The notes below the pieces were generated by a model. It ran no database searches. It saw nothing but the letters and a program-made list of their open reading frames with translations, and was not told the origin of the DNA. 64,000 nt of DNA, taken from NCBI GenBank assembly GCA_963710535.1, contig CAVQAW010000001.1, forward strand, positions 410 to 64,409, in the 5' to 3' direction. Within the stretch, counting starts at the first letter, position 1. Every line of letters starts with the position of its first letter. This DNA is from an uncultured Flavobacteriaceae bacterium. GTDB taxonomy: Bacteria; Bacteroidota; Bacteroidia; Flavobacteriales; Flavobacteriaceae. Positions 1 to 64,000 of the stretch are shown piece after piece. Made by a program: the position numbers and the translations under genes.

Positions 1-3000
1 TCAACACCCGGAAATTATATTTTCAGGGTCACTGACGCCCAAGGCTGTACGGCGACATCCCAAGTGACCGTGAACCCCATCACAAACCCTGTTATCACAG
101 GTATTGTACAAACACAATTCATTCTATGTTTTGGTGATTCAGGGGCGGCTATCGATGTGAGTATAGATCCAAATTTCGGGGTGGCTCCATTTACCATCAA
201 TGTATACAATACCACGACCTCTACCGACTATGGTACCCAGGTGTCTGGATTACCTGCAGGGGATTATCAAATCACTGTAGCGGATTCAAAATCTTGTACC
301 GATACCGATGCCATCACGATAAGTCAACCTGATGCCATCAATTATGATATTACATTGATCCCGATCACCTGTGATCCGGGAACCGGAACCGATCCCGGAT
401 CGATCACGGTGGAAAATTTAAGCGGGGGAACGGCGGAATACAGCTATTATTTAACCGGTAACAATGGATACAATGCGACCTATAATACCACCATGGGTGG
501 AGAAGACCATACTTTTGCCATCCTTGAATTTGGTATCTATGAAGTAGATGTCGTGGATGCGAACGGATGTTCCTTAAGAACGACCAATATCATTGCCTCA
601 CCCCCAGATGACCTTGACATCGATGTGTCAACCGCAACGGCCGATTGTGCCACTGGAGGTACGGCAATCGTTACGGTTTCCTCTTTGGTCGGAAGCAACG
701 ACTATGAATTCGGCATTCTGGATTCTTATTCCGTGCCCTATGCTTCAAGCTATCAGGCACCCGATGTGGCCATGGGCGATACCTCGACCTTCACTGGCTT
801 GGTACCTGGAATTACCTACACCTTTGTGGTACACGACATGGTCACCGATTGTTATTATTTTGAAAGTGCGGCAACGCCTATTGATTCCCCATCAAACCTG
901 ACCACTGCTCTTGATGTTGTCGCCAATGTGACCTGTACGGGCAATGCGGATGGCAATGTGAGCTTTACGTTTGACAATTATGATGCGGGCGCAACCGATG
1001 TTGAATATGAGATTTTCAATGCCCAATCGAATGTCACTACCGGCATTACAGGGAGTTCCCCGGTAAACCCGCCAAGCGGGCCTATTTCCGTAGGTTCTTT
1101 TGGCCCTCTGGGACCTGGAGTCTATTATATTCTTTTCCAAGAGATCGGTGGCGCCTATAACGGTTGTACCGTAGGTTCAGATCAATTTACGATTAGCCAG
1201 TCAACCAATGTCCTGGCCGTAAACGTTTCCGCAAGTAACGACAATTGTAACGTGAACGCAGGACGAATTACCGCAGTGGGACAGTATGGTACTGCGCCTT
1301 ACCAATATCAATTGACCCTTTCCACCGATCCGGCGCCTACAGCTTCAACTTGGGCTGGTGCGGCCACCAATGTATTCAATGTGGAAGGAGACGATTATGT
1401 GGTCTACATCAAAGATGCGAACAACTGTATACAAGCTGCGCCCATAACCGTTAATACCGATCCGGTGCCTGCGATATCTGCCGCCATTCTTAACCAATGT
1501 GCAGCGGACGAAGGTGATTTTGAAGTAAGGGTAACCTTGGATGTCGCCGGTGTAGGTCCATACTCTATAAGTGTTGACGGGGGTGCCTATCAATCGGCCG
1601 CCTTGGTGAACGCCGGTGATTTTGTTGATTTTACAGGATTAAATTCAGGTAACCATACGTTTGCCTTGCTGGACTCTAATGGTTGTGGAGATTCCGACGC
1701 GGTAGATATTTACCCACCCTCTTCCTTAACTGCCGATGCCTTGGTACAACCTACCTGCGCCGCAAATGACGGACAAATTGGATTGGTCCCTTATGGTGGG
1801 TCAACTATTTATACCTACGAATTGTTCTATGCCGACGGTCCTTTCATAGGCACGAGCGTTACTGGGGCACCTCAGGCATTGCCTTTGTTTACAGGGCTGG
1901 CGCCTGGATTGTACACCGCTTGGGTTTATGACAGCGTCGCAACCGGATGTAGTGCCTCGGTCAATATAGAATTGGAGATTCCAGCGGCTGTTTCGTTCAC
2001 TGAAACCCACACCGATGTTTCCTGTGCAGGGGCAAGTGACGGTACCATTACTGCGACCCTAGATCCCGGGAACAACAACCCTCCTTACATTTATTCGCTT
2101 TATGACAGTACGGGGCTGATTTTATTGCGCGGCCCCCAGCCAAGCAATATCTTTACGGGCTTGGCGGCAGCTGATTATATCCTTCGTGTTAGATCTGCCA
2201 GGCTTTGCTTTGACAACATACCCGTAACCATTTCTGAACCCCTGCCTGTTGCGGTGAGCGCCACGGCGACCGATTTCGCCTGCAACGCGGACAACTCCGT
2301 GGCCAGGGCCGTGATCACTGCCAACGGCAGCGACGGCACCGCGCCGTACGCCTACAGCATCAACGGGACGACATTCTTCGCCTCGAACACCTTCAACATA
2401 AGCGACACCGGGGCCGTGCAGAACATCACCGTCACCGTGCGCGACGCCAACGGATGCACCGCCACCGATACCGTGACCATCAACCCCTTGCCGACGATCA
2501 CCGCCGTGGGCGTGGCCCAGCTGGTCGAGATCACCTGTGCCAACGACGAGACCGTGAGGATCACCGTCACCGGAGGCTCCGGTGACTTCACCTACGAGCT
2601 GTTGCCCGGCGGGCCGTCGCAGAGCCTCGTGTCGAACACGGCCGACTTCGACCTGGCCGCGCCAGGGGACTATACCTTCAGGGTCACCGACAACGTGACC
2701 GGTTGCTATTCCATCACGGCACCGTACAACATAGCGCCATACGACCTGATAGAGGTCGTGGCGACCGCCACCGCCCCCGTGACGTGCTACGGGGACTCCG
2801 ACGGGGAGATGACCATCGAGGTGAACGACTACCTGGGCAACTATACCTACCAGGTGTTCGATAGCGCCGCCGCGCCGGTCACCGGCGTGGTGGCCGCCGA
2901 TACCTCGGTGAACCCCTTGACCATCTCGGGGCTCCCCGCGGGCAACTTCCACGTGCAGGTGATAGCCACCGGTACGCCCTTCTGCGACGACATGTCGAAC

Positions 3001-6000
3001 ACGGTCACCATAGGCTCGCCCAATGCGGCCCTGGCCCTGGTGCTGGTGGACAACATCAACGCCAACTGCAACATCGGCGCACAGGTGAGCGTACAGGCCA
3101 GCGGGGGCACCCCGGGCTATACCTATGCCTTCGTACCGGACGGCGCGGCGCCGGGGATCTACACGGCAAGTGCCAGTGCGACCCTCGACCCGGCCACCGA
3201 CCTCGATTGGGACGTATGGGTACAGGATTCCAGGGGATGTACCTTCATGATCGACGTGGCCATAGCCGAAGATATGTTGCCCACGGTAACGGCCCCGGCC
3301 TATGCCACCGACCAATGTACCTCTACCGGCACAAGCTATACCTTCACCGTCGCGGGAACGGGCATCGCCCCATTGGCCTATAGCGTCGGTGCCGGCTTCC
3401 AGTCGAGCCCGACGATCACCGTCAGCGCCCCGGGCACCTATACCGTGACCGTGCGCGACGCCAACGGCTGCACCGCCACAGACACCATCGACATACTGCC
3501 GCCGCTAGGGCTCACGCCACAGGCGACGGTACAGCCCAGCTGTGCCCTGAACGACGGGGAGATCACCATCACCGCCAACGGAGGTTCCGCAAGCTATGAG
3601 TACGACCTGTTGGACGGCACGGGGACCAGCGTGACCGCCGGGGCCCGACAGGCCTCCAACGTGTTCGCCGGCCTGGCGCCCGACAACTATACCGCGATCG
3701 TCTACGATACCGCCGGTTCGGGATGCGACGCACAGGCGCCGGTAGCCCTTGAGGCCCCGACCCCCGTCGTGTTCACCTTCACCAAGGAGGACGTGTCATG
3801 CAGCGGCGGCGCCGACGGCTCCATACAGGTGGTGTTGGACCCCTCCAACGACAACCCGCCCTATACCTATACCCTCGACGACGGGACCAACCCGCCGACG
3901 GTGCAGAACAACGGCCTGTTCACGGGCCTTGTGGCCGGGGCCTACACCATCACGGTTGACTCGGGAAGGGCCTGCAGCGACTTCACCGTCGTTAACATTA
4001 CCGAACCCCTGCCTGTTGCGGTGAGCGCCACGGCGACCGATTTCGCCTGCAACGCGGACAACTCCGTGGCCAGGGCCGTGATCACTGCCAACGGCAGCGA
4101 CGGCACCGCGCCGTACGCCTACAGCATCAACGGGACGACATTCTTCGCCTCGAACACCTTCAACATAAGCGACACCGGGGCCGTGCAGAACATCACCGTC
4201 ACCGTGCGCGACGCCAACGGATGCACCGCCACCGATACCGTGACCATCAACCCCTTGCCGACGATCACCGCCGTGGGCGTGGCCCAGCTGGTCGAGATCA
4301 CCTGTGCCAACGACGAGACCGTGAGGATCACCGTCACCGGAGGCTCCGGTGACTTCACCTACGAGCTGTTGCCCGGCGGGCCGTCGCAGAGCCTCGTGTC
4401 GAACACGGCCGACTTCGACCTGGCCGCGCCAGGGGACTATACCTTCAGGGTCACCGACAACGTGACCGGTTGCTATTCCATCACGGCACCGTACAACATA
4501 GCGCCATACGACCTGATAGAGGTCGTGGCGACCGCCACCGCCCCCGTGACGTGCTACGGGGACTCCGACGGGGAGATGACCATCGAGGTGAACGACTACC
4601 TGGGCAACTATACCTACCAGGTGTTCGATAGCGCCGCCGCGCCGGTCACCGGCGTGGTGGCCGCCGATACCTCGGTGAACCCCTTGACCATCTCGGGGCT
4701 CCCCGCGGGCAACTTCCACGTGCAGGTGATAGCCACCGGTACGCCCTTCTGCGACGACATGTCGAACACGGTCACCATAGGCTCGCCCAATGCGGCCCTG
4801 GCCCTGGTGCTGGTGGACAACATCAACGCCAACTGCAACATCGGCGCACAGGTGAGCGTACAGGCCAGCGGGGGCACCCCGGGCTATACCTATGCCTTCG
4901 TACCGGACGGCGCGGCGCCGGGGATCTACACGGCAAGTGCCAGTGCGACCCTCGACCCGGCCACCGACCTCGATTGGGACGTATGGGTACAGGATTCCAG
5001 GGGATGTACCTTCATGATCGACGTGGCCATAGCCGAAGATATGTTGCCCACGGTAACGGCCCCGGCCTATGCCGCCGACCAATGTACCTCTACCGGCACA
5101 AGCTATACCTTCACCGTCGCGGGAACGGGCATCGCCCCATTGGCCTATAGCGTCGGTGCCGGCTTCCAGTCGAGCCCGACGATCACCGTCAGCGCCCCGG
5201 GCACCTATACCGTGACCGTGCGCGACGCCAACGGCTGCACCGCCACAGACACCATCGACATACTGCCGCCGCTAGGGCTCACGCCACAGGCGACGGTACA
5301 GCCCAGCTGTGCCCTGAACGACGGGGAGATCACCATCACCGCCAACGGAGGTTCCGCAAGCTATGAGTACGACCTGTTGGACGGCACGGGGACCAGCGTG
5401 ACCGCCGGGGCCCGACAGGCCTCCAACGTGTTCGCCGGCCTGGCGCCCGACAACTATACCGCGATCGTCTACGATACCGCCGGTTCGGGATGCGACGCAC
5501 AGGCGCCGGTAGCCCTTGAGGCCCCGACCCCCGTCGTGTTCACCTTCACCAAGGAGGACGTGTCATGCAGCGGCGGCGCCGACGGCTCCATACAGGTGGT
5601 GTTGGACCCCTCCAACGACAACCCGCCCTATACCTATACCCTCGACGACGGGACCAACCCGCCGACGGTGCAGAACAACGGCCTGTTCACGGGCCTTGTG
5701 GCCGGGGCCTACACCATCACGGTTGACTCGGGAAGGGCCTGCAGCGACTTCACCGTCGTTAACATTACCGAACCCCTGCCTGTTGCGGTGAGCGCCACGG
5801 CGACCGATTTCGCCTGCAACGCGGACAACTCCGTGGCCAGGGCCGTGATCACTGCCAACGGCAGCGACGGCACCGCGCCGTACGCCTACAGCATCAACGG
5901 GACGACATTCTTCGCCTCGAACACCTTCAACATAAGCGACACCGGGGCCGTGCAGAACATCACCGTCACCGTGCGCGACGCCAACGGATGCACCGCCACC

Positions 6001-8835
6001 GATACCGTGACCATCAACCCGTTGAACAAGTTCACCGCGACAGTGGCACAAAATATGGCCATTTCCTGTGCAGGACCTGAACAAGTAACCATTACGGTAA
6101 CCGATGACGGGAACGCGGCTAATGTATATAGCTTTGAATTATTGCCCATTGGCAACGTGAACGGGACCCAAACCGGGACACCGACCTATAATACGGCTAC
6201 CTTTGATCTGAATGCGGTGGGCAGTTATGTGTTCCGTATTACCGATACAACAACGGGATGTTACGTCAATACCGCACCCTATAACATTGCCCCTTATGAC
6301 TTCATCGACGTGGTGGCCACGGCCACTACTCCCGTGACCTGTTTCGGGGATACCGATGGGGCCTTGGAGATCAATGTCAGTGGCTATTCAGGCCCCTATG
6401 ATTATGAGGTCTTTACCCAGTCTGGAACCAGTGTTCTGACAGGATCCGGAAATACGACCACCAATCCATTGTCAATTACCGGCTTAACCGGTGGCAACTA
6501 CTTTGTGAGGGTCAGCGAAACCGCATTGCCATTATGCGGGGAAAATTCAAACGTGATTACCATCATTTCTCCCGACATGCCTTTAACGGCCATCGTAAAT
6601 CCGATTGCCCCTGTGACCTGCACCAATGATCAAGGAGAAATATTGGTCGACCCAAGTGGGGGATATGCGCCCTATGATATTGTTTTGACCAATACCACAA
6701 CGGGTCAGACATACAATGCAAACAATGTACAGAGCTTTGTCTTTACAGGACTTTCTGCCGGTAATTTTGATGTAGCCATCACCGATAACAGTGGTTGCGT
6801 ACTCAATGATACCGAAGTGTTGGTGGCACCGATTCCGATTACCGCGAATGCAACGCCCCTGGTAACTGCATTAACCTGTTTTGGGGATACCGATGGAACG
6901 GTATCGGCCATCAATACCATTGGAGGAAGTGGTTCTTACCAATATCGCTTGAACTACTACGATTCAACCGGCGCCGTCATCGACTTTACTTCCGGAGGGC
7001 AAACCAATGCGACCTTTAATAATCTGGGCGCGGGAATATATAGCATCACCGTTTCGGATGGATGGAATTGCGATGTGGAAACCAATCAGGTAACCATCAC
7101 CGAACCTACCGAAGTGAGCGCTTCCCTGATCAGGACCAGTGCCTTGACCTGTACTTCACAGGCCCAGCTACTGTTGACTGCCTCAGGTGGAACCGGACCG
7201 TATACCTATAGCGTTGATGGCATCAACTATTTCCCAATGTCCGGTGGCAACACCCATACCTTTAATGTAGGTGCTGGTTCATACAGATACTATGTAAGGG
7301 ATGCGTTCAATTGTGCCTCGGTTCGCTCAAACCAAATCACCGAGAATCCGATCATGCCATTGACCCTTAGCATTGACCCGAAAGCAGCGGTCATCAATTG
7401 TGCGGGTGAGAATACGGCAATCATCTATGCTTCGGCAAATGGTGGCCTGGGCAATTACCGATATGAACTGTTCACCGATGTTTCCTTAAGTGCAGGATCA
7501 CGGATTGCCGGCCCACAGAGTCTGGGACAATTCAATGATCTACTGGCCGGCACCTATTATGTAACGGTTACCAGCCTCGATTGTACCGCGGCACCTGCAA
7601 TGGTCGTCATTACCGAACCAACGCCTTTGACCTATACCGATTCGGTGACCAACGTAAGTTGCAGCGGGGAAGACAACGGAAGCATTACCGTGACCCTGTC
7701 CGGTGGATCCGGCGGCTATCAATATGCCATTTCCCCGAACCTGAACCAGTTCGATGATATCAACACCTTCACAGACCTTCCAGGAAGCGTAACGGGCATT
7801 ACCTATACCGTTATCGCACAAGATCAGAAAGGGTGTTTTATCGAGCTCCAATATACCATCTTTGAGCCTGAAGCCTTGAGCGCCACAGCGACCTCAACGC
7901 CTGAGGTGTGCATCGGTGAGGAAGATGGCACCATCAGTGTGGCCATAAGTGGCGGTACTGCGCCATATTCGACAAGTCTTAACGACGATAGCAACTATGT
8001 GCAAGATCGGGTGGACTTTAATGATTTGGCCTCCGGGACTTACTTCGTATTCGTCAAAGATGCCAATGATTGTGAGTTTATCGTGCCCATCGATGTGGCG
8101 CCAGGGGTCAACCTCAACGCCACGATTGAGCCCGTTTATGAGTGTACGGGGGATACGCCAAGCAACTACGTAAACATCACCATGGAAGATGATACGGTTC
8201 TTGGTGACATCATGTACGCTCTGGATTCAACCGATCCGGCCGATTTCCAGTTGACCCCCGATTTTAGAGACAGCTCTCCAGGGCCACATTACATCGCCAT
8301 CGCCTCAACGACCAGCGGATGCTTGAAGACCTATGATTTTGAGATTGCGTTCTTCGAACCATTGACCTTGGTTTTGGAGCAGAACAATATCAATGAGATC
8401 ACGGCGATCGCCACCGGTGGTCAAGAAGATTACACCTTCTATTTCGGCGATGTCAACAATGGGTCCGACAATACCTATTACATCAACAGGACCGACACCT
8501 ATGTGATCACGGTCGTTGACGAAAATGGTTGCGAGATGACCGCCAGTATCTTTATGGAGTTCATCGATATCGACATTCCGAACTTTTTCAGTCCGGATGG
8601 GGATGGCCAAAACGATACCTGGAGACCGAAGAACGATGAGGGCTTTCCGCAGATACTAACAATCATTTTCGATCGTTATGGTAGGGAGGTATACAGAATG
8701 CGTTTAAATGATGCCGGATGGAACGGAATCTACCAAGGAAAAGAACTTCCGAGTGGTGATTACTGGTACATTCTAAAGCTCAGGGGAGAGAACGACGACC
8801 GCGAATTTGTAGGGCATTTTACCCTCTATCGATAA
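1..8835 (+). CDS. sprB: Giant T9SS type-B (CHU_C/gliding-motility CTD) adhesin with SprB repeats, SprB-like; 5'-truncated by the window
   Basis: Frame is open from base 1 (STPGNYIFRVTDAQGC...). It has many Thr/Gly-rich repeats of the 'VTVRDANGC' / 'DVSC.G..DG.I' type and a C-terminal 'IPNFFSPDGDGQNDTW...IFDRYG...GWNG.Y.GKELPSGDYWY...GHFTLYR' type-B sorting domain. A PorP/SprF-family gene follows immediately. The symbol is inferred from family and synteny. Confidence 0.85.
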   Translation, partial: STPGNYIFRVTDAQGCTATSQVTVNPITNPVITGIVQTQFILCFGDSGAAIDVSIDPNFGVAPFTINVYNTTTSTDYGTQVSGLPAGDYQITVADSKSCTDTDAITISQPDAINYDITLIPITCDPGTGTDPGSITVENLSGGTAEYSYYLTGNNGYNATYNTTMGGEDHTFAILEFGIYEVDVVDANGCSLRTTNIIASPPDDLDIDVSTATADCATGGTAIVTVSSLVGSNDYEFGILDSYSVPYASSYQAPDVAMGDTSTFTGLVPGITYTFVVHDMVTDCYYFESAATPIDSPSNLTTALDVVANVTCTGNADGNVSFTFDNYDAGATDVEYEIFNAQSNVTTGITGSSPVNPPSGPISVGSFGPLGPGVYYILFQEIGGAYNGCTVGSDQFTISQSTNVLAVNVSASNDNCNVNAGRITAVGQYGTAPYQYQLTLSTDPAPTASTWAGAATNVFNVEGDDYVVYIKDANNCIQAAPITVNTDPVPAISAAILNQCAADEGDFEVRVTLDVAGVGPYSISVDGGAYQSAALVNAGDFVDFTGLNSGNHTFALLDSNGCGDSDAVDIYPPSSLTADALVQPTCAANDGQIGLVPYGGSTIYTYELFYADGPFIGTSVTGAPQALPLFTGLAPGLYTAWVYDSVATGCSASVNIELEIPAAVSFTETHTDVSCAGASDGTITATLDPGNNNPPYIYSLYDSTGLILLRGPQPSNIFTGLAAADYILRVRSARLCFDNIPVTISEPLPVAVSATATDFACNADNSVARAVITANGSDGTAPYAYSINGTTFFASNTFNISDTGAVQNITVTVRDANGCTATDTVTINPLPTITAVGVAQLVEITCANDETVRITVTGGSGDFTYELLPGGPSQSLVSNTADFDLAAPGDYTFRVTDNVTGCYSITAPYNIAPYDLIEVVATATAPVTCYGDSDGEMTIEVNDYLGNYTYQVFDSAAAPVTGVVAADTSVNPLTISGLPAGNFHVQVIATGTPFCDDMSNTVTIGSPNAALALVLVDNINANCNIGAQVSVQASGGTPGYTYAFVPDGAAPGIYTASASATLDPATDLDWDVWVQDSRGCTFMIDVAIAEDMLPTVTAPAYATDQCTSTGTSYTFTVAGTGIAPLAYSVGAGFQSSPTITVSAPGTYTVTVRDANGCTATDTIDILPPLGLTPQATVQPSCALNDGEITITANGGSASYEYDLLDGTGTSVTAGARQASNVFAGLAPDNYTAIVYDTAGSGCDAQAPVALEAPTPVVFTFTKEDVSCSGGADGSIQVVLDPSNDNPPYTYTLDDGTNPPTVQNNGLFTGLVAGAYTITVDSGRACSDFTVVNITEPLPVAVSATATDFACNADNSVARAVITANGSDGTAPYAYSINGTTFFASNTFNISDTGAVQNITVTVRDANGCTATDTVTINPLPTITAVGVAQLVEITCANDETVRITVTGGSGDFTYELLPGGPSQSLVSNTADFDLAAPGDYTFRVTDNVTGCYSITAPYNIAPYDLIEVVATATAPVTCYGDSDGEMTIEVNDYLGNYTYQVFDSAAAPVTGVVAADTSVNPLTISGLPAGNFHVQVIATGTPFCDDMSNTVTIGSPNAALALVLVDNINANCNIGAQVSVQASGGTPGYTYAFVPDGAAPGIYTASASATLDPATDLDWDVWVQDSRGCTFMIDVAIAEDMLPTVTAPAYAADQCTSTGTSYTFTVAGTGIAPLAYSVGAGFQSSPTITVSAPGTYTVTVRDANGCTATDTIDILPPLGLTPQATVQPSCALNDGEITITANGGSASYEYDLLDGTGTSVTAGARQASNVFAGLAPDNYTAIVYDTAGSGCDAQAPVALEAPTPVVFTFTKEDVSCSGGADGSIQVVLDPSNDNPPYTYTLDDGTNPPTVQNNGLFTGLVAGAYTITVDSGRACSDFTVVNITEPLPVAVSATATDFACNADNSVARAVITANGSDGTAPYAYSINGTTFFASNTFNISDTGAVQNITVTVRDANGCTATDTVTINPLNKFTATVAQNMAISCAGPEQVTITVTDDGNAANVYSFELLPIGNVNGTQTGTPTYNTATFDLNAVGSYVFRITDTTTGCYVNTAPYNIAPYDFIDVVATATTPVTCFGDTDGALEINVSGYSGPYDYEVFTQSGTSVLTGSGNTTTNPLSITGLTGGNYFVRVSETALPLCGENSNVITIISPDMPLTAIVNPIAPVTCTNDQGEILVDPSGGYAPYDIVLTNTTTGQTYNANNVQSFVFTGLSAGNFDVAITDNSGCVLNDTEVLVAPIPITANATPLVTALTCFGDTDGTVSAINTIGGSGSYQYRLNYYDSTGAVIDFTSGGQTNATFNNLGAGIYSITVSDGWNCDVETNQVTITEPTEVSASLIRTSALTCTSQAQLLLTASGGTGPYTYSVDGINYFPMSGGNTHTFNVGAGSYRYYVRDAFNCASVRSNQITENPIMPLTLSIDPKAAVINCAGENTAIIYASANGGLGNYRYELFTDVSLSAGSRIAGPQSLGQFNDLLAGTYYVTVTSLDCTAAPAMVVITEPTPLTYTDSVTNVSCSGEDNGSITVTLSGGSGGYQYAISPNLNQFDDINTFTDLPGSVTGITYTVIAQDQKGCFIELQYTIFEPEALSATATSTPEVCIGEEDGTISVAISGGTAPYSTSLNDDSNYVQDRVDFNDLASGTYFVFVKDANDCEFIVPIDVAPGVNLNATIEPVYECTGDTPSNYVNITMEDDTVLGDIMYALDSTDPADFQLTPDFRDSSPGPHYIAIASTTSGCLKTYDFEIAFFEPLTLVLEQNNINEITAIATGGQEDYTFYFGDVNNGSDNTYYINRTDTYVITVVDENGCEMTASIFMEFIDIDIPNFFSPDGDGQNDTWRPKNDEGFPQILTIIFDRYGREVYRMRLNDAGWNGIYQGKELPSGDYWYILKLRGENDDREFVGHFTLYR
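2236..6020 (+). repeat. Intragenic tandem direct repeat, 1767-bp unit (589 aa), about 2.14 copies
   Basis: GAACCCCTGCCTGTTGCGGTGAGC starts at 2236, 4003 and 5770 (spacing 1767). Identity ends after CATCAACCC at 6020. The only difference I noticed is A3307 vs G5074 (T->A in APAYA[T/A]DQC). Confidence 0.95.
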
Positions 8836-8847
8836 TCATTAACCCAA

Positions 8848-9810
8848 ATGAACATGCGTAATAAAATATTCATTCTTGTCTTTCTTTTTTGCGCCTTTTT
8901 GGCCAAAGGGCAAGAGTTGAATTCCCCCCAATTGTCACAATATTTGGCCGATAACCCGTTCGTGCTTTCCCCGGTCTATGCCGGCATCGGAGATCATGTC
9001 AAAATAAGGCTGAATGGTCTAACACAATGGGTGGGCATCAAAGATGCGCCACAAACGCAATCTTTGGCCGCAGATATGCGAATCGGGGAACAATCCGGGA
9101 TAGGGCTGTTTTTATACAACGATAGCAACGGGTACACCAAACAGCAGGGCGCACGGGTATCGTTCGCCCATCATTTGACTTTGGACAAATACGAGGATGA
9201 ATTCTTGTCTTTGGGCATCTCCTACAATTTCAACCAATTTCGCATCGATATCGATGAATTCAATCTGGCGGGTTTCCCGGATAACGGGGTGATCAACAAC
9301 AGGCAAACCTCGAACCACAACTTCGATATCGGCGCCCTATACCGTTACGGTACTTTCTATTTTAGCGCCAATGCTTCGAACCTGTTGAACAAAGATCCAC
9401 AAAGCCTCACCTTCGATGCTGATGAACCCAATGAGCTCAGGAATTATTACGCCTACACCGGGTATCGTTATAAGAAGAACAAGAACAGTAATCTTGAAAT
9501 CGAACCTTCGTTGCTTTTCAAAATATTTGAAAGTGATGGGCGTTCCGAAACCGACTTGAACCTCAAATTTCGATGGTACGATTTTGATGATTATTATTAC
9601 GCGGGCATCAACTACCGCTTTTTGAACGATCAAATCGGGGACCCTTTGTATATCGCTCCTTTTGCGGGACTTAAGAAAGGGAATTTCTACTTCGGATACT
9701 CCTATCAGATCATCCTCAACGAAATCATTACCTACAGCACCGGAACGCATGTCGTCACCATCGGCGTCGACCTATTCCAGGGCATCAGCAACTGTAGGTG
9801 TACCTATTGA
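8848..9810 (+). CDS. sprF: PorP/SprF family type IX secretion membrane protein
   Basis: Signal peptide followed by 'QYLADNPFVLSPVYAGIG...LTQWVGIKDAP', alternating beta-strand pattern, directly downstream of a type-B CTD adhesin. Confidence 0.8.
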   Translation: MNMRNKIFILVFLFCAFLAKGQELNSPQLSQYLADNPFVLSPVYAGIGDHVKIRLNGLTQWVGIKDAPQTQSLAADMRIGEQSGIGLFLYNDSNGYTKQQGARVSFAHHLTLDKYEDEFLSLGISYNFNQFRIDIDEFNLAGFPDNGVINNRQTSNHNFDIGALYRYGTFYFSANASNLLNKDPQSLTFDADEPNELRNYYAYTGYRYKKNKNSNLEIEPSLLFKIFESDGRSETDLNLKFRWYDFDDYYYAGINYRFLNDQIGDPLYIAPFAGLKKGNFYFGYSYQIILNEIITYSTGTHVVTIGVDLFQGISNCRCTY

Positions 9811-9918
9811 AATATACGCTCGAAATTATTCATTTGCGCTGTCCGCGACAGTTGAGGCCTACTTTTATATTTCAATACTTTTCCAATGTGTTCCCGTAAT
9901 ATTCTCAAAGGTTTCAGT

Positions 9919-9926
9919 TAAGTTTG
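9919..9926 (+). promoter_or_regulatory. Bacteroidota -7 promoter element (TAAGTTTG) for folB
   Basis: Matches TAnnTTTG, 17 nt before the TTG start. Confidence 0.6.
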
Positions 9927-9943
9927 CAAAAATCCTTTTGTAC

Positions 9944-10309
9944 TTGGGACAGGTAAAACTTGAAAATATAAGGGTATACGCCCATCACGGTTGTTTGGAG
10001 GAAGAAACGATCATCGGGAGTCATTACAGGGTTGATGTTTCCCTCTCGGCCGATCTCACCAAGCCCATGTATTCCGATCGGCTTACGGAAACGGTCGATT
10101 ACGTGCACATCAATCAGATCGTAAAGGAAGAAATGAAGATTTCCTCAAAGCTCTTGGAACATGTTGCCCATCGCATCATCGGCCGTATCTTTTCCGAAAT
10201 GGAACAGGTGAAGAAGGCCAAGGTATCAGTGTCAAAAATCAATCCCCCCATCGGTGGGGATGTGGAAATGGTAACGATTATCCTTTCTCAAAAAAAAGAT
10301 GTTTCTTAA
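9944..10309 (+). CDS. folB: Dihydroneopterin aldolase
   Basis: TTG start gives MGQVKLENIRVYAHHGCLEEE...YRVDV...TVDYV...SKLLEHVA...VSKINPPIGG, the FolB signature. The ORF-track extension back to 9662 overlaps sprF and is rejected. Confidence 0.9.
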   Translation: MGQVKLENIRVYAHHGCLEEETIIGSHYRVDVSLSADLTKPMYSDRLTETVDYVHINQIVKEEMKISSKLLEHVAHRIIGRIFSEMEQVKKAKVSVSKINPPIGGDVEMVTIILSQKKDVS

Positions 10310-10317
10310 AATTATAG

Positions 10318-10325
10318 TATCTTTG
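10318..10325 (+). promoter_or_regulatory. -7 promoter element (TATCTTTG) for tRNA-Cys
   Basis: TAnnTTTG match 11 nt upstream of the tRNA. Confidence 0.65.
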
Positions 10326-10336
10326 CGCGGCGAAAA

Positions 10337-10407
10337 GGCATCGTGGCCGAGTGGCTAGGCAAGGCTCTGCAAAAGCTTGTACAGCGGTTCGAATCCGCTC
10401 GATGCCT
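10337..10407 (+). tRNA. tRNA-Cys(GCA)
   Basis: Acceptor stem GGCATCG/CGATGCC, anticodon arm AGGCT-CTGCAAA-AGCTT, T-loop GGTTCGAATCC, discriminator T; CCA not encoded. Confidence 0.95.
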
Positions 10408-10411
10408 CAAC

Positions 10412-10437
10412 AAAACCTCCATTTTTTGGGGGTTTTT
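10412..10437. terminator. Probable bidirectional intrinsic terminator
   Basis: AAAACCTCCA-TTTTT-TGGGGGTTTT hairpin between the convergent tRNA-Cys and LysE genes. Confidence 0.6.
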
Positions 10438-10452
10438 GCTTTATGTAGGGTA

Positions 10453-11133
10453 TTACTTGATATTTTCGATTTGTTCCAAGCCCTTTTCCAAATTGAATTT
10501 ATCCATCGGTAAAAATCCCTTGGTGATCAATACCAGACCACAAATGATCAGAATAACGCCCAAGGCCTTTTTGACCATTCGTATTCTTTTCGTGGTCAAC
10601 TTTTGCTTGAGCTGTTTTGCCAACAATATTTTAAAAAGATCGGTAATAAAATAGGCGGTGATCAGTGCGGCAAAGAAAGTAATCATCCTATTTGCATCGT
10701 TTCCGAGATTTGGGCCTACCACCAATATGACCCCCAGCCAGAAGACCAAAACCCCTATATTGATGAAATTCAACAAAAATCCCTTGATAAAAAGCCCCAA
10801 ATAGCCTTTTTTGGTCTTTATCTTCAATTGTCCTTCCGTCACTTGGCTTTTATTTTCCTTTTTCACCAGGATGGTGATGCCATAAACGAATAAAATCACC
10901 CCCCCAAAAACATAAAGCCCGGGTTGGTTGCTCAAATTTCTCAATAACTGAAAGCTGCTGAAATAGGCGACCGTTATAAACAAAACATCTGCTACTATAA
11001 CGCCCAAATCAAATACAAGGGCTGCCCGAAAACCTTTTAAAACACTGGTTTGAATAAGTACGAAAAAAACCGGACCAATCATGAAGCTAAGAAAAAACCC
11101 CAAGGGTATGGCCGCCTGTATATCTTCCCACAT
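10453..11133 (-). CDS. LysE family translocator
   Basis: Hydrophobic 226-aa protein with 'GFFLSFMIGPVFFVLIQTS...GF...A..F.LG...D' and 'F.KGFLLNFIN' motifs. Confidence 0.85.
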   Translation of the reverse strand: MWEDIQAAIPLGFFLSFMIGPVFFVLIQTSVLKGFRAALVFDLGVIVADVLFITVAYFSSFQLLRNLSNQPGLYVFGGVILFVYGITILVKKENKSQVTEGQLKIKTKKGYLGLFIKGFLLNFINIGVLVFWLGVILVVGPNLGNDANRMITFFAALITAYFITDLFKILLAKQLKQKLTTKRIRMVKKALGVILIICGLVLITKGFLPMDKFNLEKGLEQIENIK

Positions 11134-11241
11134 TCGTTATCGTGCCTTTTTTTGAATTTAATGAAATGGAGTTATGGCTCTTGTTGGGATAAAAAAATAG
11201 GTGCCTCTTCGAGGCTGAAGCCATCCATCGAACAGACGTGA

Positions 11242-11925
11242 TCACATCCGCTTGATTTTTCCCCCAAATACCGTTTTTTCTTCCATTTTAGCCGGGTCGC
11301 CGTAGACCAGTACTTCTCCGCCCGCCTTAACCGAGGCCTTTACATAATCGGAAGCGTTTATTTCAGCCTTCGATCCGGCATTCACATTTACGGTCGTAAA
11401 TTTGGTCTTGAATTCTTTCCCATTATAAACCCCTCCGGTATTGATGAGGACGTCTTGCAGGTTCGAAGACCCCGTCGCTTCTATGATGCCCCCGGTAACC
11501 GTTTTAATAAGGAGTTGTTCCACTTTCGCCTTGATTACCAGTTCACCCCCTTCTTGGGCCTTAAGTTCCAATATTTCCTGGCTAATGACATCATTGGAAG
11601 TAATCCTTGCATCTTCATTGACATCGATAACAATCAAATTTTCCGTGTAATAGACTTCCACAAAAGTACGGTAACCACTGAAAATCTTATCGAGCTGCAT
11701 CCGAAGTTTTAGAATACCGTCGTTGTTCACAATGGAAACCTTGTTCGTATTGGCCCCCGTAATGACCGCTTTGTTCTCATTCGACCTGATCAGGTTCACC
11801 GATAGGCCATCAAAGGCCTTGATTTCGGTGAACTTCTCCAAGGATAACGTAATTGTCCCATTCTGGGCAACCATCAGATGGACGCAGACCAATAGACAAG
11901 CCAGTAAGAGTATCTTCTGTTTCAT
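11242..11925 (-). CDS. Head GIN domain (DUF2807-like) secreted protein
   Basis: Likely start MKQKILL at 11925 with a signal peptide; 'FTEIKAFDGLSVNLI' and repeated 'A..GG.I...G' beta-solenoid pattern, ending 'GGEVLVYGDP...GGKIKRM'. Confidence 0.75.
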   Translation of the reverse strand: MKQKILLLACLLVCVHLMVAQNGTITLSLEKFTEIKAFDGLSVNLIRSNENKAVITGANTNKVSIVNNDGILKLRMQLDKIFSGYRTFVEVYYTENLIVIDVNEDARITSNDVISQEILELKAQEGGELVIKAKVEQLLIKTVTGGIIEATGSSNLQDVLINTGGVYNGKEFKTKFTTVNVNAGSKAEINASDYVKASVKAGGEVLVYGDPAKMEEKTVFGGKIKRM

Positions 11926-12092
11926 AAGGCCGCACAAGATATGGTTACTTTTCCGCGAAACATGCAAAATCCATCGCGCATTTGCAATAAACTTTGATTT
12001 ACAATACTCAAAATACAAACATTATTCCAAAAAGCACTGCATTCAAAAGGTTTATGTATGGTGGTTCACTTAAGGCACGCCGATCAAAGCAT

Positions 12093-14282
12093 TTATTCGT
12101 GTTTTCCGATCAAAGAAAAATCGAGATGGCGTTTCACCAAATCGGTGCTCTTTACCATTACCACAACCTCGTCGCCCAAGGTGTAAGTTTTTTTGGTGCG
12201 TTCGCCCACTATGGCGTATTGCTTCTCATCAAAGATATAATAATCTCCTTTTACATCACGGATACGCACCATGCCCTCACATTTGTTCTCAATGATCTCT
12301 ACATAGATTCCCCATTCGGTCACCCCTGATATAACCCCCACGAACTCCCTGTCTTGGTGGTCTTGCATGAACTTGATCTGCATATATTTTACAGAATCGC
12401 GTTCCGCATTGGCGGCTAGATTTTCCATATCGGATGAATGCTTGCATTTCTGTTCGTAAATATCCGCTTGGGGGGTTTTTCCTTCGTCGAGGTAATTTTG
12501 CAACAAACGGTGAACCATTACATCGGGATACCTTCGAATCGGAGACGTAAAATGGGTATAATAATCGAATGCGAGTCCGTAATGCCCTATATTCTCGGTA
12601 GTATATATCGCTTTGCTCATGCTGCGAATCGCCAAGGTATCTACCAGATTTTGTTCTTTTTGTCCTTTTACATCCTCCAATAATTGGTTCAGCGAAGCAC
12701 TGATCGACTTCTTATCCTTAAAATCGAGTTTGTGTCCGAATCTGGTAATAATGGCATTCAACGCCTGGAGTTTTTCCTCATTGGGATTGTCGTGTATCCT
12801 GTAAACAAAGGTCTTCTTTGGTTTTTGTTTACCTATGAACTCGGCCACCTTCTGGTTGGCCAGCAACATAAACTCCTCGATCAATTTGTTGGCATCCTTG
12901 GCTTCCTTGAAATATACACTTTCAGGTTCGCTTTTGTCGTTCAAATTAAAACGCACCTCTACCTTGTCAAAGGAGATGGCGCCCTGTTTCATGCGTCTTT
13001 CCCTCATTATTTTTGCCAGACGATCCATGGTGAGCGTCGCCTCCACAATTTCCTTTCCCACGGTAAAAGCTGCTCCCCGGATGGATATTTCGGACGGAAT
13101 GTTCCCATTTTTGTTCTCGATGATATGCTGGGCTTCCTCGTAGGCAAATCGCTCATTGGAATTGATGACCGTTCTACCGAACCATTGCTGCTTCACGCCG
13201 GCATTTTGATCCAACTCGAAAATGGCAGAAAAAGTATATTTTTCCTCATTGGGCCTCAACGAACATACATTATTAGACAAGACTTCCGGCAACATGGGAA
13301 CCACCCTGTCTACCAAATAAACCGATGTGGCACGGTTGTAGGCCTCATCATCGAGCAGGGTGTCGGTTTTTAGGTAATGCGACACATCGGCAATATGAAT
13401 ACCTATCGCATAATTGCCATTTTCCAATACCTCAAAAGAGAGGGCATCGTCGAAATCTTTGGCATCCTTTGGGTCTATGGTAAATGTCAAAACCGAACGC
13501 ATGTCCCTGCGTTTTGAAATTTCTTCCGCAGTGATACGAATGTCAAGCTTATCCGCAAAACGCTCCACCTCCGGGGGAAATTGGTAAGGAAGCCCATATT
13601 CAGCCAAAATAGAATGGATTTCGGTATCATGTTCCCCTGGTTTCCCGAGTACTTCGGTAATGATACCAAAGGGAGAATCGGCCTTTTCGGGCCATTCGGT
13701 TATTTCAACAATGACCTTGTCGCCATCATTGGCACTGCCCATATTATTCTTCGAAACAAAAACATCGGTATACATTCTGAAATCAGAAGCCCTCACAAAC
13801 GCAAAATTCTTTTGCATATCCAAAATACCCACGAAACTATTTTTCTTGCGTTCGATGATCTTGGTGATTTCCCCTTCCAACTTTTTACCATTTCGCCTGG
13901 GATAGACGTACACTTCCACCGTGTCTTTATGAAAGGCCTTATTTATTTTATTGAAGGGGACGAAAATATCATCATCCATACCTTCCACGACAATATACGC
14001 ATTGCCGCGACCTGTGATGTCAACTGTACCTATGTGGTGGGTTTTAACCGCTCCAGCCGCTTTGTAATTTCCGCGACTTTCCTCCAAAATCCTTTTTTTC
14101 TCCTTCAATTCTACCAGTCTCTTGATCAACTGGTTCCTATCCTGGGCATCGGTAACTCCGATTTGAGCGGCAATTTGTTTATAATTAAAGGCTTTTTTAG
14201 GCTCTTTTTCAAGAACAGTAAAAATACCTTTGGTAATTTCATTGCTTCTATGGTTTTTTGCCTTCTTCTTTTTCTTCGACAT
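12093..14282 (-). CDS. rnr: Ribonuclease R
   Basis: RNB catalytic motif 'TIDPKDAKDFDDALS', 'HFTSPIRRYPD', C-terminal S1 domain; likely start MSKKKKK at 14282. Confidence 0.95.
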   Translation of the reverse strand: MSKKKKKAKNHRSNEITKGIFTVLEKEPKKAFNYKQIAAQIGVTDAQDRNQLIKRLVELKEKKRILEESRGNYKAAGAVKTHHIGTVDITGRGNAYIVVEGMDDDIFVPFNKINKAFHKDTVEVYVYPRRNGKKLEGEITKIIERKKNSFVGILDMQKNFAFVRASDFRMYTDVFVSKNNMGSANDGDKVIVEITEWPEKADSPFGIITEVLGKPGEHDTEIHSILAEYGLPYQFPPEVERFADKLDIRITAEEISKRRDMRSVLTFTIDPKDAKDFDDALSFEVLENGNYAIGIHIADVSHYLKTDTLLDDEAYNRATSVYLVDRVVPMLPEVLSNNVCSLRPNEEKYTFSAIFELDQNAGVKQQWFGRTVINSNERFAYEEAQHIIENKNGNIPSEISIRGAAFTVGKEIVEATLTMDRLAKIMRERRMKQGAISFDKVEVRFNLNDKSEPESVYFKEAKDANKLIEEFMLLANQKVAEFIGKQKPKKTFVYRIHDNPNEEKLQALNAIITRFGHKLDFKDKKSISASLNQLLEDVKGQKEQNLVDTLAIRSMSKAIYTTENIGHYGLAFDYYTHFTSPIRRYPDVMVHRLLQNYLDEGKTPQADIYEQKCKHSSDMENLAANAERDSVKYMQIKFMQDHQDREFVGVISGVTEWGIYVEIIENKCEGMVRIRDVKGDYYIFDEKQYAIVGERTKKTYTLGDEVVVMVKSTDLVKRHLDFSLIGKHE

Positions 14283-14300
14283 TAAATATTTATTTGGGCG

Positions 14301-14308
14301 CAAAATTA
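14301..14308 (-). promoter_or_regulatory. -7 promoter element (TAATTTTG) for rnr
   Basis: CAAAATTA on the + strand, 18 nt before the ATG. Confidence 0.6.
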
Positions 14309-14309
14309 C

Positions 14310-14860
14310 GAATTATAATCCATAGCCATTGAAAGAACGATTTTCCAACCAAAAAGTGCAATTAAAATTGTTATCAACAATACTAATTATATTATTATCT
14401 TTTTATTGAAATGAAGTATTAAAATGGTGATGATGATGGGGTGTTGATAGTAGGGATAAATAATGTACGGAATCCTTGTTTTGAACCAGCACTTATTTTT
14501 ATTGACAAAATTTACAATAGAATTACACTTGATTTTGAAGTGGTTAAACCCTTTATCAAGATAAGTTGATAACCTCTTTCAACACTAAATTTTTGATAAG
14601 TAAAAGTTAAATCCTTGTTAATCCAAGTTGTTTTTGTTTTGATAACCCGCCATTAAAATAATAGAACTAAATTTTTGGATTCGGTCTTGGTTTTGTAATA
14701 CAATTTTATCACCCCAACCACAAGGAGAAGTAATATATATTTTTAATTGGCTTATCAACAATTGTTCAACCTACTAAAAAACAGAAATGAACATGCAGGC
14801 CTGGGATAAGTTCAAAACCTCGGTTAACGGCAACTGGCATGACCTATGAACCACAACAAT
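14310..14860. other. Candidate chromosomal replication origin (oriC)
   Basis: About 600-bp very AT-rich intergenic region with a cluster of TTATCAACA-like 9-mers: 14371-14379 and 14752-14760 exact; variants at 14442-14450(-), 14553-14561, 14564-14572(-), 14591-14599(-), 14637-14645(-), 14706-14714. Confidence 0.6.
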
Positions 14861-14863
14861 TCG

Positions 14864-14871
14864 TATTTTTG
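14864..14871 (+). promoter_or_regulatory. -7 promoter element (TATTTTTG) for rpiB
   Basis: TAnnTTTG match 28 nt before the ATG. Confidence 0.55.
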
Positions 14872-14899
14872 TGTTTCTAATCCATAAAATCATCTGATC

Positions 14900-15331
14900 A
14901 TGAAAATTGCGATAGGAAACGACCATGCGGGAACGGAGTATAAATTGGCCGTCATGGGACTTTTAAAATCAATGGGCATAGAAGTGGCCAATTATGGAAC
15001 GGACGGAACCGATAGTGTTGATTACCCTGATTTTGTGCACCCTGTGTCCAAGGATGTGGGCGAAGGCAAAGTCAAATATGGCATTATTATCTGTGGTAGT
15101 GGCAATGGGGCCTCCATGACGGCCAACAAACACCAAAAAGTGCGATGTGCCCTTTGTTGGAACAAGGAGATAGTGGCTTTGGCCAGGGAACATAACGATG
15201 CCAATATATTGAGCCTGCCAGCACGGTTCATATCACTGCCTCAAGCGCTCGACATGGTCAGAACTTTTCTCGAAACCGAATTTGCGGGCGGTAGGCATGA
15301 ACGACGCATCGAAAAAATACCCTGTATATAG
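14900..15331 (+). CDS. rpiB: Ribose-5-phosphate isomerase B
   Basis: 'MKIAIGNDHAG', 'SVDYPD', 'GIIICGSGNG', 'AREHNDANIL', 'F.GGRHERRI'. Confidence 0.95.
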   Translation: MKIAIGNDHAGTEYKLAVMGLLKSMGIEVANYGTDGTDSVDYPDFVHPVSKDVGEGKVKYGIIICGSGNGASMTANKHQKVRCALCWNKEIVALAREHNDANILSLPARFISLPQALDMVRTFLETEFAGGRHERRIEKIPCI

Positions 15332-15379
15332 AAAAGTAGGGAATCCTAATCGTAATTACCGCCCAGACCTGAACCTTAA

Positions 15380-15826
15380 ATGATCAAAATAGAAACTAAA
15401 ACTTTTCAGGAATTGAATACCGATGAGCTGTATTCGATTTTACAGCTGAGAAGCGCGATTTTTGTGGTGGAACAAGATTGTGTGTACCAGGATTTGGACG
15501 GCAAGGACGCCTTGGCGATGCATGTATTGGGAAAAAAGGAAGGCGAGCTGGTGGCCTACACCAGAATATTTGCCCCAGGGGCATATTTTAAAGAAGCGAG
15601 CATCGGAAGGGTAGCGGTCAAAAAGCAGGAGCGACAGTTCGGCTATGGTAGGGAAATCATGCTAGCCTCGATAAAGGCCGTACAAAATTACTTTCAAGAA
15701 TCAAGGATCCACCTGTCGGCCCAGACCTATCTGACCAAATTTTACCAATCACTTGGATTTGTCGCCCAAGGGGAAACTTACCTGGAAGATGATATCCCCC
15801 ATATTGCCATGTTCAAAACCAAATAA
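15380..15826 (+). CDS. GNAT N-acetyltransferase, ElaA family
   Basis: 'LYSILQLRSAIFVVEQDCVYQDLDGKD', 'IGRV', 'LSAQTYLTKFYQSLGF...YLEDDIPHIAM'. Confidence 0.9.
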   Translation: MIKIETKTFQELNTDELYSILQLRSAIFVVEQDCVYQDLDGKDALAMHVLGKKEGELVAYTRIFAPGAYFKEASIGRVAVKKQERQFGYGREIMLASIKAVQNYFQESRIHLSAQTYLTKFYQSLGFVAQGETYLEDDIPHIAMFKTK

Positions 15827-15837
15827 AAGGAAATTGC

Positions 15838-16212
15838 CTATATCTTGATGGGTTTTTTGTTGCCCAGATTCAGGTCTTCCAGCATGGTATCGGTAAATTT
15901 ATAATGCCCTTTGGTGGTGATGATACGAAACCCATGCGAATTCATTCTGCTGATGGTGTCCAAAAAAAGCCATTTCGATTTTAAAAGCTTTGGCTTTTCA
16001 GATTTCAAACTGATTTCAAAGTAATATTTCTTACCATTTTTATAGGCCACAATATCGGGCGTAACGTGAGTTTTGCTTTGTTTTCTTAAATACGATTTTG
16101 GAGATTCGTAACCTTCCATGTCGGCTTTGATATCTTCAAACCCCGAAGATTCCAAATGCTGAATGGACTTTGCTAAAAACGCACCGTTTTCTTGTTTTTC
16201 AATTTTTACCAT
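15838..16212 (-). CDS. Hypothetical protein with a PD-(D/E)xK nuclease-like motif
   Basis: About 124 aa, containing 'TPDIVAYKNGKKYYFEISLK'; likely start MVKIEK at 16212. Confidence 0.6.
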   Translation of the reverse strand: MVKIEKQENGAFLAKSIQHLESSGFEDIKADMEGYESPKSYLRKQSKTHVTPDIVAYKNGKKYYFEISLKSEKPKLLKSKWLFLDTISRMNSHGFRIITTKGHYKFTDTMLEDLNLGNKKPIKI

Positions 16213-16330
16213 AACCAACAAGATACACCAAAATGGGAGATATCCAAATTATTTCGCCTGATTAACAAAGGTTTGTGAGTATTGCGAGCTAAAAAAATGG
16301 CTTAAAAAACGCAATTTCTAGAGCGGTATT

Positions 16331-17557
16331 TCAGGCTTTGTTCCGATACAGTGCGGCCCCTATTTTTTCAACAACGCCCACCACCAAGGCATTGCCCATG
16401 AAAAATGCCCTTTTTCTATCACTTACACCGTTGAGTTTGGTGTGGTCATCAGGGAACATGTTGAGCCGTTCAAGCTCGACGGGCGTTAAACGTCTGAGTC
16501 CGTTTTTTGTTTGCACCACATGTTTGAATCGGGATGCAGATCTGCCGCCCTCACCGGTAATGATGGTCCTTGAGGCCTTGTCCAAGGCATCCGGAAAAAC
16601 CATTTTACCTTCTGCATAACGGTATTCAAATCCGTTTTTTTTGGAGTTTCGCACTTCTTTTTTAGCCCCTTTGAGATAGTCCCATTTTGAAAGATCTTGC
16701 GGACTTAGATAAAAGTCGCCCGTTGCTTCACCATTTTGCAGCACATCGCCCAAAACCATCCTTTTGCCATTGTACTTTGGCAGTGTTTTACAGGTATATG
16801 CCTTTCCGTTCACAAAAACGCCCGTATTCAAAAACGGTGACAGGCCTGCTTTTGCATTGAAGCGTTCCGAAAGGGCTACCAAGTCATCTTGTATGGGAAA
16901 ACTTTCGATCCCATTGGCCGCATCCACTACAGGGAATGCTTGGGCAAGAACACCTGATGCAAGCATCCAGTCGGTTTTGTCGGTGTTAAGCAGGGAACCA
17001 TGGATTTTCGAACCAAGGTGATAAGCAAGGAAAAAGACACGCTTTCTTCGCTGTGGCATCCCATAATCTGCGGCGTTGATCACGCGCCATTCCACTGCAT
17101 ACCCCAAGTCGGAAAGACTTTTTAAAATGATGGCAAAATCCCTACCCCTTTGTGTAGCGGGGGATTTCAACAGGCGGTCAACATTTTCAAGCAACAAATA
17201 TTTAGGCCTCGATTTCTTTTCGGAGAGTATTCTGTGGACAGACCACCACAACACCCCCTTTTTACCGATAAGTCCTTTGGCATTCTGCAGGGTACTGGCC
17301 ACGGAGTAATCTTGACATGGAAAGCCCCCTACCAAAAGATCGGCATCGGGTATTTCGGAGGTGGGTACTTCCGAAATATCACGATTACAGTGGTTTTTGG
17401 GACCGAATCGCGCTTCATAGACCTCGGAGGCATGCTGGTTTTTGGTTGACGGTTCCCATTGGTTGCTCCATACCACTTCGTAATGCCCGGTTCGTTCGAG
17501 CCCTAAACGAAAACCGCCCACGCCTGCGAAAAGTTCTATAACTTTGAGTTTGTCCAT
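16331..17557 (-). CDS. dcm: DNA (cytosine-5)-methyltransferase, M.Sau3AI-like
   Basis: C5-MTase motifs I (ELFAGVGG), IV (GGFPCQ), VI (LENV), VIII (QRRKRVFF), IX/X (RLTPVELERL...GNALVV). Segments 'NQWEPS', 'CQDYSVA', 'GKKGVLWW' and 'ENVDRLLKSP..QRGRDFA' match my recollection of the M.Sau3AI subfamily. Confidence 0.9.
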   Translation of the reverse strand: MDKLKVIELFAGVGGFRLGLERTGHYEVVWSNQWEPSTKNQHASEVYEARFGPKNHCNRDISEVPTSEIPDADLLVGGFPCQDYSVASTLQNAKGLIGKKGVLWWSVHRILSEKKSRPKYLLLENVDRLLKSPATQRGRDFAIILKSLSDLGYAVEWRVINAADYGMPQRRKRVFFLAYHLGSKIHGSLLNTDKTDWMLASGVLAQAFPVVDAANGIESFPIQDDLVALSERFNAKAGLSPFLNTGVFVNGKAYTCKTLPKYNGKRMVLGDVLQNGEATGDFYLSPQDLSKWDYLKGAKKEVRNSKKNGFEYRYAEGKMVFPDALDKASRTIITGEGGRSASRFKHVVQTKNGLRRLTPVELERLNMFPDDHTKLNGVSDRKRAFFMGNALVVGVVEKIGAALYRNKA

Positions 17558-17564
17558 TGAGGAC

Positions 17565-17572
17565 CAAAATTA
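17565..17572 (-). promoter_or_regulatory. -7 promoter element (TAATTTTG) for the methyltransferase
   Basis: CAAAATTA on the + strand, 7 nt from the ATG. Confidence 0.55.
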
Positions 17573-17685
17573 CATAATTCCCTTAAGCAACAAGTACCAT
17601 TCATCGATTTCTAAAACGATCAAGAAACCGCTGGCTATTGCAATGATGTTTGACATAGCCACATTTTCTGAAGGTGCAGGCGGGG

Positions 17686-19209
17686 CTATTTTTTTCCAAA
17701 CACAAGGTCCAAGTGCGCCTCATCCGGCCTTCTTTGATTACTGAGCCGACTCACCAGCAGGTAGGTCAGCATGGAAAAAACAAAGGCCGGAATCACTTCA
17801 TGGACGTCCCTTAATCCTTCAAATTCAAACCTGAAGCCAAAACGCCAGACCACATTGACCACCATGCCCACGACCATGGAAGCCATGGCACCAAGGTCGG
17901 TCCCCCATTTCAGATAGAGTCCGCCAAAAATCGCAGGAAAAAAACTGGCCGCGAACACGGCGCCCGCGAAGGCGGTAAGTTCTACGATTCCCGCCATGGG
18001 GTAGAGCGTCATCACAAATACGATCAAACAATAAACACCCATGAACCACTTGGTACGTTGAATAATTTTTGAATCGGGCATGGGCCGCACCACGTGCCAA
18101 ATATCTTTTACAAAAGCGGTTCCTATGATGATGATTACCGACGCTAGGGAAGACATCCCCGCCGCGAACAATCCCGCCACACAGATACCGTTCACCCATT
18201 TGTTATCGAATTTGTCGAGCATAAACCCGATTACTTCGTCGGTGTTGTGGATCAGGTATGCCGCCTCATCTGGCGTGGCCATACCGTGCACCAAGGCACC
18301 CAATCCCATGACACAAACCAGGGATATCCCTAAAAATATCGGGGTCCAAATCATCGCAAATCGCATGCTTTTTGCATTGTTGATCGAATAAAAACGGATG
18401 AGGTTTTTCGGTTCCGAGATCTGTTTCATTCCAACGGAGAGCCCTATCCCTAAAATATAAAGGAAGGAAACCAGTTCCCCGAAGGTGACCAATCCCGATT
18501 GAATCGGCCGACCCGCCCTGGTCAAATGGTCTGTGGTACGTATCGTCTCCCACAAATTATCGATTCCTCCGGTGTACATGAACGGAATGGCGAGCATCAA
18601 CATGGCCACCCCGAACATGATGATGCCCTGTATCGCATCGGTCCAGAGCACGCTGTACATGCCTCCTGAAATGGTATAGGCGCATGTGATCGCTATGATG
18701 GCGAAAGCCCCATATTCATAGGGAATATCGAGAACGGAGGTCAGCACATGGGCACAGCCTTTGGCTATGCCGATCATGTACCAAAGGGTGGCGAACAAAA
18801 TTATGACGGCAGAGAGCACCCTGATGCTTTTTGCCAAATTGCTCTTGTATCTGAGATGAAAGTAATCGGGAATGGTAAAGGATCTCAGTCGGGCCGTTTG
18901 AAACCTCATTTTTGGCCCCAACAGCTGCCAGGAGATGATACAGAATAAGGTCCATATAAAGCCCATCCAAGCCCAGGAAAGGCCATATTGAAAGGAAAGG
19001 CCCGCCTGTCCGATATAGGTGTTGGTACTGGCCGAGGTCGAGAAAAAGGCCAAGGAAATGACCCATCCGGGAATCTCACGCTTGGCCACATAATAACCTT
19101 CCACGCCTTCTGAGGCCTTTTTTTTGAAATACCAGCCTACATAAAGGCATCCGCCCACATAGATCGTGGTCAGAATCAAGGTCACATAGTGGGCTTCAAA
19201 ATACGCCAT
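17686..19209 (-). CDS. Sodium:solute symporter (SSS) family transporter
   Basis: Polytopic membrane protein with 'YYVAKR', 'SASTNTYIGQAG...YG', 'TIPDYFHLRY', 'YTISGGMYSVLWTDAIQG', 'AAGMSSL'. ATG at 19209 overlaps the upstream small-ORF stop (TGATG). Confidence 0.9.
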   Translation of the reverse strand: MAYFEAHYVTLILTTIYVGGCLYVGWYFKKKASEGVEGYYVAKREIPGWVISLAFFSTSASTNTYIGQAGLSFQYGLSWAWMGFIWTLFCIISWQLLGPKMRFQTARLRSFTIPDYFHLRYKSNLAKSIRVLSAVIILFATLWYMIGIAKGCAHVLTSVLDIPYEYGAFAIIAITCAYTISGGMYSVLWTDAIQGIIMFGVAMLMLAIPFMYTGGIDNLWETIRTTDHLTRAGRPIQSGLVTFGELVSFLYILGIGLSVGMKQISEPKNLIRFYSINNAKSMRFAMIWTPIFLGISLVCVMGLGALVHGMATPDEAAYLIHNTDEVIGFMLDKFDNKWVNGICVAGLFAAGMSSLASVIIIIGTAFVKDIWHVVRPMPDSKIIQRTKWFMGVYCLIVFVMTLYPMAGIVELTAFAGAVFAASFFPAIFGGLYLKWGTDLGAMASMVVGMVVNVVWRFGFRFEFEGLRDVHEVIPAFVFSMLTYLLVSRLSNQRRPDEAHLDLVFGKK

Positions 19210-19328
19210 CAATGCTCGGGCCGATGATCTTGTTCATCGACGGTGATGTCGCGTTTCAACACAAGGACGGCATTTAAAATGATCAAAACGATGATGCCCA
19301 AATAGGGGAATAGGGTTAAAAAATCCAT
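19209..19328 (-). CDS. Small 39-aa single-pass membrane protein, putative SSS partner (absent from the ORF track)
   Basis: MDFLTLFPYLGIIVLIILNAVLVLKRDITVDEQDHRPEH*; its TGA overlaps the symporter ATG. Confidence 0.65.
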   Translation of the reverse strand: MDFLTLFPYLGIIVLIILNAVLVLKRDITVDEQDHRPEH

Positions 19329-19390
19329 TGGCCTGTTTTCACTTGATATTTTGGTTTTCCGTTGGCACCGATCTTTTTCGCCATCGGGCG

Positions 19391-20869
19391 TTAAAATTGG
19401 TTTTTGACTTCGTTTTTGGTCACTTTGCCCAACACGTTTCGGGGCAAGCTTGTTTTAAAGATATATTTTCTTGGGATTTTATAAGCGGGCAAATGCGCTT
19501 TTAACCATTCCGATAGAACGACTCCCTCAATTTCTGATTCCTGGGTTACAATGCAGGCCGCAACGATTTCTCCCCATTCCTCATCGGGAAGCCCCACCAC
19601 GGCACAATCATCGACCGCGATATGTCTGCGCAGCACATCCTCGATTTCGAGGGCGGAAATCTTGTACCCGCCCGATTTGATGATATCTACGCTATCCCTC
19701 CCCAAAATTTTGTACAATCCGTTGTTGTGCATGGCGATATCTCCGGTCTTGAACCAACCGTCATGGGTAAAGGCATTTTTTGTAGCTTCTGCCTTGCCCC
19801 AATATTCCTTAAATACGCTTGGCCCTTTAATCTGAATTTCCCCCGCTTCATTTTGCCCCACGGGATGCTGTTCGCCATTCACCAACCGCACTTGTACACT
19901 TGGCAAAGGGAGGCCCACATGTCCTGGTCTGCGCTCTCCAAGATAGGAGTTGGAAAGGCCCATTCCTATTTCCGTCATCCCATATCGCTCCAACAAGGTT
20001 TGTCCCGTGATTTCACGCCATTTTTCCAAAACAGGCACGGGCAATGCGGCTGAACCCGAGACCATCAATCTTAATTTGGAGGCCGATTCGGCCATTTTTT
20101 TCTGCCGCTCTTCCGGCGCGTGTTCCCAAAACGAGATCAGTTTATAATAAATGGTGGGTACTGCCATAAAAAGGGACAAGCGCCCCGATTCGATAATTTT
20201 CCAAACTGCCTGCGCATCAAATTTTGGTAAAAATTCGCAACAGGCGCCGCACCATAGCGCACATGACATGACGTTAATGATGCCGTGAACATGGTGCAAG
20301 GGCAATATGTTTAAAATATAGTCGTCTTTTTGCCATTCCCATGCAGTCACCAGGGCAGTGATCTGCGCCTCAATATTGGCATGAGTGGTGACCACACCTT
20401 TGGGTTTGTTGGTGGTACCGCTGGTATACAAGATCATGGCCCTTCTCCCTGTATCGATTTTTGGCAATAGCGCGGCATTCTCCCTTAAAATCATACCCAA
20501 TGGCACGATGGGGGTGCCGATAGTGGTTTCAAGGGGCGCAAGGAATTCGGCAAAATCCGGATGAGCGATGACAATGGTCGCCTGGGCATTATCGATCACA
20601 TATTCGATCGAAGGTAAAGGATGGAGCTCACAGAGGGGTACCGCAACGCCTCCAGCAGCCCAAATGCCCCATTGCACGGCGGTATATTCAAAGGAAGGGG
20701 GTACCAAGAATGCCACCCTCGCCTCCTTAAGATCTTTCTTTCCTTTCAGCAGGTTGGCCGCAACGCAATTTGAAGCCTCTCTCAGGGCTTTATAGGAATA
20801 GGCCCTGCCCTTGGAAACCAATGCCATCCGATGCTCAAACTTTTTCGCTCTTTCCAGTACGTTTATCAT
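19391..20869 (-). CDS. Acyl-CoA synthetase, MatB/ACSF3 (malonyl-CoA synthetase-like)
   Basis: AMP-binding 'YTSGTTNKPKG', 'LPLHHVHG', 'ERYGMTE', 'GWFKTGD', 'SGGYKISALEIE', 'RNVLGKV'. Confidence 0.85.
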   Translation of the reverse strand: MINVLERAKKFEHRMALVSKGRAYSYKALREASNCVAANLLKGKKDLKEARVAFLVPPSFEYTAVQWGIWAAGGVAVPLCELHPLPSIEYVIDNAQATIVIAHPDFAEFLAPLETTIGTPIVPLGMILRENAALLPKIDTGRRAMILYTSGTTNKPKGVVTTHANIEAQITALVTAWEWQKDDYILNILPLHHVHGIINVMSCALWCGACCEFLPKFDAQAVWKIIESGRLSLFMAVPTIYYKLISFWEHAPEERQKKMAESASKLRLMVSGSAALPVPVLEKWREITGQTLLERYGMTEIGMGLSNSYLGERRPGHVGLPLPSVQVRLVNGEQHPVGQNEAGEIQIKGPSVFKEYWGKAEATKNAFTHDGWFKTGDIAMHNNGLYKILGRDSVDIIKSGGYKISALEIEDVLRRHIAVDDCAVVGLPDEEWGEIVAACIVTQESEIEGVVLSEWLKAHLPAYKIPRKYIFKTSLPRNVLGKVTKNEVKNQF

Positions 20870-20886
20870 GGTTTACAATTGGGCCG

Positions 20887-21948
20887 TTAAAGCATGACGG
20901 TCTTCCCCGTCCGATACGATTCGTCCGCGGCCAAAACAATCCTTAAACTGTTTACGGCGTCGCGTAAATGTTCATCCAAATCGGTGTTGTTGGAGATGGC
21001 TTTCAGAAAATACTGCTGCTCCATTAAGCAGAGCCCGTCGTGATCGGGCTCGTCCGAGGTGTCTACGATTTGATCGGGTTTGGTGAATTTCCCGGTTTTA
21101 TCCATGTTGCTATAGTGCAGTTTTAGTCCGCCGGTCTTGGTATGGCCTTCTACATCATCCGAATCGGCCCTGGCCTCGTCAACGATGGAAACGCAACCTT
21201 TTGGACCGATAACATCCTTGATAAAAAATGCGGTCTCGCTCATCATCGGACCCCAGCCGGCTTCGTACCAGCCTACCGACCCATCTTTGAAACGTACCTG
21301 CAGCTGGCCATAATTATACATCTTCGAATCGATTTCGTCTGTAAGACGCGCCCCAATGGCACTAACGCTAATCGGGCTAGATCTGGTCATCAGGCACATG
21401 ATGTCTACATAATGCACCCCGCAGTCTACGATCGGCGACATCGAATGCATCAACTGTTTGTGGGTATACCATTGTTCCCCTGAACTTTGTTGGTTGAGGT
21501 TCATGCGCATCACCAAAGGTTTGCCAAGGGTCTGTGCGATTTCAACAAATTTCGTCCAGGCAGGATGAACACGAAGGATGTACCCTACCACCATTTTTCT
21601 TCGCTTCTCCTTGGCCAGATCTACCAGGTTTTGGGCCTCCCGCACCGTCAGGGCCAGTGGTTTTTCTACGAACACATGGGCATTTGCTTCCAAAGCGGCC
21701 CTTACAAAATCGGCATGCGTATCGGGATAGGTATTGATAGACACTGCCTCGGGACGGGCCGTTTTTAGGGCGGTATAAAAATCGCCAAAAGTGGGCAAGC
21801 CCCCCAGAGCCTTTGACAATTTTTCCCGGCTTTCGGCTTTTCTGCTCACCAGGCCAACGATTTCAAACCCTTGCAACCGATGGTAGGCCCGTGCATGGGA
21901 AGCACCCATATTGCCACAGCCCACGACAAGAACTTTTATTTTTTGCAT
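20887..21948 (-). CDS. Gfo/Idh/MocA family oxidoreductase
   Basis: 'VVGCGNMG..HA', 'HVFVEKPLA', 'DCGVHYVD'. Confidence 0.9.
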   Translation of the reverse strand: MQKIKVLVVGCGNMGASHARAYHRLQGFEIVGLVSRKAESREKLSKALGGLPTFGDFYTALKTARPEAVSINTYPDTHADFVRAALEANAHVFVEKPLALTVREAQNLVDLAKEKRRKMVVGYILRVHPAWTKFVEIAQTLGKPLVMRMNLNQQSSGEQWYTHKQLMHSMSPIVDCGVHYVDIMCLMTRSSPISVSAIGARLTDEIDSKMYNYGQLQVRFKDGSVGWYEAGWGPMMSETAFFIKDVIGPKGCVSIVDEARADSDDVEGHTKTGGLKLHYSNMDKTGKFTKPDQIVDTSDEPDHDGLCLMEQQYFLKAISNNTDLDEHLRDAVNSLRIVLAADESYRTGKTVML

Positions 21949-21963
21949 CTTTTCCTGAAATTT

Positions 21964-24090
21964 TTAATCCAGCGCAAACGCGATGATTTGATTGCCTTTT
22001 TCGGTCCCCAGTTTTTCGCCCCCGCAGGCAATGGCAATATACTGTTTCCCGTTCACTTGGTACATGGCAGGCGTAGCAAAGGCGGCCGCAGGCAGCTTAT
22101 GTTCCCAGAGCAATTTTCCGGTTATCTTGTCAAATACCCGAAAATAACCATCCCTGGTAGCCCCTATGAAAAGCAGTCCGTTTTTTGTCACTATAGGCCC
22201 CCCATAATTTTCTGTTCCCGTTCCTTTAATTCCTTGGGCCACCAATTCGGGGGTTTCGCCAAATGTGACAGACCATTTATAATCGCCCGTATTCATGTCT
22301 ATGGCATGCAGCGTCCCCCAGGGAGGGGAAATGGCCGGAAGCCCCCTGTTGTCCAAAAATTTGTTATATCCTTTGTGTTTATAGGGCATTTGTGGCACTT
22401 TGGAAATGGTATCGTCCATAGCCATATCGTGCTTGATTTCTTCATCGAATAAAAATCTTAAAAGCGCTTCCTTTTCATCTTTTCCAATTTGAGGAAATCC
22501 CGTCATCATTCCTTTGCCCTGCGCGACGATCAGAGCCACCTCGTTTTTTGTTTTGGTTGCCCCGATGTTGACCAAAGCGGGAAAACCGCTTGCGGCCAGT
22601 CCTTGCCTGTCGGCTTGATGGCAGGAGGCACAATATTTTGAATAGGCCAATGCCCCAGGGGGGGTATTGGCATCGATGCTGTCATTCTTTTCCATTTGCA
22701 GGAACCAGGCCATTTCGTTCGAATTCACATAGAGGATTCCCTCCTCTGGATCGGCTGCCGTACCGCCCCATTCCGCGGCACCGTCATAACCGGGCAATAA
22801 AAGCACCGGATGTAGTCCTGGAGGAGCATAGATGCGCTTATCGGCTTGGAGCAACTGGGCCAGCAGTTCATTCCGGTTTTCCGCATAGGGGCTGATATCG
22901 GCCTCAGTGAGTTGGTCGGATTGCCTTGCAAAAGGTTTGGGTTTTGTGGGTTTGGGCTGGGTGACCGAGGCTTGCTCACCTTCCAGGTCCGATTTTGGGA
23001 CGGGCACTTCTTCAATTTCAAACAATGGTACCCCTGTTTTTCGGTCAAATAGAAATACAAATCCTTGTTTGGTGACCTGTGCAACGGCGGCCACTTTTTT
23101 CCCCTGGTGCACGACGGTAATCAGATTGGGCGGTGCAGGGGGGTCACGATCCCAAATATCGTGATGGGTGAATTGAAAGTGCCAAAGCCGTTTTCCGGTT
23201 TTGGCATCCAAGGCCAACAAACAGTTGCTGTACAGATCGTTCCCTTTTCGAAATCCGCCATAGAAATCGGGGGCGGCCGATCCGGTGGGCACATAAAGGA
23301 CACCTGATTCCTCATCTAGGGCCATCCCGGCCCAATTGTTGGCTGCCCCCGTTATTCCGTCGGCATAGGCTTCCCTGTTTTCCCAGGTCTCGTTTCCTTC
23401 TTCCCCCGGACGGGGTATTGTATGGAAGACCCAAGCCACCGCTCCGGTGATCACATTGAAGGCCATGATGTCGCCAGGGGCCGCGCCTGGCCCTTCAGAC
23501 ACGCGAATCGGCATTACGATGAGGTCTTCAAAAATGGTGCCGGGGGTATTTGAAATGACGAAATTATCTTTGGCGAATTCCGGCAGGCCGGAGCGCAAAT
23601 CAATTTTGCCATTGTTGCCAAAACCCGCAATGGGCTTGCCGGTCAAAGCATTTAACGCATAAAGGTCTGGCCCCACGGTATACAATATCCGCTTGTCGTT
23701 CCCTTTTTCCCAATAGGCCACGCCCCTGCTGGTAGAGTGCCAAATTTGCAAAGAATCCCCAAAACGCCAAATTTCCTTACCCGTTCCGGCATGCACCGCA
23801 AATGCACGCATGGCAGCGGAAACACCATATAAAATGGTATCCACAACAATCGGGTTCATCTGCATCTGGCCGTAGTCGGGGGAGGCATAGGTCCATGCGA
23901 CTTTTAAATTTTTTACGTTTTCCGCGGTAAACTGCGATAAGGTGGAGTAGTGGTTTCTGTCGGCCCCGCCCAAATAGGAAGTCCACGTGGTATAATCATG
24001 AACCGATCCAGACTCCGGCTCGGATGGCGCACAGCCCACCAAAAACAAGATGCAGATAGCGGCCAACGGAGGTACGGTTTTTAAAAACAT
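21964..24090 (-). CDS. PQQ-dependent (glucose-type) dehydrogenase lipoprotein with an embedded cytochrome c domain
   Basis: Lipobox LVGC after start 24090; PQQ beta-propeller motifs ('WHFQFTHHDIWDRD', 'GTENYGGP', 'GKQYIAIACGG') and a heme motif CASCH. Confidence 0.85.
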   Translation of the reverse strand: MFLKTVPPLAAICILFLVGCAPSEPESGSVHDYTTWTSYLGGADRNHYSTLSQFTAENVKNLKVAWTYASPDYGQMQMNPIVVDTILYGVSAAMRAFAVHAGTGKEIWRFGDSLQIWHSTSRGVAYWEKGNDKRILYTVGPDLYALNALTGKPIAGFGNNGKIDLRSGLPEFAKDNFVISNTPGTIFEDLIVMPIRVSEGPGAAPGDIMAFNVITGAVAWVFHTIPRPGEEGNETWENREAYADGITGAANNWAGMALDEESGVLYVPTGSAAPDFYGGFRKGNDLYSNCLLALDAKTGKRLWHFQFTHHDIWDRDPPAPPNLITVVHQGKKVAAVAQVTKQGFVFLFDRKTGVPLFEIEEVPVPKSDLEGEQASVTQPKPTKPKPFARQSDQLTEADISPYAENRNELLAQLLQADKRIYAPPGLHPVLLLPGYDGAAEWGGTAADPEEGILYVNSNEMAWFLQMEKNDSIDANTPPGALAYSKYCASCHQADRQGLAASGFPALVNIGATKTKNEVALIVAQGKGMMTGFPQIGKDEKEALLRFLFDEEIKHDMAMDDTISKVPQMPYKHKGYNKFLDNRGLPAISPPWGTLHAIDMNTGDYKWSVTFGETPELVAQGIKGTGTENYGGPIVTKNGLLFIGATRDGYFRVFDKITGKLLWEHKLPAAAFATPAMYQVNGKQYIAIACGGEKLGTEKGNQIIAFALD

Positions 24091-24397
24091 TTGGTCGGAT
24101 AGAAAGTTTCTTAAATGTAAGGAAAAACAAATAACCCAATGGCAGCTCAATTGGGATTCCATTTATGGGTTTATCGAAGCATTGAAATCGCTTGGGGCAA
24201 ATCCCATATTTCGTGGAAAATCGTTGCGCCCGAAGACTTAAGGAGGAGCAAATTTTTATGGGTGGGCTGTCGGGCGTCATTTCAAAATATTTAACTACAT
24301 TGTGTGGGCAAACCCGAAATTTAAAGCCAAATCAGGGGCAATTTGCCAACAAGCCAATCGAATAACAATGTTATAACCAACATAAATCCAACCCTTC

Positions 24398-25504
24398 ATG
24401 TCTCAGTTTGCCTCTACCGTATCGAAACGGCTATTTTCCCTCGATGTTTTCCGTGGATTGACGATGTTCCTGCTCATTGCCGAAGCGGCAGGTTTCCACC
24501 ACAATTTTGTTGAACTTACCGAAGGCACCGCTTTTTCGGGATTGGCCATGCAATTGGAACACCATCCTTGGAACGGACTTCGGTTTTGGGATCTCATACA
24601 GCCCTTCTTTATGTTCATCGTAGGGGTGGCCATGCCATTTTCCATGCGCAAGCGATTGGAATCGGGCTCCCGGGCCGCGGTCACCAAGCACATTCTTAGA
24701 CGATGTTTCCTGCTCTTCAGTTTCGGGGTGCTGCTGCACTGTGTCTATTCCGAAGCCCTGGTTTGGGAACTGTGGAATGTATTGGTACAATTGGCGTTTA
24801 CCATCTTGATCGCCTACGCCATCATGAACAGCTCCCATAAAATACAGATCGGGGTATCGATCGGGCTATTGGTATTGACCGAAATCCTGTACCGTGCTTA
24901 TAACCCCGGCAGTCCGTATGCCGAAGGCCACGAAAGTTTCGGTTCTTTTGTTGACATGCTTGTCATGGGCAAGATCAACAATGGGTATTGGGTATTCGTC
25001 AATTTCATCCCTACTGCGGCCCATACGATTTGGGGCGTTGTTTGTGGACAAATATTGCTCTCGCACCGTTCGGCACAGGAAAAATTGAAACCATTTATTA
25101 TCTGGGGCGTTGTTATATTGGTACTTGGCTTTGCGATGGACCTGCTGAACATTACCCCGATCATCAAGCGCATCGCAACCTCTTCCTTTACCTTGGCTTC
25201 CGGGGGCATCACCATTCTTACCTTGTCGTTGTTCTATTGGTGGATCGATGTGAAGGACAACCACAAAAAATGGCTGAAAATATTTTCCGTAGTGGGCACC
25301 AATTCTATTTTCATCTATCTCTTTGCTGAAACCGTCGGAATCCAATGGTTTACCGGGTTTGGTCATATTTGGACCGAAGGCCTGTTGGGCCCGTTGGGGA
25401 TTTCCGAAAAGGTGATCATGGTGATCAATGCCCTTTTTGTGCTGTTCATGTTTTGGTACATTACCTATTTTCTGGACAAACACAAGGTGTATTTTAAGGT
25501 TTAA
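24398..25504 (+). CDS. HGSNAT/DUF5009-like membrane acyltransferase
   Basis: 'RLFSLDVFRGLTMFL', 'WNGLRFWDLIQPFFMFIVGVAMPFS', 'PIIKRIATSSFTL'. Confidence 0.8.
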   Translation: MSQFASTVSKRLFSLDVFRGLTMFLLIAEAAGFHHNFVELTEGTAFSGLAMQLEHHPWNGLRFWDLIQPFFMFIVGVAMPFSMRKRLESGSRAAVTKHILRRCFLLFSFGVLLHCVYSEALVWELWNVLVQLAFTILIAYAIMNSSHKIQIGVSIGLLVLTEILYRAYNPGSPYAEGHESFGSFVDMLVMGKINNGYWVFVNFIPTAAHTIWGVVCGQILLSHRSAQEKLKPFIIWGVVILVLGFAMDLLNITPIIKRIATSSFTLASGGITILTLSLFYWWIDVKDNHKKWLKIFSVVGTNSIFIYLFAETVGIQWFTGFGHIWTEGLLGPLGISEKVIMVINALFVLFMFWYITYFLDKHKVYFKV

Positions 25505-25517
25505 TCAGTTCCCACTT

Positions 25518-26399
25518 ATGAACAGGTTCAATATCCACGATATTAAACGGCTTCTTTGTTTTGCCATGGTTTGGGCAGGCGTCCAAACCGCTGCACAGGA
25601 AACCCCTATGCCCAATGAGGGATGGGAACCCTTGTTCAATGGATTGGACCTGAGTGGCTGGACCGTAAAAATACACCACTACGAGGTCGGGGATAATTAT
25701 GGCGATACCTTTCGTGTGGCCGATGGAACAATCCAGGTGCGCTATGATCGATATGAGGGCAGTTTCAACGACCGTTTTGGGCATCTGTATTATGACAAGC
25801 CCTATTCGTACTATCATTTGGTGCTCGAATATCGTTTTATCGGGGAATTATATCAGGGCGCACCGGAATACACCCTAAAGAACAGCGGGGTCATGTTCCA
25901 TTCCCAGGACCCCAAGACCATGCCCAAAGAACAAGACTGGCCCATTTCGGTGGAAATGCAGTTTCTGGCCGGGATAGAGGAGGGGACGCCCCGCCCCACG
26001 GGAAATATGTGTTCTCCGGGCACCGATGTGGTTTATGAAGGCAAGATCAATCCACGACACTGCATCAATTCGAGTTCCGATACTTATTTTGGAGATCAAT
26101 GGGTCAGGGCGGAGGCCATTGTTATGGGGGACTCATTGATCGCCCACATCATCAATGGCAAAAATGTTCTGGAATACACCCAGCCCCAAATTGGGGGTGG
26201 CGTAGCCAATGGTTTTGACCCTGCCCAAAAAATAGATGGGAAATTATTGAAGGAAGGTTTCATTGCCTTGCAGAGCGAGGGCCAGCCGATTGATTTTCGA
26301 AACATAAGACTTCGAAACCTAAAAGGTTGCATGGATCCCCAAGCCAAGAATTATGAAGCCTACTTTATAAAATCGAACCCCGCCGATTGCACCTATTGA
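25518..26399 (+). CDS. DUF1080 (3-keto-disaccharide hydrolase-like) secreted protein
   Basis: 'WEPLFNGLDLSGW', 'NSGVMFH', 'VEMQFL', 'GFIALQSEGQPIDFRNI'; start MNRFNI at 25518. Confidence 0.85.
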   Translation: MNRFNIHDIKRLLCFAMVWAGVQTAAQETPMPNEGWEPLFNGLDLSGWTVKIHHYEVGDNYGDTFRVADGTIQVRYDRYEGSFNDRFGHLYYDKPYSYYHLVLEYRFIGELYQGAPEYTLKNSGVMFHSQDPKTMPKEQDWPISVEMQFLAGIEEGTPRPTGNMCSPGTDVVYEGKINPRHCINSSSDTYFGDQWVRAEAIVMGDSLIAHIINGKNVLEYTQPQIGGGVANGFDPAQKIDGKLLKEGFIALQSEGQPIDFRNIRLRNLKGCMDPQAKNYEAYFIKSNPADCTY

Positions 26400-26456
26400 A
26401 TGGGCCCTTCGCTTTCCCAACGGGAATAAAGGCCTAAATGCCACATTCCCCTTCCC

Positions 26457-26840
26457 TTATTTTTCGTAGAGTTCCAGGGGCAGGCCATCGGGGTCTTCAA
26501 AAAAAGTAAAACGTTTTTGGGTTTCCACATCGATTCGGATCGCTTCGGTGATAACCCCTTTTCGGTTGAGATGGGCAATAGACTTCTCGATGTCGTCGAC
26601 CTCAAAAGCCAGATGGCGAAGTCCTGCCGCTTCCGGTCTCGAGGCCCGTTTTGGAGGGTTGGGGAAGGAAAAAAGCTCGATAACGTAACGGCCGTTCAGG
26701 GCAAGGTCCAATTTATAGGAATCCCTTTCCTTTCGAAAGGTTTCCGCGATGATTTGAAGCCCCAACACCTCCACATAAAAGTATTTGGATACTTCATAAT
26801 CGGTGCAGATCATGGCAATATGGTGTACGCTTTTGAGCAA
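26457..26840 (-). CDS. VOC/glyoxalase family protein, YaeR-like
   Basis: 'VHHIAMICTDYEVSK.FY', 'YKLDLALNG.YVIELFSFP.PP.R.SRPEA.GLRHLAF', 'FFEDPDGLPLELYE'; TTG start at 26840 inferred. Confidence 0.85.
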   Translation of the reverse strand: MLKSVHHIAMICTDYEVSKYFYVEVLGLQIIAETFRKERDSYKLDLALNGRYVIELFSFPNPPKRASRPEAAGLRHLAFEVDDIEKSIAHLNRKGVITEAIRIDVETQKRFTFFEDPDGLPLELYEK

Positions 26841-26868
26841 TATGTTGTTATGGATTAATAAGATTGCC

Positions 26869-27651
26869 TTATTGAATATCCTCGGGATATTTCCCTGCGA
26901 CCGTCCATCCGCCATCAACGGGAATGGTTTGACCATTGATATGGGCCGCTTCTTCCGACAGCAGGAAAAGAACAACTTTCGCGATATCCTCCGGCTTGCC
27001 CACCACGCCCCTAGGTATTAATTTGCCCCAAATGCCCTCGTAATCGGGCTGTTCTTTTTTGGTGCGTTCGGTCAAGGTAGCGCCTGGCGCCACCGCATTT
27101 ACGGTGATCTGGTATTGGCCCAATTCATAGGCAAGGTTACGGGCAAGCATTTGTAGGGCTGCCTTTGTCATCGAATATGCGGTGAGTCGGTGATAGGCCT
27201 GAATGCCCACCTGTGAAGACATCATGACCATTCGTCCGCCCCCGCCCCGTGCGATCATTTCCTTGGCCGCTCGCTGTGCCAGGAAAAAGGCCCCTTGGAG
27301 GTTCACCTTCATCACTTTTTCAAAGGATTGAGGTGTAAATTCCAAAAAATTTCCAAACAGGGTAATGCCTGCATTGGGGACCACAAAATCGATCTTGCCA
27401 AAATGTGCTAGGGTAAAATCGACCATTTTGTTGATGGTATCGACATCTCCGGCATCGCCCCAAAAAGAAAGGCAGCTGCCCGGATATTTTCTGTCCAATT
27501 GCGACGCCGCCAGGTTCGCCCGTTCCTCGTCGAGGTCATTCAGGATCACATTGGCGCCCGATTTAAGCAACAGTTGCGCGATTGTAAAACCGATGCCCTC
27601 ACCGGCACCGGTGATGATGGCCACTTTATTCTTTAATCCTGAGTACAGCAT
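26869..27651 (-). CDS. Short-chain dehydrogenase/reductase
   Basis: 'IITGAGEGIG', 'NAGI', YxxxK ('YSMTK'), 'VNAVAPG', 'VDGG'; ATG at 27651 is coupled to the upstream TGA. Confidence 0.9.
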   Translation of the reverse strand: MLYSGLKNKVAIITGAGEGIGFTIAQLLLKSGANVILNDLDEERANLAASQLDRKYPGSCLSFWGDAGDVDTINKMVDFTLAHFGKIDFVVPNAGITLFGNFLEFTPQSFEKVMKVNLQGAFFLAQRAAKEMIARGGGGRMVMMSSQVGIQAYHRLTAYSMTKAALQMLARNLAYELGQYQITVNAVAPGATLTERTKKEQPDYEGIWGKLIPRGVVGKPEDIAKVVLFLLSEEAAHINGQTIPVDGGWTVAGKYPEDIQ

Positions 27652-28535
27652 CAAAAATAGTCTATTGGTGTTCCTGCAACCTTGGGCCGATATACAAACA
27701 AGCCACCACTTAAGGGAAATTGTTTTAATTGTGCTTTGTTCAACCCACTTCTTGCAGTTGTAATATACAACGAATCGAGCAGTTTGCCGCCAAAACAACA
27801 GGAAGTTACATGAGGGGCGTCAACCCATACGCTTTCCAGGACCTTCCCAGTGTCGGGATCCCATCTCCGCACTTGATTGCCGCCCCAATGGCCGATCCAT
27901 AATTTGTTCTCGACATCAATGCACATCCCGTCCGGACTTCCATAATCCTGCGGTACGGTGAAAGCTACCCGTTGGTTCGACAGGGAATCGGCAGAGGCAT
28001 CGAAATCAAAGGCCATTATTTGAAATGTGGGCGAATCGATGTAATAAAATGTCTTACGATCGGTGGTCCATGCCATACCATTGGAGATGGCCGTTTCACG
28101 CACCAGGACGGCAGTATGTCGATTTTTGTGAACCCGATAGAGGTTTCCCGATTTCGGATGAAATTTTTTGTGCATGCTCCCGATCCAAAAATGGCCATTG
28201 GGACTTACCTTGCCATCGTTGTAGCGCATTTCCGGATCGCTGTTTTCCAGCAGTCCCAACGCCGTCCATTTTCCCGAATGCATGTCGAATTCGGCCATTC
28301 CCGATTCAAGGGCCATCAAGAGGTTGCCATTGTTCATGGGAACGGCAGCGCCGACCATTTCGTCAAAAGACCAATTTGTATTTTTTCCGTGGTTAGGCTG
28401 ATGACAGTGCAGTTGTTTCCCCTCAATATCGACCCAGAACAGCCGCGCCCTTTTCCAATCCCAAACAGGGCCTTCGCCCAAAGTAGCTTTGGCATCAAAA
28501 AGAAGTTCGGCATGGCCCATCCTTGGTTCCGACAT
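27651..28535 (-). CDS. SMP-30/gluconolactonase/LRE family protein
   Basis: 'LGEGPVWD', 'RYNDGKV', 'SNGMAW', 'PDGMCIDVE..LW', 'TSCCFGG'. Confidence 0.9.
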   Translation of the reverse strand: MSEPRMGHAELLFDAKATLGEGPVWDWKRARLFWVDIEGKQLHCHQPNHGKNTNWSFDEMVGAAVPMNNGNLLMALESGMAEFDMHSGKWTALGLLENSDPEMRYNDGKVSPNGHFWIGSMHKKFHPKSGNLYRVHKNRHTAVLVRETAISNGMAWTTDRKTFYYIDSPTFQIMAFDFDASADSLSNQRVAFTVPQDYGSPDGMCIDVENKLWIGHWGGNQVRRWDPDTGKVLESVWVDAPHVTSCCFGGKLLDSLYITTARSGLNKAQLKQFPLSGGLFVYRPKVAGTPIDYF

Positions 28536-28603
28536 GAAATGTTGAGGATTTGTATTAGGTTTCCAAATTTTTTTCTGGCCTGATCGGAACGACCGCCGTT
28601 CGC

Positions 28604-30235
28604 CTATTTCAAGATGCCGGTATACTTGGTTTTGTTCGCGAGCAGCTCAGTGGCCGCCAATATGGCCTCATCGTTCTTAAGGTTATATTCGTAAAGCCCT
28701 TCCCTGTAAAAATAGCGCTTTACGATTTCATCCTTCAATTTCGACTGAATTTCATTTTGATAGGTTTCCAGGGCCGTAATCTTACTTTTATCGAGATCGG
28801 ACAACAAGGTTTTGATATCATTTTTGATGGCTTCGTTAAAAGTCACCTCTTGCCGCCCGCCCAATGCTTCCTTCAAGATCTTTTCCGTTTGGGTTTCGAA
28901 CGTAAAGTTGCTTTGGGAAACAAAACTTTTGAACTGTTGGAAATCGCCGTCCGAAAATTGAAAGGCTTTGATATCTGGAAACTGGTGCTGGTAATAAAAT
29001 GAAGTGGCGTAATCAAATATTACATTGCCGTTGATCAAGGCATTGGTGAGCTCATTGGCCTGGGTCGCATCGATTTCAACATCGGGTAGCACCCCTCCGC
29101 CATCCTGGACTTTGCGGCCATTTCGGGTGGCAAAGTCCTTAAAACTGCTGGTTTTAATGGCATTGCCCTCTTCATCCCTGTTCCAATAATCCAGGGATTG
29201 TATACAGCGGCCGGAAGGCGTATAGTAGCGGCTGATCGTCACTTTTAACTGCGTGCCGTAGGTAAGCTTCAAAGGGCGCTGTACCAATCCCTTACCAAAA
29301 GTACGCGCCCCCATCACCACGGCGCGATCGAGGTCTTGGAGGCTTCCCGACACGATTTCACTGGCCGAGGCGCTGCCACCGTCGACCAGGACCACCAAGG
29401 GAATCTCCGCGTCTTCGGGGCTGTTCCGGGTCTTATATTCTTGGTTGAATTTCTTTACTTTGGATTTTGTGGTAACGATCAGTTCGCCCTTGGGAACGAA
29501 AAGATTGGTTACGTTGATCGCTTCTGTGAGCAACCCCCCAGGATTGCCGCGGAGGTCGAGGATGATGCTCTGGGCACCTTTGCCTTTCAAGTCGTTCAGC
29601 GCCTCCTTGGTCTGCTCCGATGCCTTGGCATTGAATTTGTTCAGAACGATATAACCGGTTTCGTCATCGACCATGTGATAATAGGGTACTGCATCGACTT
29701 CCACTGCAGACCTGGTGATGATCGTGGTTTTGATTTCCCCTTGTCGCTTATAGGATACGTTCACCGCAGTATTGTTGGCCCCCTTGAGCAGCTCACTGGC
29801 ATTGTCGTCGAAGGCGGACACCTCTATATCGCCAATTTTGATGATCTCGTCCCCCGCTTTTAGGCCTGCCTTGTCGGCCGGATAGTCTTTATAGGGCTCA
29901 ATGATCAACAGCTTGTCTTTGAAGGAACGCACCAAGGCCCCGATACCCGAGTATTCCCCGGCATTGTTGATTTTATATTCCTCCACGTCCTGCTCATTCA
30001 AGAACTTGGTGTAGGGGTCTAGATCGTCCAACATGTTCTTGATGGCGGTATCCATGAGTTCGGCAGGGTTGGTCTCGTCCACATAGTTCATGTTGAGTTC
30101 TTTGAACAAGGTGGTAAAGATTTCGATCTGCTTGGCGATTTCGAAGAAATCACTCTTAAAACTACTGCCTGCCACCAAAAGACCTATGGCGAGGATCGGA
30201 ACAATTATTTTTGCTTTAATCGATCTTTTCATCAT
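28604..30235 (-). CDS. S41 family C-terminal processing peptidase with PDZ
   Basis: 'LDPYT', 'ILDLRGNPGGLL', 'SASASEIVSGSLQD.DRAVVMG.RTFGKGLVQ'. Confidence 0.92.
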   Translation of the reverse strand: MMKRSIKAKIIVPILAIGLLVAGSSFKSDFFEIAKQIEIFTTLFKELNMNYVDETNPAELMDTAIKNMLDDLDPYTKFLNEQDVEEYKINNAGEYSGIGALVRSFKDKLLIIEPYKDYPADKAGLKAGDEIIKIGDIEVSAFDDNASELLKGANNTAVNVSYKRQGEIKTTIITRSAVEVDAVPYYHMVDDETGYIVLNKFNAKASEQTKEALNDLKGKGAQSIILDLRGNPGGLLTEAINVTNLFVPKGELIVTTKSKVKKFNQEYKTRNSPEDAEIPLVVLVDGGSASASEIVSGSLQDLDRAVVMGARTFGKGLVQRPLKLTYGTQLKVTISRYYTPSGRCIQSLDYWNRDEEGNAIKTSSFKDFATRNGRKVQDGGGVLPDVEIDATQANELTNALINGNVIFDYATSFYYQHQFPDIKAFQFSDGDFQQFKSFVSQSNFTFETQTEKILKEALGGRQEVTFNEAIKNDIKTLLSDLDKSKITALETYQNEIQSKLKDEIVKRYFYREGLYEYNLKNDEAILAATELLANKTKYTGILK

Positions 30236-30602
30236 CAACTTTGTTTATGAATTTCTCTAGAATTTTCTTAACATGCACCTCAATGGTCTGGTATTGGGGC
30301 ATATCTTTCCCAAGGTATAAAAATAGGAACGCAAAGTTTCCCACACTATTGTTAAAAAGAATCGGTTTGTTCAATCGATAGGCCTCGCGCAGCAACCTCT
30401 TGATCCGGTTGCGCTTCACGGCACTCTTAAAGTTCTTCTTGGGCACAGTGACCCCGGTTTTGAACTTCACCTTTTCTTCCGGCCCGGTTTGGAGATAGAT
30501 CAATTTTATGGGATAGGAGGTCACGGCCTTCCCTTCCACAAACAACCGATCGATCAGTTTTTTGCTTTTGAGTTTTTCTTTTTTGGGGAAAGTGAATGGC
30601 AT
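30216..30602 (-). CDS. rnpA: Ribonuclease P protein component
   Basis: 'FPKKEKLK', 'VPKKNFKSAVKRNRIKRLLREAYRL'; start 30602. Confidence 0.92.
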   Translation of the reverse strand: MPFTFPKKEKLKSKKLIDRLFVEGKAVTSYPIKLIYLQTGPEEKVKFKTGVTVPKKNFKSAVKRNRIKRLLREAYRLNKPILFNNSVGNFAFLFLYLGKDMPQYQTIEVHVKKILEKFINKVDDEKID

Positions 30603-30609
30603 AATGGCG

Positions 30610-30617
30610 CAAAAGTA
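30610..30617 (-). promoter_or_regulatory. -7 promoter element (TACTTTTG) for rnpA
   Basis: CAAAAGTA on the + strand, 7 nt from the ATG. Confidence 0.55.
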
Positions 30618-30719
30618 AACATAATACGCTTCTTCCGGATTATGATAATTGTCATAGTTGTCTTTATGCACGCTTGTTAAATTAGCCCGAAGTACCCATC
30701 ATCCTCTAAAAACATATTC

Positions 30720-32570
30720 ATGGGCGAATTAAAAGTTGAAAAGTTGGCGGGAAGCGCCGCAAAAACAAAATACATCAATCACCTACTGCGCGATATCGCG
30801 GCCTTGGAACTGATGTTGGAACGGGACATGATCGAAAAATCGCCGACAAGGATAGGGGCAGAACAGGAATTTTGTTTGGTCGATGATTCCTGGGAACCGG
30901 CCAACACGGCCATGGAAATCCTGAAAAAACTCGATGACCCCAAATTCACTACCGAAGTGGCCCTTTATAATTTGGAAGTGAACCTAGACCCGCTGACGTT
31001 GACCGGGGATTGTTTTTCGAAAATGCACGGCGAATTGAACGGCTTATTGGAAAAGGCGAGAAAAATTGCCGAAAAACACGGATCGAAAGTACTGCTGACG
31101 GGAATACTTCCCACCATCGACCAGCGGCATTTGACGGAGGCGTCGATGACCCCGCTAAAAAGATATCAGGTACTCGATAAAACCATAAGGGATTTGAGGG
31201 GGGATCAAATTGAACTTCATATCAAGGGGGTCGATGAAATCAACCTGCATCACGATTCCATTCTTTTTGAAGGGTGCAATACCAGTTTCCAGGCACACTT
31301 GCAGATCGATGCTGACGATTTCGAAGATACCTACAATTGGGCGCAGACCATTGCCGGCCCGGTGCTTTCTATTTGTGCCAATTCCCCAATGCTTATGGGC
31401 CGTGAATTATGGCAGGAAACCAGGATCGCCCTCTTTACCCAGAGCGTGGATTCAAGGGCGAGCACCAATTTGCTCAATGAAAGGGAGGCCCGTGTCGGTT
31501 TTGGCAGGGATTGGGCCAAAGGCTCGGTGGCCGATTTTTATAAGGAAAGCGTGGTTCGTTTCAAGAGCTTGCTGAACGCCGATTTCGGCACTGATAGCCT
31601 TACCGAGATGGAAAATGGCAAAGTGCCCAAACTAAAGGCGCTCCACCTGCACAACGGCACGGTTTACAAATGGAATCGGGTGTGTTATGGCGTCACGGCC
31701 GGGAAGCCCCATATCCGCATCGAAAATCGTTACATGCCTTCCGGACCGACCACCATGGACGAAATTGCCAACATGATGTTCTGGGTGGGATTGATGCGGG
31801 CAAGACCCAAACAATACAACGATATCCGAAACAAGATCGACTTCAAGGATGTAAAAAGCAATTTTTACAATGCGGCACGCTATGGGACCGCCGCCCAGTT
31901 CTATTGGGAGGGCCGCCTCGTGCCCTGTAAGGAACTCTTGCTAGACGAACTGTTGCCGATGGCCTATCGCGGTCTGTACACGATGAACGTGTTGCCGGAA
32001 GATGCGGAAAAATATCTCTCGGTCATAGAAAACAGGATCAAGACCAGAAATGGTGCGCGCTGGATCGTGGAGAGCTATCGCAAACTGAAAAAGGAACACA
32101 AGACCCACGACGTACTTCACCTGCTCACCGCGGCCATGTACCAGCATGAGCGTAAGGGCTACGCGATCGATGCATGGGAATTGGCCCGCGGCAACGAATT
32201 TAGCTGGGATGCCAACAAGCGGAAAGTGAGGCAATTGATGAATACCGACATCATTTCTGCCCAAGAAGACGACAGTGCCGAACTGGTGCTCAAAATCATG
32301 TATTGGAAGAACATCCACCACCTTCCCATTATGGACGCCAAAATGGAGCTGGTAGGGTTACTCACCTGGACGGATGTCAAACATTTTATGGAGCAACCAA
32401 AAAGTGCTGAAAGAAGCATCCAAAAGATCATGAGAACAAAACTGGTCACAATCGATGCGGATGCCACGGTGAAGGAGGCCAAAGCATTGATGGCGGCAAA
32501 CCAGATCAATTGTTTGCCCGTTATGGGGAACCATAAGCTTGTGGGAATCCTGACCACAAAGGATGTATAG
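30720..32570 (+). CDS. Glutamate-cysteine ligase-like (GCS2 family) carboxylate-amine ligase with a C-terminal CBS pair
   Basis: 'IGAEQEFCLVD', 'TEVALYNLEVN', 'SFQAHLQI', 'NGTVYKWNR', 'HIRIENRYMPSGP'; C-terminal CBS repeats ('IHHLPIMD...LVGLLT', 'INCLPV...LVGILT..D'). Confidence 0.75.
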   Translation: MGELKVEKLAGSAAKTKYINHLLRDIAALELMLERDMIEKSPTRIGAEQEFCLVDDSWEPANTAMEILKKLDDPKFTTEVALYNLEVNLDPLTLTGDCFSKMHGELNGLLEKARKIAEKHGSKVLLTGILPTIDQRHLTEASMTPLKRYQVLDKTIRDLRGDQIELHIKGVDEINLHHDSILFEGCNTSFQAHLQIDADDFEDTYNWAQTIAGPVLSICANSPMLMGRELWQETRIALFTQSVDSRASTNLLNEREARVGFGRDWAKGSVADFYKESVVRFKSLLNADFGTDSLTEMENGKVPKLKALHLHNGTVYKWNRVCYGVTAGKPHIRIENRYMPSGPTTMDEIANMMFWVGLMRARPKQYNDIRNKIDFKDVKSNFYNAARYGTAAQFYWEGRLVPCKELLLDELLPMAYRGLYTMNVLPEDAEKYLSVIENRIKTRNGARWIVESYRKLKKEHKTHDVLHLLTAAMYQHERKGYAIDAWELARGNEFSWDANKRKVRQLMNTDIISAQEDDSAELVLKIMYWKNIHHLPIMDAKMELVGLLTWTDVKHFMEQPKSAERSIQKIMRTKLVTIDADATVKEAKALMAANQINCLPVMGNHKLVGILTTKDV

Positions 32571-32585
32571 CCGCACCTTCCATCC

Positions 32586-33803
32586 ATGACCGAAATAGCG
32601 AAGCATAAAGCGAAGGACATACGGCCGGCCCGGTTCATCGGACAGCTGCAAGGGAAGGCCAAAGGCCCTACCTTGTTGTTCTTCGGGGGCATACACGGCA
32701 ATGAAATGGCCGGGGTCAGGGCAATTGAAAAGGTTTTTAAGGTTCTGGGCCCACATGCCGATCAGGTCAAGGGATCGATTTACGGAATTCGGGGCAACAT
32801 CCCCGCACAACTCAGCCAAAAACGTTTTTTGGACGATGACCTGAATCGCCTTTGGACCACGGAAGGGGTTGCGGCCATTTTGGGCAAGCCGGCCACGGAA
32901 CGCAATGTGGAGGAATCCGAACTTTTTGAAATCAACGCCCTTCTTACCGAAGTGATCCGCAGCGAATCGCCCCCTTTCTATTTTATCGATTTCCATACCA
33001 CTTCGGGCAAGAGCAGACCCTTCATCACCATTAACGATGCGCTGATCAACCGAAGGTTTTCCCTCCTTTTTCCGGTGCCCATCGTTTTGGGAATCGAAGA
33101 ATACCTGGAAGGGCCACTGCTCAGCCTCATGAACGAGCAGGGCTATGTCTCGCTGGGATTTGAATCGGGCCAACATAGCGAATTGAACGCCGTAAGCAAC
33201 GCTTATGCGTTCATGTGGTTGGGCCTGGTCTATGCAGAATGTATCCCAAAAACCCTGGTGCCCGATTTCGAAACTTTATATGGCCGGCTCCAAAAAGATG
33301 CCAGGGGCGATTCGGGTTTTTACGAGGTGACCTACCGACACCTATTGGCCGAAGGCACCGATTTTAAAATGCTGCCAGGCTTCACGAACTTTCAAAACGT
33401 GGAGAAGGGCACCGTGCTGGCCTTGCAGGACGGGAAGGAAATCAAGACCAAAAAAAGCAGCACCCTTTTTATGCCGCTCTATCAAAAACAGGGCAAGGAA
33501 GGATATTTTTTAATACGGCGCATTCCCAAATGGGCCTTGCGGGCTTCCACTATAGCAAGAAATCTCAAGATCGATGGGTGGCTCACCGTTTTGCCGGGAA
33601 TCTCATGGAGCGATGAAAGGAAGGAACAACTGCTGGTGAACACCAGTATTGCCCGTTTCTTTACGAAGTCGTTTTTCCATGTGCTGGGTTATCGAAGCAT
33701 GACCCTGGGCAAGTCGAAAATGCTGATGCAGAACCGCGAGCGTACCGCCAAAAATGCGGATTATAAAAACGAGTGGTGGTTCAAAAACGGCAAAAAAGCC
33801 TAG
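32586..33803 (+). CDS. Succinylglutamate desuccinylase/aspartoacylase (M14-like) family protein
   Basis: Zn motifs 'GGIHGNE', 'DLNR', 'IDFHTT', 'FESGQH'. Confidence 0.85.
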   Translation: MTEIAKHKAKDIRPARFIGQLQGKAKGPTLLFFGGIHGNEMAGVRAIEKVFKVLGPHADQVKGSIYGIRGNIPAQLSQKRFLDDDLNRLWTTEGVAAILGKPATERNVEESELFEINALLTEVIRSESPPFYFIDFHTTSGKSRPFITINDALINRRFSLLFPVPIVLGIEEYLEGPLLSLMNEQGYVSLGFESGQHSELNAVSNAYAFMWLGLVYAECIPKTLVPDFETLYGRLQKDARGDSGFYEVTYRHLLAEGTDFKMLPGFTNFQNVEKGTVLALQDGKEIKTKKSSTLFMPLYQKQGKEGYFLIRRIPKWALRASTIARNLKIDGWLTVLPGISWSDERKEQLLVNTSIARFFTKSFFHVLGYRSMTLGKSKMLMQNRERTAKNADYKNEWWFKNGKKA

Positions 33804-35671
33804 GGATTCGGTTGCCACACATTGTTTTCGGGATTGATGTCGGCCATCAACTGCGACGGGTCGATCAGCACGGCCTTGATCTGCTGCAAAGGCTTATCGA
33901 TCACAAAACCATACGATTTGGAGGCCCATGCCCAATCTTCCAAAACGGTACGCTTCAGTTGGGGATATGGATTTTCCTTTTCGCCCCGCATCATGCTCAA
34001 GGGCGCATAAAACGTTTCCTGGCTTCCGTCTTGGTAGACCACCAATAGATCGACGGGCATCGGCATCAATCCGAGACGCACCAGATCTACCTTGGTACGG
34101 TTTCCATCCGAAGCAACGGCCTCAATACCATAATCGATGGTGTTCGTGGTCTGTGTCCAGTCGGTGAGGTACCAATCGAGTTCCATATGGGATACTTTTT
34201 CTGCCGTTCGCTTGATGTCGTTGGGCACCGGATGTTTGAATTTGAAGTCGCTATAGTATTTTCTAAGGGTTTCCATGAGTTTGTCCTGCCCGATCACATA
34301 CCCCAGTTGGGCCAAAAAAACCGCCCCTTTGTTATAGGCAGATTGCCCATACGCAAAATTGAGTTCGTATCGGTCGGCATGGGTGGTCTGCGGCTGTTCT
34401 TTCCCGGAAAGCGCCAGGTTGTAATACCCCGAATAGATGTCCTCAAATGGAAAGGCCTTGTTTTCCTCCATAATTTCGTTCTTGCACAGGGTAGACACAA
34501 AAGAGGTAAAGCCCTCGTCCATCCATTCGTGCTTCGACTCATTGGTGGCCAGTACATGCTGAAACCAGGAATGCGCCATTTCATGTACCGTTACACTTAC
34601 CAGGCTCCCATAGTTTCGACCTCCCGTAATCAAGGTGGCCATGGCATATTCCATGCCACCATCCCCCCCATGGATCACCGAATATTGCTCGTAAGGGTAA
34701 GGGCCTATATTTTGGTTGAAAAACTGCATAGCCGCTGCGGTCTTGGGCTGCAATTTTTTCCAATTCTCTATAATTTCAGGGTCGTTCTTGTATAAAAAAT
34801 GGAGCATGGGCCCATTTTCCACTTTTAGGGTATCGTGCAGGTAGTCGGGGTCGGCCGCCCACATAAAATCATGTACCATGGGGGCCTTGAAATGCCAGGT
34901 AAGCGTTTTCCCTTTGATCTTGGCGACCTTGGTTCCGGGCGCCTCGTAGCCGTGACCTATTTCCTGTGGGTTCTGTAAATAACCACTACCACCTACCACG
35001 TAGTTTTTGTCAAGGGTCAACTTCACGTCGAAATCGCCCCAAACCCCGTGAAACTCACGGGCGATATAAGGATCGGCATGCCATCCTTCAAAATCGTATT
35101 CCGCCAATTTGGGATACCATTGGCTCATTGAAAGGGCAACCCCTTCGGCATTGTCTCTTCCAGATCGCCTGATCTGTACCGGCACCTGCCCGTTGAAGTC
35201 CATATCAAAGGTGGTCTTACCGCCAGGCGGAATGGGCTGGGCCAGGTCTACCACCAAAACGGTGCCTTCCTCAACAGCGGAAACGGGCGCGCCATCCTGC
35301 TTCAGGGAAGTGGCGTGCAGATATCCGATCTCTGTCTCGGTAAGACCGGCGATACGGCTCTTTTTGTCTTTGGTGGTCATGCGGCTGTCGGGATCGGCAA
35401 TGGATTGTAGGCGCATATCCATCTCACTTCCCGGCTGAAAAGCATTGAAGTAAAGATGGTAATAAACCCGCTCCAAGGTATCCGGGGAGTTGTTGGTATA
35501 TACCAGCTTTTGGGTACCGTTGTACCGGAAACTTTCAACGTCTATGGCGACCTCCATGGTATAGTCGACATGTTGCTGCCAATAACAGGCATTGTTCTGG
35601 GCATGTCCCCAATTCGATAGGGCCAAAAGCACGATCATGGCGCCGAGACCTTTCAAAATCCGATGTTTCAT
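33800..35671 (-). CDS. M1 family metallopeptidase
   Basis: 'GGMEY' exopeptidase motif and 'HEMAHSWF...WMDEG', with a signal peptide. Confidence 0.9.
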   Translation of the reverse strand: MKHRILKGLGAMIVLLALSNWGHAQNNACYWQQHVDYTMEVAIDVESFRYNGTQKLVYTNNSPDTLERVYYHLYFNAFQPGSEMDMRLQSIADPDSRMTTKDKKSRIAGLTETEIGYLHATSLKQDGAPVSAVEEGTVLVVDLAQPIPPGGKTTFDMDFNGQVPVQIRRSGRDNAEGVALSMSQWYPKLAEYDFEGWHADPYIAREFHGVWGDFDVKLTLDKNYVVGGSGYLQNPQEIGHGYEAPGTKVAKIKGKTLTWHFKAPMVHDFMWAADPDYLHDTLKVENGPMLHFLYKNDPEIIENWKKLQPKTAAAMQFFNQNIGPYPYEQYSVIHGGDGGMEYAMATLITGGRNYGSLVSVTVHEMAHSWFQHVLATNESKHEWMDEGFTSFVSTLCKNEIMEENKAFPFEDIYSGYYNLALSGKEQPQTTHADRYELNFAYGQSAYNKGAVFLAQLGYVIGQDKLMETLRKYYSDFKFKHPVPNDIKRTAEKVSHMELDWYLTDWTQTTNTIDYGIEAVASDGNRTKVDLVRLGLMPMPVDLLVVYQDGSQETFYAPLSMMRGEKENPYPQLKRTVLEDWAWASKSYGFVIDKPLQQIKAVLIDPSQLMADINPENNVWQPNP

Positions 35672-35679
35672 ATCTTCAA

Positions 35680-37311
35680 TTATACTTTGATTTTTCCACT
35701 GTTCACCTGATCGGCCAAGATCAGGGCATTATAGGCGTTGACCATACTTCCCGAGGCCGAAATCTCATCCAGGGTGCCCGTTTTGGATGTGTCACCTCCC
35801 AAGATGACCTCTGTCCTCGGCGCCAAACCCGATTGCATTAAAATATGCTTCACTTGTGACGCACTCAATTTAGGGTACTGCGACCGGATCAATGCAGCCA
35901 CACCGGCCACGGCAGGGGCCGCCATAGAAGTGCCCGGCGAAAACTCATATGTATTGTCGGGATAGGTGGAGTAAATATCGGTACCCGGCGCAAAAATATC
36001 GACATTGGTTTTGCCATAATTCGAATAGGATGCTACCAAATCGGAACCGTAGTCGGGGTTCAGGGCACCTACCGTTATCACATTGTCGGAAAATTCAGGC
36101 CCGTTGTTCACTTGATCGTTCGGATAATTGGCATTTTTTGGGTCGTCGAGGTCATGACCATCGTTACCGGCGGCATGTACGAAAAGCACATCGTTGTCGG
36201 CGGCATATTTTAGGGCATCATAAACCCATGTTGCGTTGGGGGAGTACGACTTCCCAAAGCTGCCGTTGATGATCTTTGCCCCGTTATCCACGGCATAGCG
36301 GATGCCAAGGGCGATATCCTTGTCATATTCGTCCCCATTGGGCACGGCGCGAACACTCATGATCTCCACATTATTGGCCACTCCATTGGCCCCTTTGCCA
36401 TTGTTGCGCTCGGCGGCGATGATGCCCGCTACATGGGTACCGTGGCTTTCATCTTCCGATCTGCTCTGTGGATTCCCATTGCCGTAGTTGGTGTCCAAAA
36501 TGTCGTAGGCATTGTCCCCTACCACCGTTCGGCCGTCAAAATTCACATTATAATTGTAGTTTACTTGGTCGGAGAAGTGCTTGATGCCATCGCCAAGCTC
36601 TTCGATCACCTCGGCAATCGTATCTTTGATGCTGAACATCTGCATCAAAATACTGATGTTTCGCTGCATGGCTTCGTCCTTCGGGGCAATGCCCAAAAGG
36701 TCTTCTTTGGTATAGGTTTCCTTTCCGAGCGCTTTCTTTACCTCGGCGTCAGAAGTTTTGACCGCCTGGAGGATCTGCTCGTACTGTTGCTTGTTCTGTA
36801 GGGCTTCCGCATATCCCTTATCGACATCTGCCTTTGCCTTGGCCTGCATCGCGGCATCGCCCAGTTTTAACCTCAAGATGCGGGCGCTCTCCAATTGTTC
36901 ATTGTAGGCCTCTCCCAAAAAATTATAGCCGTGGACATCATCGATAAAGCCATTTTTGTCGTCGTCCTTGCCATTGTTCGGGATTTCCCCTTTGTTGGTC
37001 CAAAGCACATCGTCCAGGTCTTCGTGCTTCAGATCGATGCCCGAGTCCAGTACCGCGACGATTACTTTTTGGCCTTTTTTGTTTCCGATGATTTCGGAAT
37101 AGGCCTTGTCGACGCTCATCCCCGGGATGGTATCGGCGACAAGATCTAGGTGTCCCCAATTTTTTTTCTCCGCCTCGGAAAGATCGGAAATCTTGAGCGG
37201 GGTGGTATCGATATTCGCAATGGGCGTCAATACCAGGGTGGTTGCCCCACATCCGACAAAGAGTGCCGTTGCGAAAAAGGCGAATATAATTTTTGATAAG
37301 ATGCGTGTCAT
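35680..37311 (-). CDS. S8 subtilisin-like serine peptidase (lipoprotein)
   Basis: Catalytic triad 'VLDSG', 'HGTHVAG', 'GTSMAAP'; lipobox FVGC. Confidence 0.92.
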   Translation of the reverse strand: MTRILSKIIFAFFATALFVGCGATTLVLTPIANIDTTPLKISDLSEAEKKNWGHLDLVADTIPGMSVDKAYSEIIGNKKGQKVIVAVLDSGIDLKHEDLDDVLWTNKGEIPNNGKDDDKNGFIDDVHGYNFLGEAYNEQLESARILRLKLGDAAMQAKAKADVDKGYAEALQNKQQYEQILQAVKTSDAEVKKALGKETYTKEDLLGIAPKDEAMQRNISILMQMFSIKDTIAEVIEELGDGIKHFSDQVNYNYNVNFDGRTVVGDNAYDILDTNYGNGNPQSRSEDESHGTHVAGIIAAERNNGKGANGVANNVEIMSVRAVPNGDEYDKDIALGIRYAVDNGAKIINGSFGKSYSPNATWVYDALKYAADNDVLFVHAAGNDGHDLDDPKNANYPNDQVNNGPEFSDNVITVGALNPDYGSDLVASYSNYGKTNVDIFAPGTDIYSTYPDNTYEFSPGTSMAAPAVAGVAALIRSQYPKLSASQVKHILMQSGLAPRTEVILGGDTSKTGTLDEISASGSMVNAYNALILADQVNSGKIKV

Positions 37312-37337
37312 TTTATTTTTTGTTTTTAGAATACGTT

Positions 37338-38231
37338 TTAAAAATGGGCTCCCGGGAATAGGGCCGGAAAGCTTTCGAGACAGCCCCTATCGGCCATGGT
37401 CACAAAACAGGTTTTGCCATTTTTGCCCCCAAATGTAATGTTTGACGGCTTTTTTCCCTTAAGAAGTATCTCTTTTATGATTTTTTTATCAGGGGAGACC
37501 ACCACTACCGTACCCTTATCGTAGCGCGTGATGTACAGGTTTCCCTTGCGATCGCAACGCATGCCGTCCATCCCGAAATCTTCGAAGGTGATGAAGTTGC
37601 TTTTGTTCGACAGGCTTCCATCGGGCTTGATATCGTATCGCCAAACCTGGCGCTGCACCGATTCGTTCACATAAAGATGTTCGCCGTCCGGGCTCACTTC
37701 TATGCCGTTGGTGGTGCCCATATGTTCTTCCAAGAGCAGGATTTTCCTATCGGCATTGACCAACCAGAGCCTGCCGGTTCCGTCCTTCCAGTTGGGATCG
37801 CTCAGGTATATGAGCCCATTGGGGGCCATGGCGAGGTCGTTGGGCTGGCTCATGTTAGGGTCGTGGGCATATACTTCAGGAATTTTAGAGCCTTTCTTGA
37901 CCCGAAAAACGTTGTGGCCGACATAGTCGGCGATATACATGTTCCCTTCCCTGTCGAACCGAATGCCGTTCCCCACACTCGTGCCCGGAAGTTTTAGGAA
38001 TACTTCCCCATCCCCTTTGTCGTTTACGATGCCTATGGTCCCCTCTTCCATGAAGTTGACCGCATACAGATTTCCTTCCTTGTCGACCGCGGGCCCCTCA
38101 ATGCCTTTTGTGAAAGCGAACTCCGACGTAAAATCCTTGCTGTCAATTTGTTGGGCTTTACAGGAAGTTAAAAGGAGCAGTGAGGAAAGGACAAAAAACG
38201 GGCTAAATACAAAATTATTCAAATACTTCAT
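37338..38231 (-). CDS. SMP-30/gluconolactonase family lipoprotein
   Basis: 'EGPAVD', 'PNDL', 'TNGIEVSPD', 'MDGMRCD', 'NITFGG'; start MKYLNN at 38231 with lipobox LTSC. Confidence 0.85.
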   Translation of the reverse strand: MKYLNNFVFSPFFVLSSLLLLTSCKAQQIDSKDFTSEFAFTKGIEGPAVDKEGNLYAVNFMEEGTIGIVNDKGDGEVFLKLPGTSVGNGIRFDREGNMYIADYVGHNVFRVKKGSKIPEVYAHDPNMSQPNDLAMAPNGLIYLSDPNWKDGTGRLWLVNADRKILLLEEHMGTTNGIEVSPDGEHLYVNESVQRQVWRYDIKPDGSLSNKSNFITFEDFGMDGMRCDRKGNLYITRYDKGTVVVVSPDKKIIKEILLKGKKPSNITFGGKNGKTCFVTMADRGCLESFPALFPGAHF

Positions 38232-39075
38232 CGAAGGTATACAATTGGTTAAGACGGACCCCTCTTTCGGTCTGTTGCAAGGTACAAATTTCATGGTGTG
38301 CATCGTGTTCGAAAAACAGATGGTAATCGTTGGCAACCGCCTCGTCCAAAAAAACCTCCTTTTCCGTCAAGGTCAATAAAGGCCGTGTATCATAGCCCAT
38401 GACATAGGGCAATGGGATATGGCCCACCGTAGGGATGAGGTCGGCGACAAAAACCAACTTCTTCCCTTTGTATTGGATATGGGGCAGCATCTGCTTTTCG
38501 GTATGCCCATCCACAAAAAGGATGCCGAAACCCAATTCCGATCGTTGAAGGAAAGGGTTGCCACTGTGGTTCACGAAACGCAATTGACCGCTTTCCTGCA
38601 TGGGCATCAGGTTTTCTTTTAAAAAAGAGGCTTTTTCGCGTACATTGGGCTGTGTTGCCCAGTGCCAATGGGCTTCATTCGACCAGAAAATCGCATTTTT
38701 GAAGGCGGGTTCGTAGGCGGTTCGATCCCGGTTCCATTGGATACTGCCCCCACAATGATCAAAATGCAGGTGGGTCATGAACACATCGGTAACGTCATCG
38801 CGATGGAAACCCAATTTATGCAATGATTTATCGAGGGTGTGGTCGCCCCAGCGATAATAGTAGCCGAAAAACTTATCCGATTGTTTATTGCCCATGCCCG
38901 AATCGATCAGGATCAAGCGGTTCCCATCTTCGATCAACAGGCAGCGTGCGGCAATATCGATCATATTGTTGTTGTCTGCGGGATTGGTTTTGTGCCAAAT
39001 AGATTTGGGCACCACCCCGAACATGGCGCCGCCATCCAACTTAAAATTTCCGGTTTCCAAAGGGTGTAATGTCAT
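38215..39075 (-). CDS. MBL-fold metallo-hydrolase
   Basis: 'FKLDGGAMFGVVPK', 'THLHFDHCGG', 'GHTE', 'FEHD'. Confidence 0.9.
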   Translation of the reverse strand: MTLHPLETGNFKLDGGAMFGVVPKSIWHKTNPADNNNMIDIAARCLLIEDGNRLILIDSGMGNKQSDKFFGYYYRWGDHTLDKSLHKLGFHRDDVTDVFMTHLHFDHCGGSIQWNRDRTAYEPAFKNAIFWSNEAHWHWATQPNVREKASFLKENLMPMQESGQLRFVNHSGNPFLQRSELGFGILFVDGHTEKQMLPHIQYKGKKLVFVADLIPTVGHIPLPYVMGYDTRPLLTLTEKEVFLDEAVANDYHLFFEHDAHHEICTLQQTERGVRLNQLYTFDEVFE

Positions 39076-39262
39076 GTCGAGACCTATCGCTGCTGCAAAA
39101 TAACGAAACCAATTTCGATTAGCTCCCCTATACGACCAATTTTGCGATCGTTGCCCTGATCAAAATGGATTTCCATCATTTTCACGATCGCACTTCACAA
39201 AATTGCATGTATCTTCATTCTTCGTTTCAAACGACATCGGACCAACAGTAAAAACCAACCCC

Positions 39263-41272
39263 ATGGATCGGCTTCAAGAACATTTCGAACTTCCCTTGGA
39301 AAATCCTGTCTTGGTTTTTGCGCTGATCTTGTTCATTATTTTACTGGTCCCCATCCTCCTGAACAAAATTAAAATTCCTGGCATTATCGGCCTTATCCTG
39401 GCAGGTGTCCTGATCGGCCCGAACGGACTTCATCTACTCGACAAAAGCCTATTTGTAGAAGTGTTTTCCACCATTGGTCTGTTATACATCATGTTCATAG
39501 CCGGGCTGGAACTCGATCTGAACGAGTTTAAATCGAATCGGAACAAAAGCGTATTGTTCGGCATCTTTACCTTTATCATTCCCCTCGCCATCGGCTTTCC
39601 GGTATTCCATTTTTTTCTGGGTTATGATGTGTATGCAAGCCTTCTGGTGGCCAGTATGTTCTCAACCCATACCTTGGTGACCTATCCCATTGTCAGCAGG
39701 CTCAATCTGGCAAAGAACCAAGCTGTGGCCATTACCGTGGGCGGAACGATCTTGACCGATACCGCTGTTCTGATCATTTTGGCCGTTATCGTCGGCGCGC
39801 ATCAGGGCAATTTATCGATTTCGTTCTGGATCCGCTTGGTGGCGCTGCTCGCCATTTTTGTGGCTTTTATGGTGCTGGTCGTGCCAAGGGTTGCCAAATG
39901 GTTCTTCAAAAAAATGCCCACAGAGAAGTACTCCCATTTTATCTTTATCCTTTCGGTCGTCTTCTTTGCCGCTTTTTTGGCGCAAATGTCGGGGGTGGAA
40001 TCCATTATCGGGGCATTTGTCGCGGGGCTGGTGCTCAATAGGGTGATTTTGCCCTCCTCGGTTTTGATGAACAGGATCGAATTTTTTGGAAATGCGCTTT
40101 TCATCCCTTTCTTCCTGATCAGCGTGGGGATGTTGGTCGATGTTTCGGTGATATTAAATGGTCCTGAAGCGGTATTGGTGGCCATTACGCTTACCGCGGT
40201 CGCCATCTGCGGAAAGTGGCTGGCATCGCTCGTCACACAATGGGTTTTGAAGTACAGCGTTCTGCAACGACGCTTGATATTCGGACTGAGCAATTCGCAT
40301 GCGGCGGCTACCCTTGCCATCATTCTGGTGGGGTTCAGGGAAGGGATCATCGATATCACGGTTTTGAACGGCACCATCTTATTGATTCTCGTCACCTGCG
40401 TCGTGGCCTCGGTCGTCACCGAAAGGGCGGCCAAACACATGGTCGTGACGTCAGAAACGGACGAGAAAGCGATGGAAGCGCCGACTGGTGGGCAAGAGCA
40501 TATTTTACTCCCCATCGTGAATACGCGCAACCTTGACCGCATTCTTGAATTTGCAATGTTCATCAAGGAGAAGAAATCTGCGTCGCCCATTTCCATCCTC
40601 ACCGTGGTGCCGAACGATAAGGAGGCGGAAAGGAACATCGCTATCGCCAAGCACAAATTGGAACATTTGGTCACCGATACCATAGTGCAGGAATCGTCGG
40701 TGGAGGTCATCGCCAGTATCGATTACAATCCTTCCAGCGGCATCACACGAACCGCACGCGAGATCATGGCCGACATCATTATTTTGGGATGGCCTCAAAA
40801 AACCGGATTTATAGAGAAGATTATCGGCGAAAAAATGGACTTCATCAGTGCCTTGACCACAAAGACGCTCTTTATCTGCACCTTCGAACGACCCTTGGTA
40901 GAACATCGCAAAATCGTGGTGGCGCTGCCGTCCATGGCGCATCGGGAGACAGGGTTTCCGCTATTGATCTCGAAGGTGTCCCAGCTTTCGACCGCGCTGA
41001 ATTTGCCCCTGGTCTTTAGCTGTGACGCGCCAAGCCAGAAGATGATCGAACGGTTCACGGCACTTCGCAAGATCAAGAACGTGTTGATACAGCCGGCTCC
41101 GCAACAAAATGACAGCTATTATTTGCCTTCCACCATGGTCGACAGGGATTGCCTATACTTCGTGGTTTCGGCACGGAAGGATTCGGTATCGTATCTCCCG
41201 GTCATGGACAAACTTCCCGAAAGAGTAATGGATCAGTTCCCGAACGTGACCAAGATCATCATTTACCCCTAG
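39263..41272 (+). CDS. Cation:proton antiporter (CPA2-type) with a soluble C-terminal domain
   Basis: N-terminal transmembrane region with 'IGLLYIMFIAGLELDL', 'GGTILTD', 'IIGAFVAGL'; start MDRLQE at 39263. Confidence 0.85.
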   Translation: MDRLQEHFELPLENPVLVFALILFIILLVPILLNKIKIPGIIGLILAGVLIGPNGLHLLDKSLFVEVFSTIGLLYIMFIAGLELDLNEFKSNRNKSVLFGIFTFIIPLAIGFPVFHFFLGYDVYASLLVASMFSTHTLVTYPIVSRLNLAKNQAVAITVGGTILTDTAVLIILAVIVGAHQGNLSISFWIRLVALLAIFVAFMVLVVPRVAKWFFKKMPTEKYSHFIFILSVVFFAAFLAQMSGVESIIGAFVAGLVLNRVILPSSVLMNRIEFFGNALFIPFFLISVGMLVDVSVILNGPEAVLVAITLTAVAICGKWLASLVTQWVLKYSVLQRRLIFGLSNSHAAATLAIILVGFREGIIDITVLNGTILLILVTCVVASVVTERAAKHMVVTSETDEKAMEAPTGGQEHILLPIVNTRNLDRILEFAMFIKEKKSASPISILTVVPNDKEAERNIAIAKHKLEHLVTDTIVQESSVEVIASIDYNPSSGITRTAREIMADIIILGWPQKTGFIEKIIGEKMDFISALTTKTLFICTFERPLVEHRKIVVALPSMAHRETGFPLLISKVSQLSTALNLPLVFSCDAPSQKMIERFTALRKIKNVLIQPAPQQNDSYYLPSTMVDRDCLYFVVSARKDSVSYLPVMDKLPERVMDQFPNVTKIIIYP

Positions 41273-41353
41273 CGGACAACTCCTTTTTTTGTATTTCCGC
41301 ACTTCGGTTTAAAAACCTATTTTTAGGCCTGTTTAAAACCTAAAATAAACAAC

Positions 41354-43216
41354 ATGATCGAACTGGCGGGCATCATTATCCTAGGGATCATCGCCCAATG
41401 GGTGGCTTGGCGGTTGAAATTGCCCGCCATTTTGCCGCTCATATTGATCGGCTTGTTGGTAGGGCCGGTTGCCACCATGTTCACCGATGACGGTACCAAG
41501 ATCATCGAACCCATATGGAATGGCAAGAAAGGGCTGTTTCCTGGCGAAGGCCTTTATTACTTCGTTTCCTTGGCCATCAGCATCATCCTTTTTGAAGGCG
41601 GGTTGACCTTGAAACGCTCAGAGATCAGCAATGTTGGCCCCGTCATCACCAAGCTGATCACGGTGGGGTCATTGGTCACCTTTTTTGGGGCCGGTTTCTC
41701 TGCCCATTATATCTTTGGCCTGAGCTGGCAGATTTCGTTCCTGTTTTCTGCCCTGATCATCGTGACCGGCCCCACTGTGATCACGCCCATTTTAAGGAAT
41801 ATTCCATTGAAGAAAGATGTGTCGGCGGTCCTGAAATGGGAAGGCATCCTGATCGACCCCATCGGCGCCTTGGCGGCGGTTTTGGTCTTTGAATTCATCA
41901 GTGTCGGGGAAAGTGTGGGCTATACCCAAACCGCCCTGGTAGAATTTGGAAAGATCCTCCTTTTTGGCACCACCTTCGGCTTTACCTTTGCACATGGGCT
42001 TGCTTTCGCCATCAAAAAGAAATTGATTCCCCACTACCTGCTCAATGTGGTTTCCTTATCCACGGTGCTTCTGGTTTTCGTGGAATCGGACGTTTTTGCG
42101 CACGAATCGGGACTTTTGGCGGTGGTGGTGATGGGCATGGTCATGGGGAACATGAACCTCCCCAACATCAAGGAATTGCTTTACTTCAAGGAATCGCTCA
42201 GCGTACTCCTGATTTCCATCCTTTTTATCCTTCTGGCCGCCAACATCAATCTGTCCGATCTAGAGCTGATCTATACCTGGGAATCCCTCTACATTTTCCT
42301 GATCATCGTCTTTGTCATCAGGCCTTTGGGCGTTTTCATATCCACTGCCGGCTCTACCTTGAAATTCAATGAAAAACTCTTTATCAGCTGGGTCGGGCCA
42401 AGGGGAATCGTGGCAGCGGGCATCGCCTCGCTCTTTGGTTCCAAGTTATTGGCACGGCAAGAACCGGGGGCCGAATACATCACCCCCCTGGTTTTTATGA
42501 TCGTTTTGGGCACGGTGCTGCTCAATGCCACGACCGCAAGGATTTTCGCCAAGGTTGCCGGGGTTTTTCTCAAAAACTCCCAGGGCATATTGATCGTGGG
42601 GGCCTCCAGGTTGTCGAGGATCATTGGGGAATATCTGCATAAGCACAATCGCCATGTGGTGTTGATAGACAACAACGCGACGAATATTCAAAAGGCGAAA
42701 AAATTGGGCCTTGAAGCTTTCGATGCCAACATCTATTCCGATGCGCTTTCCGATAATATCGAACTGAACGATGTGGGGTATCTGATGGCCTTGACGGGCA
42801 ATCCGGACATCAATGAATTCGCGATCGATAAATTTGGGGACCAATTCGGCGAAAACGGAGCTTTCAGATTGATCAACTCCGAAGAGATGAACGACCCCCA
42901 GAACAATCCGAAGGAAGGGCTGTTTTCCCATACCGACGATTTTATCAAACTCATGGAAACCACCAAAAAATATCCATCGATCCACGAAATCGACCTGAAA
43001 GACAAGGCGCATTACGACCAATTGATCGAAATGACGAAAGCCGACGACGACATCATCCCCATTTTTTTGAAGGCTCCCGATGGCGATCTAAAGATCATCT
43101 CCTCTTTCAGCACCGACTTCGACGATATCAAGGAGGGGTATAAGTTGGTGTATCTGGGCAAAATGTTCAACAACGAAAAGGGGGACAAAGAAACGCAGCT
43201 CAAAAAGGAAGCCTAG
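41354..43216 (+). CDS. Cation:proton antiporter (CPA1/NhaP-type) with a TrkA-N domain
   Basis: 'ILFEGGL', 'TGPTVI.P', 'WEGILIDPIG', 'GPRGIVAA', C-terminal 'ILIVGA...HVVLID.N'. Confidence 0.88.
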   Translation: MIELAGIIILGIIAQWVAWRLKLPAILPLILIGLLVGPVATMFTDDGTKIIEPIWNGKKGLFPGEGLYYFVSLAISIILFEGGLTLKRSEISNVGPVITKLITVGSLVTFFGAGFSAHYIFGLSWQISFLFSALIIVTGPTVITPILRNIPLKKDVSAVLKWEGILIDPIGALAAVLVFEFISVGESVGYTQTALVEFGKILLFGTTFGFTFAHGLAFAIKKKLIPHYLLNVVSLSTVLLVFVESDVFAHESGLLAVVVMGMVMGNMNLPNIKELLYFKESLSVLLISILFILLAANINLSDLELIYTWESLYIFLIIVFVIRPLGVFISTAGSTLKFNEKLFISWVGPRGIVAAGIASLFGSKLLARQEPGAEYITPLVFMIVLGTVLLNATTARIFAKVAGVFLKNSQGILIVGASRLSRIIGEYLHKHNRHVVLIDNNATNIQKAKKLGLEAFDANIYSDALSDNIELNDVGYLMALTGNPDINEFAIDKFGDQFGENGAFRLINSEEMNDPQNNPKEGLFSHTDDFIKLMETTKKYPSIHEIDLKDKAHYDQLIEMTKADDDIIPIFLKAPDGDLKIISSFSTDFDDIKEGYKLVYLGKMFNNEKGDKETQLKKEA

Positions 43217-43217
43217 C

Positions 43218-44843
43218 CTATTTTGCGATCAACAACACCCATGGATTAGAATCGGGCGCCGTGAAACGGCCTTCGGTCACCTTGCCCAGTTTTTTCGGAT
43301 CCCCGGTTTTGGGATCGATCCAATGGTAGTTGAGGTCGTGGGGCAGGTTTTCGATTTCGATTTCCCCGCCATTCGCCAGATAAGCAAGGTAGATTTCCCC
43401 CTCTTTGGCCAATAAGGGCTTTCCCTTGGCGAGGTCCCATCGTTTTTCGATATCGGCCAGATCTTGGCCATCCAGGATTTTTCCTACCAGGCCCACATAA
43501 TTCGATCCTTCCAATGCCATGGCGCCCTGCCAGTTCATCGGCAGGTCGGTCCAAGCATCCCAACCGGTTTCATCAGGGGCTATTTTCCATTGCCAGAGTC
43601 CTGCCGCCCCGTACACCACCCCCATGGTGCCGCCGTGCATCATTTGCATCCAGGCTTCTTCCCCTTGCCACCAACCCAGGCCGTTCTGGCCGTTGTTCAT
43701 GCCCTCGTAAGTGGGCTCGCCATTGGCCACCGCCTTGGTGGGCAGGTTTTCGTACATTCTCTCTACCTTGTGGTACAGATGATCGCCGCCATGCCCCGTT
43801 TGGGCCCATTGAAAATCGAGCCATGCCGCCCCTTGGTGCGTTTTGTTATAGTGCATGCAATGCTTTGAAGGATCGTTTTTGGCCCATTCGGCGAGGTAGT
43901 CGTCGCAGGGATTGTAGTGCAGGCCCACGGGTTGGGCGTAGCAGTCCCATGCTTCCAGCATTTCGCCGCTTTCCTTGACCCCCGGATCGTTGCCGTCGTG
44001 ATCGCCCGCGATCAACCAAATGGCGGGCATGCTCCCATAGCGGGCCAGAAGATATTTGGTGTAGCGCACATATTCCTCCGGGGCGATCGTGGTACCCAGC
44101 ACCTGTAGCCCTTTCCACCCAAACCCATGAAAGACCGGTTGGTAGACCGGAACGATTTCATGTTCGATCAACTGGGCCACCAACCCATCGAAGTATTGGA
44201 AATAGTCGATGTTGATCTGGTTGAGATGCCCTTGCGACAGGTCACGGAATGCCCTTTTAAATCCTTGATCGGTATTGCGGGCATCGGGCCCTTCGGCCTT
44301 GGTATCGGGCTGTAGGGTCATCAGCAGGGCCGTGTTGAACCCTTTTTGCTGTCGGTCCTGGGCATAGATCGCCACTTGTTCGGTCGTGGCCCGGAACGGG
44401 ATGGCCCAAGGGGTATCGCCTACCACAAGAAAGGTTTTTCCCGAACGCTGCACCAGGTTCCTATGTTTTGGCGACATGCCCAAGGGTCCGTTTTTGATCA
44501 AGGTATTCGTGCCCGTATAATCGGTAGACACGAAAGTGCCATTTTTGTCGTGCAAGCCCGGGTCTTGGGCGTTGCTGGCAAATGACTGCCAGTTCCAGGT
44601 TTGTCCCGAACCGGTAGGCGCGAAGCGTATTTTCCAGGTTTGGCCACCGTCCCAGAAGGCGGGCCGTTTCAAGCTGTCGCCGGCAGCCGTTGTAAACAGG
44701 GCCCATACCTCCACATCGGTATAGGGATTGGCATAGGTTTGGGCGGCCGAGAGCACGATCTCATGGGTGGTAAATTGGGGCGTTGCTGCAGGTTGGGCCT
44801 GTACCGAGAGCACGAGCGGTAATAGGAAGAGCGAAAATTTCAT
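43218..44843 (-). CDS. DUF4038/DUF5060 apiosidase-like secreted glycoside hydrolase
   Basis: Signal peptide, 'FWDGGQTWKIRFAP', 'GDTPW', 'Y..DRQQKGFN', 'NGEPTYEG', 'HGGTMGVVYG', C-terminal 'WIDPKTG'. Confidence 0.75.
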   Translation of the reverse strand: MKFSLFLLPLVLSVQAQPAATPQFTTHEIVLSAAQTYANPYTDVEVWALFTTAAGDSLKRPAFWDGGQTWKIRFAPTGSGQTWNWQSFASNAQDPGLHDKNGTFVSTDYTGTNTLIKNGPLGMSPKHRNLVQRSGKTFLVVGDTPWAIPFRATTEQVAIYAQDRQQKGFNTALLMTLQPDTKAEGPDARNTDQGFKRAFRDLSQGHLNQINIDYFQYFDGLVAQLIEHEIVPVYQPVFHGFGWKGLQVLGTTIAPEEYVRYTKYLLARYGSMPAIWLIAGDHDGNDPGVKESGEMLEAWDCYAQPVGLHYNPCDDYLAEWAKNDPSKHCMHYNKTHQGAAWLDFQWAQTGHGGDHLYHKVERMYENLPTKAVANGEPTYEGMNNGQNGLGWWQGEEAWMQMMHGGTMGVVYGAAGLWQWKIAPDETGWDAWTDLPMNWQGAMALEGSNYVGLVGKILDGQDLADIEKRWDLAKGKPLLAKEGEIYLAYLANGGEIEIENLPHDLNYHWIDPKTGDPKKLGKVTEGRFTAPDSNPWVLLIAK

Positions 44844-44892
44844 GGGCTTTGCGATTACTTCGCATCAAGTTATGGAAAAAAGCAAAGCGGAA

Positions 44893-45126
44893 CTAGCCGT
44901 TGAAGGGCATCGTTTTCCAGACCGAAACCGTGATATCCTTGAGGGAAACGGGGTAGTTGTTTCCCGCCATCAATTCATAAAAATGCACCGCCGATTCGCG
45001 TTTGATCTTGTCTTCCAAAAGGGAGGTATCGATATCGCCGCTCTCCTGGTGCCAGATAAAAATGGAGTTCTGTTCTACCTGGATAATTTTGTGCTTGGCC
45101 GTAAATTGGGCAATATATGTGGTCAT
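44893..45126 (-). CDS. Hypothetical protein (77 aa)
   Basis: Clean ATG ORF filling the gap downstream of lepA; no recognised motif. Confidence 0.6.
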   Translation of the reverse strand: MTTYIAQFTAKHKIIQVEQNSIFIWHQESGDIDTSLLEDKIKRESAVHFYELMAGNNYPVSLKDITVSVWKTMPFNG

Positions 45127-45259
45127 CGGTGGGAGAAACGGTTACTGATCAGTGATAAACATCCGCCGCGGCAAAAAATGGTGCATTAACGGATTAAAAG
45201 TAATAAATAATTAAACTTTTTGTAAGAAAAATATAATAAGGGCCTGGGATGAGGTCTTT

Positions 45260-47056
45260 TTAATCGTTGAGCTTCAACACCGCCATAAAGGCCTGTTGCG
45301 GAATTTCAACATTCCCCACCTGGCGCATCCGTTTTTTCCCCTTTTTCTGTTTCTCCAACAGTTTTCGCTTCCGGGAGATGTCCCCGCCATAACATTTCGC
45401 GGTCACGTCTTTTCGCAGGGCCTTGATGGTCTCACGGGAAATGATCTTGGCACCTATGGCCGCCTGAATGGGGATATCGAACTGTTGCCTTGGGATCAGC
45501 TCTTTCAGCTTTTCACACATCCTTTTGCCGATGTTCACCGCATTGTCGAAGTGGATCAGGGCCGATAGCGCATCGACGGGCTGGGCGTTCAACAGAATGT
45601 CGACCCTCACCAATTTGGAGGTGCGCATCCCTATCGGGGAATAATCGAAGGAGGCATAGCCTTTCGACACCGTTTTTAAACGGTCGTAAAAATCAAAAAC
45701 GATTTCGGCCAGGGGCATATCAAAATTCAATTCCACCCGATCTGTGGTGAGGTAGGTTTGGTTGGTGATCTGCCCGCGTTTTTCGATGCAGAGCGACATC
45801 ACGTTGCCCACAAAATCGGACTTGGTAATGATCGTGGCCTTGATATAGGGTTCTTCCACGTGGTCGAGGGTCGAGGGATCCGGCAAATCGGTAGGGTTGT
45901 TGACGATCAACGGCACCTCCGGATTTTTCCGGGTAAAGGCATGATAGCTTACGTTGGGCACCGTGGTGATCACCGTCATATCGAATTCCCGTTCCAGGCG
46001 TTCCTGTATGATTTCCATGTGCAACATGCCCAGAAAGCCGCAACGGAAGCCAAAGCCGAGGGCGGCACTGCTCTCGGGGGTAAATACGAGGGAGGCATCG
46101 TTCAGCTGCAATTTTTCCATGGAGGAACGCAATTCCTCAAAATCTTCGGTATCCACGGGGTAGATGCCCGCAAAAACCATGGGTTTTACGTCCTCAAAAC
46201 CGGCAATGGGGTTTTTGGTGGGGTTCACGGCATCGGTGATGGTATCGCCCACCTTTACCTCCCGGGCTTCCTTGATGCCCGTGATGAGATAGCCCACGTC
46301 ACCGGCCTTTACGCTTTGTTTGGGAAGTTGGGCAAGCTTGAGCGTGCCCACTTCATCGGCATAATAGTTTTTGTCGGTGGCGACGAACTTTATTTTCTGT
46401 CCTTTTTTGATTTCTCCGTTGATGACCCTGAAATAGGTCTCGACCCCCCTGAACGGGTTATAGACCGAATCGAAGACGAGGGCCTGCAAAGGTTCGTCGA
46501 CATTGCCCTTTGGGGGCGGGATGCGCTCGATGATCGCCGATAGGATGGCCTCAATGCCGAGCCCCGTTTTGGCGCTTGCCGGGATCACTTCTTCCCTTCG
46601 GCATCCCAATAGGTCAACAATATCGTCGGTGACTTCCTCCGGCTCGGCGCTGGGCAGGTCTACCTTATTGAGCACGGGGATGATCTCCAGGTCGTTCTCA
46701 AGGGCCAGGTACAGGTTGCTGATGGTCTGTGCCTGGATGCTCTGTGCCGCATCGACCACCAAAAGCGCGCCTTCACAGGCGGCGATCGACCGGGATACCT
46801 CATAGGAAAAATCGACATGGCCGGGGGTGTCGATCAAATTCAGTACGTATTGTTCGCCATTGTAGGTATAATCCATCTGAATGGCATGGCTCTTTATGGT
46901 GATGCCCCGTTCGCGTTCGAGGTCCATGCTGTCGAGCAGCTGGTCCTTTTTTTCGCGCTCGGTGACAGAGCCGGTAAAGTCTAACAAACGGTCGGCCAGG
47001 GTGCTTTTCCCATGGTCGATATGTGCGATGATACAGAAGTTCCTAATATTTTTCAT
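45260..47056 (-). CDS. lepA: Elongation factor 4
   Basis: '[24 protein letters not shown]', '[14 protein letters not shown]', '[24 protein letters not shown]'. Confidence 0.98.
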
Positions 47057-47144
47057 CCAGGTCGTTCCCGATGCTACGGGCAGGTTCAAGTAATACGGTT
47101 CGGGCAATGCGCTTGTGCGCTTAAGACCAAAGCTTAAGCAGTTG

Positions 47145-47152
47145 CAAATATA
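47145..47152 (-). promoter_or_regulatory. -7 promoter element (TATATTTG) for lepA
   Basis: CAAATATA on the + strand, about 90 nt before the ATG. Confidence 0.5.
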
Positions 47153-47293
47153 GCCTAATTAATTGACCCCGTTCCATGCCGATGAAGCAATTTCCATGAA
47201 GTACCATGCCCCGTGATGGTAGTTAAAGTTTAGGGGGTTAGTCCAATGAAGTGTTAATATTTTGTTAGATTTGAGGTTCAACCCAAATGAGAA

Positions 47294-49705
47294 GTGAGGC
47301 TTATATATCCGCTTTTGGTATTGTTTATGTTATGCTCGATCCCCCTTCTATCCCAAACCGCACAGGTTTCCGGCACGGTCAGGGACGGGATGAACGAAAG
47401 CATTCCCTTTGCCAGCGTATTTCTGCTCCAGGTTTCCGACTCCTCTGTGGTAAAGGGCGCATCCGCGGATGAAAATGGCTTGTTCACCATCGAAAACGTA
47501 TTGCCCGATCTCTATTTTATCCGCGCCAGTTATATCGGGAAAACTTCCGACTTGATCGCTATTGACATCCGCGGAGAGGTGAAGATCGGCGCATTGATCA
47601 TCGACCAGGCCGTTGAATTTCTCGACGAGGTGGTGGTGAATTCGGTAAAACCGCTGATCGAGCGCAAGGCCGACCGATTGCTCTTCAATGTGGAGAACAG
47701 CGTGGCCTCGCAGGGCAGTTCCTGGGAGGTGCTGAAACGCACCCCGGGCGTCATCGCCGTGCAGGATAACCTGCAGGTGCGCAACCAATCGGTCACCGTA
47801 TACATCAATGACCGGAAGGTGCAGCTATCCCCGCTGGAGGTGCGCAGCCTTTTGGAAAACCTCTCGGGGGCGCAGATCAAGCTGATCGAGGTGATCAACA
47901 ACCCGCCCGCCAAATACGATGCGGAAGGGGGGCCGGTACTGAATATCGTGATGGCGAAGAACATTGCCTTGGGCTATAAGGGCAATGTGAGCAGTACCTT
48001 TACCCAGGCGATCTTTCCGAAATATACCTTTGGCACCGCCCAATTTTACAAGACCTCCAAATTGAACGTCTTCGCTTCCTATACCTATGGCCCGAGCAAG
48101 GAATTCAAGAACGTGGACAGCAACATCAATTTTATCGACGATAGCGGTATTTTTTCGAGATGGGGGACCGATTTTGACAAGACCACCAGGGCAAGGACCC
48201 ACAACGGGCTGTTGAACCTCGACTATGCCTTCGATGATCGGAACGAGCTCCGCCTCGCCTCCAATATTCTGTTATCGCCCGACAAGACCTTCGACCAAAC
48301 ACAGGTCACCGAAATGCGGAACAGGCTCAACGTGCTCGATTCAACCTTTATCACCGGCAGTCAGTTGTTGGAGGACAAGAACAACCTATCGGCAGACCTT
48401 ACTTATATCCACCGTTTCAAGGAAGAGGGGAACCTGAGCCTGAACGGGCAATATACCAAGTTCAATTACGACCTTACCCAAGATGCGGTATCGGACTATT
48501 TCGATCCACAGGATCAATTCATCAGGGCCTTCGCTTTTTTTACCGATGCCAGCCAAGAGGTCGATATCTATACCGCCCAGCTCGACATCAGCTCGAAAAT
48601 GGGGAGTGTTTCCTATGAAACGGGGTTCAAGGGATCCTTCATCGATTCGAGGAGCGGCCTGGGATTCTATAACGTTTTGGGCACGGGGCGGGTCTTCAAT
48701 GCGGCCCTGTCCGACGATTACCGCTACGAGGAGAAGGTATATGCGGGCTATTTCAGCCTCGCCAAGGAATGGGAAAAATTCAGCATCAAAGCGGGCCTCA
48801 GGGCAGAACAGACCTTCAGCAAGGGGTCGTCGCTATCGCTCTCCAGCATCAACGACCTGCGCTACCTCGAATTGTTCCCCACCCTGTACCTGTTGCATTC
48901 CATCGATGAAAACCATAGCCTCTCTTTCGACTATTCCCGAAAATTGGGGCGGCCCAGGTACGAGGACCTCAATCCGTTCAGGGTGTACATCAACGAAAAC
49001 AATTTTGTGGAGGGCAACCCAAATTTGACGCCCTATTTCAGCCATAACTTCAACCTGAACTATACCCTCAAGGGGGAATTCTTCTTCGACCTGTATTACC
49101 GCGACAACGGCAACTATATCTCCACCCTGGCCTTTCAGGACAATGTGAACCTTACCTTAAGGGACATCACCCAGAACGTGCTGGCCAGTACATCGTACGG
49201 TTTTGATTTCAACTATGGAAAGACGGTGGCCCCTTGGTGGTCTTTGTACACCTATCTTTCCATCTTTCACGAAGAGGAGACCTTTTTGGCGCTGGAGAGC
49301 AACAACCAAAGGGTGATCAATGAAGTCGATGGCGCCTATATCGATCTGTCGAACTACTTTACCCTCTCCAAAGACGGCTCTTTCAGGGGCGAATTGGGAA
49401 TCACCTATTTATCGGGCTTTTTGGAGGGCTCCTACAAACAATCGGAGACCACCAATCTGGTGCTGGGGCTCAGGAAATCGTTCTGGGACCAAAGGGCCCT
49501 GCTCAGTATACAGGCGAACGACCTGTTGAACAAGGTCAACCCCAGGATCACCTCCAGGTATTTGAACCAGGACAACGGTTTTCTGTCGCGGCCCGAAACC
49601 CAATATGTGCGCATGGCCCTGACCGTGAATTTCGGCAATTTCAGGCTGGCCGACAACCAACGCGCCATCGAGAAGATCGAGCGGGAGCGGCTCGAGCCCA
49701 AATAA
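47294..49705 (+). CDS. Outer-membrane beta-barrel / TonB-dependent receptor-like protein
   Basis: GTG start with signal peptide, carboxypeptidase-regulatory-like N-domain ('VSGTVRD...IPFASV.L...G...DENG.F'), plug-like region, 'RP.YEDLNPF', 'GNPNLTP'. Confidence 0.85.
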   Translation: MRLIYPLLVLFMLCSIPLLSQTAQVSGTVRDGMNESIPFASVFLLQVSDSSVVKGASADENGLFTIENVLPDLYFIRASYIGKTSDLIAIDIRGEVKIGALIIDQAVEFLDEVVVNSVKPLIERKADRLLFNVENSVASQGSSWEVLKRTPGVIAVQDNLQVRNQSVTVYINDRKVQLSPLEVRSLLENLSGAQIKLIEVINNPPAKYDAEGGPVLNIVMAKNIALGYKGNVSSTFTQAIFPKYTFGTAQFYKTSKLNVFASYTYGPSKEFKNVDSNINFIDDSGIFSRWGTDFDKTTRARTHNGLLNLDYAFDDRNELRLASNILLSPDKTFDQTQVTEMRNRLNVLDSTFITGSQLLEDKNNLSADLTYIHRFKEEGNLSLNGQYTKFNYDLTQDAVSDYFDPQDQFIRAFAFFTDASQEVDIYTAQLDISSKMGSVSYETGFKGSFIDSRSGLGFYNVLGTGRVFNAALSDDYRYEEKVYAGYFSLAKEWEKFSIKAGLRAEQTFSKGSSLSLSSINDLRYLELFPTLYLLHSIDENHSLSFDYSRKLGRPRYEDLNPFRVYINENNFVEGNPNLTPYFSHNFNLNYTLKGEFFFDLYYRDNGNYISTLAFQDNVNLTLRDITQNVLASTSYGFDFNYGKTVAPWWSLYTYLSIFHEEETFLALESNNQRVINEVDGAYIDLSNYFTLSKDGSFRGELGITYLSGFLEGSYKQSETTNLVLGLRKSFWDQRALLSIQANDLLNKVNPRITSRYLNQDNGFLSRPETQYVRMALTVNFGNFRLADNQRAIEKIERERLEPK

Positions 49706-49742
49706 GGGCTTTAGGACTTCAAGCGCTGTTGCACACTTCCCT

Positions 49743-50849
49743 TTATTCCTGCCACTCGGCGATGAACAGATTCGTGTCGCGGGTACCGCCATTGTTGCGG
49801 TTGCTCGAAAAGGCCAGGTATTTGCCGTCGTTTGAAAACACCGGAAAGGCATCGAAGGTCTCCCCATGGGTCACCCGTTCAAGGTTTTTGCCATCGACAT
49901 CGATAAAATAGAGGTTGAACGGAAAGCCTTTTTCAGCTTCGAAATTGCTCGAAAAGAGGATTTTTTTGCCCGAGGGATGAAAAAACGGGCTCCAGTTGGC
50001 ATTGCCCAAAAAGGTGAGCTGCCGCAGGTCGCTGCCATCGGCATTGCAGATGAACAGTTCCATTTCGGTAGGCTGTACCAGGCCTTGCGCCAAGAGGTCT
50101 TTGTATTCCTTGATGGCCGCCTCGGTCTTGGGCCGGGAGGCCCTGAATATCAATTGGGTGCCGTCGGGGGAGAAAAAGGCGCCGCCGTCGTACCCGAGTT
50201 CGTCGGTGATCTGTTTAACATCGCTGCCGTCGAGGTTCATGGTGTACAGTTCCAGATCGCCACTTCTCGAGGAGGTGAACACGATCTTATCGCCTTTGGG
50301 CGACACGGTGGCCTCGGCGTCGTAGCCGGGGGAGTCGGTGAGCTGCCCCGTGATATTGCCCTGCAGGTCGGCCACAAAAATATCGAAGCTGTCGTACACG
50401 GGCCATACGTATTTGCCATTGCTGCGCAAGGGCACTTCGGGGCATTCCTTATCGGCCAAATGGGTGGATCCGTAAACGATATGCTGGTTGTCGGGCAGAA
50501 AATAAGCGCAGGTGGTACGGCCCATGCCGGTGCTGATCATGGGCGGCTTTTTGTCCTTGAAATCCTCGCCCACCTCCATGAGGAACATCTGGTCGCACTG
50601 CAGGCCCCAGTCGGCATTGTTCGATTGGAAGACCATTTTTTTGTCGTCAAAGCTCCAATAGGCCTCGGCATTGTCGCCGCCGAAGGTGATCTGCCGGATC
50701 GATTTGAAGTATTTTTCTTCGGGATAGATCAGCGTATCGCTCCCGGCCATAAGCGATTTGGGACTTTCCTGCGGGGCTTCCGCTTTTTTGGGATCCGATT
50801 TGCAGTTCGCCAGGACGAATATTGCCGCCAACATTAAAAATTTCCTCAT
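49743..50849 (-). CDS. TolB-like PD40 beta-propeller lipoprotein
   Basis: Repeated 'AYWSFD', 'ATVSPKG', 'AFFSPDG', 'PFFHPSG', 'PVFSNDG'; start MRKFLM at 50849 with lipobox LANC. Confidence 0.85.
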   Translation of the reverse strand: MRKFLMLAAIFVLANCKSDPKKAEAPQESPKSLMAGSDTLIYPEEKYFKSIRQITFGGDNAEAYWSFDDKKMVFQSNNADWGLQCDQMFLMEVGEDFKDKKPPMISTGMGRTTCAYFLPDNQHIVYGSTHLADKECPEVPLRSNGKYVWPVYDSFDIFVADLQGNITGQLTDSPGYDAEATVSPKGDKIVFTSSRSGDLELYTMNLDGSDVKQITDELGYDGGAFFSPDGTQLIFRASRPKTEAAIKEYKDLLAQGLVQPTEMELFICNADGSDLRQLTFLGNANWSPFFHPSGKKILFSSNFEAEKGFPFNLYFIDVDGKNLERVTHGETFDAFPVFSNDGKYLAFSSNRNNGGTRDTNLFIAEWQE

Positions 50850-50857
50850 AGGATGCT

Positions 50858-50875
50858 TAATTTTGAACAAAATTA
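50858..50875. promoter_or_regulatory. Two overlapping divergent -7 elements forming a palindrome
   Basis: TAATTTTG-AA-CAAAATTA within the 35-bp gap between the divergent genes. Confidence 0.6.
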
Positions 50876-50884
50876 CATCCAAAA

Positions 50885-52108
50885 ATGAAGAAATATACCT
50901 ACTTGGCCCTGTTTTTATGCCTGGCCCTGGGCTGCAAAAAAGAAAAGTCGGCCTCCGTGAGCCTTCAGGAAGACGTCAGTTTTCTCGCCAGCGACGCCCT
51001 GGGCGGCAGGGAAACGGGCACGGAGGGCGAACAGTTGGCCGCCGAATACATCCAGGAAAGAATGGCTGCTTTGGGCCTATCGCCCAAAGGCAATGCCGGC
51101 ACTTTTTACCAGACCTTCACCTTCAAGCCCAAAAAAGATCCCCATTCAGAAGTACAATATACCGCGGGCGACAGCACCATCACCGGCACCAACGTCATCG
51201 GGTATCTCGACAACCAGGCCTCGAACACCATCGTGATCGGAGCCCATTACGACCATCTGGGCATGGGGGGCGAAGGCTCGCTGTACCGGGAAGGTAAGGC
51301 CGTCCACAACGGGGCCGACGACAATGCCAGCGGGGTGGGCCTGCTGCTGCACCTGGCCGACACCCTGCAGGGCATCGATAAGGGCAACAATTACCTGTTC
51401 ATCGCCTTTTCCGGGGAAGAGATGGGGCTGCTCGGCAGCAATTATTTCGTAAAAAACCCGACCATCGACCTAAACAAGGTCGATTATATGCTGAACATGG
51501 ACATGGTGGGCCGGCTGCGCGACGACCAGACCCTGGCCATCAGCGGTACCGGTACCTCCCCGATCTGGGCGCAGGTGCTGAATGCCGCCAACCCCGGCTT
51601 TAAATTGGTGCTCGACGAATCGGGGGTAGGGCCCTCCGACCATACTTCCTTCTATTTGCAGGACATCCCGGTGCTCCATTTTTTTACCGGGCAGCACGAA
51701 GACTACCACAAGCCTTCCGATGATTCCGGAAAGCTAAACTATGTGGGGATGCAAAAGATCGGCAGCTATATCGTCGCGGTGATCGGGGAACTCGATGACG
51801 ACCCCAAACTCACCTTTAAGAAAACCAAGAACGAAAGCGAAGAAGTGCCCCGCTTCAAGGTGGCCCTGGGCGTGGTGCCCGATTACCTCTTTGATGGAAA
51901 AGGGATGCGGATCGACGGCATCAGCGAGGGCAAGGCCGCCCAGAAGGCGGGGCTTCAGAAGGGTGATATCGTGATCCAGCTGGGCGATAGCGCGGTGGTC
52001 GACATGATGTCGTACATGCGGGCGCTCTCCACTTTTGAGGAAGGCAACAGCACCAATGTGATCGTGGATCGCCAAGGCGAAAGGATGCTCTTTCCCGTTA
52101 GCTTCTAA
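50885..52108 (+). CDS. M28 family peptidase with a C-terminal PDZ domain (lipoprotein)
   Basis: 'GAHYDHLG', 'NGADDNASG', 'FSGEEMGLLGS', 'LNMDMVGR', 'DYHKPSD', PDZ 'LGVVPDY'. Confidence 0.92.
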   Translation: MKKYTYLALFLCLALGCKKEKSASVSLQEDVSFLASDALGGRETGTEGEQLAAEYIQERMAALGLSPKGNAGTFYQTFTFKPKKDPHSEVQYTAGDSTITGTNVIGYLDNQASNTIVIGAHYDHLGMGGEGSLYREGKAVHNGADDNASGVGLLLHLADTLQGIDKGNNYLFIAFSGEEMGLLGSNYFVKNPTIDLNKVDYMLNMDMVGRLRDDQTLAISGTGTSPIWAQVLNAANPGFKLVLDESGVGPSDHTSFYLQDIPVLHFFTGQHEDYHKPSDDSGKLNYVGMQKIGSYIVAVIGELDDDPKLTFKKTKNESEEVPRFKVALGVVPDYLFDGKGMRIDGISEGKAAQKAGLQKGDIVIQLGDSAVVDMMSYMRALSTFEEGNSTNVIVDRQGERMLFPVSF

Positions 52109-52116
52109 ATTTTCAT

Positions 52117-52124
52117 TAATTTTG
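52117..52124 (+). promoter_or_regulatory. -7 promoter element (TAATTTTG) for dusB
   Basis: TAnnTTTG match 21 nt before the GTG start. Confidence 0.55.
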
Positions 52125-52145
52125 CACCCTGAAACCTTTTAAAAA

Positions 52146-53150
52146 GTGCCCTTGCCGAAAATAGGAGACATACAATTGCCCGAGTTCCCCTTGTTGCTCG
52201 CCCCGATGGAGGATGTGAGCGACCCGCCCTTCCGCGCCCTGTGCAAGGAGCAGGGGGCCGATCTGGTCTATACCGAGTTCATTTCCTCGGAGGGGCTGAT
52301 CCGCGATGCGGCCAAAAGCGTGATGAAGCTCGACATCTATGAAAAGGAACGCCCGGTGGGCATACAGATCTTTGGGGCCAATCTCGATTCGATGCTGCAG
52401 ACGGTGGAAATCGTGGAAAAATCGAAACCCGATATCATCGACATCAACTTTGGCTGTCCGGTGAAAAAGGTGGTCAGCAAAGGGGCCGGGGCCGGCATTT
52501 TGAAAGACATCGACCTGATGGTCTCCCTGACCGAGGCCATGGTAAAGCATACCCATTTGCCCATTACCGTGAAGACACGCCTGGGCTGGGACCATGATTC
52601 GATCAGGATCGTGGAGGTGGCCGAACGGCTGCAGGACGTGGGCTGCAAGGCCATTTCGATCCATGGCCGTACGCGCGCCCAAATGTACAAGGGCGAGGCC
52701 GATTGGAGGCCCATTGCCGAAGTAAAGAACAACCAAAGGATGCACATTCCCGTTTTCGGGAACGGGGACGTCGATTCGCCCGAGGCCGCCATGACCATGC
52801 GCGACCAGTACGGCTTGGACGGGGCCATGATCGGCCGCGCCAGTATAGGCTATCCCTGGTTCTTCAGGGAAGTGAAGCACTTTTTCAAAACGGGAACCTA
52901 CCTCAGTCCGCCCAGCATGGAAGAACGGGTAGCGGTGGCCAGAAGGCACCTGCAGATGGCCATCGATTGGAAGGGCGAGCAATTGGGCGTTTTTGAGACC
53001 CGCCGCCATTATACGAATTACTTCAAGGGGATTCCCGATTTTAAGGAATATCGGATGAGAATGGTTACCAGCGACCGGGCCAGCGATGTTTTTGAGGCCT
53101 TCGATGCGGTATTGGAAAACTTCGCCGACCACGAGTTCGTGCTCTCCTAA
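52146..53150 (+). CDS. dusB: tRNA-dihydrouridine synthase B
   Basis: 'LAPMEDV', 'IDINFGCP', 'TVKTRLGW', 'IHGRT', 'GNGD', 'MIGRA'. Confidence 0.93.
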   Translation: MPLPKIGDIQLPEFPLLLAPMEDVSDPPFRALCKEQGADLVYTEFISSEGLIRDAAKSVMKLDIYEKERPVGIQIFGANLDSMLQTVEIVEKSKPDIIDINFGCPVKKVVSKGAGAGILKDIDLMVSLTEAMVKHTHLPITVKTRLGWDHDSIRIVEVAERLQDVGCKAISIHGRTRAQMYKGEADWRPIAEVKNNQRMHIPVFGNGDVDSPEAAMTMRDQYGLDGAMIGRASIGYPWFFREVKHFFKTGTYLSPPSMEERVAVARRHLQMAIDWKGEQLGVFETRRHYTNYFKGIPDFKEYRMRMVTSDRASDVFEAFDAVLENFADHEFVLS

Positions 53151-53165
53151 AGGCCCGTTTATGGC

Positions 53166-54362
53166 CTAAGCCAACAATTTTCTGTTCACCCTGCCACTGG
53201 CGATTTTTGCCGCGATGACGCCCAGCACCACGATGGTGGCCAGAACGATGAGCACGTTAAATACCTGGAATTCCACCGGGTAGGCCAGGGAGGGTGTGAT
53301 CCTCAGCCAGCCGAAGGCCAGTTGCGAGAGGATGAGCAAAGATCCCAAGAGCACCCCGATGAGGCCGCCGAAACCGGTCACCAGCACCCCCTGTACAAAA
53401 TAGATGCGCCGCAGCTCCCTTAGGGTGGTGCCGAGGGCAAAGAGCGTTTTTGAGTTCTGTTGCTTGTCGAGGATCATCATGGTAATGGCCCCCACCACGT
53501 TGAAGAGCGCGATTACGAGCACCAGGGTAAAGATCAGGTAGGTGGCCAGGTTTTCGGTGTTCAGCATGCGGTACAGGGTGCTGTTGAGCTCCCTGCGGTC
53601 TTTGACGATCACCTTGCCGCCGAAGAGGGTCTCGATCTTGTTTTTGAGGGCGGGGACATCTGCCGTTTCCCTGACTTTAAAATCGATGCCCGAGATCTGG
53701 GTACTGTCTTTTTCGAGGAGGGCCTGGACCAGCGGCAGTTCGGCGAAGACGTATTTTTTATCGAGGTTTTCCTCTATGGTAAAGACCCCGCTGAGCACCA
53801 GCGGCATTTGGTTGTAGGGCTTCCGTTCCTGGGAGATGGAGCCTTTGCCCGGTTTGGGGGCGTACACGATCATGGGGTTCTGGAACTGGTTGGTGGCCAG
53901 GCCGAGGAGGTTGGCGATCTCGAGGCCCGCCACGCCCTGCAGCGCATTGAGCGTCCACTGACCATAGCGCACGATGCTGTCGACGCCGGTGACCTTTACA
54001 TAGTTGGTATCGACGCCCTTGATCAGGGCGATATGGCTCTTTTGTTGGTAGGTGAGGTATACCTTTTCTTCCAGTTCCTTGGAATAGGCGGCGAGGTCGT
54101 AAATGTTGGCCAGGGTTTCCTCCTGTTCGGGGGAGATGCTAAAAAACTTGCCGGTGGCCGGGAGGGCTTTCAGGTCGGGATCGAAGGCATTGCTGAAGGA
54201 CAGGCTGAAGGTTTTCAGGCCGGCAAAGCCCGAAAGCACGATAAAGAGGGCCGCCGAACCGATGACGATCACGATAAAGGTGATCAGGTTGATGATGTTC
54301 ACCGCATTCTGACTGCTTTTGGAACGCAGGTAGCGCTTGGCGATATAGAGCGGGAAATTCAA
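53166..54362 (-). CDS. LolC/E-FtsX-like ABC transporter permease
   Basis: 'IAKRYL.SKS', large periplasmic domain, C-terminal transmembrane helices with 'IALFNVVGAITMMILDK...LFALG'. Confidence 0.88.
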   Translation of the reverse strand: MNFPLYIAKRYLRSKSSQNAVNIINLITFIVIVIGSAALFIVLSGFAGLKTFSLSFSNAFDPDLKALPATGKFFSISPEQEETLANIYDLAAYSKELEEKVYLTYQQKSHIALIKGVDTNYVKVTGVDSIVRYGQWTLNALQGVAGLEIANLLGLATNQFQNPMIVYAPKPGKGSISQERKPYNQMPLVLSGVFTIEENLDKKYVFAELPLVQALLEKDSTQISGIDFKVRETADVPALKNKIETLFGGKVIVKDRRELNSTLYRMLNTENLATYLIFTLVLVIALFNVVGAITMMILDKQQNSKTLFALGTTLRELRRIYFVQGVLVTGFGGLIGVLLGSLLILSQLAFGWLRITPSLAYPVEFQVFNVLIVLATIVVLGVIAAKIASGRVNRKLLA

Positions 54363-54364
54363 GT

Positions 54365-54757
54365 TTACAGCTTTTTTCTTTTGGCCAGCAGATCGCGGTT
54401 CTCGATGGGGTTTTCCTCCCCTTTGAGCGATTTATCGATGTTCTCGATATAGTCGAGCGAATCGTCGAGGTAGAAAAGCAGTTGGGGCACCCGCCGCAAC
54501 TGGTGCCTGGTGCGCTGCGCGAGTTCGTGCTTGATCAGGGGCTGGTTCGATTTGATGCCCTCCATGAGTTCCCCGGCCTGTTTGGTGGGAAAGATGCTGA
54601 GGTATACTTTGGCGATGGAAAGATCGGTGGTCACCGTTACCTTGGAGACCGAGATGATCACGCTGCGCAGCCCGCCATCGATGGCGGCGCGCTGTAAAAT
54701 ATCGACGATGTCTTTTTGGATGACCCCCGCTATCTTTTTCTGTCGTTGTGTTTCCAT
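54365..54757 (-). CDS. rbfA: Ribosome-binding factor A
   Basis: 'RQKKIA..IQ', 'V.VT.DLSIAKVY', 'LRRVPQL.FYLDDS'. Confidence 0.95.
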   Translation of the reverse strand: METQRQKKIAGVIQKDIVDILQRAAIDGGLRSVIISVSKVTVTTDLSIAKVYLSIFPTKQAGELMEGIKSNQPLIKHELAQRTRHQLRRVPQLLFYLDDSLDYIENIDKSLKGEENPIENRDLLAKRKKL

Positions 54758-54761
54758 AGGG

Positions 54762-54769
54762 CAAAAATA
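54762..54769 (-). promoter_or_regulatory. -7 promoter element (TATTTTTG) for rbfA
   Basis: CAAAAATA on the + strand, only 4 nt from the ATG. Confidence 0.5.
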
Positions 54770-54827
54770 CGGAGAATTAACTGTAAATTAGGGCAGATGA
54801 ACCCGAGAGGGCCAAAAAACCACGGAT

Positions 54828-55229
54828 TTGAAGAAAATAGAGCACATCGGCATCGCCGTAAAAGACCTTGAAGCCTCCAATGCGCTGTTCGAGAAGCTGC
54901 TGGGGGCGCCGGCCTACAAGACCGAAACGGTGGCCTCGGAGGGCGTGCGCACGGCCTTTTTCGGGGCGGGCCCCAACAAGGTGGAACTGCTGGAAGCCCT
55001 GAACGATGCCAGTCCGGTGGCCAAGTTCCTCGAGAAAAGGGGGGAGGGCGTGCACCATATCGCCTTTTTGGTCGACGACATCGTGGCCGAGCTCGCCCGT
55101 TTGAAAAAGGAGGGTTTTGTGCTATTGAACGAGGTGCCCAAAAAGGGGGCCGACAACAAGTGGGTGGCCTTCGTGCACCCTAAATCGGCCAACGGGGTTT
55201 TGGTGGAACTGTGCCAGGAGATCGAATAG
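54828..55229 (+). CDS. mce: Methylmalonyl-CoA epimerase
   Basis: 'IEHIGIAV', 'EGVRTAF', 'KVELLE', 'GEGVHHIAF', 'FVHPKSANGVLVELCQ'. Confidence 0.92.
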   Translation: MKKIEHIGIAVKDLEASNALFEKLLGAPAYKTETVASEGVRTAFFGAGPNKVELLEALNDASPVAKFLEKRGEGVHHIAFLVDDIVAELARLKKEGFVLLNEVPKKGADNKWVAFVHPKSANGVLVELCQEIE

Positions 55230-55292
55230 CACAAAGGCCTTAAAGTTGTTGTGGCTGTGTAAAATAAGTGGTAATATTGCAGACCTAAAACC

Positions 55293-55366
55293 GGTCCTAT
55301 AGCTCAGTTGGTTAGAGCACCTGACTCATAATCAGGTGGTCCCTGGTTCGAGCCCAGGTGGGACCA
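55293..55366 (+). tRNA. tRNA with CAT anticodon, probably tRNA-Ile2 (lysidine) rather than Met
   Basis: Cloverleaf GGTCCTA/TGGGACC, anticodon arm CCTGA-CTCATAA-TCAGG. C4:G69 and C5:G68 pairs are the known TilS identity elements, and the initiator GGG/CCC anticodon-stem signature is absent. Confidence 0.9.
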
Positions 55367-55378
55367 CATCAAGCAGCA

Positions 55379-55410
55379 AACCCCGCGCAAATGCGCGGGG
55401 TTATTTTTTG
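55379..55410 (+). terminator. Intrinsic terminator after the tRNA
   Basis: AACCCCGCGC-AAAT-GCGCGGGGTT followed by ATTTTTT. Confidence 0.8.
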
Positions 55411-55699
55411 GAAATTCCCGTACAAAAACTTGTTTTTGTAAGGGAGTGAACAAAAAAGAAACGCAGCCCGCCAGGGCTGTGCGGGTTGCTATTTGCAGGA
55501 GCGGGCCTTCTCTGGTCGATTCGCGTAGCGAATGAACCCAGGTGACTTTCAAAATGAATTAAAGAGAAACATTTTGCCGTTTACGGTCAAGGGCGAGAAG
55601 TTTAACCTGCCAAGGGAGATGGCCTATAGAGTTAACCCGAGCATTAATTAAATTCATTGTCGAAAACAGTATCTTCGGTACCATCAAAAAAAATGCACC

Positions 55700-55990
55700 A
55701 TGCCCGAAAGCAACAAATCCAGTTCTTGGATAAACATTTTGAGCGAACTTGTGGAAGCCTTTTTTAAGAGCAGCCGGCAAAGCAAGCGAGGCAGGACCTG
55801 GCACCAGCACGTGGTGCCCTACGAGGACAGGTGGGCCGTAAGGCGTGAGGGGAACAAACGCATCACCTCCAAACACCGCCTCCAGGATACGGCCATCAAC
55901 AAAGCAAAACGCCTGGCCAGAAAATACAAGGCCGATGTGATCATCCATAGGGAGGATGGGACGATACGGGATCGTATTGGGTATGATTGA
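55700..55990 (+). CDS. DUF2188 domain protein
   Basis: 'QHVVPYEDRWAVRREG...S.H..Q..AI..A...A.....VIIHREDGTIRD'. Confidence 0.85.
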   Translation: MPESNKSSSWINILSELVEAFFKSSRQSKRGRTWHQHVVPYEDRWAVRREGNKRITSKHRLQDTAINKAKRLARKYKADVIIHREDGTIRDRIGYD

Positions 55991-56040
55991 AGTATGCCCG
56001 AGGGTCGGGCAGGCCATTTTAATTACCCTTTTTTTCTTTT

Positions 56041-56420
56041 TGTCTCTTTTTGCTTGTCCAAAAAGAGACGCAAAAAGGACACTTTTTCGTTAGGTGTTTC
56101 CCATTCGCTGGCGCTCATGGGAACCGCTCGCACGGGCTGAACGCGGTCCAGGGCTTCCCGCGTTCTAGACGCCCCTGATCGCTACACTACAGAAAAAGAT
56201 AACTCTCCAATGACCTTTTGGGGTAAAAGACCCGGCCTATTTTTGTTTTTGCCAGAAATCAAGGGATTTTCACCTGGGTTTCAGGGAAGCCATCCATAGA
56301 GCATTCCGAGCATCGGAAGCGGCCTGGATGGTGCGGCCGTGGAAATCGCGTAGATTTCAAGAAAAGAAAAATCAGCCTAGACTTTTTTGTTTCTTTTTTT
56401 GGCGATGAAAAAAAGAAAAG
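56041..56420 (+). repeat. Structured non-coding modular repeat, copy 1 (complete unit)
   Basis: Begins CTTTTTGCTTGTCCAAAAAG (56046) and ends CTTTTTTTGGCGATGAAAAAAAG (56393-56415); multiple internal hairpins. Confidence 0.9.
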
Positions 56421-56445
56421 GATATTAAGAATTATTTTTTTCTCT

Positions 56446-56803
56446 TGCCTCTTTTTGCTTGTCCAAAAAGAGGCGCAAAAAGGACACTTTTTCGTTAGGT
56501 GTTTCCCATTCGCTGGCGCTCATGGGAACCGCTCGCACGGGCTAAACGCGGTCCAAGGCTTCCCGCGTTCTAAACGCCCGTGCTCGCTACACTACAGAAA
56601 AAGGAACTCCCCAATGAACTTTTGGGCAAAAGAACCGGCCTATTTTTGTTTCTGCAGAAATCAAGGGATTTTCACCCAGAAGGGAAGCCATCCATAGAGC
56701 ATTCCGAGTTCGGAAGCGCTGGATGCGCGGCGTGGAAATCGCGTAGATTTCGAGCAACGAAAAAGAGCATGTTTTGTTTCTTTTTTTGGCGATGAAAAAA
56801 AGC
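56446..56803 (+). repeat. Structured repeat, copy 2 (tandem, 405 bp after copy 1)
   Basis: Same modules in the same order; the 3' half carries several small deletions. Confidence 0.9.
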
Positions 56804-56817
56804 AAGAACCACGGTTT

Positions 56818-56980
56818 CTGCTCTTTTGCTTGTCCAAAAAGAGGCGCAAAAAGGACACTTTTTCGTAGGTGTTTCCCATTCGCTTCGCTCATGGGACCGC
56901 TCTGAACGGTCAAAGGCAAGATGACCCCTATCACTACACTACAGAAAAGTCTTCAAATGCCTCTTTTTGGGCAAAAGAAC
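56818..56980 (+). repeat. Structured repeat, copy 3 (partial, degenerate)
   Basis: Start hairpin at 56823 and a shortened first domain, joined to the exit module. Confidence 0.8.
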
Positions 56981-57085
56981 CGATTCAAACCCACCCCTGG
57001 CCCCTCCCGGGAGGGGAATAGTTTTTAATAGAATTTTAATACTAGCATTGAGGCCTTGTCAGGTCGAGCGGAGTCGAGACCGGCG
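56981..57085 (+). repeat. Exit module: CCCCTCCCGGGAGGGG palindrome, AT linker and REP-like GTCAGGTCGAGCGGAGTCGAGACC
   Basis: Palindrome at 57001-57016 and REP-like motif at 57058-57081; homologous to 60828-60931. Confidence 0.8.
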
Positions 57086-57206
57086 ATGCTGGTATACATC
57101 ATATCTCGTTTTGCTTCGCTAGCTACCTTTGTTCAATTTGTATGTTGAACTCGATAATGCTCGATATAACAAGATATATACTCGATTTTAATTACAGAAT
57201 TTGAGG

Positions 57207-57240
57207 AATGTCGCCTCTCGACTCCGCTCGAGGTGACATT
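57207..57240 (-). repeat. REP-like hairpin, inverted relative to 57058-57081
   Basis: AATGTCGCCTC-TCGACTCCGCTC-GAGGTGACATT; the reverse complement contains GAGCGGAGTCGAG. Confidence 0.75.
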
Positions 57241-57394
57241 GTATTTGGAAAAGACCCCTAAAAGTATCGGGACAGAGCCACTATTCCTGAAAACCTAGCC
57301 TTGGCCGGCCAGGATGCTTGTCAGCGTTAAGAATTGACCATGCTCAAGTTTTTTTGGTAACAAAGTACCGACCCTTTCGTCATATTTAAATAAA

Positions 57395-58267
57395 ATGGAA
57401 ACAACAACAAAAGTGCTTAAAAAACCATCGGAACCTAAGGAAACCTGGAAAACCATCATTATTTTCCTGATTGTGGTTACCATTACAAGTGCCATATTTC
57501 ACTATGCCATAGTGAATTTGTACCCTTCAAGTATTTATATCGGCGGACTTATGTGGTGCCCTGCCATGGCTGCATTCGTTACCTTGAAATGGATGGGAAG
57601 GTCCATTTCTACTTTGCCCTGGGCTTGGAGAAACTGGAAATATATTCGCCTATCTTATTTTATCCCAACCTTGTATGTTATGATCACCTATATCCTCATC
57701 TGGGGCTTTGGATTGGGAGGGTTAACCGATGAAACGAATGTGTTGGAATGGGCCAAAGAACTTGGTTTGGTGGGCATGGGTTCTTTGCCGCCAGGCTTGG
57801 CGGCAATCATTGCGGTTATTTTACTGGGAACCGTTGGGATCATCAGGGCAATGGCAACCACTTTAGGGGAAGAAATCGGTTGGCGTGGATTTTTTATCTT
57901 TGAATTAAGAAAGGTGCTGCCTTTTACGGGCGTTTCGCTTTTTAGTGGAATCGTTTGGGCTTTTTGGCATTGGCCTTTGATCGTATATTATGGCGGAAAT
58001 ATCGCACTAGAGCTGACCACTTTTGTTGTGGTGATCGTATCCATGTCTTTTATGATGACCTATTACACTTTTAAGTCGAACAGCTTATGGCCGGCAGTCC
58101 TCTTCCATGCGGTAAGCAATGTATATATCCAGAAAATATTTCCCCCGTTGACATCAAAAAATGTAGGGGCCGAATACTGGCACGGCGAATACGGAATTAT
58201 GTTTGCCCTTGTCACTTTTTTATTCGGAATCTATTTTTGGAGAAAAGCACGGAAGGAAAATTTATAA
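57395..58267 (+). CDS. CPBP (CAAX protease/Abi) family intramembrane metalloprotease
   Basis: 'GEEIGWRG', 'WAFWHWP', 'FHAVSN'. Confidence 0.9.
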   Translation: METTTKVLKKPSEPKETWKTIIIFLIVVTITSAIFHYAIVNLYPSSIYIGGLMWCPAMAAFVTLKWMGRSISTLPWAWRNWKYIRLSYFIPTLYVMITYILIWGFGLGGLTDETNVLEWAKELGLVGMGSLPPGLAAIIAVILLGTVGIIRAMATTLGEEIGWRGFFIFELRKVLPFTGVSLFSGIVWAFWHWPLIVYYGGNIALELTTFVVVIVSMSFMMTYYTFKSNSLWPAVLFHAVSNVYIQKIFPPLTSKNVGAEYWHGEYGIMFALVTFLFGIYFWRKARKENL

Positions 58268-58283
58268 AAAAACAGCAAAAGAA

Positions 58284-59009
58284 ATGACAATACTTGTAGC
58301 TGGAGCGAGCGGCGCAACGGGGCAACATCTTGTTGTACAATTGCTCAAAAATGGGCATCATGTTAAAGCGGTCGTCCGGTCTGCCGGAAAATTACCGGAA
58401 ACCATTAAAAATGAAAGCCGTTTGACAATCATCGAAGCCAGTATACTGGGCCTCACCGATGTGGAAATGGCCGGTTATGTCAGCGGTTGTGATGCCGTAG
58501 CCTCATGTCTGGGACATAACCTGACCTGGAAGGGTGTGTATGGCCAACCCCGAAGATTGGTGACCGATGCGGCTAGCAGGTTATGTGCCGCCATCAAGGC
58601 AAACAAACCGGACAAGCCTGTTAAATACGTATTGATGAATAGCTCGGGAAACAGTAATCGCGATTTGAACGAACCCATCCCTTTCGGCCAAAAATGCGTT
58701 CTCGCATTGCTGCGATTATTGCTGCCCCCACATGTTGACAATGAGAAGGCGGCAGACTATCTTCGGACCCAAATCGGCCAAAATGATGCCATGATAGAAT
58801 GGGCGGCAGTCCGCCCCGACAGTTTGATCGATGAACCCGATGTTTCGGAATATGAGGTGTACCCTTCCCCAATAAGAAGTGCGATTTTTAATGCGGGAAA
58901 GGTCAGTAGGATCAATGTCGCCCATTTCATGGCCGCTTTGATCGGCAACGAGGAGCTCTGGCGAAAATGGAAGGGACAAATGCCCGTAATTTACAGCAAA
59001 GGGCAGTAG
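58284..59009 (+). CDS. NAD(P)-binding Rossmann protein (atypical SDR)
   Basis: 'ILVAGASGATG', 'VKAVVRS', 'WAAVRP..L', 'SRINVAHFM'; start 58284. Confidence 0.88.
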   Translation: MTILVAGASGATGQHLVVQLLKNGHHVKAVVRSAGKLPETIKNESRLTIIEASILGLTDVEMAGYVSGCDAVASCLGHNLTWKGVYGQPRRLVTDAASRLCAAIKANKPDKPVKYVLMNSSGNSNRDLNEPIPFGQKCVLALLRLLLPPHVDNEKAADYLRTQIGQNDAMIEWAAVRPDSLIDEPDVSEYEVYPSPIRSAIFNAGKVSRINVAHFMAALIGNEELWRKWKGQMPVIYSKGQ

Positions 59010-59017
59010 GGTAGCGG

Positions 59018-59343
59018 TAGAATTCAAGAAAAGAAAAATCAGCCTAGCGTTTTTTGTTTCTTTTTTTGGCGATGAAAAAAAGAAAGAAACATAAAAATAT
59101 TTCTCTTGCCTCTTTTTGCTTGTCCAAAAAGAGACGCAAAAAGGACACTTTTTCGTTAGGTGTTTCCCATTCGCTGGCGCTCATGGGAACCGCTCGCACG
59201 GGCTAAACGCGGTCCAAGGCTTCCCGCGTTCTTCACGCCCTTACTCACTACACTACAGAAAAAGGTAACTCCCCAATGAACTTTTGGGCAAAAGAACCGA
59301 TCCAAACCCACCACTGGCCCCCTACCGGGAGGGGAATAGTTTC
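59018..59343 (+). repeat. Structured repeat, copy 4 (circularly permuted: end hairpin, linker, start hairpin, domain 1, exit module)
   Basis: End hairpin at 59060-59082, start hairpin at 59112, CCCCTACCGGGAGGGG at 59319-59334. Confidence 0.88.
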
Positions 59344-59345
59344 CA

Positions 59346-59373
59346 ACTTCGTCCCTCGTACTTCGTATTTCAA
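59346..59373 (-). repeat. Degenerate heptamer tandem tract (ACGAAGT on the - strand)
   Basis: ACTTCGT CCCTCGT ACTTCGT ATTTCAA. Confidence 0.6.
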
Positions 59374-59383
59374 ACCTTTTGCC

Positions 59384-60253
59384 TTATTTCCTCCTAAAAA
59401 GTTTCTTAACTGCTTTAACACATAACAGCACAAGCAATCCTACCAGGAGCCCCACCAAAAATTCGACGATCAGATCCGGCACGGCAGGGAAGATATGGTG
59501 CAGGAAAGGCAGATTGTGCACAAAGATGCCACCTGAAACCAGCAACAAGGCGATGGTGCCGATCACGGAGAGGGATTTGATCACCCATGGCAGGGCATTC
59601 ACAAAAAATCGCCCGATCTTATCGGAAATGCTGTTCTTCTCACCGTTAAGGTCGATCAAACGGGCTCCGAACTCATCCATGCGGACGATCAGCGCCACAA
59701 GTCCGTACACCCCTACGGTGGCAATCAGTGCTATGAACGATACCACCAAGATCTGATTGAGAAGCGGTTCGTTCATCACGGTACCCAGGGCAATGATCAC
59801 AATTTCGATGGACAAAATAAAATCGGTGAGGATGGCCGATTTGATCTTTGTTTTTTCCAGGGCGAGGATGTCACTTTTAAGGGGGGCCTTAAAATCGGCT
59901 GGAATGGGAGCGTGTGCATGCGGCACGAAGAATTCGTATATTTTTTCGGCCCCTTCATAGGCGAGATAAAGTCCGCCCAGCAGCAGGATCACCGTTACCG
60001 CCAAGGGCAAAAAGGCGCTCAGCAAAAAGGCGATCGGGAGGATCATGATCTTATTGAGCAGCGACCCTTTGGTGATGGCCCAAATCACTGGGAGTTCACG
60101 TTTGGACACAAAGCCGGAGGCTTTTTCCGCATTCACGGCCAAGTCATCGCCCAGTATGCCCGCGGTCTTTTTGGTGGCGACCTTCCCCATGGTGGCCACA
60201 TCGTCTAACAGCGTTGCCACATCATCCAAAACAGCAAAAAATCCTGAAGCCAT
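59384..60253 (-). CDS. DUF808 family inner-membrane protein (YedI-like)
   Basis: 'LLDDVAT..KVA.KKTAGILGDDLAVNA', 'RELPVIW.I.KGS', 'AILTDFILSIEI'; start MASGFF at 60253. Confidence 0.9.
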   Translation of the reverse strand: MASGFFAVLDDVATLLDDVATMGKVATKKTAGILGDDLAVNAEKASGFVSKRELPVIWAITKGSLLNKIMILPIAFLLSAFLPLAVTVILLLGGLYLAYEGAEKIYEFFVPHAHAPIPADFKAPLKSDILALEKTKIKSAILTDFILSIEIVIIALGTVMNEPLLNQILVVSFIALIATVGVYGLVALIVRMDEFGARLIDLNGEKNSISDKIGRFFVNALPWVIKSLSVIGTIALLLVSGGIFVHNLPFLHHIFPAVPDLIVEFLVGLLVGLLVLLCVKAVKKLFRRK

Positions 60254-60304
60254 GGTTTTTCTTTTAGGTTTCAAATATAGATCAGGAAGTTGGATTAGAT
60301 AAAT

Positions 60305-60346
60305 TCGAAGTACAAAGTGGGAAGTAAGAGTTACGAAGTTGGAAGT
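60305..60346 (+). repeat. Degenerate heptamer tandem tract (ACGAAGT on the + strand)
   Basis: TCGAAGT ACAAAGT GGGAAGT AAGAGTT ACGAAGT TGGAAGT. Confidence 0.65.
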
Positions 60347-60414
60347 ACCGATTACACAATATCAATTTGCAAAGTATTATATCGTCCCAATAGTTTTTTG
60401 TTTCTTTTTTTCTT

Positions 60415-60931
60415 TGCTTCTTTTTGCTTGTCCAAAAAGAAGCGCAAAAAGGACACTTTTTCGTTAGGTGTTTCCCATTCGCCGGTGCTCATGGGAACCG
60501 CTCACACGGGCTGAACGCGGTCCAGGGCTAGACGCCCCCGCTCGCTACACTACAGAAAAAGAAGGCCCTGCAATTGCCTTTTGAGGTAAAAAACTGGCCT
60601 ATTTTTGTTTTTGCAAGAAATCAAGGGATTTTCACCCTAGATTAGGGAAGCCATCCATAGAGCATTCCGGTATCGGAAGCGGCCTGGATGGTGCGGCCGT
60701 GGAAATCGCGTAGATTTCAAGAAAAGAAAAATCAGCCTAGCGTTTTTTGTTTCTTTTTTTGGCGATGAAAAAAAGAAAAGACATTAAGAATTATTTTTTT
60801 ATTTGCCTCTTTTTGGGCAAAAGACCCGATCCAAACCCACCCCTGGCCCCTCCCGGGAGGGGAATAGTTTCCAATAGAATTTTAATGCAACCGTTGATGC
60901 CTTGTCAGGTCGAGCGGAGTCGAGACCGGCG
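60415..60931 (+). repeat. Structured repeat, copy 5 (complete unit) plus exit module and REP-like motif
   Basis: Start hairpin at 60420, end hairpin at 60753-60775, palindrome at 60847-60862, GTCAGGTCGAGCGGAGTCGAGACC at 60904-60927. Confidence 0.9.
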
Positions 60932-61048
60932 AACCCGCCCAAGGGCCCCCAAATTCCAATTCCGATCAAAACCTTTGCAGGGTTTCTGGCGGATTTCTTA
61001 TTTTTAGGGTTTCGCAACCCTGCGATCAAAACTTAAAAGAACAAGTCC

Positions 61049-61840
61049 ATGCTAAAAACCACCCTTTCCCTGGGGCTTATCGCCCTGTTGTTCTCTTGTA
61101 AGACCGAACCCAAAAAAGACCAACCCGCGGCCCCGCCCGAAGCGGAGGCAGCGGCCCAAGACGATTGGATAACCCTCTTCGACGGCAGCAGCACGGCCGG
61201 ATGGCGGGCCTACAATGGGGAAGAACTGCCCCCGGGCTGGACCATCAAGGACAGCACCCTGACCTTCGATACGGCCCTGGGACTGGAGCAGAACTATACC
61301 GGCGGCAAGGACATCATCTACGGGGCCGAGATGTTCGACAATTTTGAACTCTCCCTCGATTGGAAACTGCCCGAAGGGGGAAACAGCGGCATTTTTTACC
61401 ATGTAAGGGAAGGCTACGACGGTCCCCCCGTGGTGGCCCCCGAATACCAGTTGATCGATGATGAGAATTATGCGCGCATCCACGACCTTACCGAATACAA
61501 CCTGAGCCTGGGCTATACCGATAAACCGGAAGAGCTGAAACCCCTGCAGCAGACCGGGGCTGATTACGCCATGCACCCCCCCGATCCGGGCAAGATCCTG
61601 CATCCGGTAGGGGAGTGGAACAATACCCGAATCGTTTTTACCCCGGAAATGGTGGAACACTGGCTCAACGGAAAAAAAGTACTATCTTTTGTTCCTTGGA
61701 CCGAGGCCTGGTATGCCCAGAAAAATTCGGACAAGTGGAAGACCAGTCCGGATTACGGCAAGTTCAAGAGCGGCTATATTGCCCTGCAAGACCATTCGAG
61801 TCCGATTTGGTTCAAAAACATCAAGATCAGAAAACTATAA
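61049..61840 (+). CDS. DUF1080 (3-keto-disaccharide hydrolase-like) lipoprotein
   Basis: Lipobox LFSC, 'WITLFDG', 'NSGIFY', 'PEYQLIDD', 'GEWN', 'GYIALQDH...WFKNIKIRKL'. Confidence 0.9.
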   Translation: MLKTTLSLGLIALLFSCKTEPKKDQPAAPPEAEAAAQDDWITLFDGSSTAGWRAYNGEELPPGWTIKDSTLTFDTALGLEQNYTGGKDIIYGAEMFDNFELSLDWKLPEGGNSGIFYHVREGYDGPPVVAPEYQLIDDENYARIHDLTEYNLSLGYTDKPEELKPLQQTGADYAMHPPDPGKILHPVGEWNNTRIVFTPEMVEHWLNGKKVLSFVPWTEAWYAQKNSDKWKTSPDYGKFKSGYIALQDHSSPIWFKNIKIRKL

Positions 61841-61850
61841 CCACCATAAC

Positions 61851-63176
61851 ATGAACAAAAGGGAATTTATCAAGAAAAGTGGCCTGGGGACGGTCGGCCT
61901 CGTGCTCGCCCCCTCATTTTTACAACATGGCATGCAGAAAACAAGGCTGCGCACCGCCCACATCGGGGTGGGGAACATGGGAGGCGAAGACCTCAAGGCC
62001 ATATCCTCCCATAAGTTGGTCGACGTGGTCGCCCTGTGCGACGTCGACGCCAACAACCTCGCCGCGGCGCACAAGCTGCATCCGGGCGCCCGTGTGTTTT
62101 CCGATTACCGCGAGATGCTCAATACCATGGGCAACGACATAGACGCCGTTGTGGTCTCCACCCCTGACCATACCCATGCACCGGCCTCCCTGATGGCCAT
62201 GCACATGGACAAACCGGTATACTGCCAGAAACCGCTCACCCACCATGTGAGCGAGGCCCGGGAAATGAAAAAGGTGGCCGAGGAAAGGAAGCTGGTCACC
62301 CAGATGGGCATACAGGTGCACTCTTTTTACGACTATAAACTGGCCACCCTACTGATACAGTCGGGCATTATCGGCAAGGTACATACGGTAAGGGCCTGGT
62401 CGCCCAAGAATTGGGGCTATGACGGCCCGGTGCCCGAAGGCAGCGACCCCGTACCCGCTACGCTGAATTGGGACCTCTGGCTGGGAACGGCCGCCGAGCG
62501 CCCCTACAAGGAAGGGTATTACCACCCCGGCAACTGGCGCAAACTCATGGATTACGGCTGCGGCACCCTGGGCGATATGGGGGTGCATATTTTCGATACG
62601 CCCTACAACGCCCTGCAGTTGGACGTGCCCCGGACCGTAAAGAACGATTGCCGTCCACCGACAGGGTACGGCTATCCGGAGAAAAACACCGTCACCTATG
62701 AATTTCCTGAAACGCCCTTTACGGCAGAGACCCTCACCTGGGTGTGGTACGACGGGCCAGGGGCCCCACCGGCCCACCCCGACCTGAAATTGCCAGGGGA
62801 CGAAGCCCTGCACGATCAGGGCGCCATGTTCATGGGGGAAAAGGGACGGCTGTACCTCCCTCACTTCCAGAAACTGCCCCAATTGATCGTGGATGGAAAA
62901 TATCAGGAAATGGATATCGAATCGTTCAACCTGGGCGCTCCGGTGCGCGATTATGAGAGCGAAGGGAAAAAACACTACCACCAGTTCGTGGATGCCTGTC
63001 TGGGCAAGGCCGAGTGCTCTGCCCCTTTCTCCTATGCCGCCCGTTTGACGGAAACCATTTTGCTGGGCGTTATCGCCGGCCGTTTTCCCGGGCAAACCCT
63101 GCTTTGGGATGCGGAGAAGGCACAGTTTGAAGTGGAGGCCAACAAATACCTTACGGGAAATTACCGGAAGTTTTAG
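61851..63176 (+). CDS. Gfo/Idh/MocA oxidoreductase with a Tat-like signal
   Basis: Start MNKREFIKKSG at 61851; 'IGVGNMG', 'STPDHTHA', 'YCQKPL', 'DMGVH'. Confidence 0.9.
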   Translation: MNKREFIKKSGLGTVGLVLAPSFLQHGMQKTRLRTAHIGVGNMGGEDLKAISSHKLVDVVALCDVDANNLAAAHKLHPGARVFSDYREMLNTMGNDIDAVVVSTPDHTHAPASLMAMHMDKPVYCQKPLTHHVSEAREMKKVAEERKLVTQMGIQVHSFYDYKLATLLIQSGIIGKVHTVRAWSPKNWGYDGPVPEGSDPVPATLNWDLWLGTAAERPYKEGYYHPGNWRKLMDYGCGTLGDMGVHIFDTPYNALQLDVPRTVKNDCRPPTGYGYPEKNTVTYEFPETPFTAETLTWVWYDGPGAPPAHPDLKLPGDEALHDQGAMFMGEKGRLYLPHFQKLPQLIVDGKYQEMDIESFNLGAPVRDYESEGKKHYHQFVDACLGKAECSAPFSYAARLTETILLGVIAGRFPGQTLLWDAEKAQFEVEANKYLTGNYRKF

Positions 63177-63216
63177 CCCAGATCTTTACGGATGGGACCA
63201 CAATCTAAATAGAAGC

Positions 63217-63250
63217 GGCTTCGAGGTTTTTCAACTTCGAAGCCCTTTTA
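63217..63250 (+). terminator. Possible intrinsic terminator
   Basis: GGCTTCGA-12 nt-TCGAAGCC followed by CTTTT. Confidence 0.5.
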
Positions 63251-63435
63251 GCTTGTGCCCAAATTGTAGGTAGATCAAGCAATATTTTCCTTGTCTTTTT
63301 AAGTCCGGTTGGGTCCATTGAACCGTATTGGATGGATCTGTGTACAAGGTTTTAACTATTTTGGGGCCTTTATATCATGCCGTGATGGTTATCTTTCCCC
63401 ATTCGAATTAGAGAGGATCATTAAAAAAGACACCC

Positions 63436-63804
63436 ATGTATCAGCTCATCGCAAAATGGACGATTTTACCAGGCAAGAAAGAAGAAGCCATTATGGCCAT
63501 TAACAAGCTTGCCACCCTGGTAAAAGAAAAGGAACCGGATACCTTGGCATATCTTCCGCACACGCCCGATTTAAAAGAAATGAACAATCCCACGCCCTTT
63601 GAAGGGGAAATTGTTTTTTTTGAGATTTATAGGGATAAATCGGCTTTCGAAAGGCATTTAAACGGTAGGCCATTTAAAGATTTTGTCCAAAATCATGGCC
63701 ATCTGTTTCTTCGGAATTCAGATGGAAGCACCTTTGTTTTGGTAGAAACATTAAATCCCATGAACGGATTTGTTCGCGAAGATTTGATCAACTGGAATTC
63801 ATAA
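63436..63804 (+). CDS. ABM-like (putative quinol monooxygenase) protein
   Basis: 'AKWTILPGK.EE', 'EPDTLAY', 'FFEIYRDKSAFERHL'. Confidence 0.7.
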   Translation: MYQLIAKWTILPGKKEEAIMAINKLATLVKEKEPDTLAYLPHTPDLKEMNNPTPFEGEIVFFEIYRDKSAFERHLNGRPFKDFVQNHGHLFLRNSDGSTFVLVETLNPMNGFVREDLINWNS

Positions 63805-63863
63805 CGTAATAATATTCAGTGTTTTAGATATTATTGCCGTCATGTGCCAGCGTTCGATATACT

Positions 63864-64000
63864 AAAGGAAAACAATGCCCTCCAAATGACCTCTTTGGGC
63901 AAAGGCCCCGGCCTATTTTTCTTTTTGGCGATGAAAAGAGAAAAGGGCATAAAGAATTGTTTTTTCTTCTGCTTCTTTTTGCCTGTCCAAAAAGAAGCGC
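63864..64000 (+). repeat. Structured repeat, copy 6 (middle hairpin, end hairpin, linker, start hairpin; runs off the window)
   Basis: CTCTTTGGGCAAAGG, then GGCCTATTTTT, CTTTTTGGCGATGAAAAG (63921), and TGCTTCTTTTTGCCTGTCCAAAAAGAAGCG. Confidence 0.8.

Follow-up and report, generated by a model that had tools for sequence, protein, structure and literature searches.

Here, two adjacent genes of an uncultured Flavobacteriaceae bacterium, contained in a 64,000-nucleotide stretch of DNA (the window), are identified as a conserved pair in which P0001 has the fold of glutamate-cysteine ligases (GCLs) and YbdK, and P0002 that of the AstE/AspA zinc hydrolases. The catalytic residues of both proteins are intact, the linkage of the two genes is conserved, and fused forms of the two exist. 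In our judgement there is about an even chance that the pair works as a self-contained module which both makes and breaks a small amide of the gamma-glutamyl-amino-acid type; a gamma-glutamyl or acyl-amino-acid metabolite would be chemically compatible with both families. The literature yielded no paper on the pair, the only co-mention being in an unrelated HGT list.

Layout of the locus

The hydrolase gene lies directly 3' of the ligase gene (Table 1), and ORF coordinates give a gap of exactly 15 bp, as the original prediction had it. That prediction had also read an amide-forming fold with CBS domains in the first product and an amide-hydrolysing zinc enzyme in the second. Both readings are borne out, the former by Pfam matches to GCS2 (weak) and CBS with which the AF2 fold agrees, the latter by a Pfam match to AstE_AspA_cat and the modelled fold.

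Table 1. Features of the ligase-hydrolase locus (positions within the window)
Feature	Position	Strand	Description
Spacer	30672..30719	+	48 bp separating the divergent rnpA from the ligase gene; taken to be promoter and 5' UTR of a two-gene operon
Ligase ORF, P0001	30720..32570	+	616 aa
Ligase domain of P0001	30720..32189	+	residues 1-~490; divergent glutamate-cysteine-ligase/YbdK-fold carboxylate-amine ligase
C-terminal CBS pair of P0001	32208..32570	+	residues ~497-616 and stop codon; Bateman module, Pfam CBS
Hydrolase ORF, P0002	32586..33803	+	405 aa
Zinc amidohydrolase core of P0002	32586..33527	+	residues 1-314; AstE/AspA family, PF24827
C-terminal extension of P0002	33528..33803	+	~90 residues, 315-405, and stop codon; conserved in the 'long' subtype

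The promoter role given to the spacer is presumed from its geometry. No promoter-like match was found in it, matches across 30100-34200 are no more numerous than expected by chance, and promoter and terminator scans at the locus performed no better than on shuffles. Rfam returned nothing real between 30000 and 34200, and the spacer is without a match. At the far end, the coordinates show that the final 4 bp of the hydrolase gene overlap the stop-codon end of a convergent M1 peptidase gene.

When the genes flanking 43 loci were clustered all against all, no conserved third gene emerged. What recurred was only ubiquitous SusC-type receptors and lineage-specific housekeeping synteny, i.e. rnpA and ctp in this genome and priA, scpB and rluB in family group f28. 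Nor was a conserved transporter, modifying enzyme or target gene seen near the pair in the neighbourhoods inspected.

The putative ligase is divergent from known GCL-fold enzymes

The match of P0001 to Pfam GCS2 (PF04107) is partial, covering residues 46-150 only, and marginal, its 22.4 bits lying just above the cut-off of 21. A six-frame search of the genome with the same family (E<=0.01) reported only a canonical YbdK gene and missed the P0001 gene. The AF2 model of P0001 (pLDDT 95.6) matches YbdK with a VIA Z of 35.9 and an rmsd of 2.3 over 341 residues (1tt4; Z 35.4 for 1r8g), plant GCL 2gwc with Z 31.2 and yeast GCL 3ig5 with Z 28.6. The alignment with the yeast enzyme covers 466 residues and extends to P0001 residue 486, close to where the ligase domain ends. 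Dop and PafA score Z 18-19. P0001 shares its fold and a marginal PF04107 match with YbdK and the plant and yeast GCLs, but its identity to the YbdK/GCL structures is only 12-18%, its ligase domain is ~490 aa long compared with ~370 aa in YbdK, and it differs from them in having a C-terminal CBS pair and an obligate-looking hydrolase partner. A profile of the ligase domain matched no solved GCL among PDB sequences.

Sixteen positions are invariant in 82 members of the ligase family: G46, E48, E50, E79, E86, R148, S189, Q191, H193, E233, R235, R258, R320, R333, E335 and R337. Eight of these (E48, E50, E86, Q191, H193, R235, E335 and R337) resemble, as motifs, the metal, ATP and acyl-phosphate site of GCLs. 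The ligase domain forms a large family, with 655 clusters at 50% identity (E<1e-30).

The GCL fold and the weak GCS2 match might indicate that P0001 is a gamma-glutamylcysteine synthetase (gshA) serving glutathione or gamma-Glu-Cys synthesis, with the hydrolase unrelated or accessory; some sources label relatives 'gamma-glutamylcysteine synthetase', and halophilic archaea use a GCS2-type GshA. This is very unlikely. P0001 fails all NCBIfam equivalogs for gshA and YbdK by a wide margin, the best, NF010043, giving 24.3 bits where 409 are required, and judged by these profile scores the ligase is not an ordinary gshA. The original prediction had remarked that no gshB is adjacent, which is true, and in fact none was found in the whole genome (99.2% complete), where both PF02955 matches are RimK equivalogs (371 and 378 bits). 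PF04262 gshA was likewise not found in the genome, a canonical YbdK-type ligase is encoded elsewhere in it, and the presence of BshC points to bacillithiol as the thiol. Across 301 sampled genomes a GshB-like gene occurs in only ~16, compared with 100 for the ligase. The tight linkage of the hydrolase to the ligase, extending to fusion, also argues against a gshA role.

The CBS pair would be an optional addition

Pfam CBS (PF00571) matches P0001 in two stretches spanning residues ~499-616 (84.6 bits, E 5.9e-24). The pair shares ~30% identity with the nucleotide-bound pairs of MJ0922, MJ0100 and AcuB, and its fold superposes on them with Z 17-19 and an rmsd of 1.4-1.6. Only the G-h-h-T-x-x-D signature of CBS2 is conserved: among 65 members with a CBS pair, G609 is kept in 98%, T612 in 72% and D615 in 86%. 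In osmolyte transporters, CBS modules have a gating role. The ligases of the Chlorobiaceae and several fused forms are without the CBS pair; the earlier description of the system as 'energy-gated' therefore overstated a feature that does not define it, and the CBS tail would be a regulatory extra, present in some lineages only. If ligase and hydrolase act on the same bond, they would run an ATP-wasting cycle unless regulated, and in these same proteins a possible regulator is missing, which speaks against a make-and-break module.

The predicted hydrolase forms a separate subfamily

P0002 matches AstE_AspA_cat (PF24827) with 49.5 bits against a cut-off of 25, and its model (pLDDT 90.3) has Z 20-24 against AstE, DoeB, ASPA, aminoacylase-3 and CphZ (CphZ, Z 20). 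Its structural matches also include the M14 carboxypeptidases CCP5 and Csd4. In a profile alignment with human ASPA, H37, E40 and H137 fall on the zinc ligands H21, E24 and H116, R80 on the oxyanion arginine R63, and N87 and R88 on the alpha-carboxylate clamp N70/R71; E193 would match the general base E178 by its position in the motif. These seven residues, together with MPLYQ at 296-300, are invariant in 25 hydrolase homologues.

The shared fold, zinc triad, oxyanion arginine and N/R clamp place P0002 with AstE, ASPA, DoeB, aminoacylase-3 and CphZ. It nevertheless stands at much the same distance from every characterised member (16-19% identity), has an MPLYQ motif of its own and carries a C-terminal extension of ~90 aa. 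P0002 also differs from ASPA in the segment holding Y164 and R168, which we take to be binders of the side-chain carboxylate. The AstE/ASPA equivalogs PRK05324 (41 bits against 170), PRK02259 (36 against 180) and TIGR03242 (33 against 306) all reject it, and on these scores P0002 is a subfamily separate from AstE, ASPA and DoeB. The extension has no Pfam match, is barely covered by the structural matches and is missing from hydrolase forms of ~300-320 aa; its motifs LPG..W, FHLLGYR and NRER are kept in the Flavobacteriaceae, in two of three aligned f11 hydrolases and in part of f28.

To our knowledge, every characterised AstE/AspA member cleaves N-alpha-acyl amino acids, a range that extends to the isopeptide dipeptide beta-Asp-Arg. 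The AstE-family enzyme that hydrolyses this isopeptide is CphZ (PMC9974463).

Linkage and fusion across genomes

A locus search with a single protein returned only close Flavobacteriaceae. At 79 of 80 loci in that family the next gene downstream, on the same strand, is the hydrolase, separated by -15 to +25 nt in all but one of the 79, an alignment-derived outlier at -652. Among the 301 sampled genomes of the phylum (Bacteroidota and Chlorobi), the hydrolase adjoins the ligase in 79 of the 100 that carry a ligase. The unlinked deacylase in most genomes that would have spoken against the original prediction is not what is seen. By group, adjacency holds in 5/5 (f1), 3/4 (f11), 46/47 (f28) and 25/26 (Chlorobiaceae), the last with a variant in which a CBS-less ligase stands beside its own hydrolase subtype. 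The arrangement is kept in at least four families and at least two classes, the ligase always preceding the hydrolase, and trees show the two subfamilies diverging together, visibly so at the deepest split. Named carriers belong overwhelmingly to marine or halophilic genera.

Both domains occur within one protein in six clusters at 50% identity, in each of which the hydrolase subtype matches the ligase clade. The ligase-CBS-hydrolase form alone accounts for no fewer than 43 clusters when grouped at 90% identity; these come from marine Flavobacteriales in NCBI, Tara and JGI data, and their identities range over 58-100%. Of the 16 key ligase residues, 15 are kept in 45/45 fused proteins checked (S189 is replaced by G in 43), as are the ten key hydrolase residues, save where the alignment has a single gap at Y299. 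The core of the original prediction, that an amide-forming and an amide-cleaving enzyme form one functional unit, is strongly supported by the kept adjacency, the parallel divergence of the two subfamilies and the stable fusions. Chance adjacency of two unrelated genes, for which nothing speaks apart from the lack of a known shared pathway, is refuted by linkage in at least four families and two classes, co-divergence at the deepest split and stable fusions, and can be given practically no weight.

The hydrolase is nonetheless dispensable, since about one fifth of ligase-bearing genomes have no adjacent copy, through losses that the tree places at several independent points. Some complete genomes (G167 and G013) carry the ligase without any AstE-family gene, so the substrates of the ligase would be ordinary metabolites and not products of the hydrolase. 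This bears on whether the two enzymes instead take consecutive steps of a pathway, for which fusion and operon coupling would be equally typical. The hydrolase might deacylate a precursor and so provide the amine or carboxylate used by the ligase, or the ligase might protect an amine with a gamma-glutamyl group that the hydrolase removes after an unlinked enzyme has modified the amine; gamma-glutamyl pathways of this kind exist, as in PuuA/PuuD for putrescine and in Ipu. Such a pathway is unlikely: besides the complete genomes just mentioned, no third enzyme is conserved beside the pair in any lineage, and related hydrolases are invariably found beside a ligase of some kind (GCS2-type, GshB-like or RimK), in what looks like a make/break pattern.

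Related ligase and AstE-type modules

A second ligase/hydrolase pair in the same genome consists of RimK and an AstE-like gene. Elsewhere, close relatives of P0002 (36% identity, same tree clade) adjoin a GshB-like ligase in genomes without the GCS2-CBS ligase, so that the P0002 clade is repeatedly partnered with ligases of the glutathione-pathway type. The GshB-like (PRK12458) and AstE-like genes form a triad with a QEGLA/MATCAP (DUF1704) gene. Like the present pair, the triad and the RimK pairs set an AstE-family hydrolase beside an ATP-dependent amide ligase, and the triad hydrolase belongs to the clade of P0002; they differ in that their ligase is ATP-grasp and not GCL-fold and lacks a CBS pair, and in that the triad has an additional MATCAP-like peptidase. 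Mutual exclusion of the GCS2-CBS pair and the GshB-like triad was considered and rejected, as two genomes (G219 and G279) carry both, unlinked. The QEGLA triad and the RimK/AstE-like systems are also uncharacterised. In Photobacterium exposed to a salinity downshift, some of the strongest inductions are those of the QEGLA-GshB-like module and RimK (PMC10308900).

These relatives also bear on a role in writing and erasing a mark on proteins or peptides, in which the ligase would either couple a carboxylate of a protein to an amino acid or join a protein's C-terminal Glu to an amine in the manner of PafA, and the M14-like hydrolase would remove the mark as a deglutamylase does. PafA and Dop share the ligase fold, CCP5 and Csd4 are among the structural matches of the hydrolase, RimK is a protein glutamyl ligase paired with another AstE-like gene in this genome, and the related triad includes a MATCAP-like carboxypeptidase. 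We consider a protein substrate quite unlikely, as the ligase fold is far nearer to small-molecule YbdK and the GCLs (Z 29-36) than to PafA and Dop (Z 18-19), the hydrolase is nearest to the small-molecule enzymes AstE, DoeB and ASPA, and no candidate substrate gene or small ORF is conserved beside the pair. Of the roles suggested in the original prediction, namely osmolyte, storage compound or protein tag, the comparison of folds makes the protein tag the weakest. PafA and Dop do resemble the present pair in superfamily fold and as a ligase and de-ligase acting on a gamma-glutamyl amide, but their eraser, Dop, has the ligase fold in place of an M14-like hydrolase fold, and no Pup-like gene was seen in any neighbourhood inspected.

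A model for the pair

In the make-and-break model that we favour, P0001 is most likely, by analogy with all characterised members of its superfamily, an active ATP-dependent ligase that would phosphorylate the gamma-carboxylate of glutamate, the presumed acyl donor, and then join it to an amine, for which an amino acid's alpha-amino group is the probable candidate. P0002 is most likely an active zinc amidohydrolase that would cleave the very bond formed by the ligase. The 15-bp gap points to co-translation of the two enzymes, and their fusion in other lineages makes it probable that they work in a complex. Between them they would control how much product is present, and the CBS pair may tune ligase activity to a putative adenosine-type ligand or to ionic conditions. 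The glutathionylspermidine synthetase/amidase (Gss) of E. coli reportedly has opposing activities on one amide bond, fused in a single protein. By analogy, both systems would place an ATP-dependent amide ligase and a same-bond amidase together or in fusion and let regulation set the net direction; Gss is not a relative, however, being ATP-grasp plus CHAP where the present pair is GCL-fold plus M14-like zinc hydrolase.

More tentatively, and on balance doubtfully, the product may be a widespread, undescribed gamma-glutamyl dipeptide of low molecular weight, with glutamate itself or another abundant amino acid as acceptor. Marine Bacteroidota and green sulfur bacteria would use it to buffer their pool of glutamate or amino acids in a rapidly reversible way, as an osmotic or nitrogen 'capacitor'. 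Whether to condense or to release might then be decided by the CBS pair, reading ionic strength or the state of adenylate/c-di-AMP. The circumstantial leads to this idea are the marine and halophilic carriers, the CBS-gated osmolyte transporters and the salinity induction in Photobacterium.

Significance

Both superfamilies are well known, and the pair described here is a large, conserved subfamily pair without a characterised member. [quoted passage not shown] The significance would be modest if the product proved to be plain gamma-Glu-Cys. The fused form, retained as a single gene in planktonic marine Flavobacteriales, is a ready single-polypeptide target for biochemistry. With the product identified, a small metabolite or regulatory cycle hitherto undescribed would probably come to light in abundant marine bacteria.

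Results

The linkage between ligase and hydrolase is the main result of this analysis. In 80 Flavobacteriaceae loci retrieved with the ligase as query, the hydrolase lies directly downstream on the same strand in 79, of which 78 have a gap between -15 and +25 nt (one alignment-derived outlier stands at -652), and the lone exception runs off the end of its contig. Within a phylum sample of 301 genomes, drawn evenly, the ligase domain is present in 100, and comparison of the coordinates of ligase and hydrolase matches placed the hydrolase adjacent and co-directional in 79 of them. The original prediction proposed phylogenetic co-occurrence as a check on the pairing, and these counts uphold it; the contrary case that it named, a deacylase unlinked in most genomes, is not what the sample holds. 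By family, adjacency was scored in 5/5 (f1), 3/4 (f11), 46/47 (f28, a clade whose named relatives are Balneolaceae and Rhodohalobacter) and 25/26 (Chlorobiaceae) genomes; in the one f28 genome without adjacency the two genes lie at contig ends, and one Chlorobiaceae case is a mere remnant. The Chlorobiaceae ligase is without the CBS pair (~480-540 aa) and is partnered by a divergent AstE/AspA protein, which escaped the P0002 (hydrolase) query and was found by neighbourhood clustering and confirmed with Pfam. Ligase and hydrolase trees have their deepest split in common, Chlorobi-type versus Bacteroidota-type.

The pair comes from the genome of an uncultured member of the Flavobacteriaceae with Maribacter and Aggregatimonas among its relatives; each gene is single-copy there, and 15 bp separate the two ORFs. 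On one side of the pair, rnpA and the gene for an S41 Ctp protease run divergently from it, and on the other the genes for an M1 peptidase and an S8 subtilase run towards it. These surroundings lend no support to a link with a low-oxygen/stress gene set or with a transporter. The 48-bp spacer upstream of the ligase contains neither an Rfam element nor a promoter match that exceeds chance. The stop-codon ends of the hydrolase and M1 peptidase genes share 4 bp (window 33800-33803), leaving no terminator space between them. The order ctp-rnpA, ligase-hydrolase, M1 peptidase-S8 subtilase-MBL hydrolase recurs in four other Flavobacteriaceae genera (loci L034-L037) and not outside the family, and is probably plain vertical synteny.

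Coordinates of the features discussed (L numbers are loci, with coordinates local to each)
Feature	Location	Strand	Product
Ligase ORF (P0001)	window 30720-32570	+	616 aa
Hydrolase ORF (P0002)	window 32586-33803	+	405 aa
M1-family peptidase gene	window 33800-35671	minus	
Block from ctp to MBL hydrolase	window 28604-39075		
Tandem ligase-CBS paralogues with hydrolase, genus g117	L043:6042-11056; L046:5969-10983		
QEGLA/MATCAP, GshB-like, hydrolase triad	L157:3079-6986; L153:6017-10175; L158:6029-9935		
RimK and AstE_AspA_cat genes, source genome contig C10	L154:3173-5141		
RimB-like/RimK protein, source genome contig C4	L155:3455-4837		460 aa
YbdK-type ligase cluster, source genome contig C10	L156:1088-6370		

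Fusions were surveyed among the best 150 representatives (50% identity) of the ligase domain, which include two ligase-CBS-hydrolase proteins (P0162, P0163), four ligase-hydrolase proteins without CBS (P0231, P0242, P0248, P0256) and one ligase-CBS-HIT protein (P0168). In the last, an 800-aa metagenomic protein from a cluster of three members, a HIT (nucleotide hydrolase/transferase) domain occupies the hydrolase position after ligase-CBS. The hydrolase subtype in each fusion is the one that accompanies its ligase clade, which implies at least two independent fusion events. Because sequencing error could mimic fusion of genes only a few nucleotides apart, P0162 was used as a search query, and at least 43 clusters (90% identity) proved to be full-length fusions of 828-954 aa at 58-100% identity, with hundreds of member sequences from marine Flavobacteriales of NCBI, Tara, JGI and ENA. 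The 45 fused proteins that were examined all retain 15 of the 16 key residues of the ligase (S189 is G in 43) and, bar one alignment gap at Y299, 10 of 10 in the hydrolase. The ligase-CBS-hydrolase fusion is thus genuine, old and maintained by selection, and its two active sites are intact.

The C-terminal CBS pair of P0001 (ligase) matches PF00571 strongly (E 5.9e-24), and the N-terminal region of ~490 aa is barely above the GCS2 cut-off (22.4 vs 21 bits, residues 46-150). Neither P0001 nor P0002 attains any NCBIfam equivalog cut-off, the best gshA-type score of P0001 being 24 bits against 409. An AF2 model of P0001 (82-sequence alignment, pLDDT 95.6) has the GCL/YbdK fold in its N-terminal domain, nearest Salmonella YbdK (Z 35.9, rmsd 2.3, 341 residues) and E. 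coli YbdK (Z 35.4), followed by plant GCL (Z 31.2), yeast GCL (Z 28.6, 466 residues aligned), E. coli-type GshA (Z about 20) and Dop/PafA (Z 18-19). Identity to the YbdK, GCL, GshA and Dop/PafA structures is 12-18%, and a profile of the domain matched no solved structure by sequence; the ligase domain is thus a distinct, divergent family of the GCL superfamily. Its invariant residues (G46, E48, E50, E79, E86, R148, S189, Q191, H193, E233, R235, R258, R320, R333, E335, R337) form a pattern that, judged by motif, looks like the GCL site for metal, ATP and acyl phosphate. Identity of the CBS pair to the nucleotide-bound pairs of MJ0922, MJ0100 and AcuB is about 30%; in CBS2, 98% of CBS-bearing members share G609, 72% T612 and 86% D615.

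P0002 scores 49.5 bits against the AstE/AspA catalytic domain (cut-off 25) and 33-41 bits against the AstE and ASPA equivalog models (cut-offs 170-306). Its structure model (pLDDT 90.3) is about equally near AstE, DoeB/EutE, ASPA, aminoacylase-3 and the cyanophycin dipeptidase CphZ (Z 20-24), the last of which widens the AstE/AspA substrate range to the isopeptide beta-Asp-Arg (PMC9974463). Profile alignment equates H37/E40/H137 with the ASPA zinc ligands H21/E24/H116, R80 with R63 and N87/R88 with N70/R71; all of these are unchanged across 25 homologues, and so are E193 and an MPLYQ motif. A C-terminal extension of ~90 residues, with no Pfam match, is restricted to the 'long' subtype.

The remaining 21 of the 100 ligase-bearing genomes are without an adjacent hydrolase: in f6 both genes are present on separate contigs, in f14, f18, f23, f27, f30, f39 and f47 no P0002-like gene was detected, and two complete genomes (G167, G013) hold zero AstE/AspA-family genes. 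Such ligases occupy at least four places on the ligase tree, so that the hydrolase has been lost or unlinked repeatedly. The ligase can therefore function by itself, an argument for common metabolites as its substrates. In genus g117 of f28, two tandem ligase-CBS paralogues precede one hydrolase, of which the proximal one belongs to the Flavobacteriaceae-type clade and the distal one falls in the clade usual for f28; partner swapping is hinted at by further f28 genomes, where the ligase is of f28 type and the hydrolase 'long'.

AstE-type hydrolases recur beside three different kinds of amide ligase, GCS2-type, GshB-like and RimK. Three Flavobacteriaceae genomes without the GCS2-CBS ligase encode a hydrolase of ~300 aa that shares 36% identity with P0002, falls inside the Bacteroidota-type clade of the hydrolase tree and forms a conserved triad with a QEGLA/MATCAP-like (DUF1704) peptidase and a GshB-like ATP-grasp ligase (421 bits to PRK12458, cut-off 408). 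In Photobacterium, strong induction of the QEGLA and 'GshB' genes under low salinity has been reported (PMC10308900). Outside the window, the source genome has a RimK-family glutamate ligase gene (371 bits to the S6-glutamate ligase model) overlapping by 23 bp a further AstE_AspA_cat gene (335 aa, E 3e-30, weakly DoeB-like). Elsewhere in this genome, an N-terminal RimB-like retropepsin domain is fused to a RimK ligase.

Discussion

Were the ligase an ordinary gshA, it would serve glutathione synthesis, and gamma-Glu-Cys is indeed one possible product. The source genome, however, has no PF04262 gshA, both of its PF02955 matches are RimK equivalogs rather than gshB, BshC is present, and a separate canonical YbdK-type ligase (545 bits) lies next to a GATase-like gene; across the phylum sample a GshB-like gene was found in only about 16/301 genomes, against 100/301 for the ligase. 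Together these make an ordinary glutathione role very unlikely. The YbdK-type ligase belongs to a co-directional cluster with class-I GATase-like and esterase-like proteins and two proteins without a Pfam match, a different amidoligase system that is likewise uncharacterised.

Our literature search found no paper on the ligase-hydrolase pair. To our knowledge, all characterised GS/GCL-superfamily enzymes activate the gamma-carboxylate of glutamate as an acyl phosphate, and the amide that characterised AstE/AspA enzymes cleave always involves an amino-acid alpha-nitrogen, with the conserved Asn/Arg clamp holding the alpha-carboxylate. A gamma-glutamyl amino acid satisfies both chemistries exactly, and the pair is therefore best read as a module that makes and breaks such a compound, in which ligase and hydrolase probably act as a complex and the CBS pair would serve as accessory regulator. 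Glutathionylspermidine synthetase/amidase is a precedent for opposing activities kept together, as is proposed here. Named carriers are biased towards marine and halophilic genera; this and the salinity response of related modules (PMC10308900) offer a lead, and only a lead, towards an osmotic role.

Follow-up and report, generated by a model that had tools for sequence, protein, structure and literature searches.

A probable two-domain structured RNA element and its proposed local amplification downstream of a tRNA gene in an uncultured Flavobacteriaceae bacterium

The window (the whole 64,000-nucleotide stretch of contig C1 analysed here) carries near its end a tRNA gene with a CAU anticodon (55293..55366, + strand; Rfam tRNA, 72.6 bits), which is followed by a strong terminator (55379-55402) and forms the conserved upstream border of a variable locus, with a flank that is kept in the genus. 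A small DUF2188 gene (55700..55990, + strand; Pfam PF09954, E 9e-20) is the last gene before a series of repeat units; since a unit fragment is found upstream of this gene in the sister species G001, the gene itself lies within the array. The unit measures about 370-400 bp, has the modular 5' to 3' order hairpin A, domain 1, hairpin C, domain 2 and hairpin B, and lies on the + strand in every window copy.

We built covariance models from the copies (R1 for domain 2, R2 and R3 for the 5' domain) and sampled 401 genomes of the family. In unit 1, the 5' domain (56041..56204, + strand; 204 and 144 bits with R2/R3) comprises hairpin A (11-6-11), a loop pseudoknot in which TGTCC pairs with GGACA, and the four-helix domain 1. 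Hairpin C, as drawn in the first-pass annotation, falls in the linker that follows (56205..56233, +), the most variable stretch of the unit, where it is not conserved and alternative pairings occur. Domain 2 (56234..56380, +; 177 bits with R1) has six helices, with a closing stem of GGCCTATTTTTG.../...AAAAATCAGCC, and is followed by a tail (56381..56445, +) consisting of TAG, a T6 tract, hairpin B with an AT-only stem (TTTCTTTTTTT GGCGATG AAAAAAAGAAA) and an AT-rich linker; such a tail comes after domain 2 in all other genera. Sequence conservation is uneven along the unit and lowest in the linker, and this unevenness suggests that selection acts on each copy.

On relocating the repeat families, we recovered every reported hairpin A start (56046, 56451, 56823, 59112, 60420 and 63975) and hairpin B site (56393, 56780, 59060, 60753 and 63921). 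The earlier description of six co-oriented copies stands for the starts, but complete units number only two or three, the near-complete ones being confined to 56041-56445, 56446-56822 and 60419-60800, and the others are deletion mosaics or truncated. All copies described in what follows lie on the + strand. Unit 2 (56446..56822) has A, domain 1, C, a domain 2 with small deletions, and B, while unit 3 (56823..56975) consists of hairpin A and a domain 1 with an internal deletion and stops at hairpin C. A second repeat, S, is interleaved with the units; the module at 56958..57300 has a GC hairpin and T run (57001-57016), after which comes a MITE-like insert whose inverted ends GTCAGGTCGAGCGGAGTCGAGAC lie at 57059-57083 and 57218-57240. 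Gene block 1 (57395..59009, +; Pfam and synteny), which the sister species G009 lacks, encodes an Rce1-like CPBP protease (57395-58267, +; Pfam) and an NAD(P)H-binding protein (58284-59009, +; Pfam). Directly 3' of its stop codon stand a domain-2 tail (positions 114-144) and hairpin B (59017..59085). Unit 4 (59107..59342) comprises A, domain 1 and C, then a shortened S1, and precedes a DUF808 gene in the opposite orientation (59384..60253, - strand; PF05661, E 2.5e-95). Unit 5 (60419..60800) has A, domain 1, C, domain 2 and B, with an 11-nt deletion in domain 1 that takes out one arm of the third helix. At 60795..60932 the left arm of hairpin A is fused to the right half of hairpin C, with domain 1 lost, and module S follows. 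Gene block 2 (61049..63804, +; Pfam and haplotype comparison) encodes a 3-keto-disaccharide hydrolase (61049-61840), a Gfo/Idh/MocA oxidoreductase (61851-63176) and an ABM monooxygenase (63436-63804), all on the + strand and recognised with Pfam. A domain-1 tail with hairpins C and B but with domain 2 deleted (63868..63950) then precedes the start of unit 6 (63970..64000; R3 match C1:64379-64542), which extends beyond the window, contig C1 terminating inside it.

As previously noted, the unit is missing from the first 55 kb of the window: a BLAST search with the unit against the whole genome placed all copies at C1:56.4-64.5 kb and C10:844-860 kb, the latter, a paralogous or redundant stretch, being the sole other site. 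C1 47.6-63.6 kb is duplicated at the C10 end with many indels; the genome is probably a metagenome bin, and the two stretches may represent two strains or one locus assembled twice. In this genome and the near-complete sister species G001 and G009, the array lies directly downstream of the tRNA gene at one syntenic locus, and in both sister species every copy occupies a matching position between conserved flanks. Units are spaced by 370 bp to several kb, with genes between. These gene blocks are collinear, yet present or absent between species, and the C1 and C10 haplotypes do not carry identical sets either, the ABM gene of block 2 being absent from C10. Mosaic junctions coincide with the common T-tract words CTTTTTG and TTTTTGTTT. 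In addition, paralogues within one genome have diverged to the same degree (0.901) as those from different genomes (0.896), which argues against recent transposition in this clade.

Unit 1 folds far better than shuffled sequences on both strands (z = -4.2). The stem of hairpin A, the closing stem of domain 1 with its TTCCCAT/ATGGGAA and AACGCGG/CCGCGTT helices, and the imperfect closing stem of domain 2 with CCATCCA/TGGATGG and TTCCG/CGGAA, all drawn in the first-pass annotation, covary in other genera. A local GAAATC/GATTTC hairpin that had also been proposed is broken by variants and unsupported; in the domain 2 fold, the partner of GATTTC is the upstream GAAATC (56255-56260) and that of GTGGAAATC is GATTTTCAC. 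Compensatory pairs across genera, the counts of which lean towards structure because the alignments were fitted to the models, amount to 31/46 in domain 2 (17.1 +/- 2.0 in shuffles) and 33/45 in hairpin A plus domain 1 (21.7 +/- 2.4). In the cross-genus alignment of domain 2, covariation reached 0.350, as compared with 0.172 in shuffles and at most 0.10 in slid controls, and an independent RNAalifold run reproduced the fold, its covariation term being -6.0; the corresponding values for hairpin A plus domain 1 were 0.512, 0.179 in shuffles and -7.95. Two observations speak for a genuine signal despite the model-fitted alignments, namely the low values in the slid controls and the outcome of the independent RNAalifold runs. 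Furthermore, the pseudoknot is 94.6% paired across genera, with compensatory changes in three of its four pairs, and domain 1 carries a conserved 11-nt loop, UCCARGGYUUC. It had been reasoned that a lack of covariation and of copies elsewhere would reduce the repeats to a local duplication; with other genera included both are found, whereas within this clade alone covariation is negligible and speaks neither for nor against the fold.

Among wobble pairs in the stems, G.T (G.U) outnumbers A.C by 62 to 6, which indicates that the unit's own (+) strand is the one that folds, although a fold of single-stranded DNA may be formally compatible with this asymmetry. The unit also lacks a known RNA class, as first proposed: Rfam 15 scans yielded only chance-level matches on the units between 55000 and 64000 at E<=1, two tRNAs and nothing else across the whole window at gathering thresholds, and no match on any unit in 15 loci of other genomes (6 of them unit-bearing and from other genera). 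No HEARO-type RNA was matched in these scans, and plasmid and phage collections gave no match to the unit. Taken with the cross-genus covariation of both domains and the pseudoknot, the strand asymmetry and the absent Rfam match make the earlier suggestion of a multicopy large structured non-coding RNA well supported. The element is presumably transcribed, for which the excess of G.T over A.C in the stems and the terminator-like features of the + strand are indirect evidence. Upstream of hairpin A we found no conserved promoter of the Bacteroidetes type (TAnnTTTG), and the lone exact match in the unit (56238) falls within the covarying closing stem of domain 2.

Domain 2 is present in 18 of the 401 sampled genomes, with full-length R1 matches of 95-133 bits in other genera, and the far more widespread 5' domain (hairpin A plus domain 1) in 128 of 401, representing 107 of 302 genera. 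The family to which these structured elements belong reaches at least a third of the Flavobacteriaceae genera sampled. Carriers usually have several copies, often arranged in tandem, and the distribution is patchy, with carriers in 5 of 16 species of the genus studied here. Many genomes of other genera hold multiple dispersed units, in several genera at unrelated sites, and hairpins A and B are there parts of single dispersed RNA-like units, often located between convergent genes. In congeneric species such as G071 and G361, units can occupy orthologous positions. Of the 20 neighbouring genes scanned (10 at this locus and 10 close to units of other genera), all have ordinary metabolic or accessory roles, and there is no TnpA, TnpB, IscB or IS110 gene among them.

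The first-pass annotation had also raised the possibility of a non-autonomous mobile element, for which the genus G275 offers indirect support. There, a MITE of ~320 bp encloses the 5' domain; it has terminal inverted repeats of 14-15 bp (TAACGTSAGTTCGA), is flanked by TA on either side and is present in six copies on different contigs with sharp common borders. Counts of the repeat motif in the G275 genome are 81, versus 11 for a control, and the motif forms +/- pairs 166-700 bp apart. Units that were MITE-like DNA transposons, mobilised by a transposase that is encoded elsewhere and acts in trans, their folds being kept for recognition as DNA or RNA, would also fit the patchy distribution, the multiple dispersed copies and the frequent placement between convergent genes. 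Even so, we consider this origin unlikely. The G275 inverted repeats also bracket other contents of 166-700 bp, and the 5' domain alone is their internal cargo, while in our window their motif occurs at chance level and not once in the array. The window units abut each other or gene blocks without inverted repeats, no target duplications were found at copies in this genome or the sister species, and no recombinase or transposase adjoins the array; one syntenic locus holds all copies in the three near-complete genomes (G000, which is this genome, G001 and G009), in contrast to the dispersed copies of a MITE. The equal divergence of paralogues and the orthologous positions in G071 and G361 also speak against it, and DDE transposases do not read pseudoknotted multi-helix folds with G.U asymmetry. 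Less likely still is a cis-acting role for the RNA in neighbouring genes, as 3'-UTR stabiliser, terminator or insulator module, 5' leader or riboswitch. Such a role would agree with the 19 of 27 units in other genera that lie directly downstream of a co-oriented ORF (mechanical calls, with a modest excess over one half), with the NAD(P)H gene stop codon directly preceding a domain-2 tail and hairpin B, and with the terminator-like GC hairpin and T run on the + strand of S1, which in G003 copies stands between domain 2 and hairpin B and shows one compensatory change. However, tandem units occur with no intervening gene, the genes beside the units are mutually unrelated, and unit orientation stays constant while DUF808, a cyclase and a carboxylase operon all run in the opposite direction.

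Co-oriented copies that punctuate variable gene blocks at a single locus beside a tRNA gene bring to mind an integron-like or Xer/dif-like cassette array, in which the 11-6-11 palindromes A and B, with their arm-spacer-arm layout like tyrosine-recombinase core sites, would serve for site-specific recombination. This seems very improbable to us. The first-pass annotation saw no integrase in the window, and our search agrees: the genome has 11 PF00589 matches (10 above the family cut-off), but none on C1 and none within 100 kb of the C10 array, the nearest C10 match lying at 734 kb, and no IntI tyrosine recombinase lies beside the array. The blocks hold one to three genes or, in G001, about 15 ORFs over 22 kb in both orientations, and junctions fall at T-tract microhomology rather than at one fixed crossover point. 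Covariation in the outer stem of hairpin A fits base pairing and not sequence-specific protein half-sites, and in other genera A and B belong to dispersed RNA-like units. An integron attC site (57-141 bp, paired core sites, single-gene cassettes) does not match multi-domain units of 370-400 bp that often stand in tandem without a gene between. A tRNA-targeted genomic island was likewise rejected, there being no integrase nearby and no tRNA-end direct repeat: no tRNA fragment longer than 10 nt recurs elsewhere in the locus in four arrays, the far border included. A CRISPR array, with identical repeats of 24-48 bp and regular unique spacers, is incompatible with a repeat of ~400 bp spaced by 370 bp to several kb. 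Finally, the end of C1 within a repeat, the indel-rich second copy of its last part on C10 and the near lack of covariation within the clade could hint at a local duplication or assembly artefact with no wider meaning, a reading to which we give next to no credence; it is already refuted by matching arrays in independently assembled bins, short-read assemblies included, and by full-length covarying relatives in more than 100 genera.

We therefore favour, with a probability of roughly 60%, the reading that the window repeats are copies and fragments of an unclassified, two-domain, pseudoknotted structured RNA element that has been amplified locally and whose copies drive the gain and loss of gene blocks. 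The element is bipartite, about 370-400 nt long and folded from the + strand. In its 5' half, the loop of a hairpin with an A/U stem is pseudoknotted to bases immediately 5' of a four-helix domain; its 3' half has six helices, after which come UAG, a U tract and an A/U hairpin, and the middle accepts inserts. Following amplification into a single array downstream of the tRNA gene, the co-oriented copies would be substrates for unequal homologous recombination, which, together with microhomology deletions at T tracts, would generate the mosaics and the gain and loss of gene blocks between species and strains. As to function, our best guess is that a selfish or accessory repeat gives rise to a stable non-coding transcript. 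Because most copies lie 3' of co-oriented genes, the RNA may be made by read-through, with its ends protected by hairpins A and B. We do not think that the element regulates its flanking genes. There is a slim chance that a system for gene capture or mobility, either independent of protein or served in trans, works through this RNA, for instance as a ribozyme-like or RNA-templated element with the 5' and 3' domains bracketing cargo. If so, blocks of the form A-domain 1, genes, domain-2 tail-B would be loaded elements rather than accidental insertions, and the array would be a counterpart of an integron without an integrase.

The structured RNA element favoured here can be compared with several known systems. 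Like chromosomal integron arrays (attC, e.g. VCR), the array has co-oriented, species-typical repeats that punctuate accessory genes at one locus, but it lacks an IntI gene, its blocks are multi-gene and run in both orientations, and its units exceed attC three- to sixfold in length and differ from it in architecture. TA-duplicating MITEs (Neisseria Correia; IS630/mariner-derived) resemble only the G275 carrier of the 5' domain, spread over many contigs; window copies lack inverted repeats and target duplications, the conserved part is an internal fold and not the ends, and, unlike in a typical MITE, the same ends in G275 carry other contents. The omega RNA/HEARO (IscB-TnpB) and the IS110 bridge RNA are, similarly, structured, repeat-linked RNAs (150-300 nt), sometimes without a protein gene, whereas the present element has no TnpB, IscB or IS110 gene among the 20 scanned neighbours, no HEARO match and conserved hairpins at both ends, which leaves the unit without a variable guide segment. 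With pneumococcal BOX A-B-C, enterobacterial BIME and rhizobial RIME it shares intergenic, strongly folding modules that vary in order and number and form mosaics by module deletion and duplication, but those modules are simple hairpins of 40-60 bp, dispersed in tens to hundreds of copies, in contrast to multi-helix domains of 146-165 nt that covary across genera and occupy one locus in the clade. In line with OLE, GOLLD, ROOL and the raiA motif, the element is several hundred nucleotides long, with many covarying helices, a pseudoknot and highly conserved loops, has no obligatory adjacent protein gene and belongs to one bacterial group, sometimes near tRNA genes. Unlike these RNAs, it is without a sequence or structure match in Rfam and is multicopy, often tandem and patchy within a genus, and it is built from two separable domains around an insert-tolerant middle, the 5' domain being commoner than the 3' domain.

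Dividing the first unit (56041-56445) into hairpin A, domain 1 (D1), hairpin C, domain 2 (D2), hairpin B and linker, and mapping each module by BLAST, showed that the units are a real, modular repeat. The six co-oriented hairpin A starts and five hairpin B copies described in the first-pass annotation of 56041-64000 lie at the positions that it gave. Its count of six units was too generous, however, as near-complete copies are found only at 56041-56445, 56446-56822 and 60419-60800, the others being truncated or rearranged. In one rearranged type, A-D1 is followed by another repeat; at 59017-59085 a stop codon directly precedes the tail of D2 and hairpin B, and at about 60795-60830 D1 is lost, the left arm of A being joined to the right half of C. 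The second repeat interleaved with the units, module S (56958-57300), consists of a GC hairpin and T run, then a MITE-like insert with inverted ends GTCAGGTCGAGCGGAGTCGAGAC. It always starts directly after the AAAAGAACCG of hairpin C and ends in a C-like hairpin of its own. Coding potential was rejected for the units, whose ORFs are short and indel-shifted between copies.

We then looked for covariation in the predicted stems. Unit 1 folds with z = -4.2 relative to shuffles, on both strands. Within the clade covariation is negligible (RNAalifold terms -0.01 for D1 and +0.25 for D2), the copies being so alike that double changes occur in two or three pairs only, most of them outer pairs in hairpin A (GCCTC/GAGGC versus GTCTC/GAGAC and GCTTC/GAAGC); across genera, by contrast, it is strong. 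Run on the 401 family genomes sampled, a covariance model of D2 (R1; E-values rough after a short calibration) gave full-length matches, scoring 95-133 bits, in 17 other genomes that represent about 14 genera. In A3, an alignment of 27 of these matches from 10 genomes, fitted to the model as all our cross-genus alignments were, 31 of 46 pairs show compensatory changes against 17.1 +/- 2.0 in shuffles, none of 500 of which reached 31. Both sides are changed in 139 cells versus 44, and the covariation score is 0.350 versus 0.172, falling to 0.07-0.10 when partners are slid by 1-3 columns. A free RNAalifold run on A3 returned essentially the same D2 fold, with a covariation term of -6.0. In other genera, UAG, a U6-7 tract and a homologue of hairpin B come after every D2 match, and a homologue of hairpin A and D1 often lies upstream. 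The D2 stems contain 62 G.T but only 6 A.C combinations, and the folding strand is therefore the unit's own. Two of the hairpins proposed earlier fared less well: GAAATC/GATTTC is disrupted in variants and gives way to a longer helix whose partners lie upstream, and hairpin C is the least conserved stretch of the unit. The idea of D2 as a separate gene driven by a TATTTTTG box at 56238 was rejected, the box lying within a covarying stem. The genus's most divergent copies, loci L052 and L053 of G003, have a canonical GC hairpin and T run between D2 and hairpin B; this insert (CCCTCC...GGAGGG or CCCGCC...GGCGGG, then T9) is terminator-like on the unit's own strand and shows compensatory change.

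The 5' domain was examined in the same manner using R2, a model of hairpin A and D1 with a hand-drawn structure. In A5, its 15 strong matches in D2-bearing loci, 33 of 45 pairs are compensatory versus 21.7 +/- 2.4, covariation is 0.512 versus 0.179 (slid controls 0.08-0.17), and the RNAalifold covariation term is -7.95. Hairpin A, the D1 closing helix and the TTCCCAT and AACGCGG helices of the first-pass annotation are each supported, as is a CACGGGC/GCCCnTG helix, whereas the inner part of the closing helix (67% paired) is not. In other genera, TTCCCAT/ATGGGAA is exchanged for TTTTTAAAA/TTTTAAAAA and AACGCGG/CCGCGTT for AATTATT/AATAATT, and the loop of the AACGCGG helix, UCCARGGYUUC, is conserved. 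Furthermore, the hairpin-A loop UGYCC can form a pseudoknot with GGRCA just 5' of D1, with 94.6% pairing and changes on both sides in three of four pairs. A long closing helix that would pair the A-rich linker (5') with the U-rich tail (3') is not claimed, as no cross-genus covariation was seen by eye. Taken together, these comparisons establish, at the level of sequence, a family-wide element absent from Rfam, with two covarying domains and a pseudoknot, predicted to fold on the plus strand. The multi-helix junction and pseudoknot, with their wobble asymmetry, look like RNA; a fold of single-stranded DNA is a less likely alternative.

As first surmised, the element matches no Rfam class: the units had no match at gathering thresholds or at E<=1, and an Rfam scan of units from other genera likewise returned none. 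Plasmid and phage collections held no match, a metagenome scan with an exact pattern found nothing, and a genome-collection scan recovered the same clade only, all as uncultured Flavobacteriaceae bins. Our literature search found no description of the element. Within the family, R1 matched 18 of 401 genomes (15 of 302 genera), R2, built from this clade, matched 65 (57 genera), and R3, a hairpin A and D1 model built from other genera, matched 128 (107 genera), with 7 of 301 genomes (7 of 144 genera) in the R3 search of the phylum; all are lower bounds because genome sampling used strict filters. Since far more genomes have R2 or R3 matches than R1 matches, the 5' domain is the core of the family and D2 one of several 3' partners. 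The R3 family search found at least seven copies in many genomes, often spread over many contigs and often in tandem, as with three copies of 386-bp period in G404. Outside Flavobacteriaceae matches were sporadic, scoring 72 bits in a second family within the order and 73 bits in a further family within the phylum. Congeners without the element have a different conserved region of ~150 nt with the same tail (GCCUUGA, U7, G and an 11-6-11 A/U hairpin), present once or twice per genome amid island-like genes in G002, G004, G005, G008, G012 and G023 (loci L032-L038 and L044). This region has a covarying long-range stem (CATATTTTAGG with CCTAAAATATG; CATATTCTAGA with TCTAGAATATG) and, after GCCTTGA, T7 and G, the tail hairpin TTTCTTTTTTT ATCAAG AAAAAAAGAAA; it had no Rfam match.

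In the genome studied here (13 contigs, the window being C1:410-64409), all copies are confined to C1:56.4-64.5 kb, where the contig terminates within a repeat copy, and to C10:860.4 to 844.1 kb (minus strand). Between the copies lie ordinary accessory genes, encoding DUF2188, Rce1-like CPBP protease, NAD(P)H-binding and DUF808 (opposite strand) proteins, a 3-keto-disaccharide hydrolase, a Gfo/Idh/MocA oxidoreductase and an ABM monooxygenase. Degenerate heptamer tracts of the ACGAAGT/ACTTCGT type flank the DUF808 gene (59343-59383 and 60275-60360), and a similar tract, gtacgaggtacgaagttcgaagtg, follows the Gfo/Idh/MocA gene on C10 in place of the ABM gene. C1 47.6-63.6 kb (window 47188-63176) aligns to the end of C10 (869297 to 853200, minus strand), with 93% identity, 276 gap positions and frameshifted genes upstream of the array and 98-99% identity in the array itself. 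This overlap could reflect double assembly of a single locus, two strains, poor polishing at a contig end or a true recent duplication. The source genome is probably a metagenome bin, the window overlapping a second contig, and because its closest relatives are uncultured Flavobacteriaceae metagenome bins, we regard C1 and C10 as two haplotypes, distinguished by one whole unit at the array start and by presence of the ABM gene. The C10 array continues for 16 kb, enclosing an adenylate cyclase-TPR gene and an acyl-CoA carboxylase operon (845-849 kb), both on the opposite strand. Immediately upstream of the tRNA next to the array (about 54830-55230) is a gene that looks like one for a glyoxalase-fold methylmalonyl-CoA epimerase; its predicted product and the carboxylase belong to the same pathway, a hint that the carboxylase genes have long resided at the locus and did not arrive as cassettes. 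Elsewhere on C1, a ~2 kb tandem direct duplication of 99.75% identity (window 2225-4257 and 3993-6024; C1:2634-4666 versus 4402-6433) could be a real recent event or an assembly artefact. GC skew turns from negative to positive at about 30000-40000, with only 40 kb to the left of the change; a dif/Xer terminus site was dropped, the signal being weak and origin-like in direction, with dnaA on C8 (463 kb; skew minimum near 520 kb) and other contigs switching too.

The repeat is present in five of the 16 species of the genus. In the near-complete sister species G001 and G009, all copies occupy one locus at the same position, beginning just past the same tRNA, with flanks 84-96% identical to those studied here and copy orientation constant irrespective of gene orientation. 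Gene blocks are collinear across these species and vary by presence or absence: G009 lacks both the cyclase and the CPBP/NAD(P)H block, and a 22-kb stretch of about 15 ORFs occurs in G001 only. Congeners that lack the repeat have, in the 20 kb beyond this tRNA, none of the array genes except a 51%-identical biotin carboxylase homologue in G014. In this clade, then, the array is confined to one syntenic, variable locus with no adjacent mobility gene. Paralogues are about 90% identical, equally within (0.901) and between (0.896) genomes, and the array is therefore older than these species, neither homogenised nor recently expanded. Conservation is uneven along the unit (cores 95-99%, 72-86% around hairpin C), which points to constraint on individual copies. 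Module junctions coincide with short words that T tracts have in common, namely CTTTTTG in A with CTTTTG in C, and TTTTTGTTT at the starts of D2 and B. We infer that the array arose by local duplication of the element and changed by unequal homologous exchange and microhomology deletion between copies, which would turn the site into a hotspot where gene blocks are gained and lost.

One relative is demonstrably mobile. In G275, from another genus, six 5'-domain copies from different contigs can be aligned across about 320 bp and have sharp borders. Their ends are inverted repeats, TAACGTGAGTTCGA... and ...TCGAACTGACGTTA (family terminal inverted repeats TAACGTSAGTTCGA; loci L118-L126), and TA stands on both flanks of every copy, as is typical of MITEs descended from IS630/mariner-type elements. 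The repeat motif is present 81 times versus 11 for a reversed control, in +/- pairs 166-700 bp apart; these ends rest on the alignment and motif count, the inverted-repeat search having been swamped by AT-rich chance pairs. These ends thus enclose other contents as well, with the RNA domain as cargo: one MITE subfamily carries the hairpin A and D1 module. No motif pair has the length of a full insertion sequence, and no full-length partner was seen. The insert of module S, with ends related to those of G275 and inner words CTCGATATAAC and ACTCGATTTTAATT that also resemble that family, is a MITE/REP-like element found at window 57059-57083 and 57218-57240, C10:827138-827826, C10:813508 and C7:438579-438711; one site has seven GTCAGGTCGAGCGGAGTCGAGAC ends, two in one orientation and five, ~80 bp apart, in the other.

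The earlier proposal of a mobile element thus holds for the G275 relative but not for the copies in the window. That the units are themselves MITEs would fit this relative, yet ends of the G275 type are absent from the window array, and we consider this reading unlikely. A cis-acting UTR element appears somewhat less probable still. In its favour, 19 of 27 units in other genera lie immediately 3' of a co-oriented ORF (mechanical calls); against it stands the fixed orientation of copies in the sister species. Units in other genera are often found between convergent genes, and their positions are orthologous in two species of one genus (G071 and G361). Unit pairs in other genera bracket genes for RidA-type proteins, an aminotransferase, a transporter, an amidohydrolase, a dehydrogenase-cytochrome c fusion, a TPR-LuxR regulator and a DinB-like protein, and no transposase, integrase or reverse transcriptase was found among the genes examined. 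A conserved promoter upstream of hairpin A was sought in these genera, and none was found. Integron-like recombination sites would suit gene blocks alternating with repeats, but are very improbable: short-direct-repeat deletion with unequal exchange fits the junctions better than a single fixed crossover site, and, as expected from the first-pass annotation, tyrosine recombinase genes are absent from C1 and from within 100 kb of the C10 array. Att repeats of a tRNA island were likewise rejected, no part of the tRNA recurring at the far border of the locus. An artefact, which the contig overlap might suggest, is scarcely credible beside the syntenic arrays of two near-complete genomes. It seems reasonable to suggest that the element is transcribed. 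Given a family that is patchily distributed, multicopy, frequently in tandem and, in one genus, borne on a MITE, we lean towards a selfish or accessory RNA repeat and away from a housekeeping RNA or a regulator of neighbouring genes.

Flavobacteriaceae are a major group in soil, freshwater and marine habitats, and this candidate new RNA class occurs in at least 107 of the 302 genera sampled. Its predicted secondary structure, pseudoknot and conserved loops make it ready for experiment, and the models could label hundreds of intergenic regions now blank in annotation. Its behaviour is unusual, being multicopy, often tandem, a MITE passenger in one genus and here an array marking a hotspot of accessory-gene turnover, and ties RNA structure to repeat dynamics and genome plasticity. 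To our knowledge, few large bacterial RNAs without an assigned role have many covarying helices, and each of them has started a line of research.
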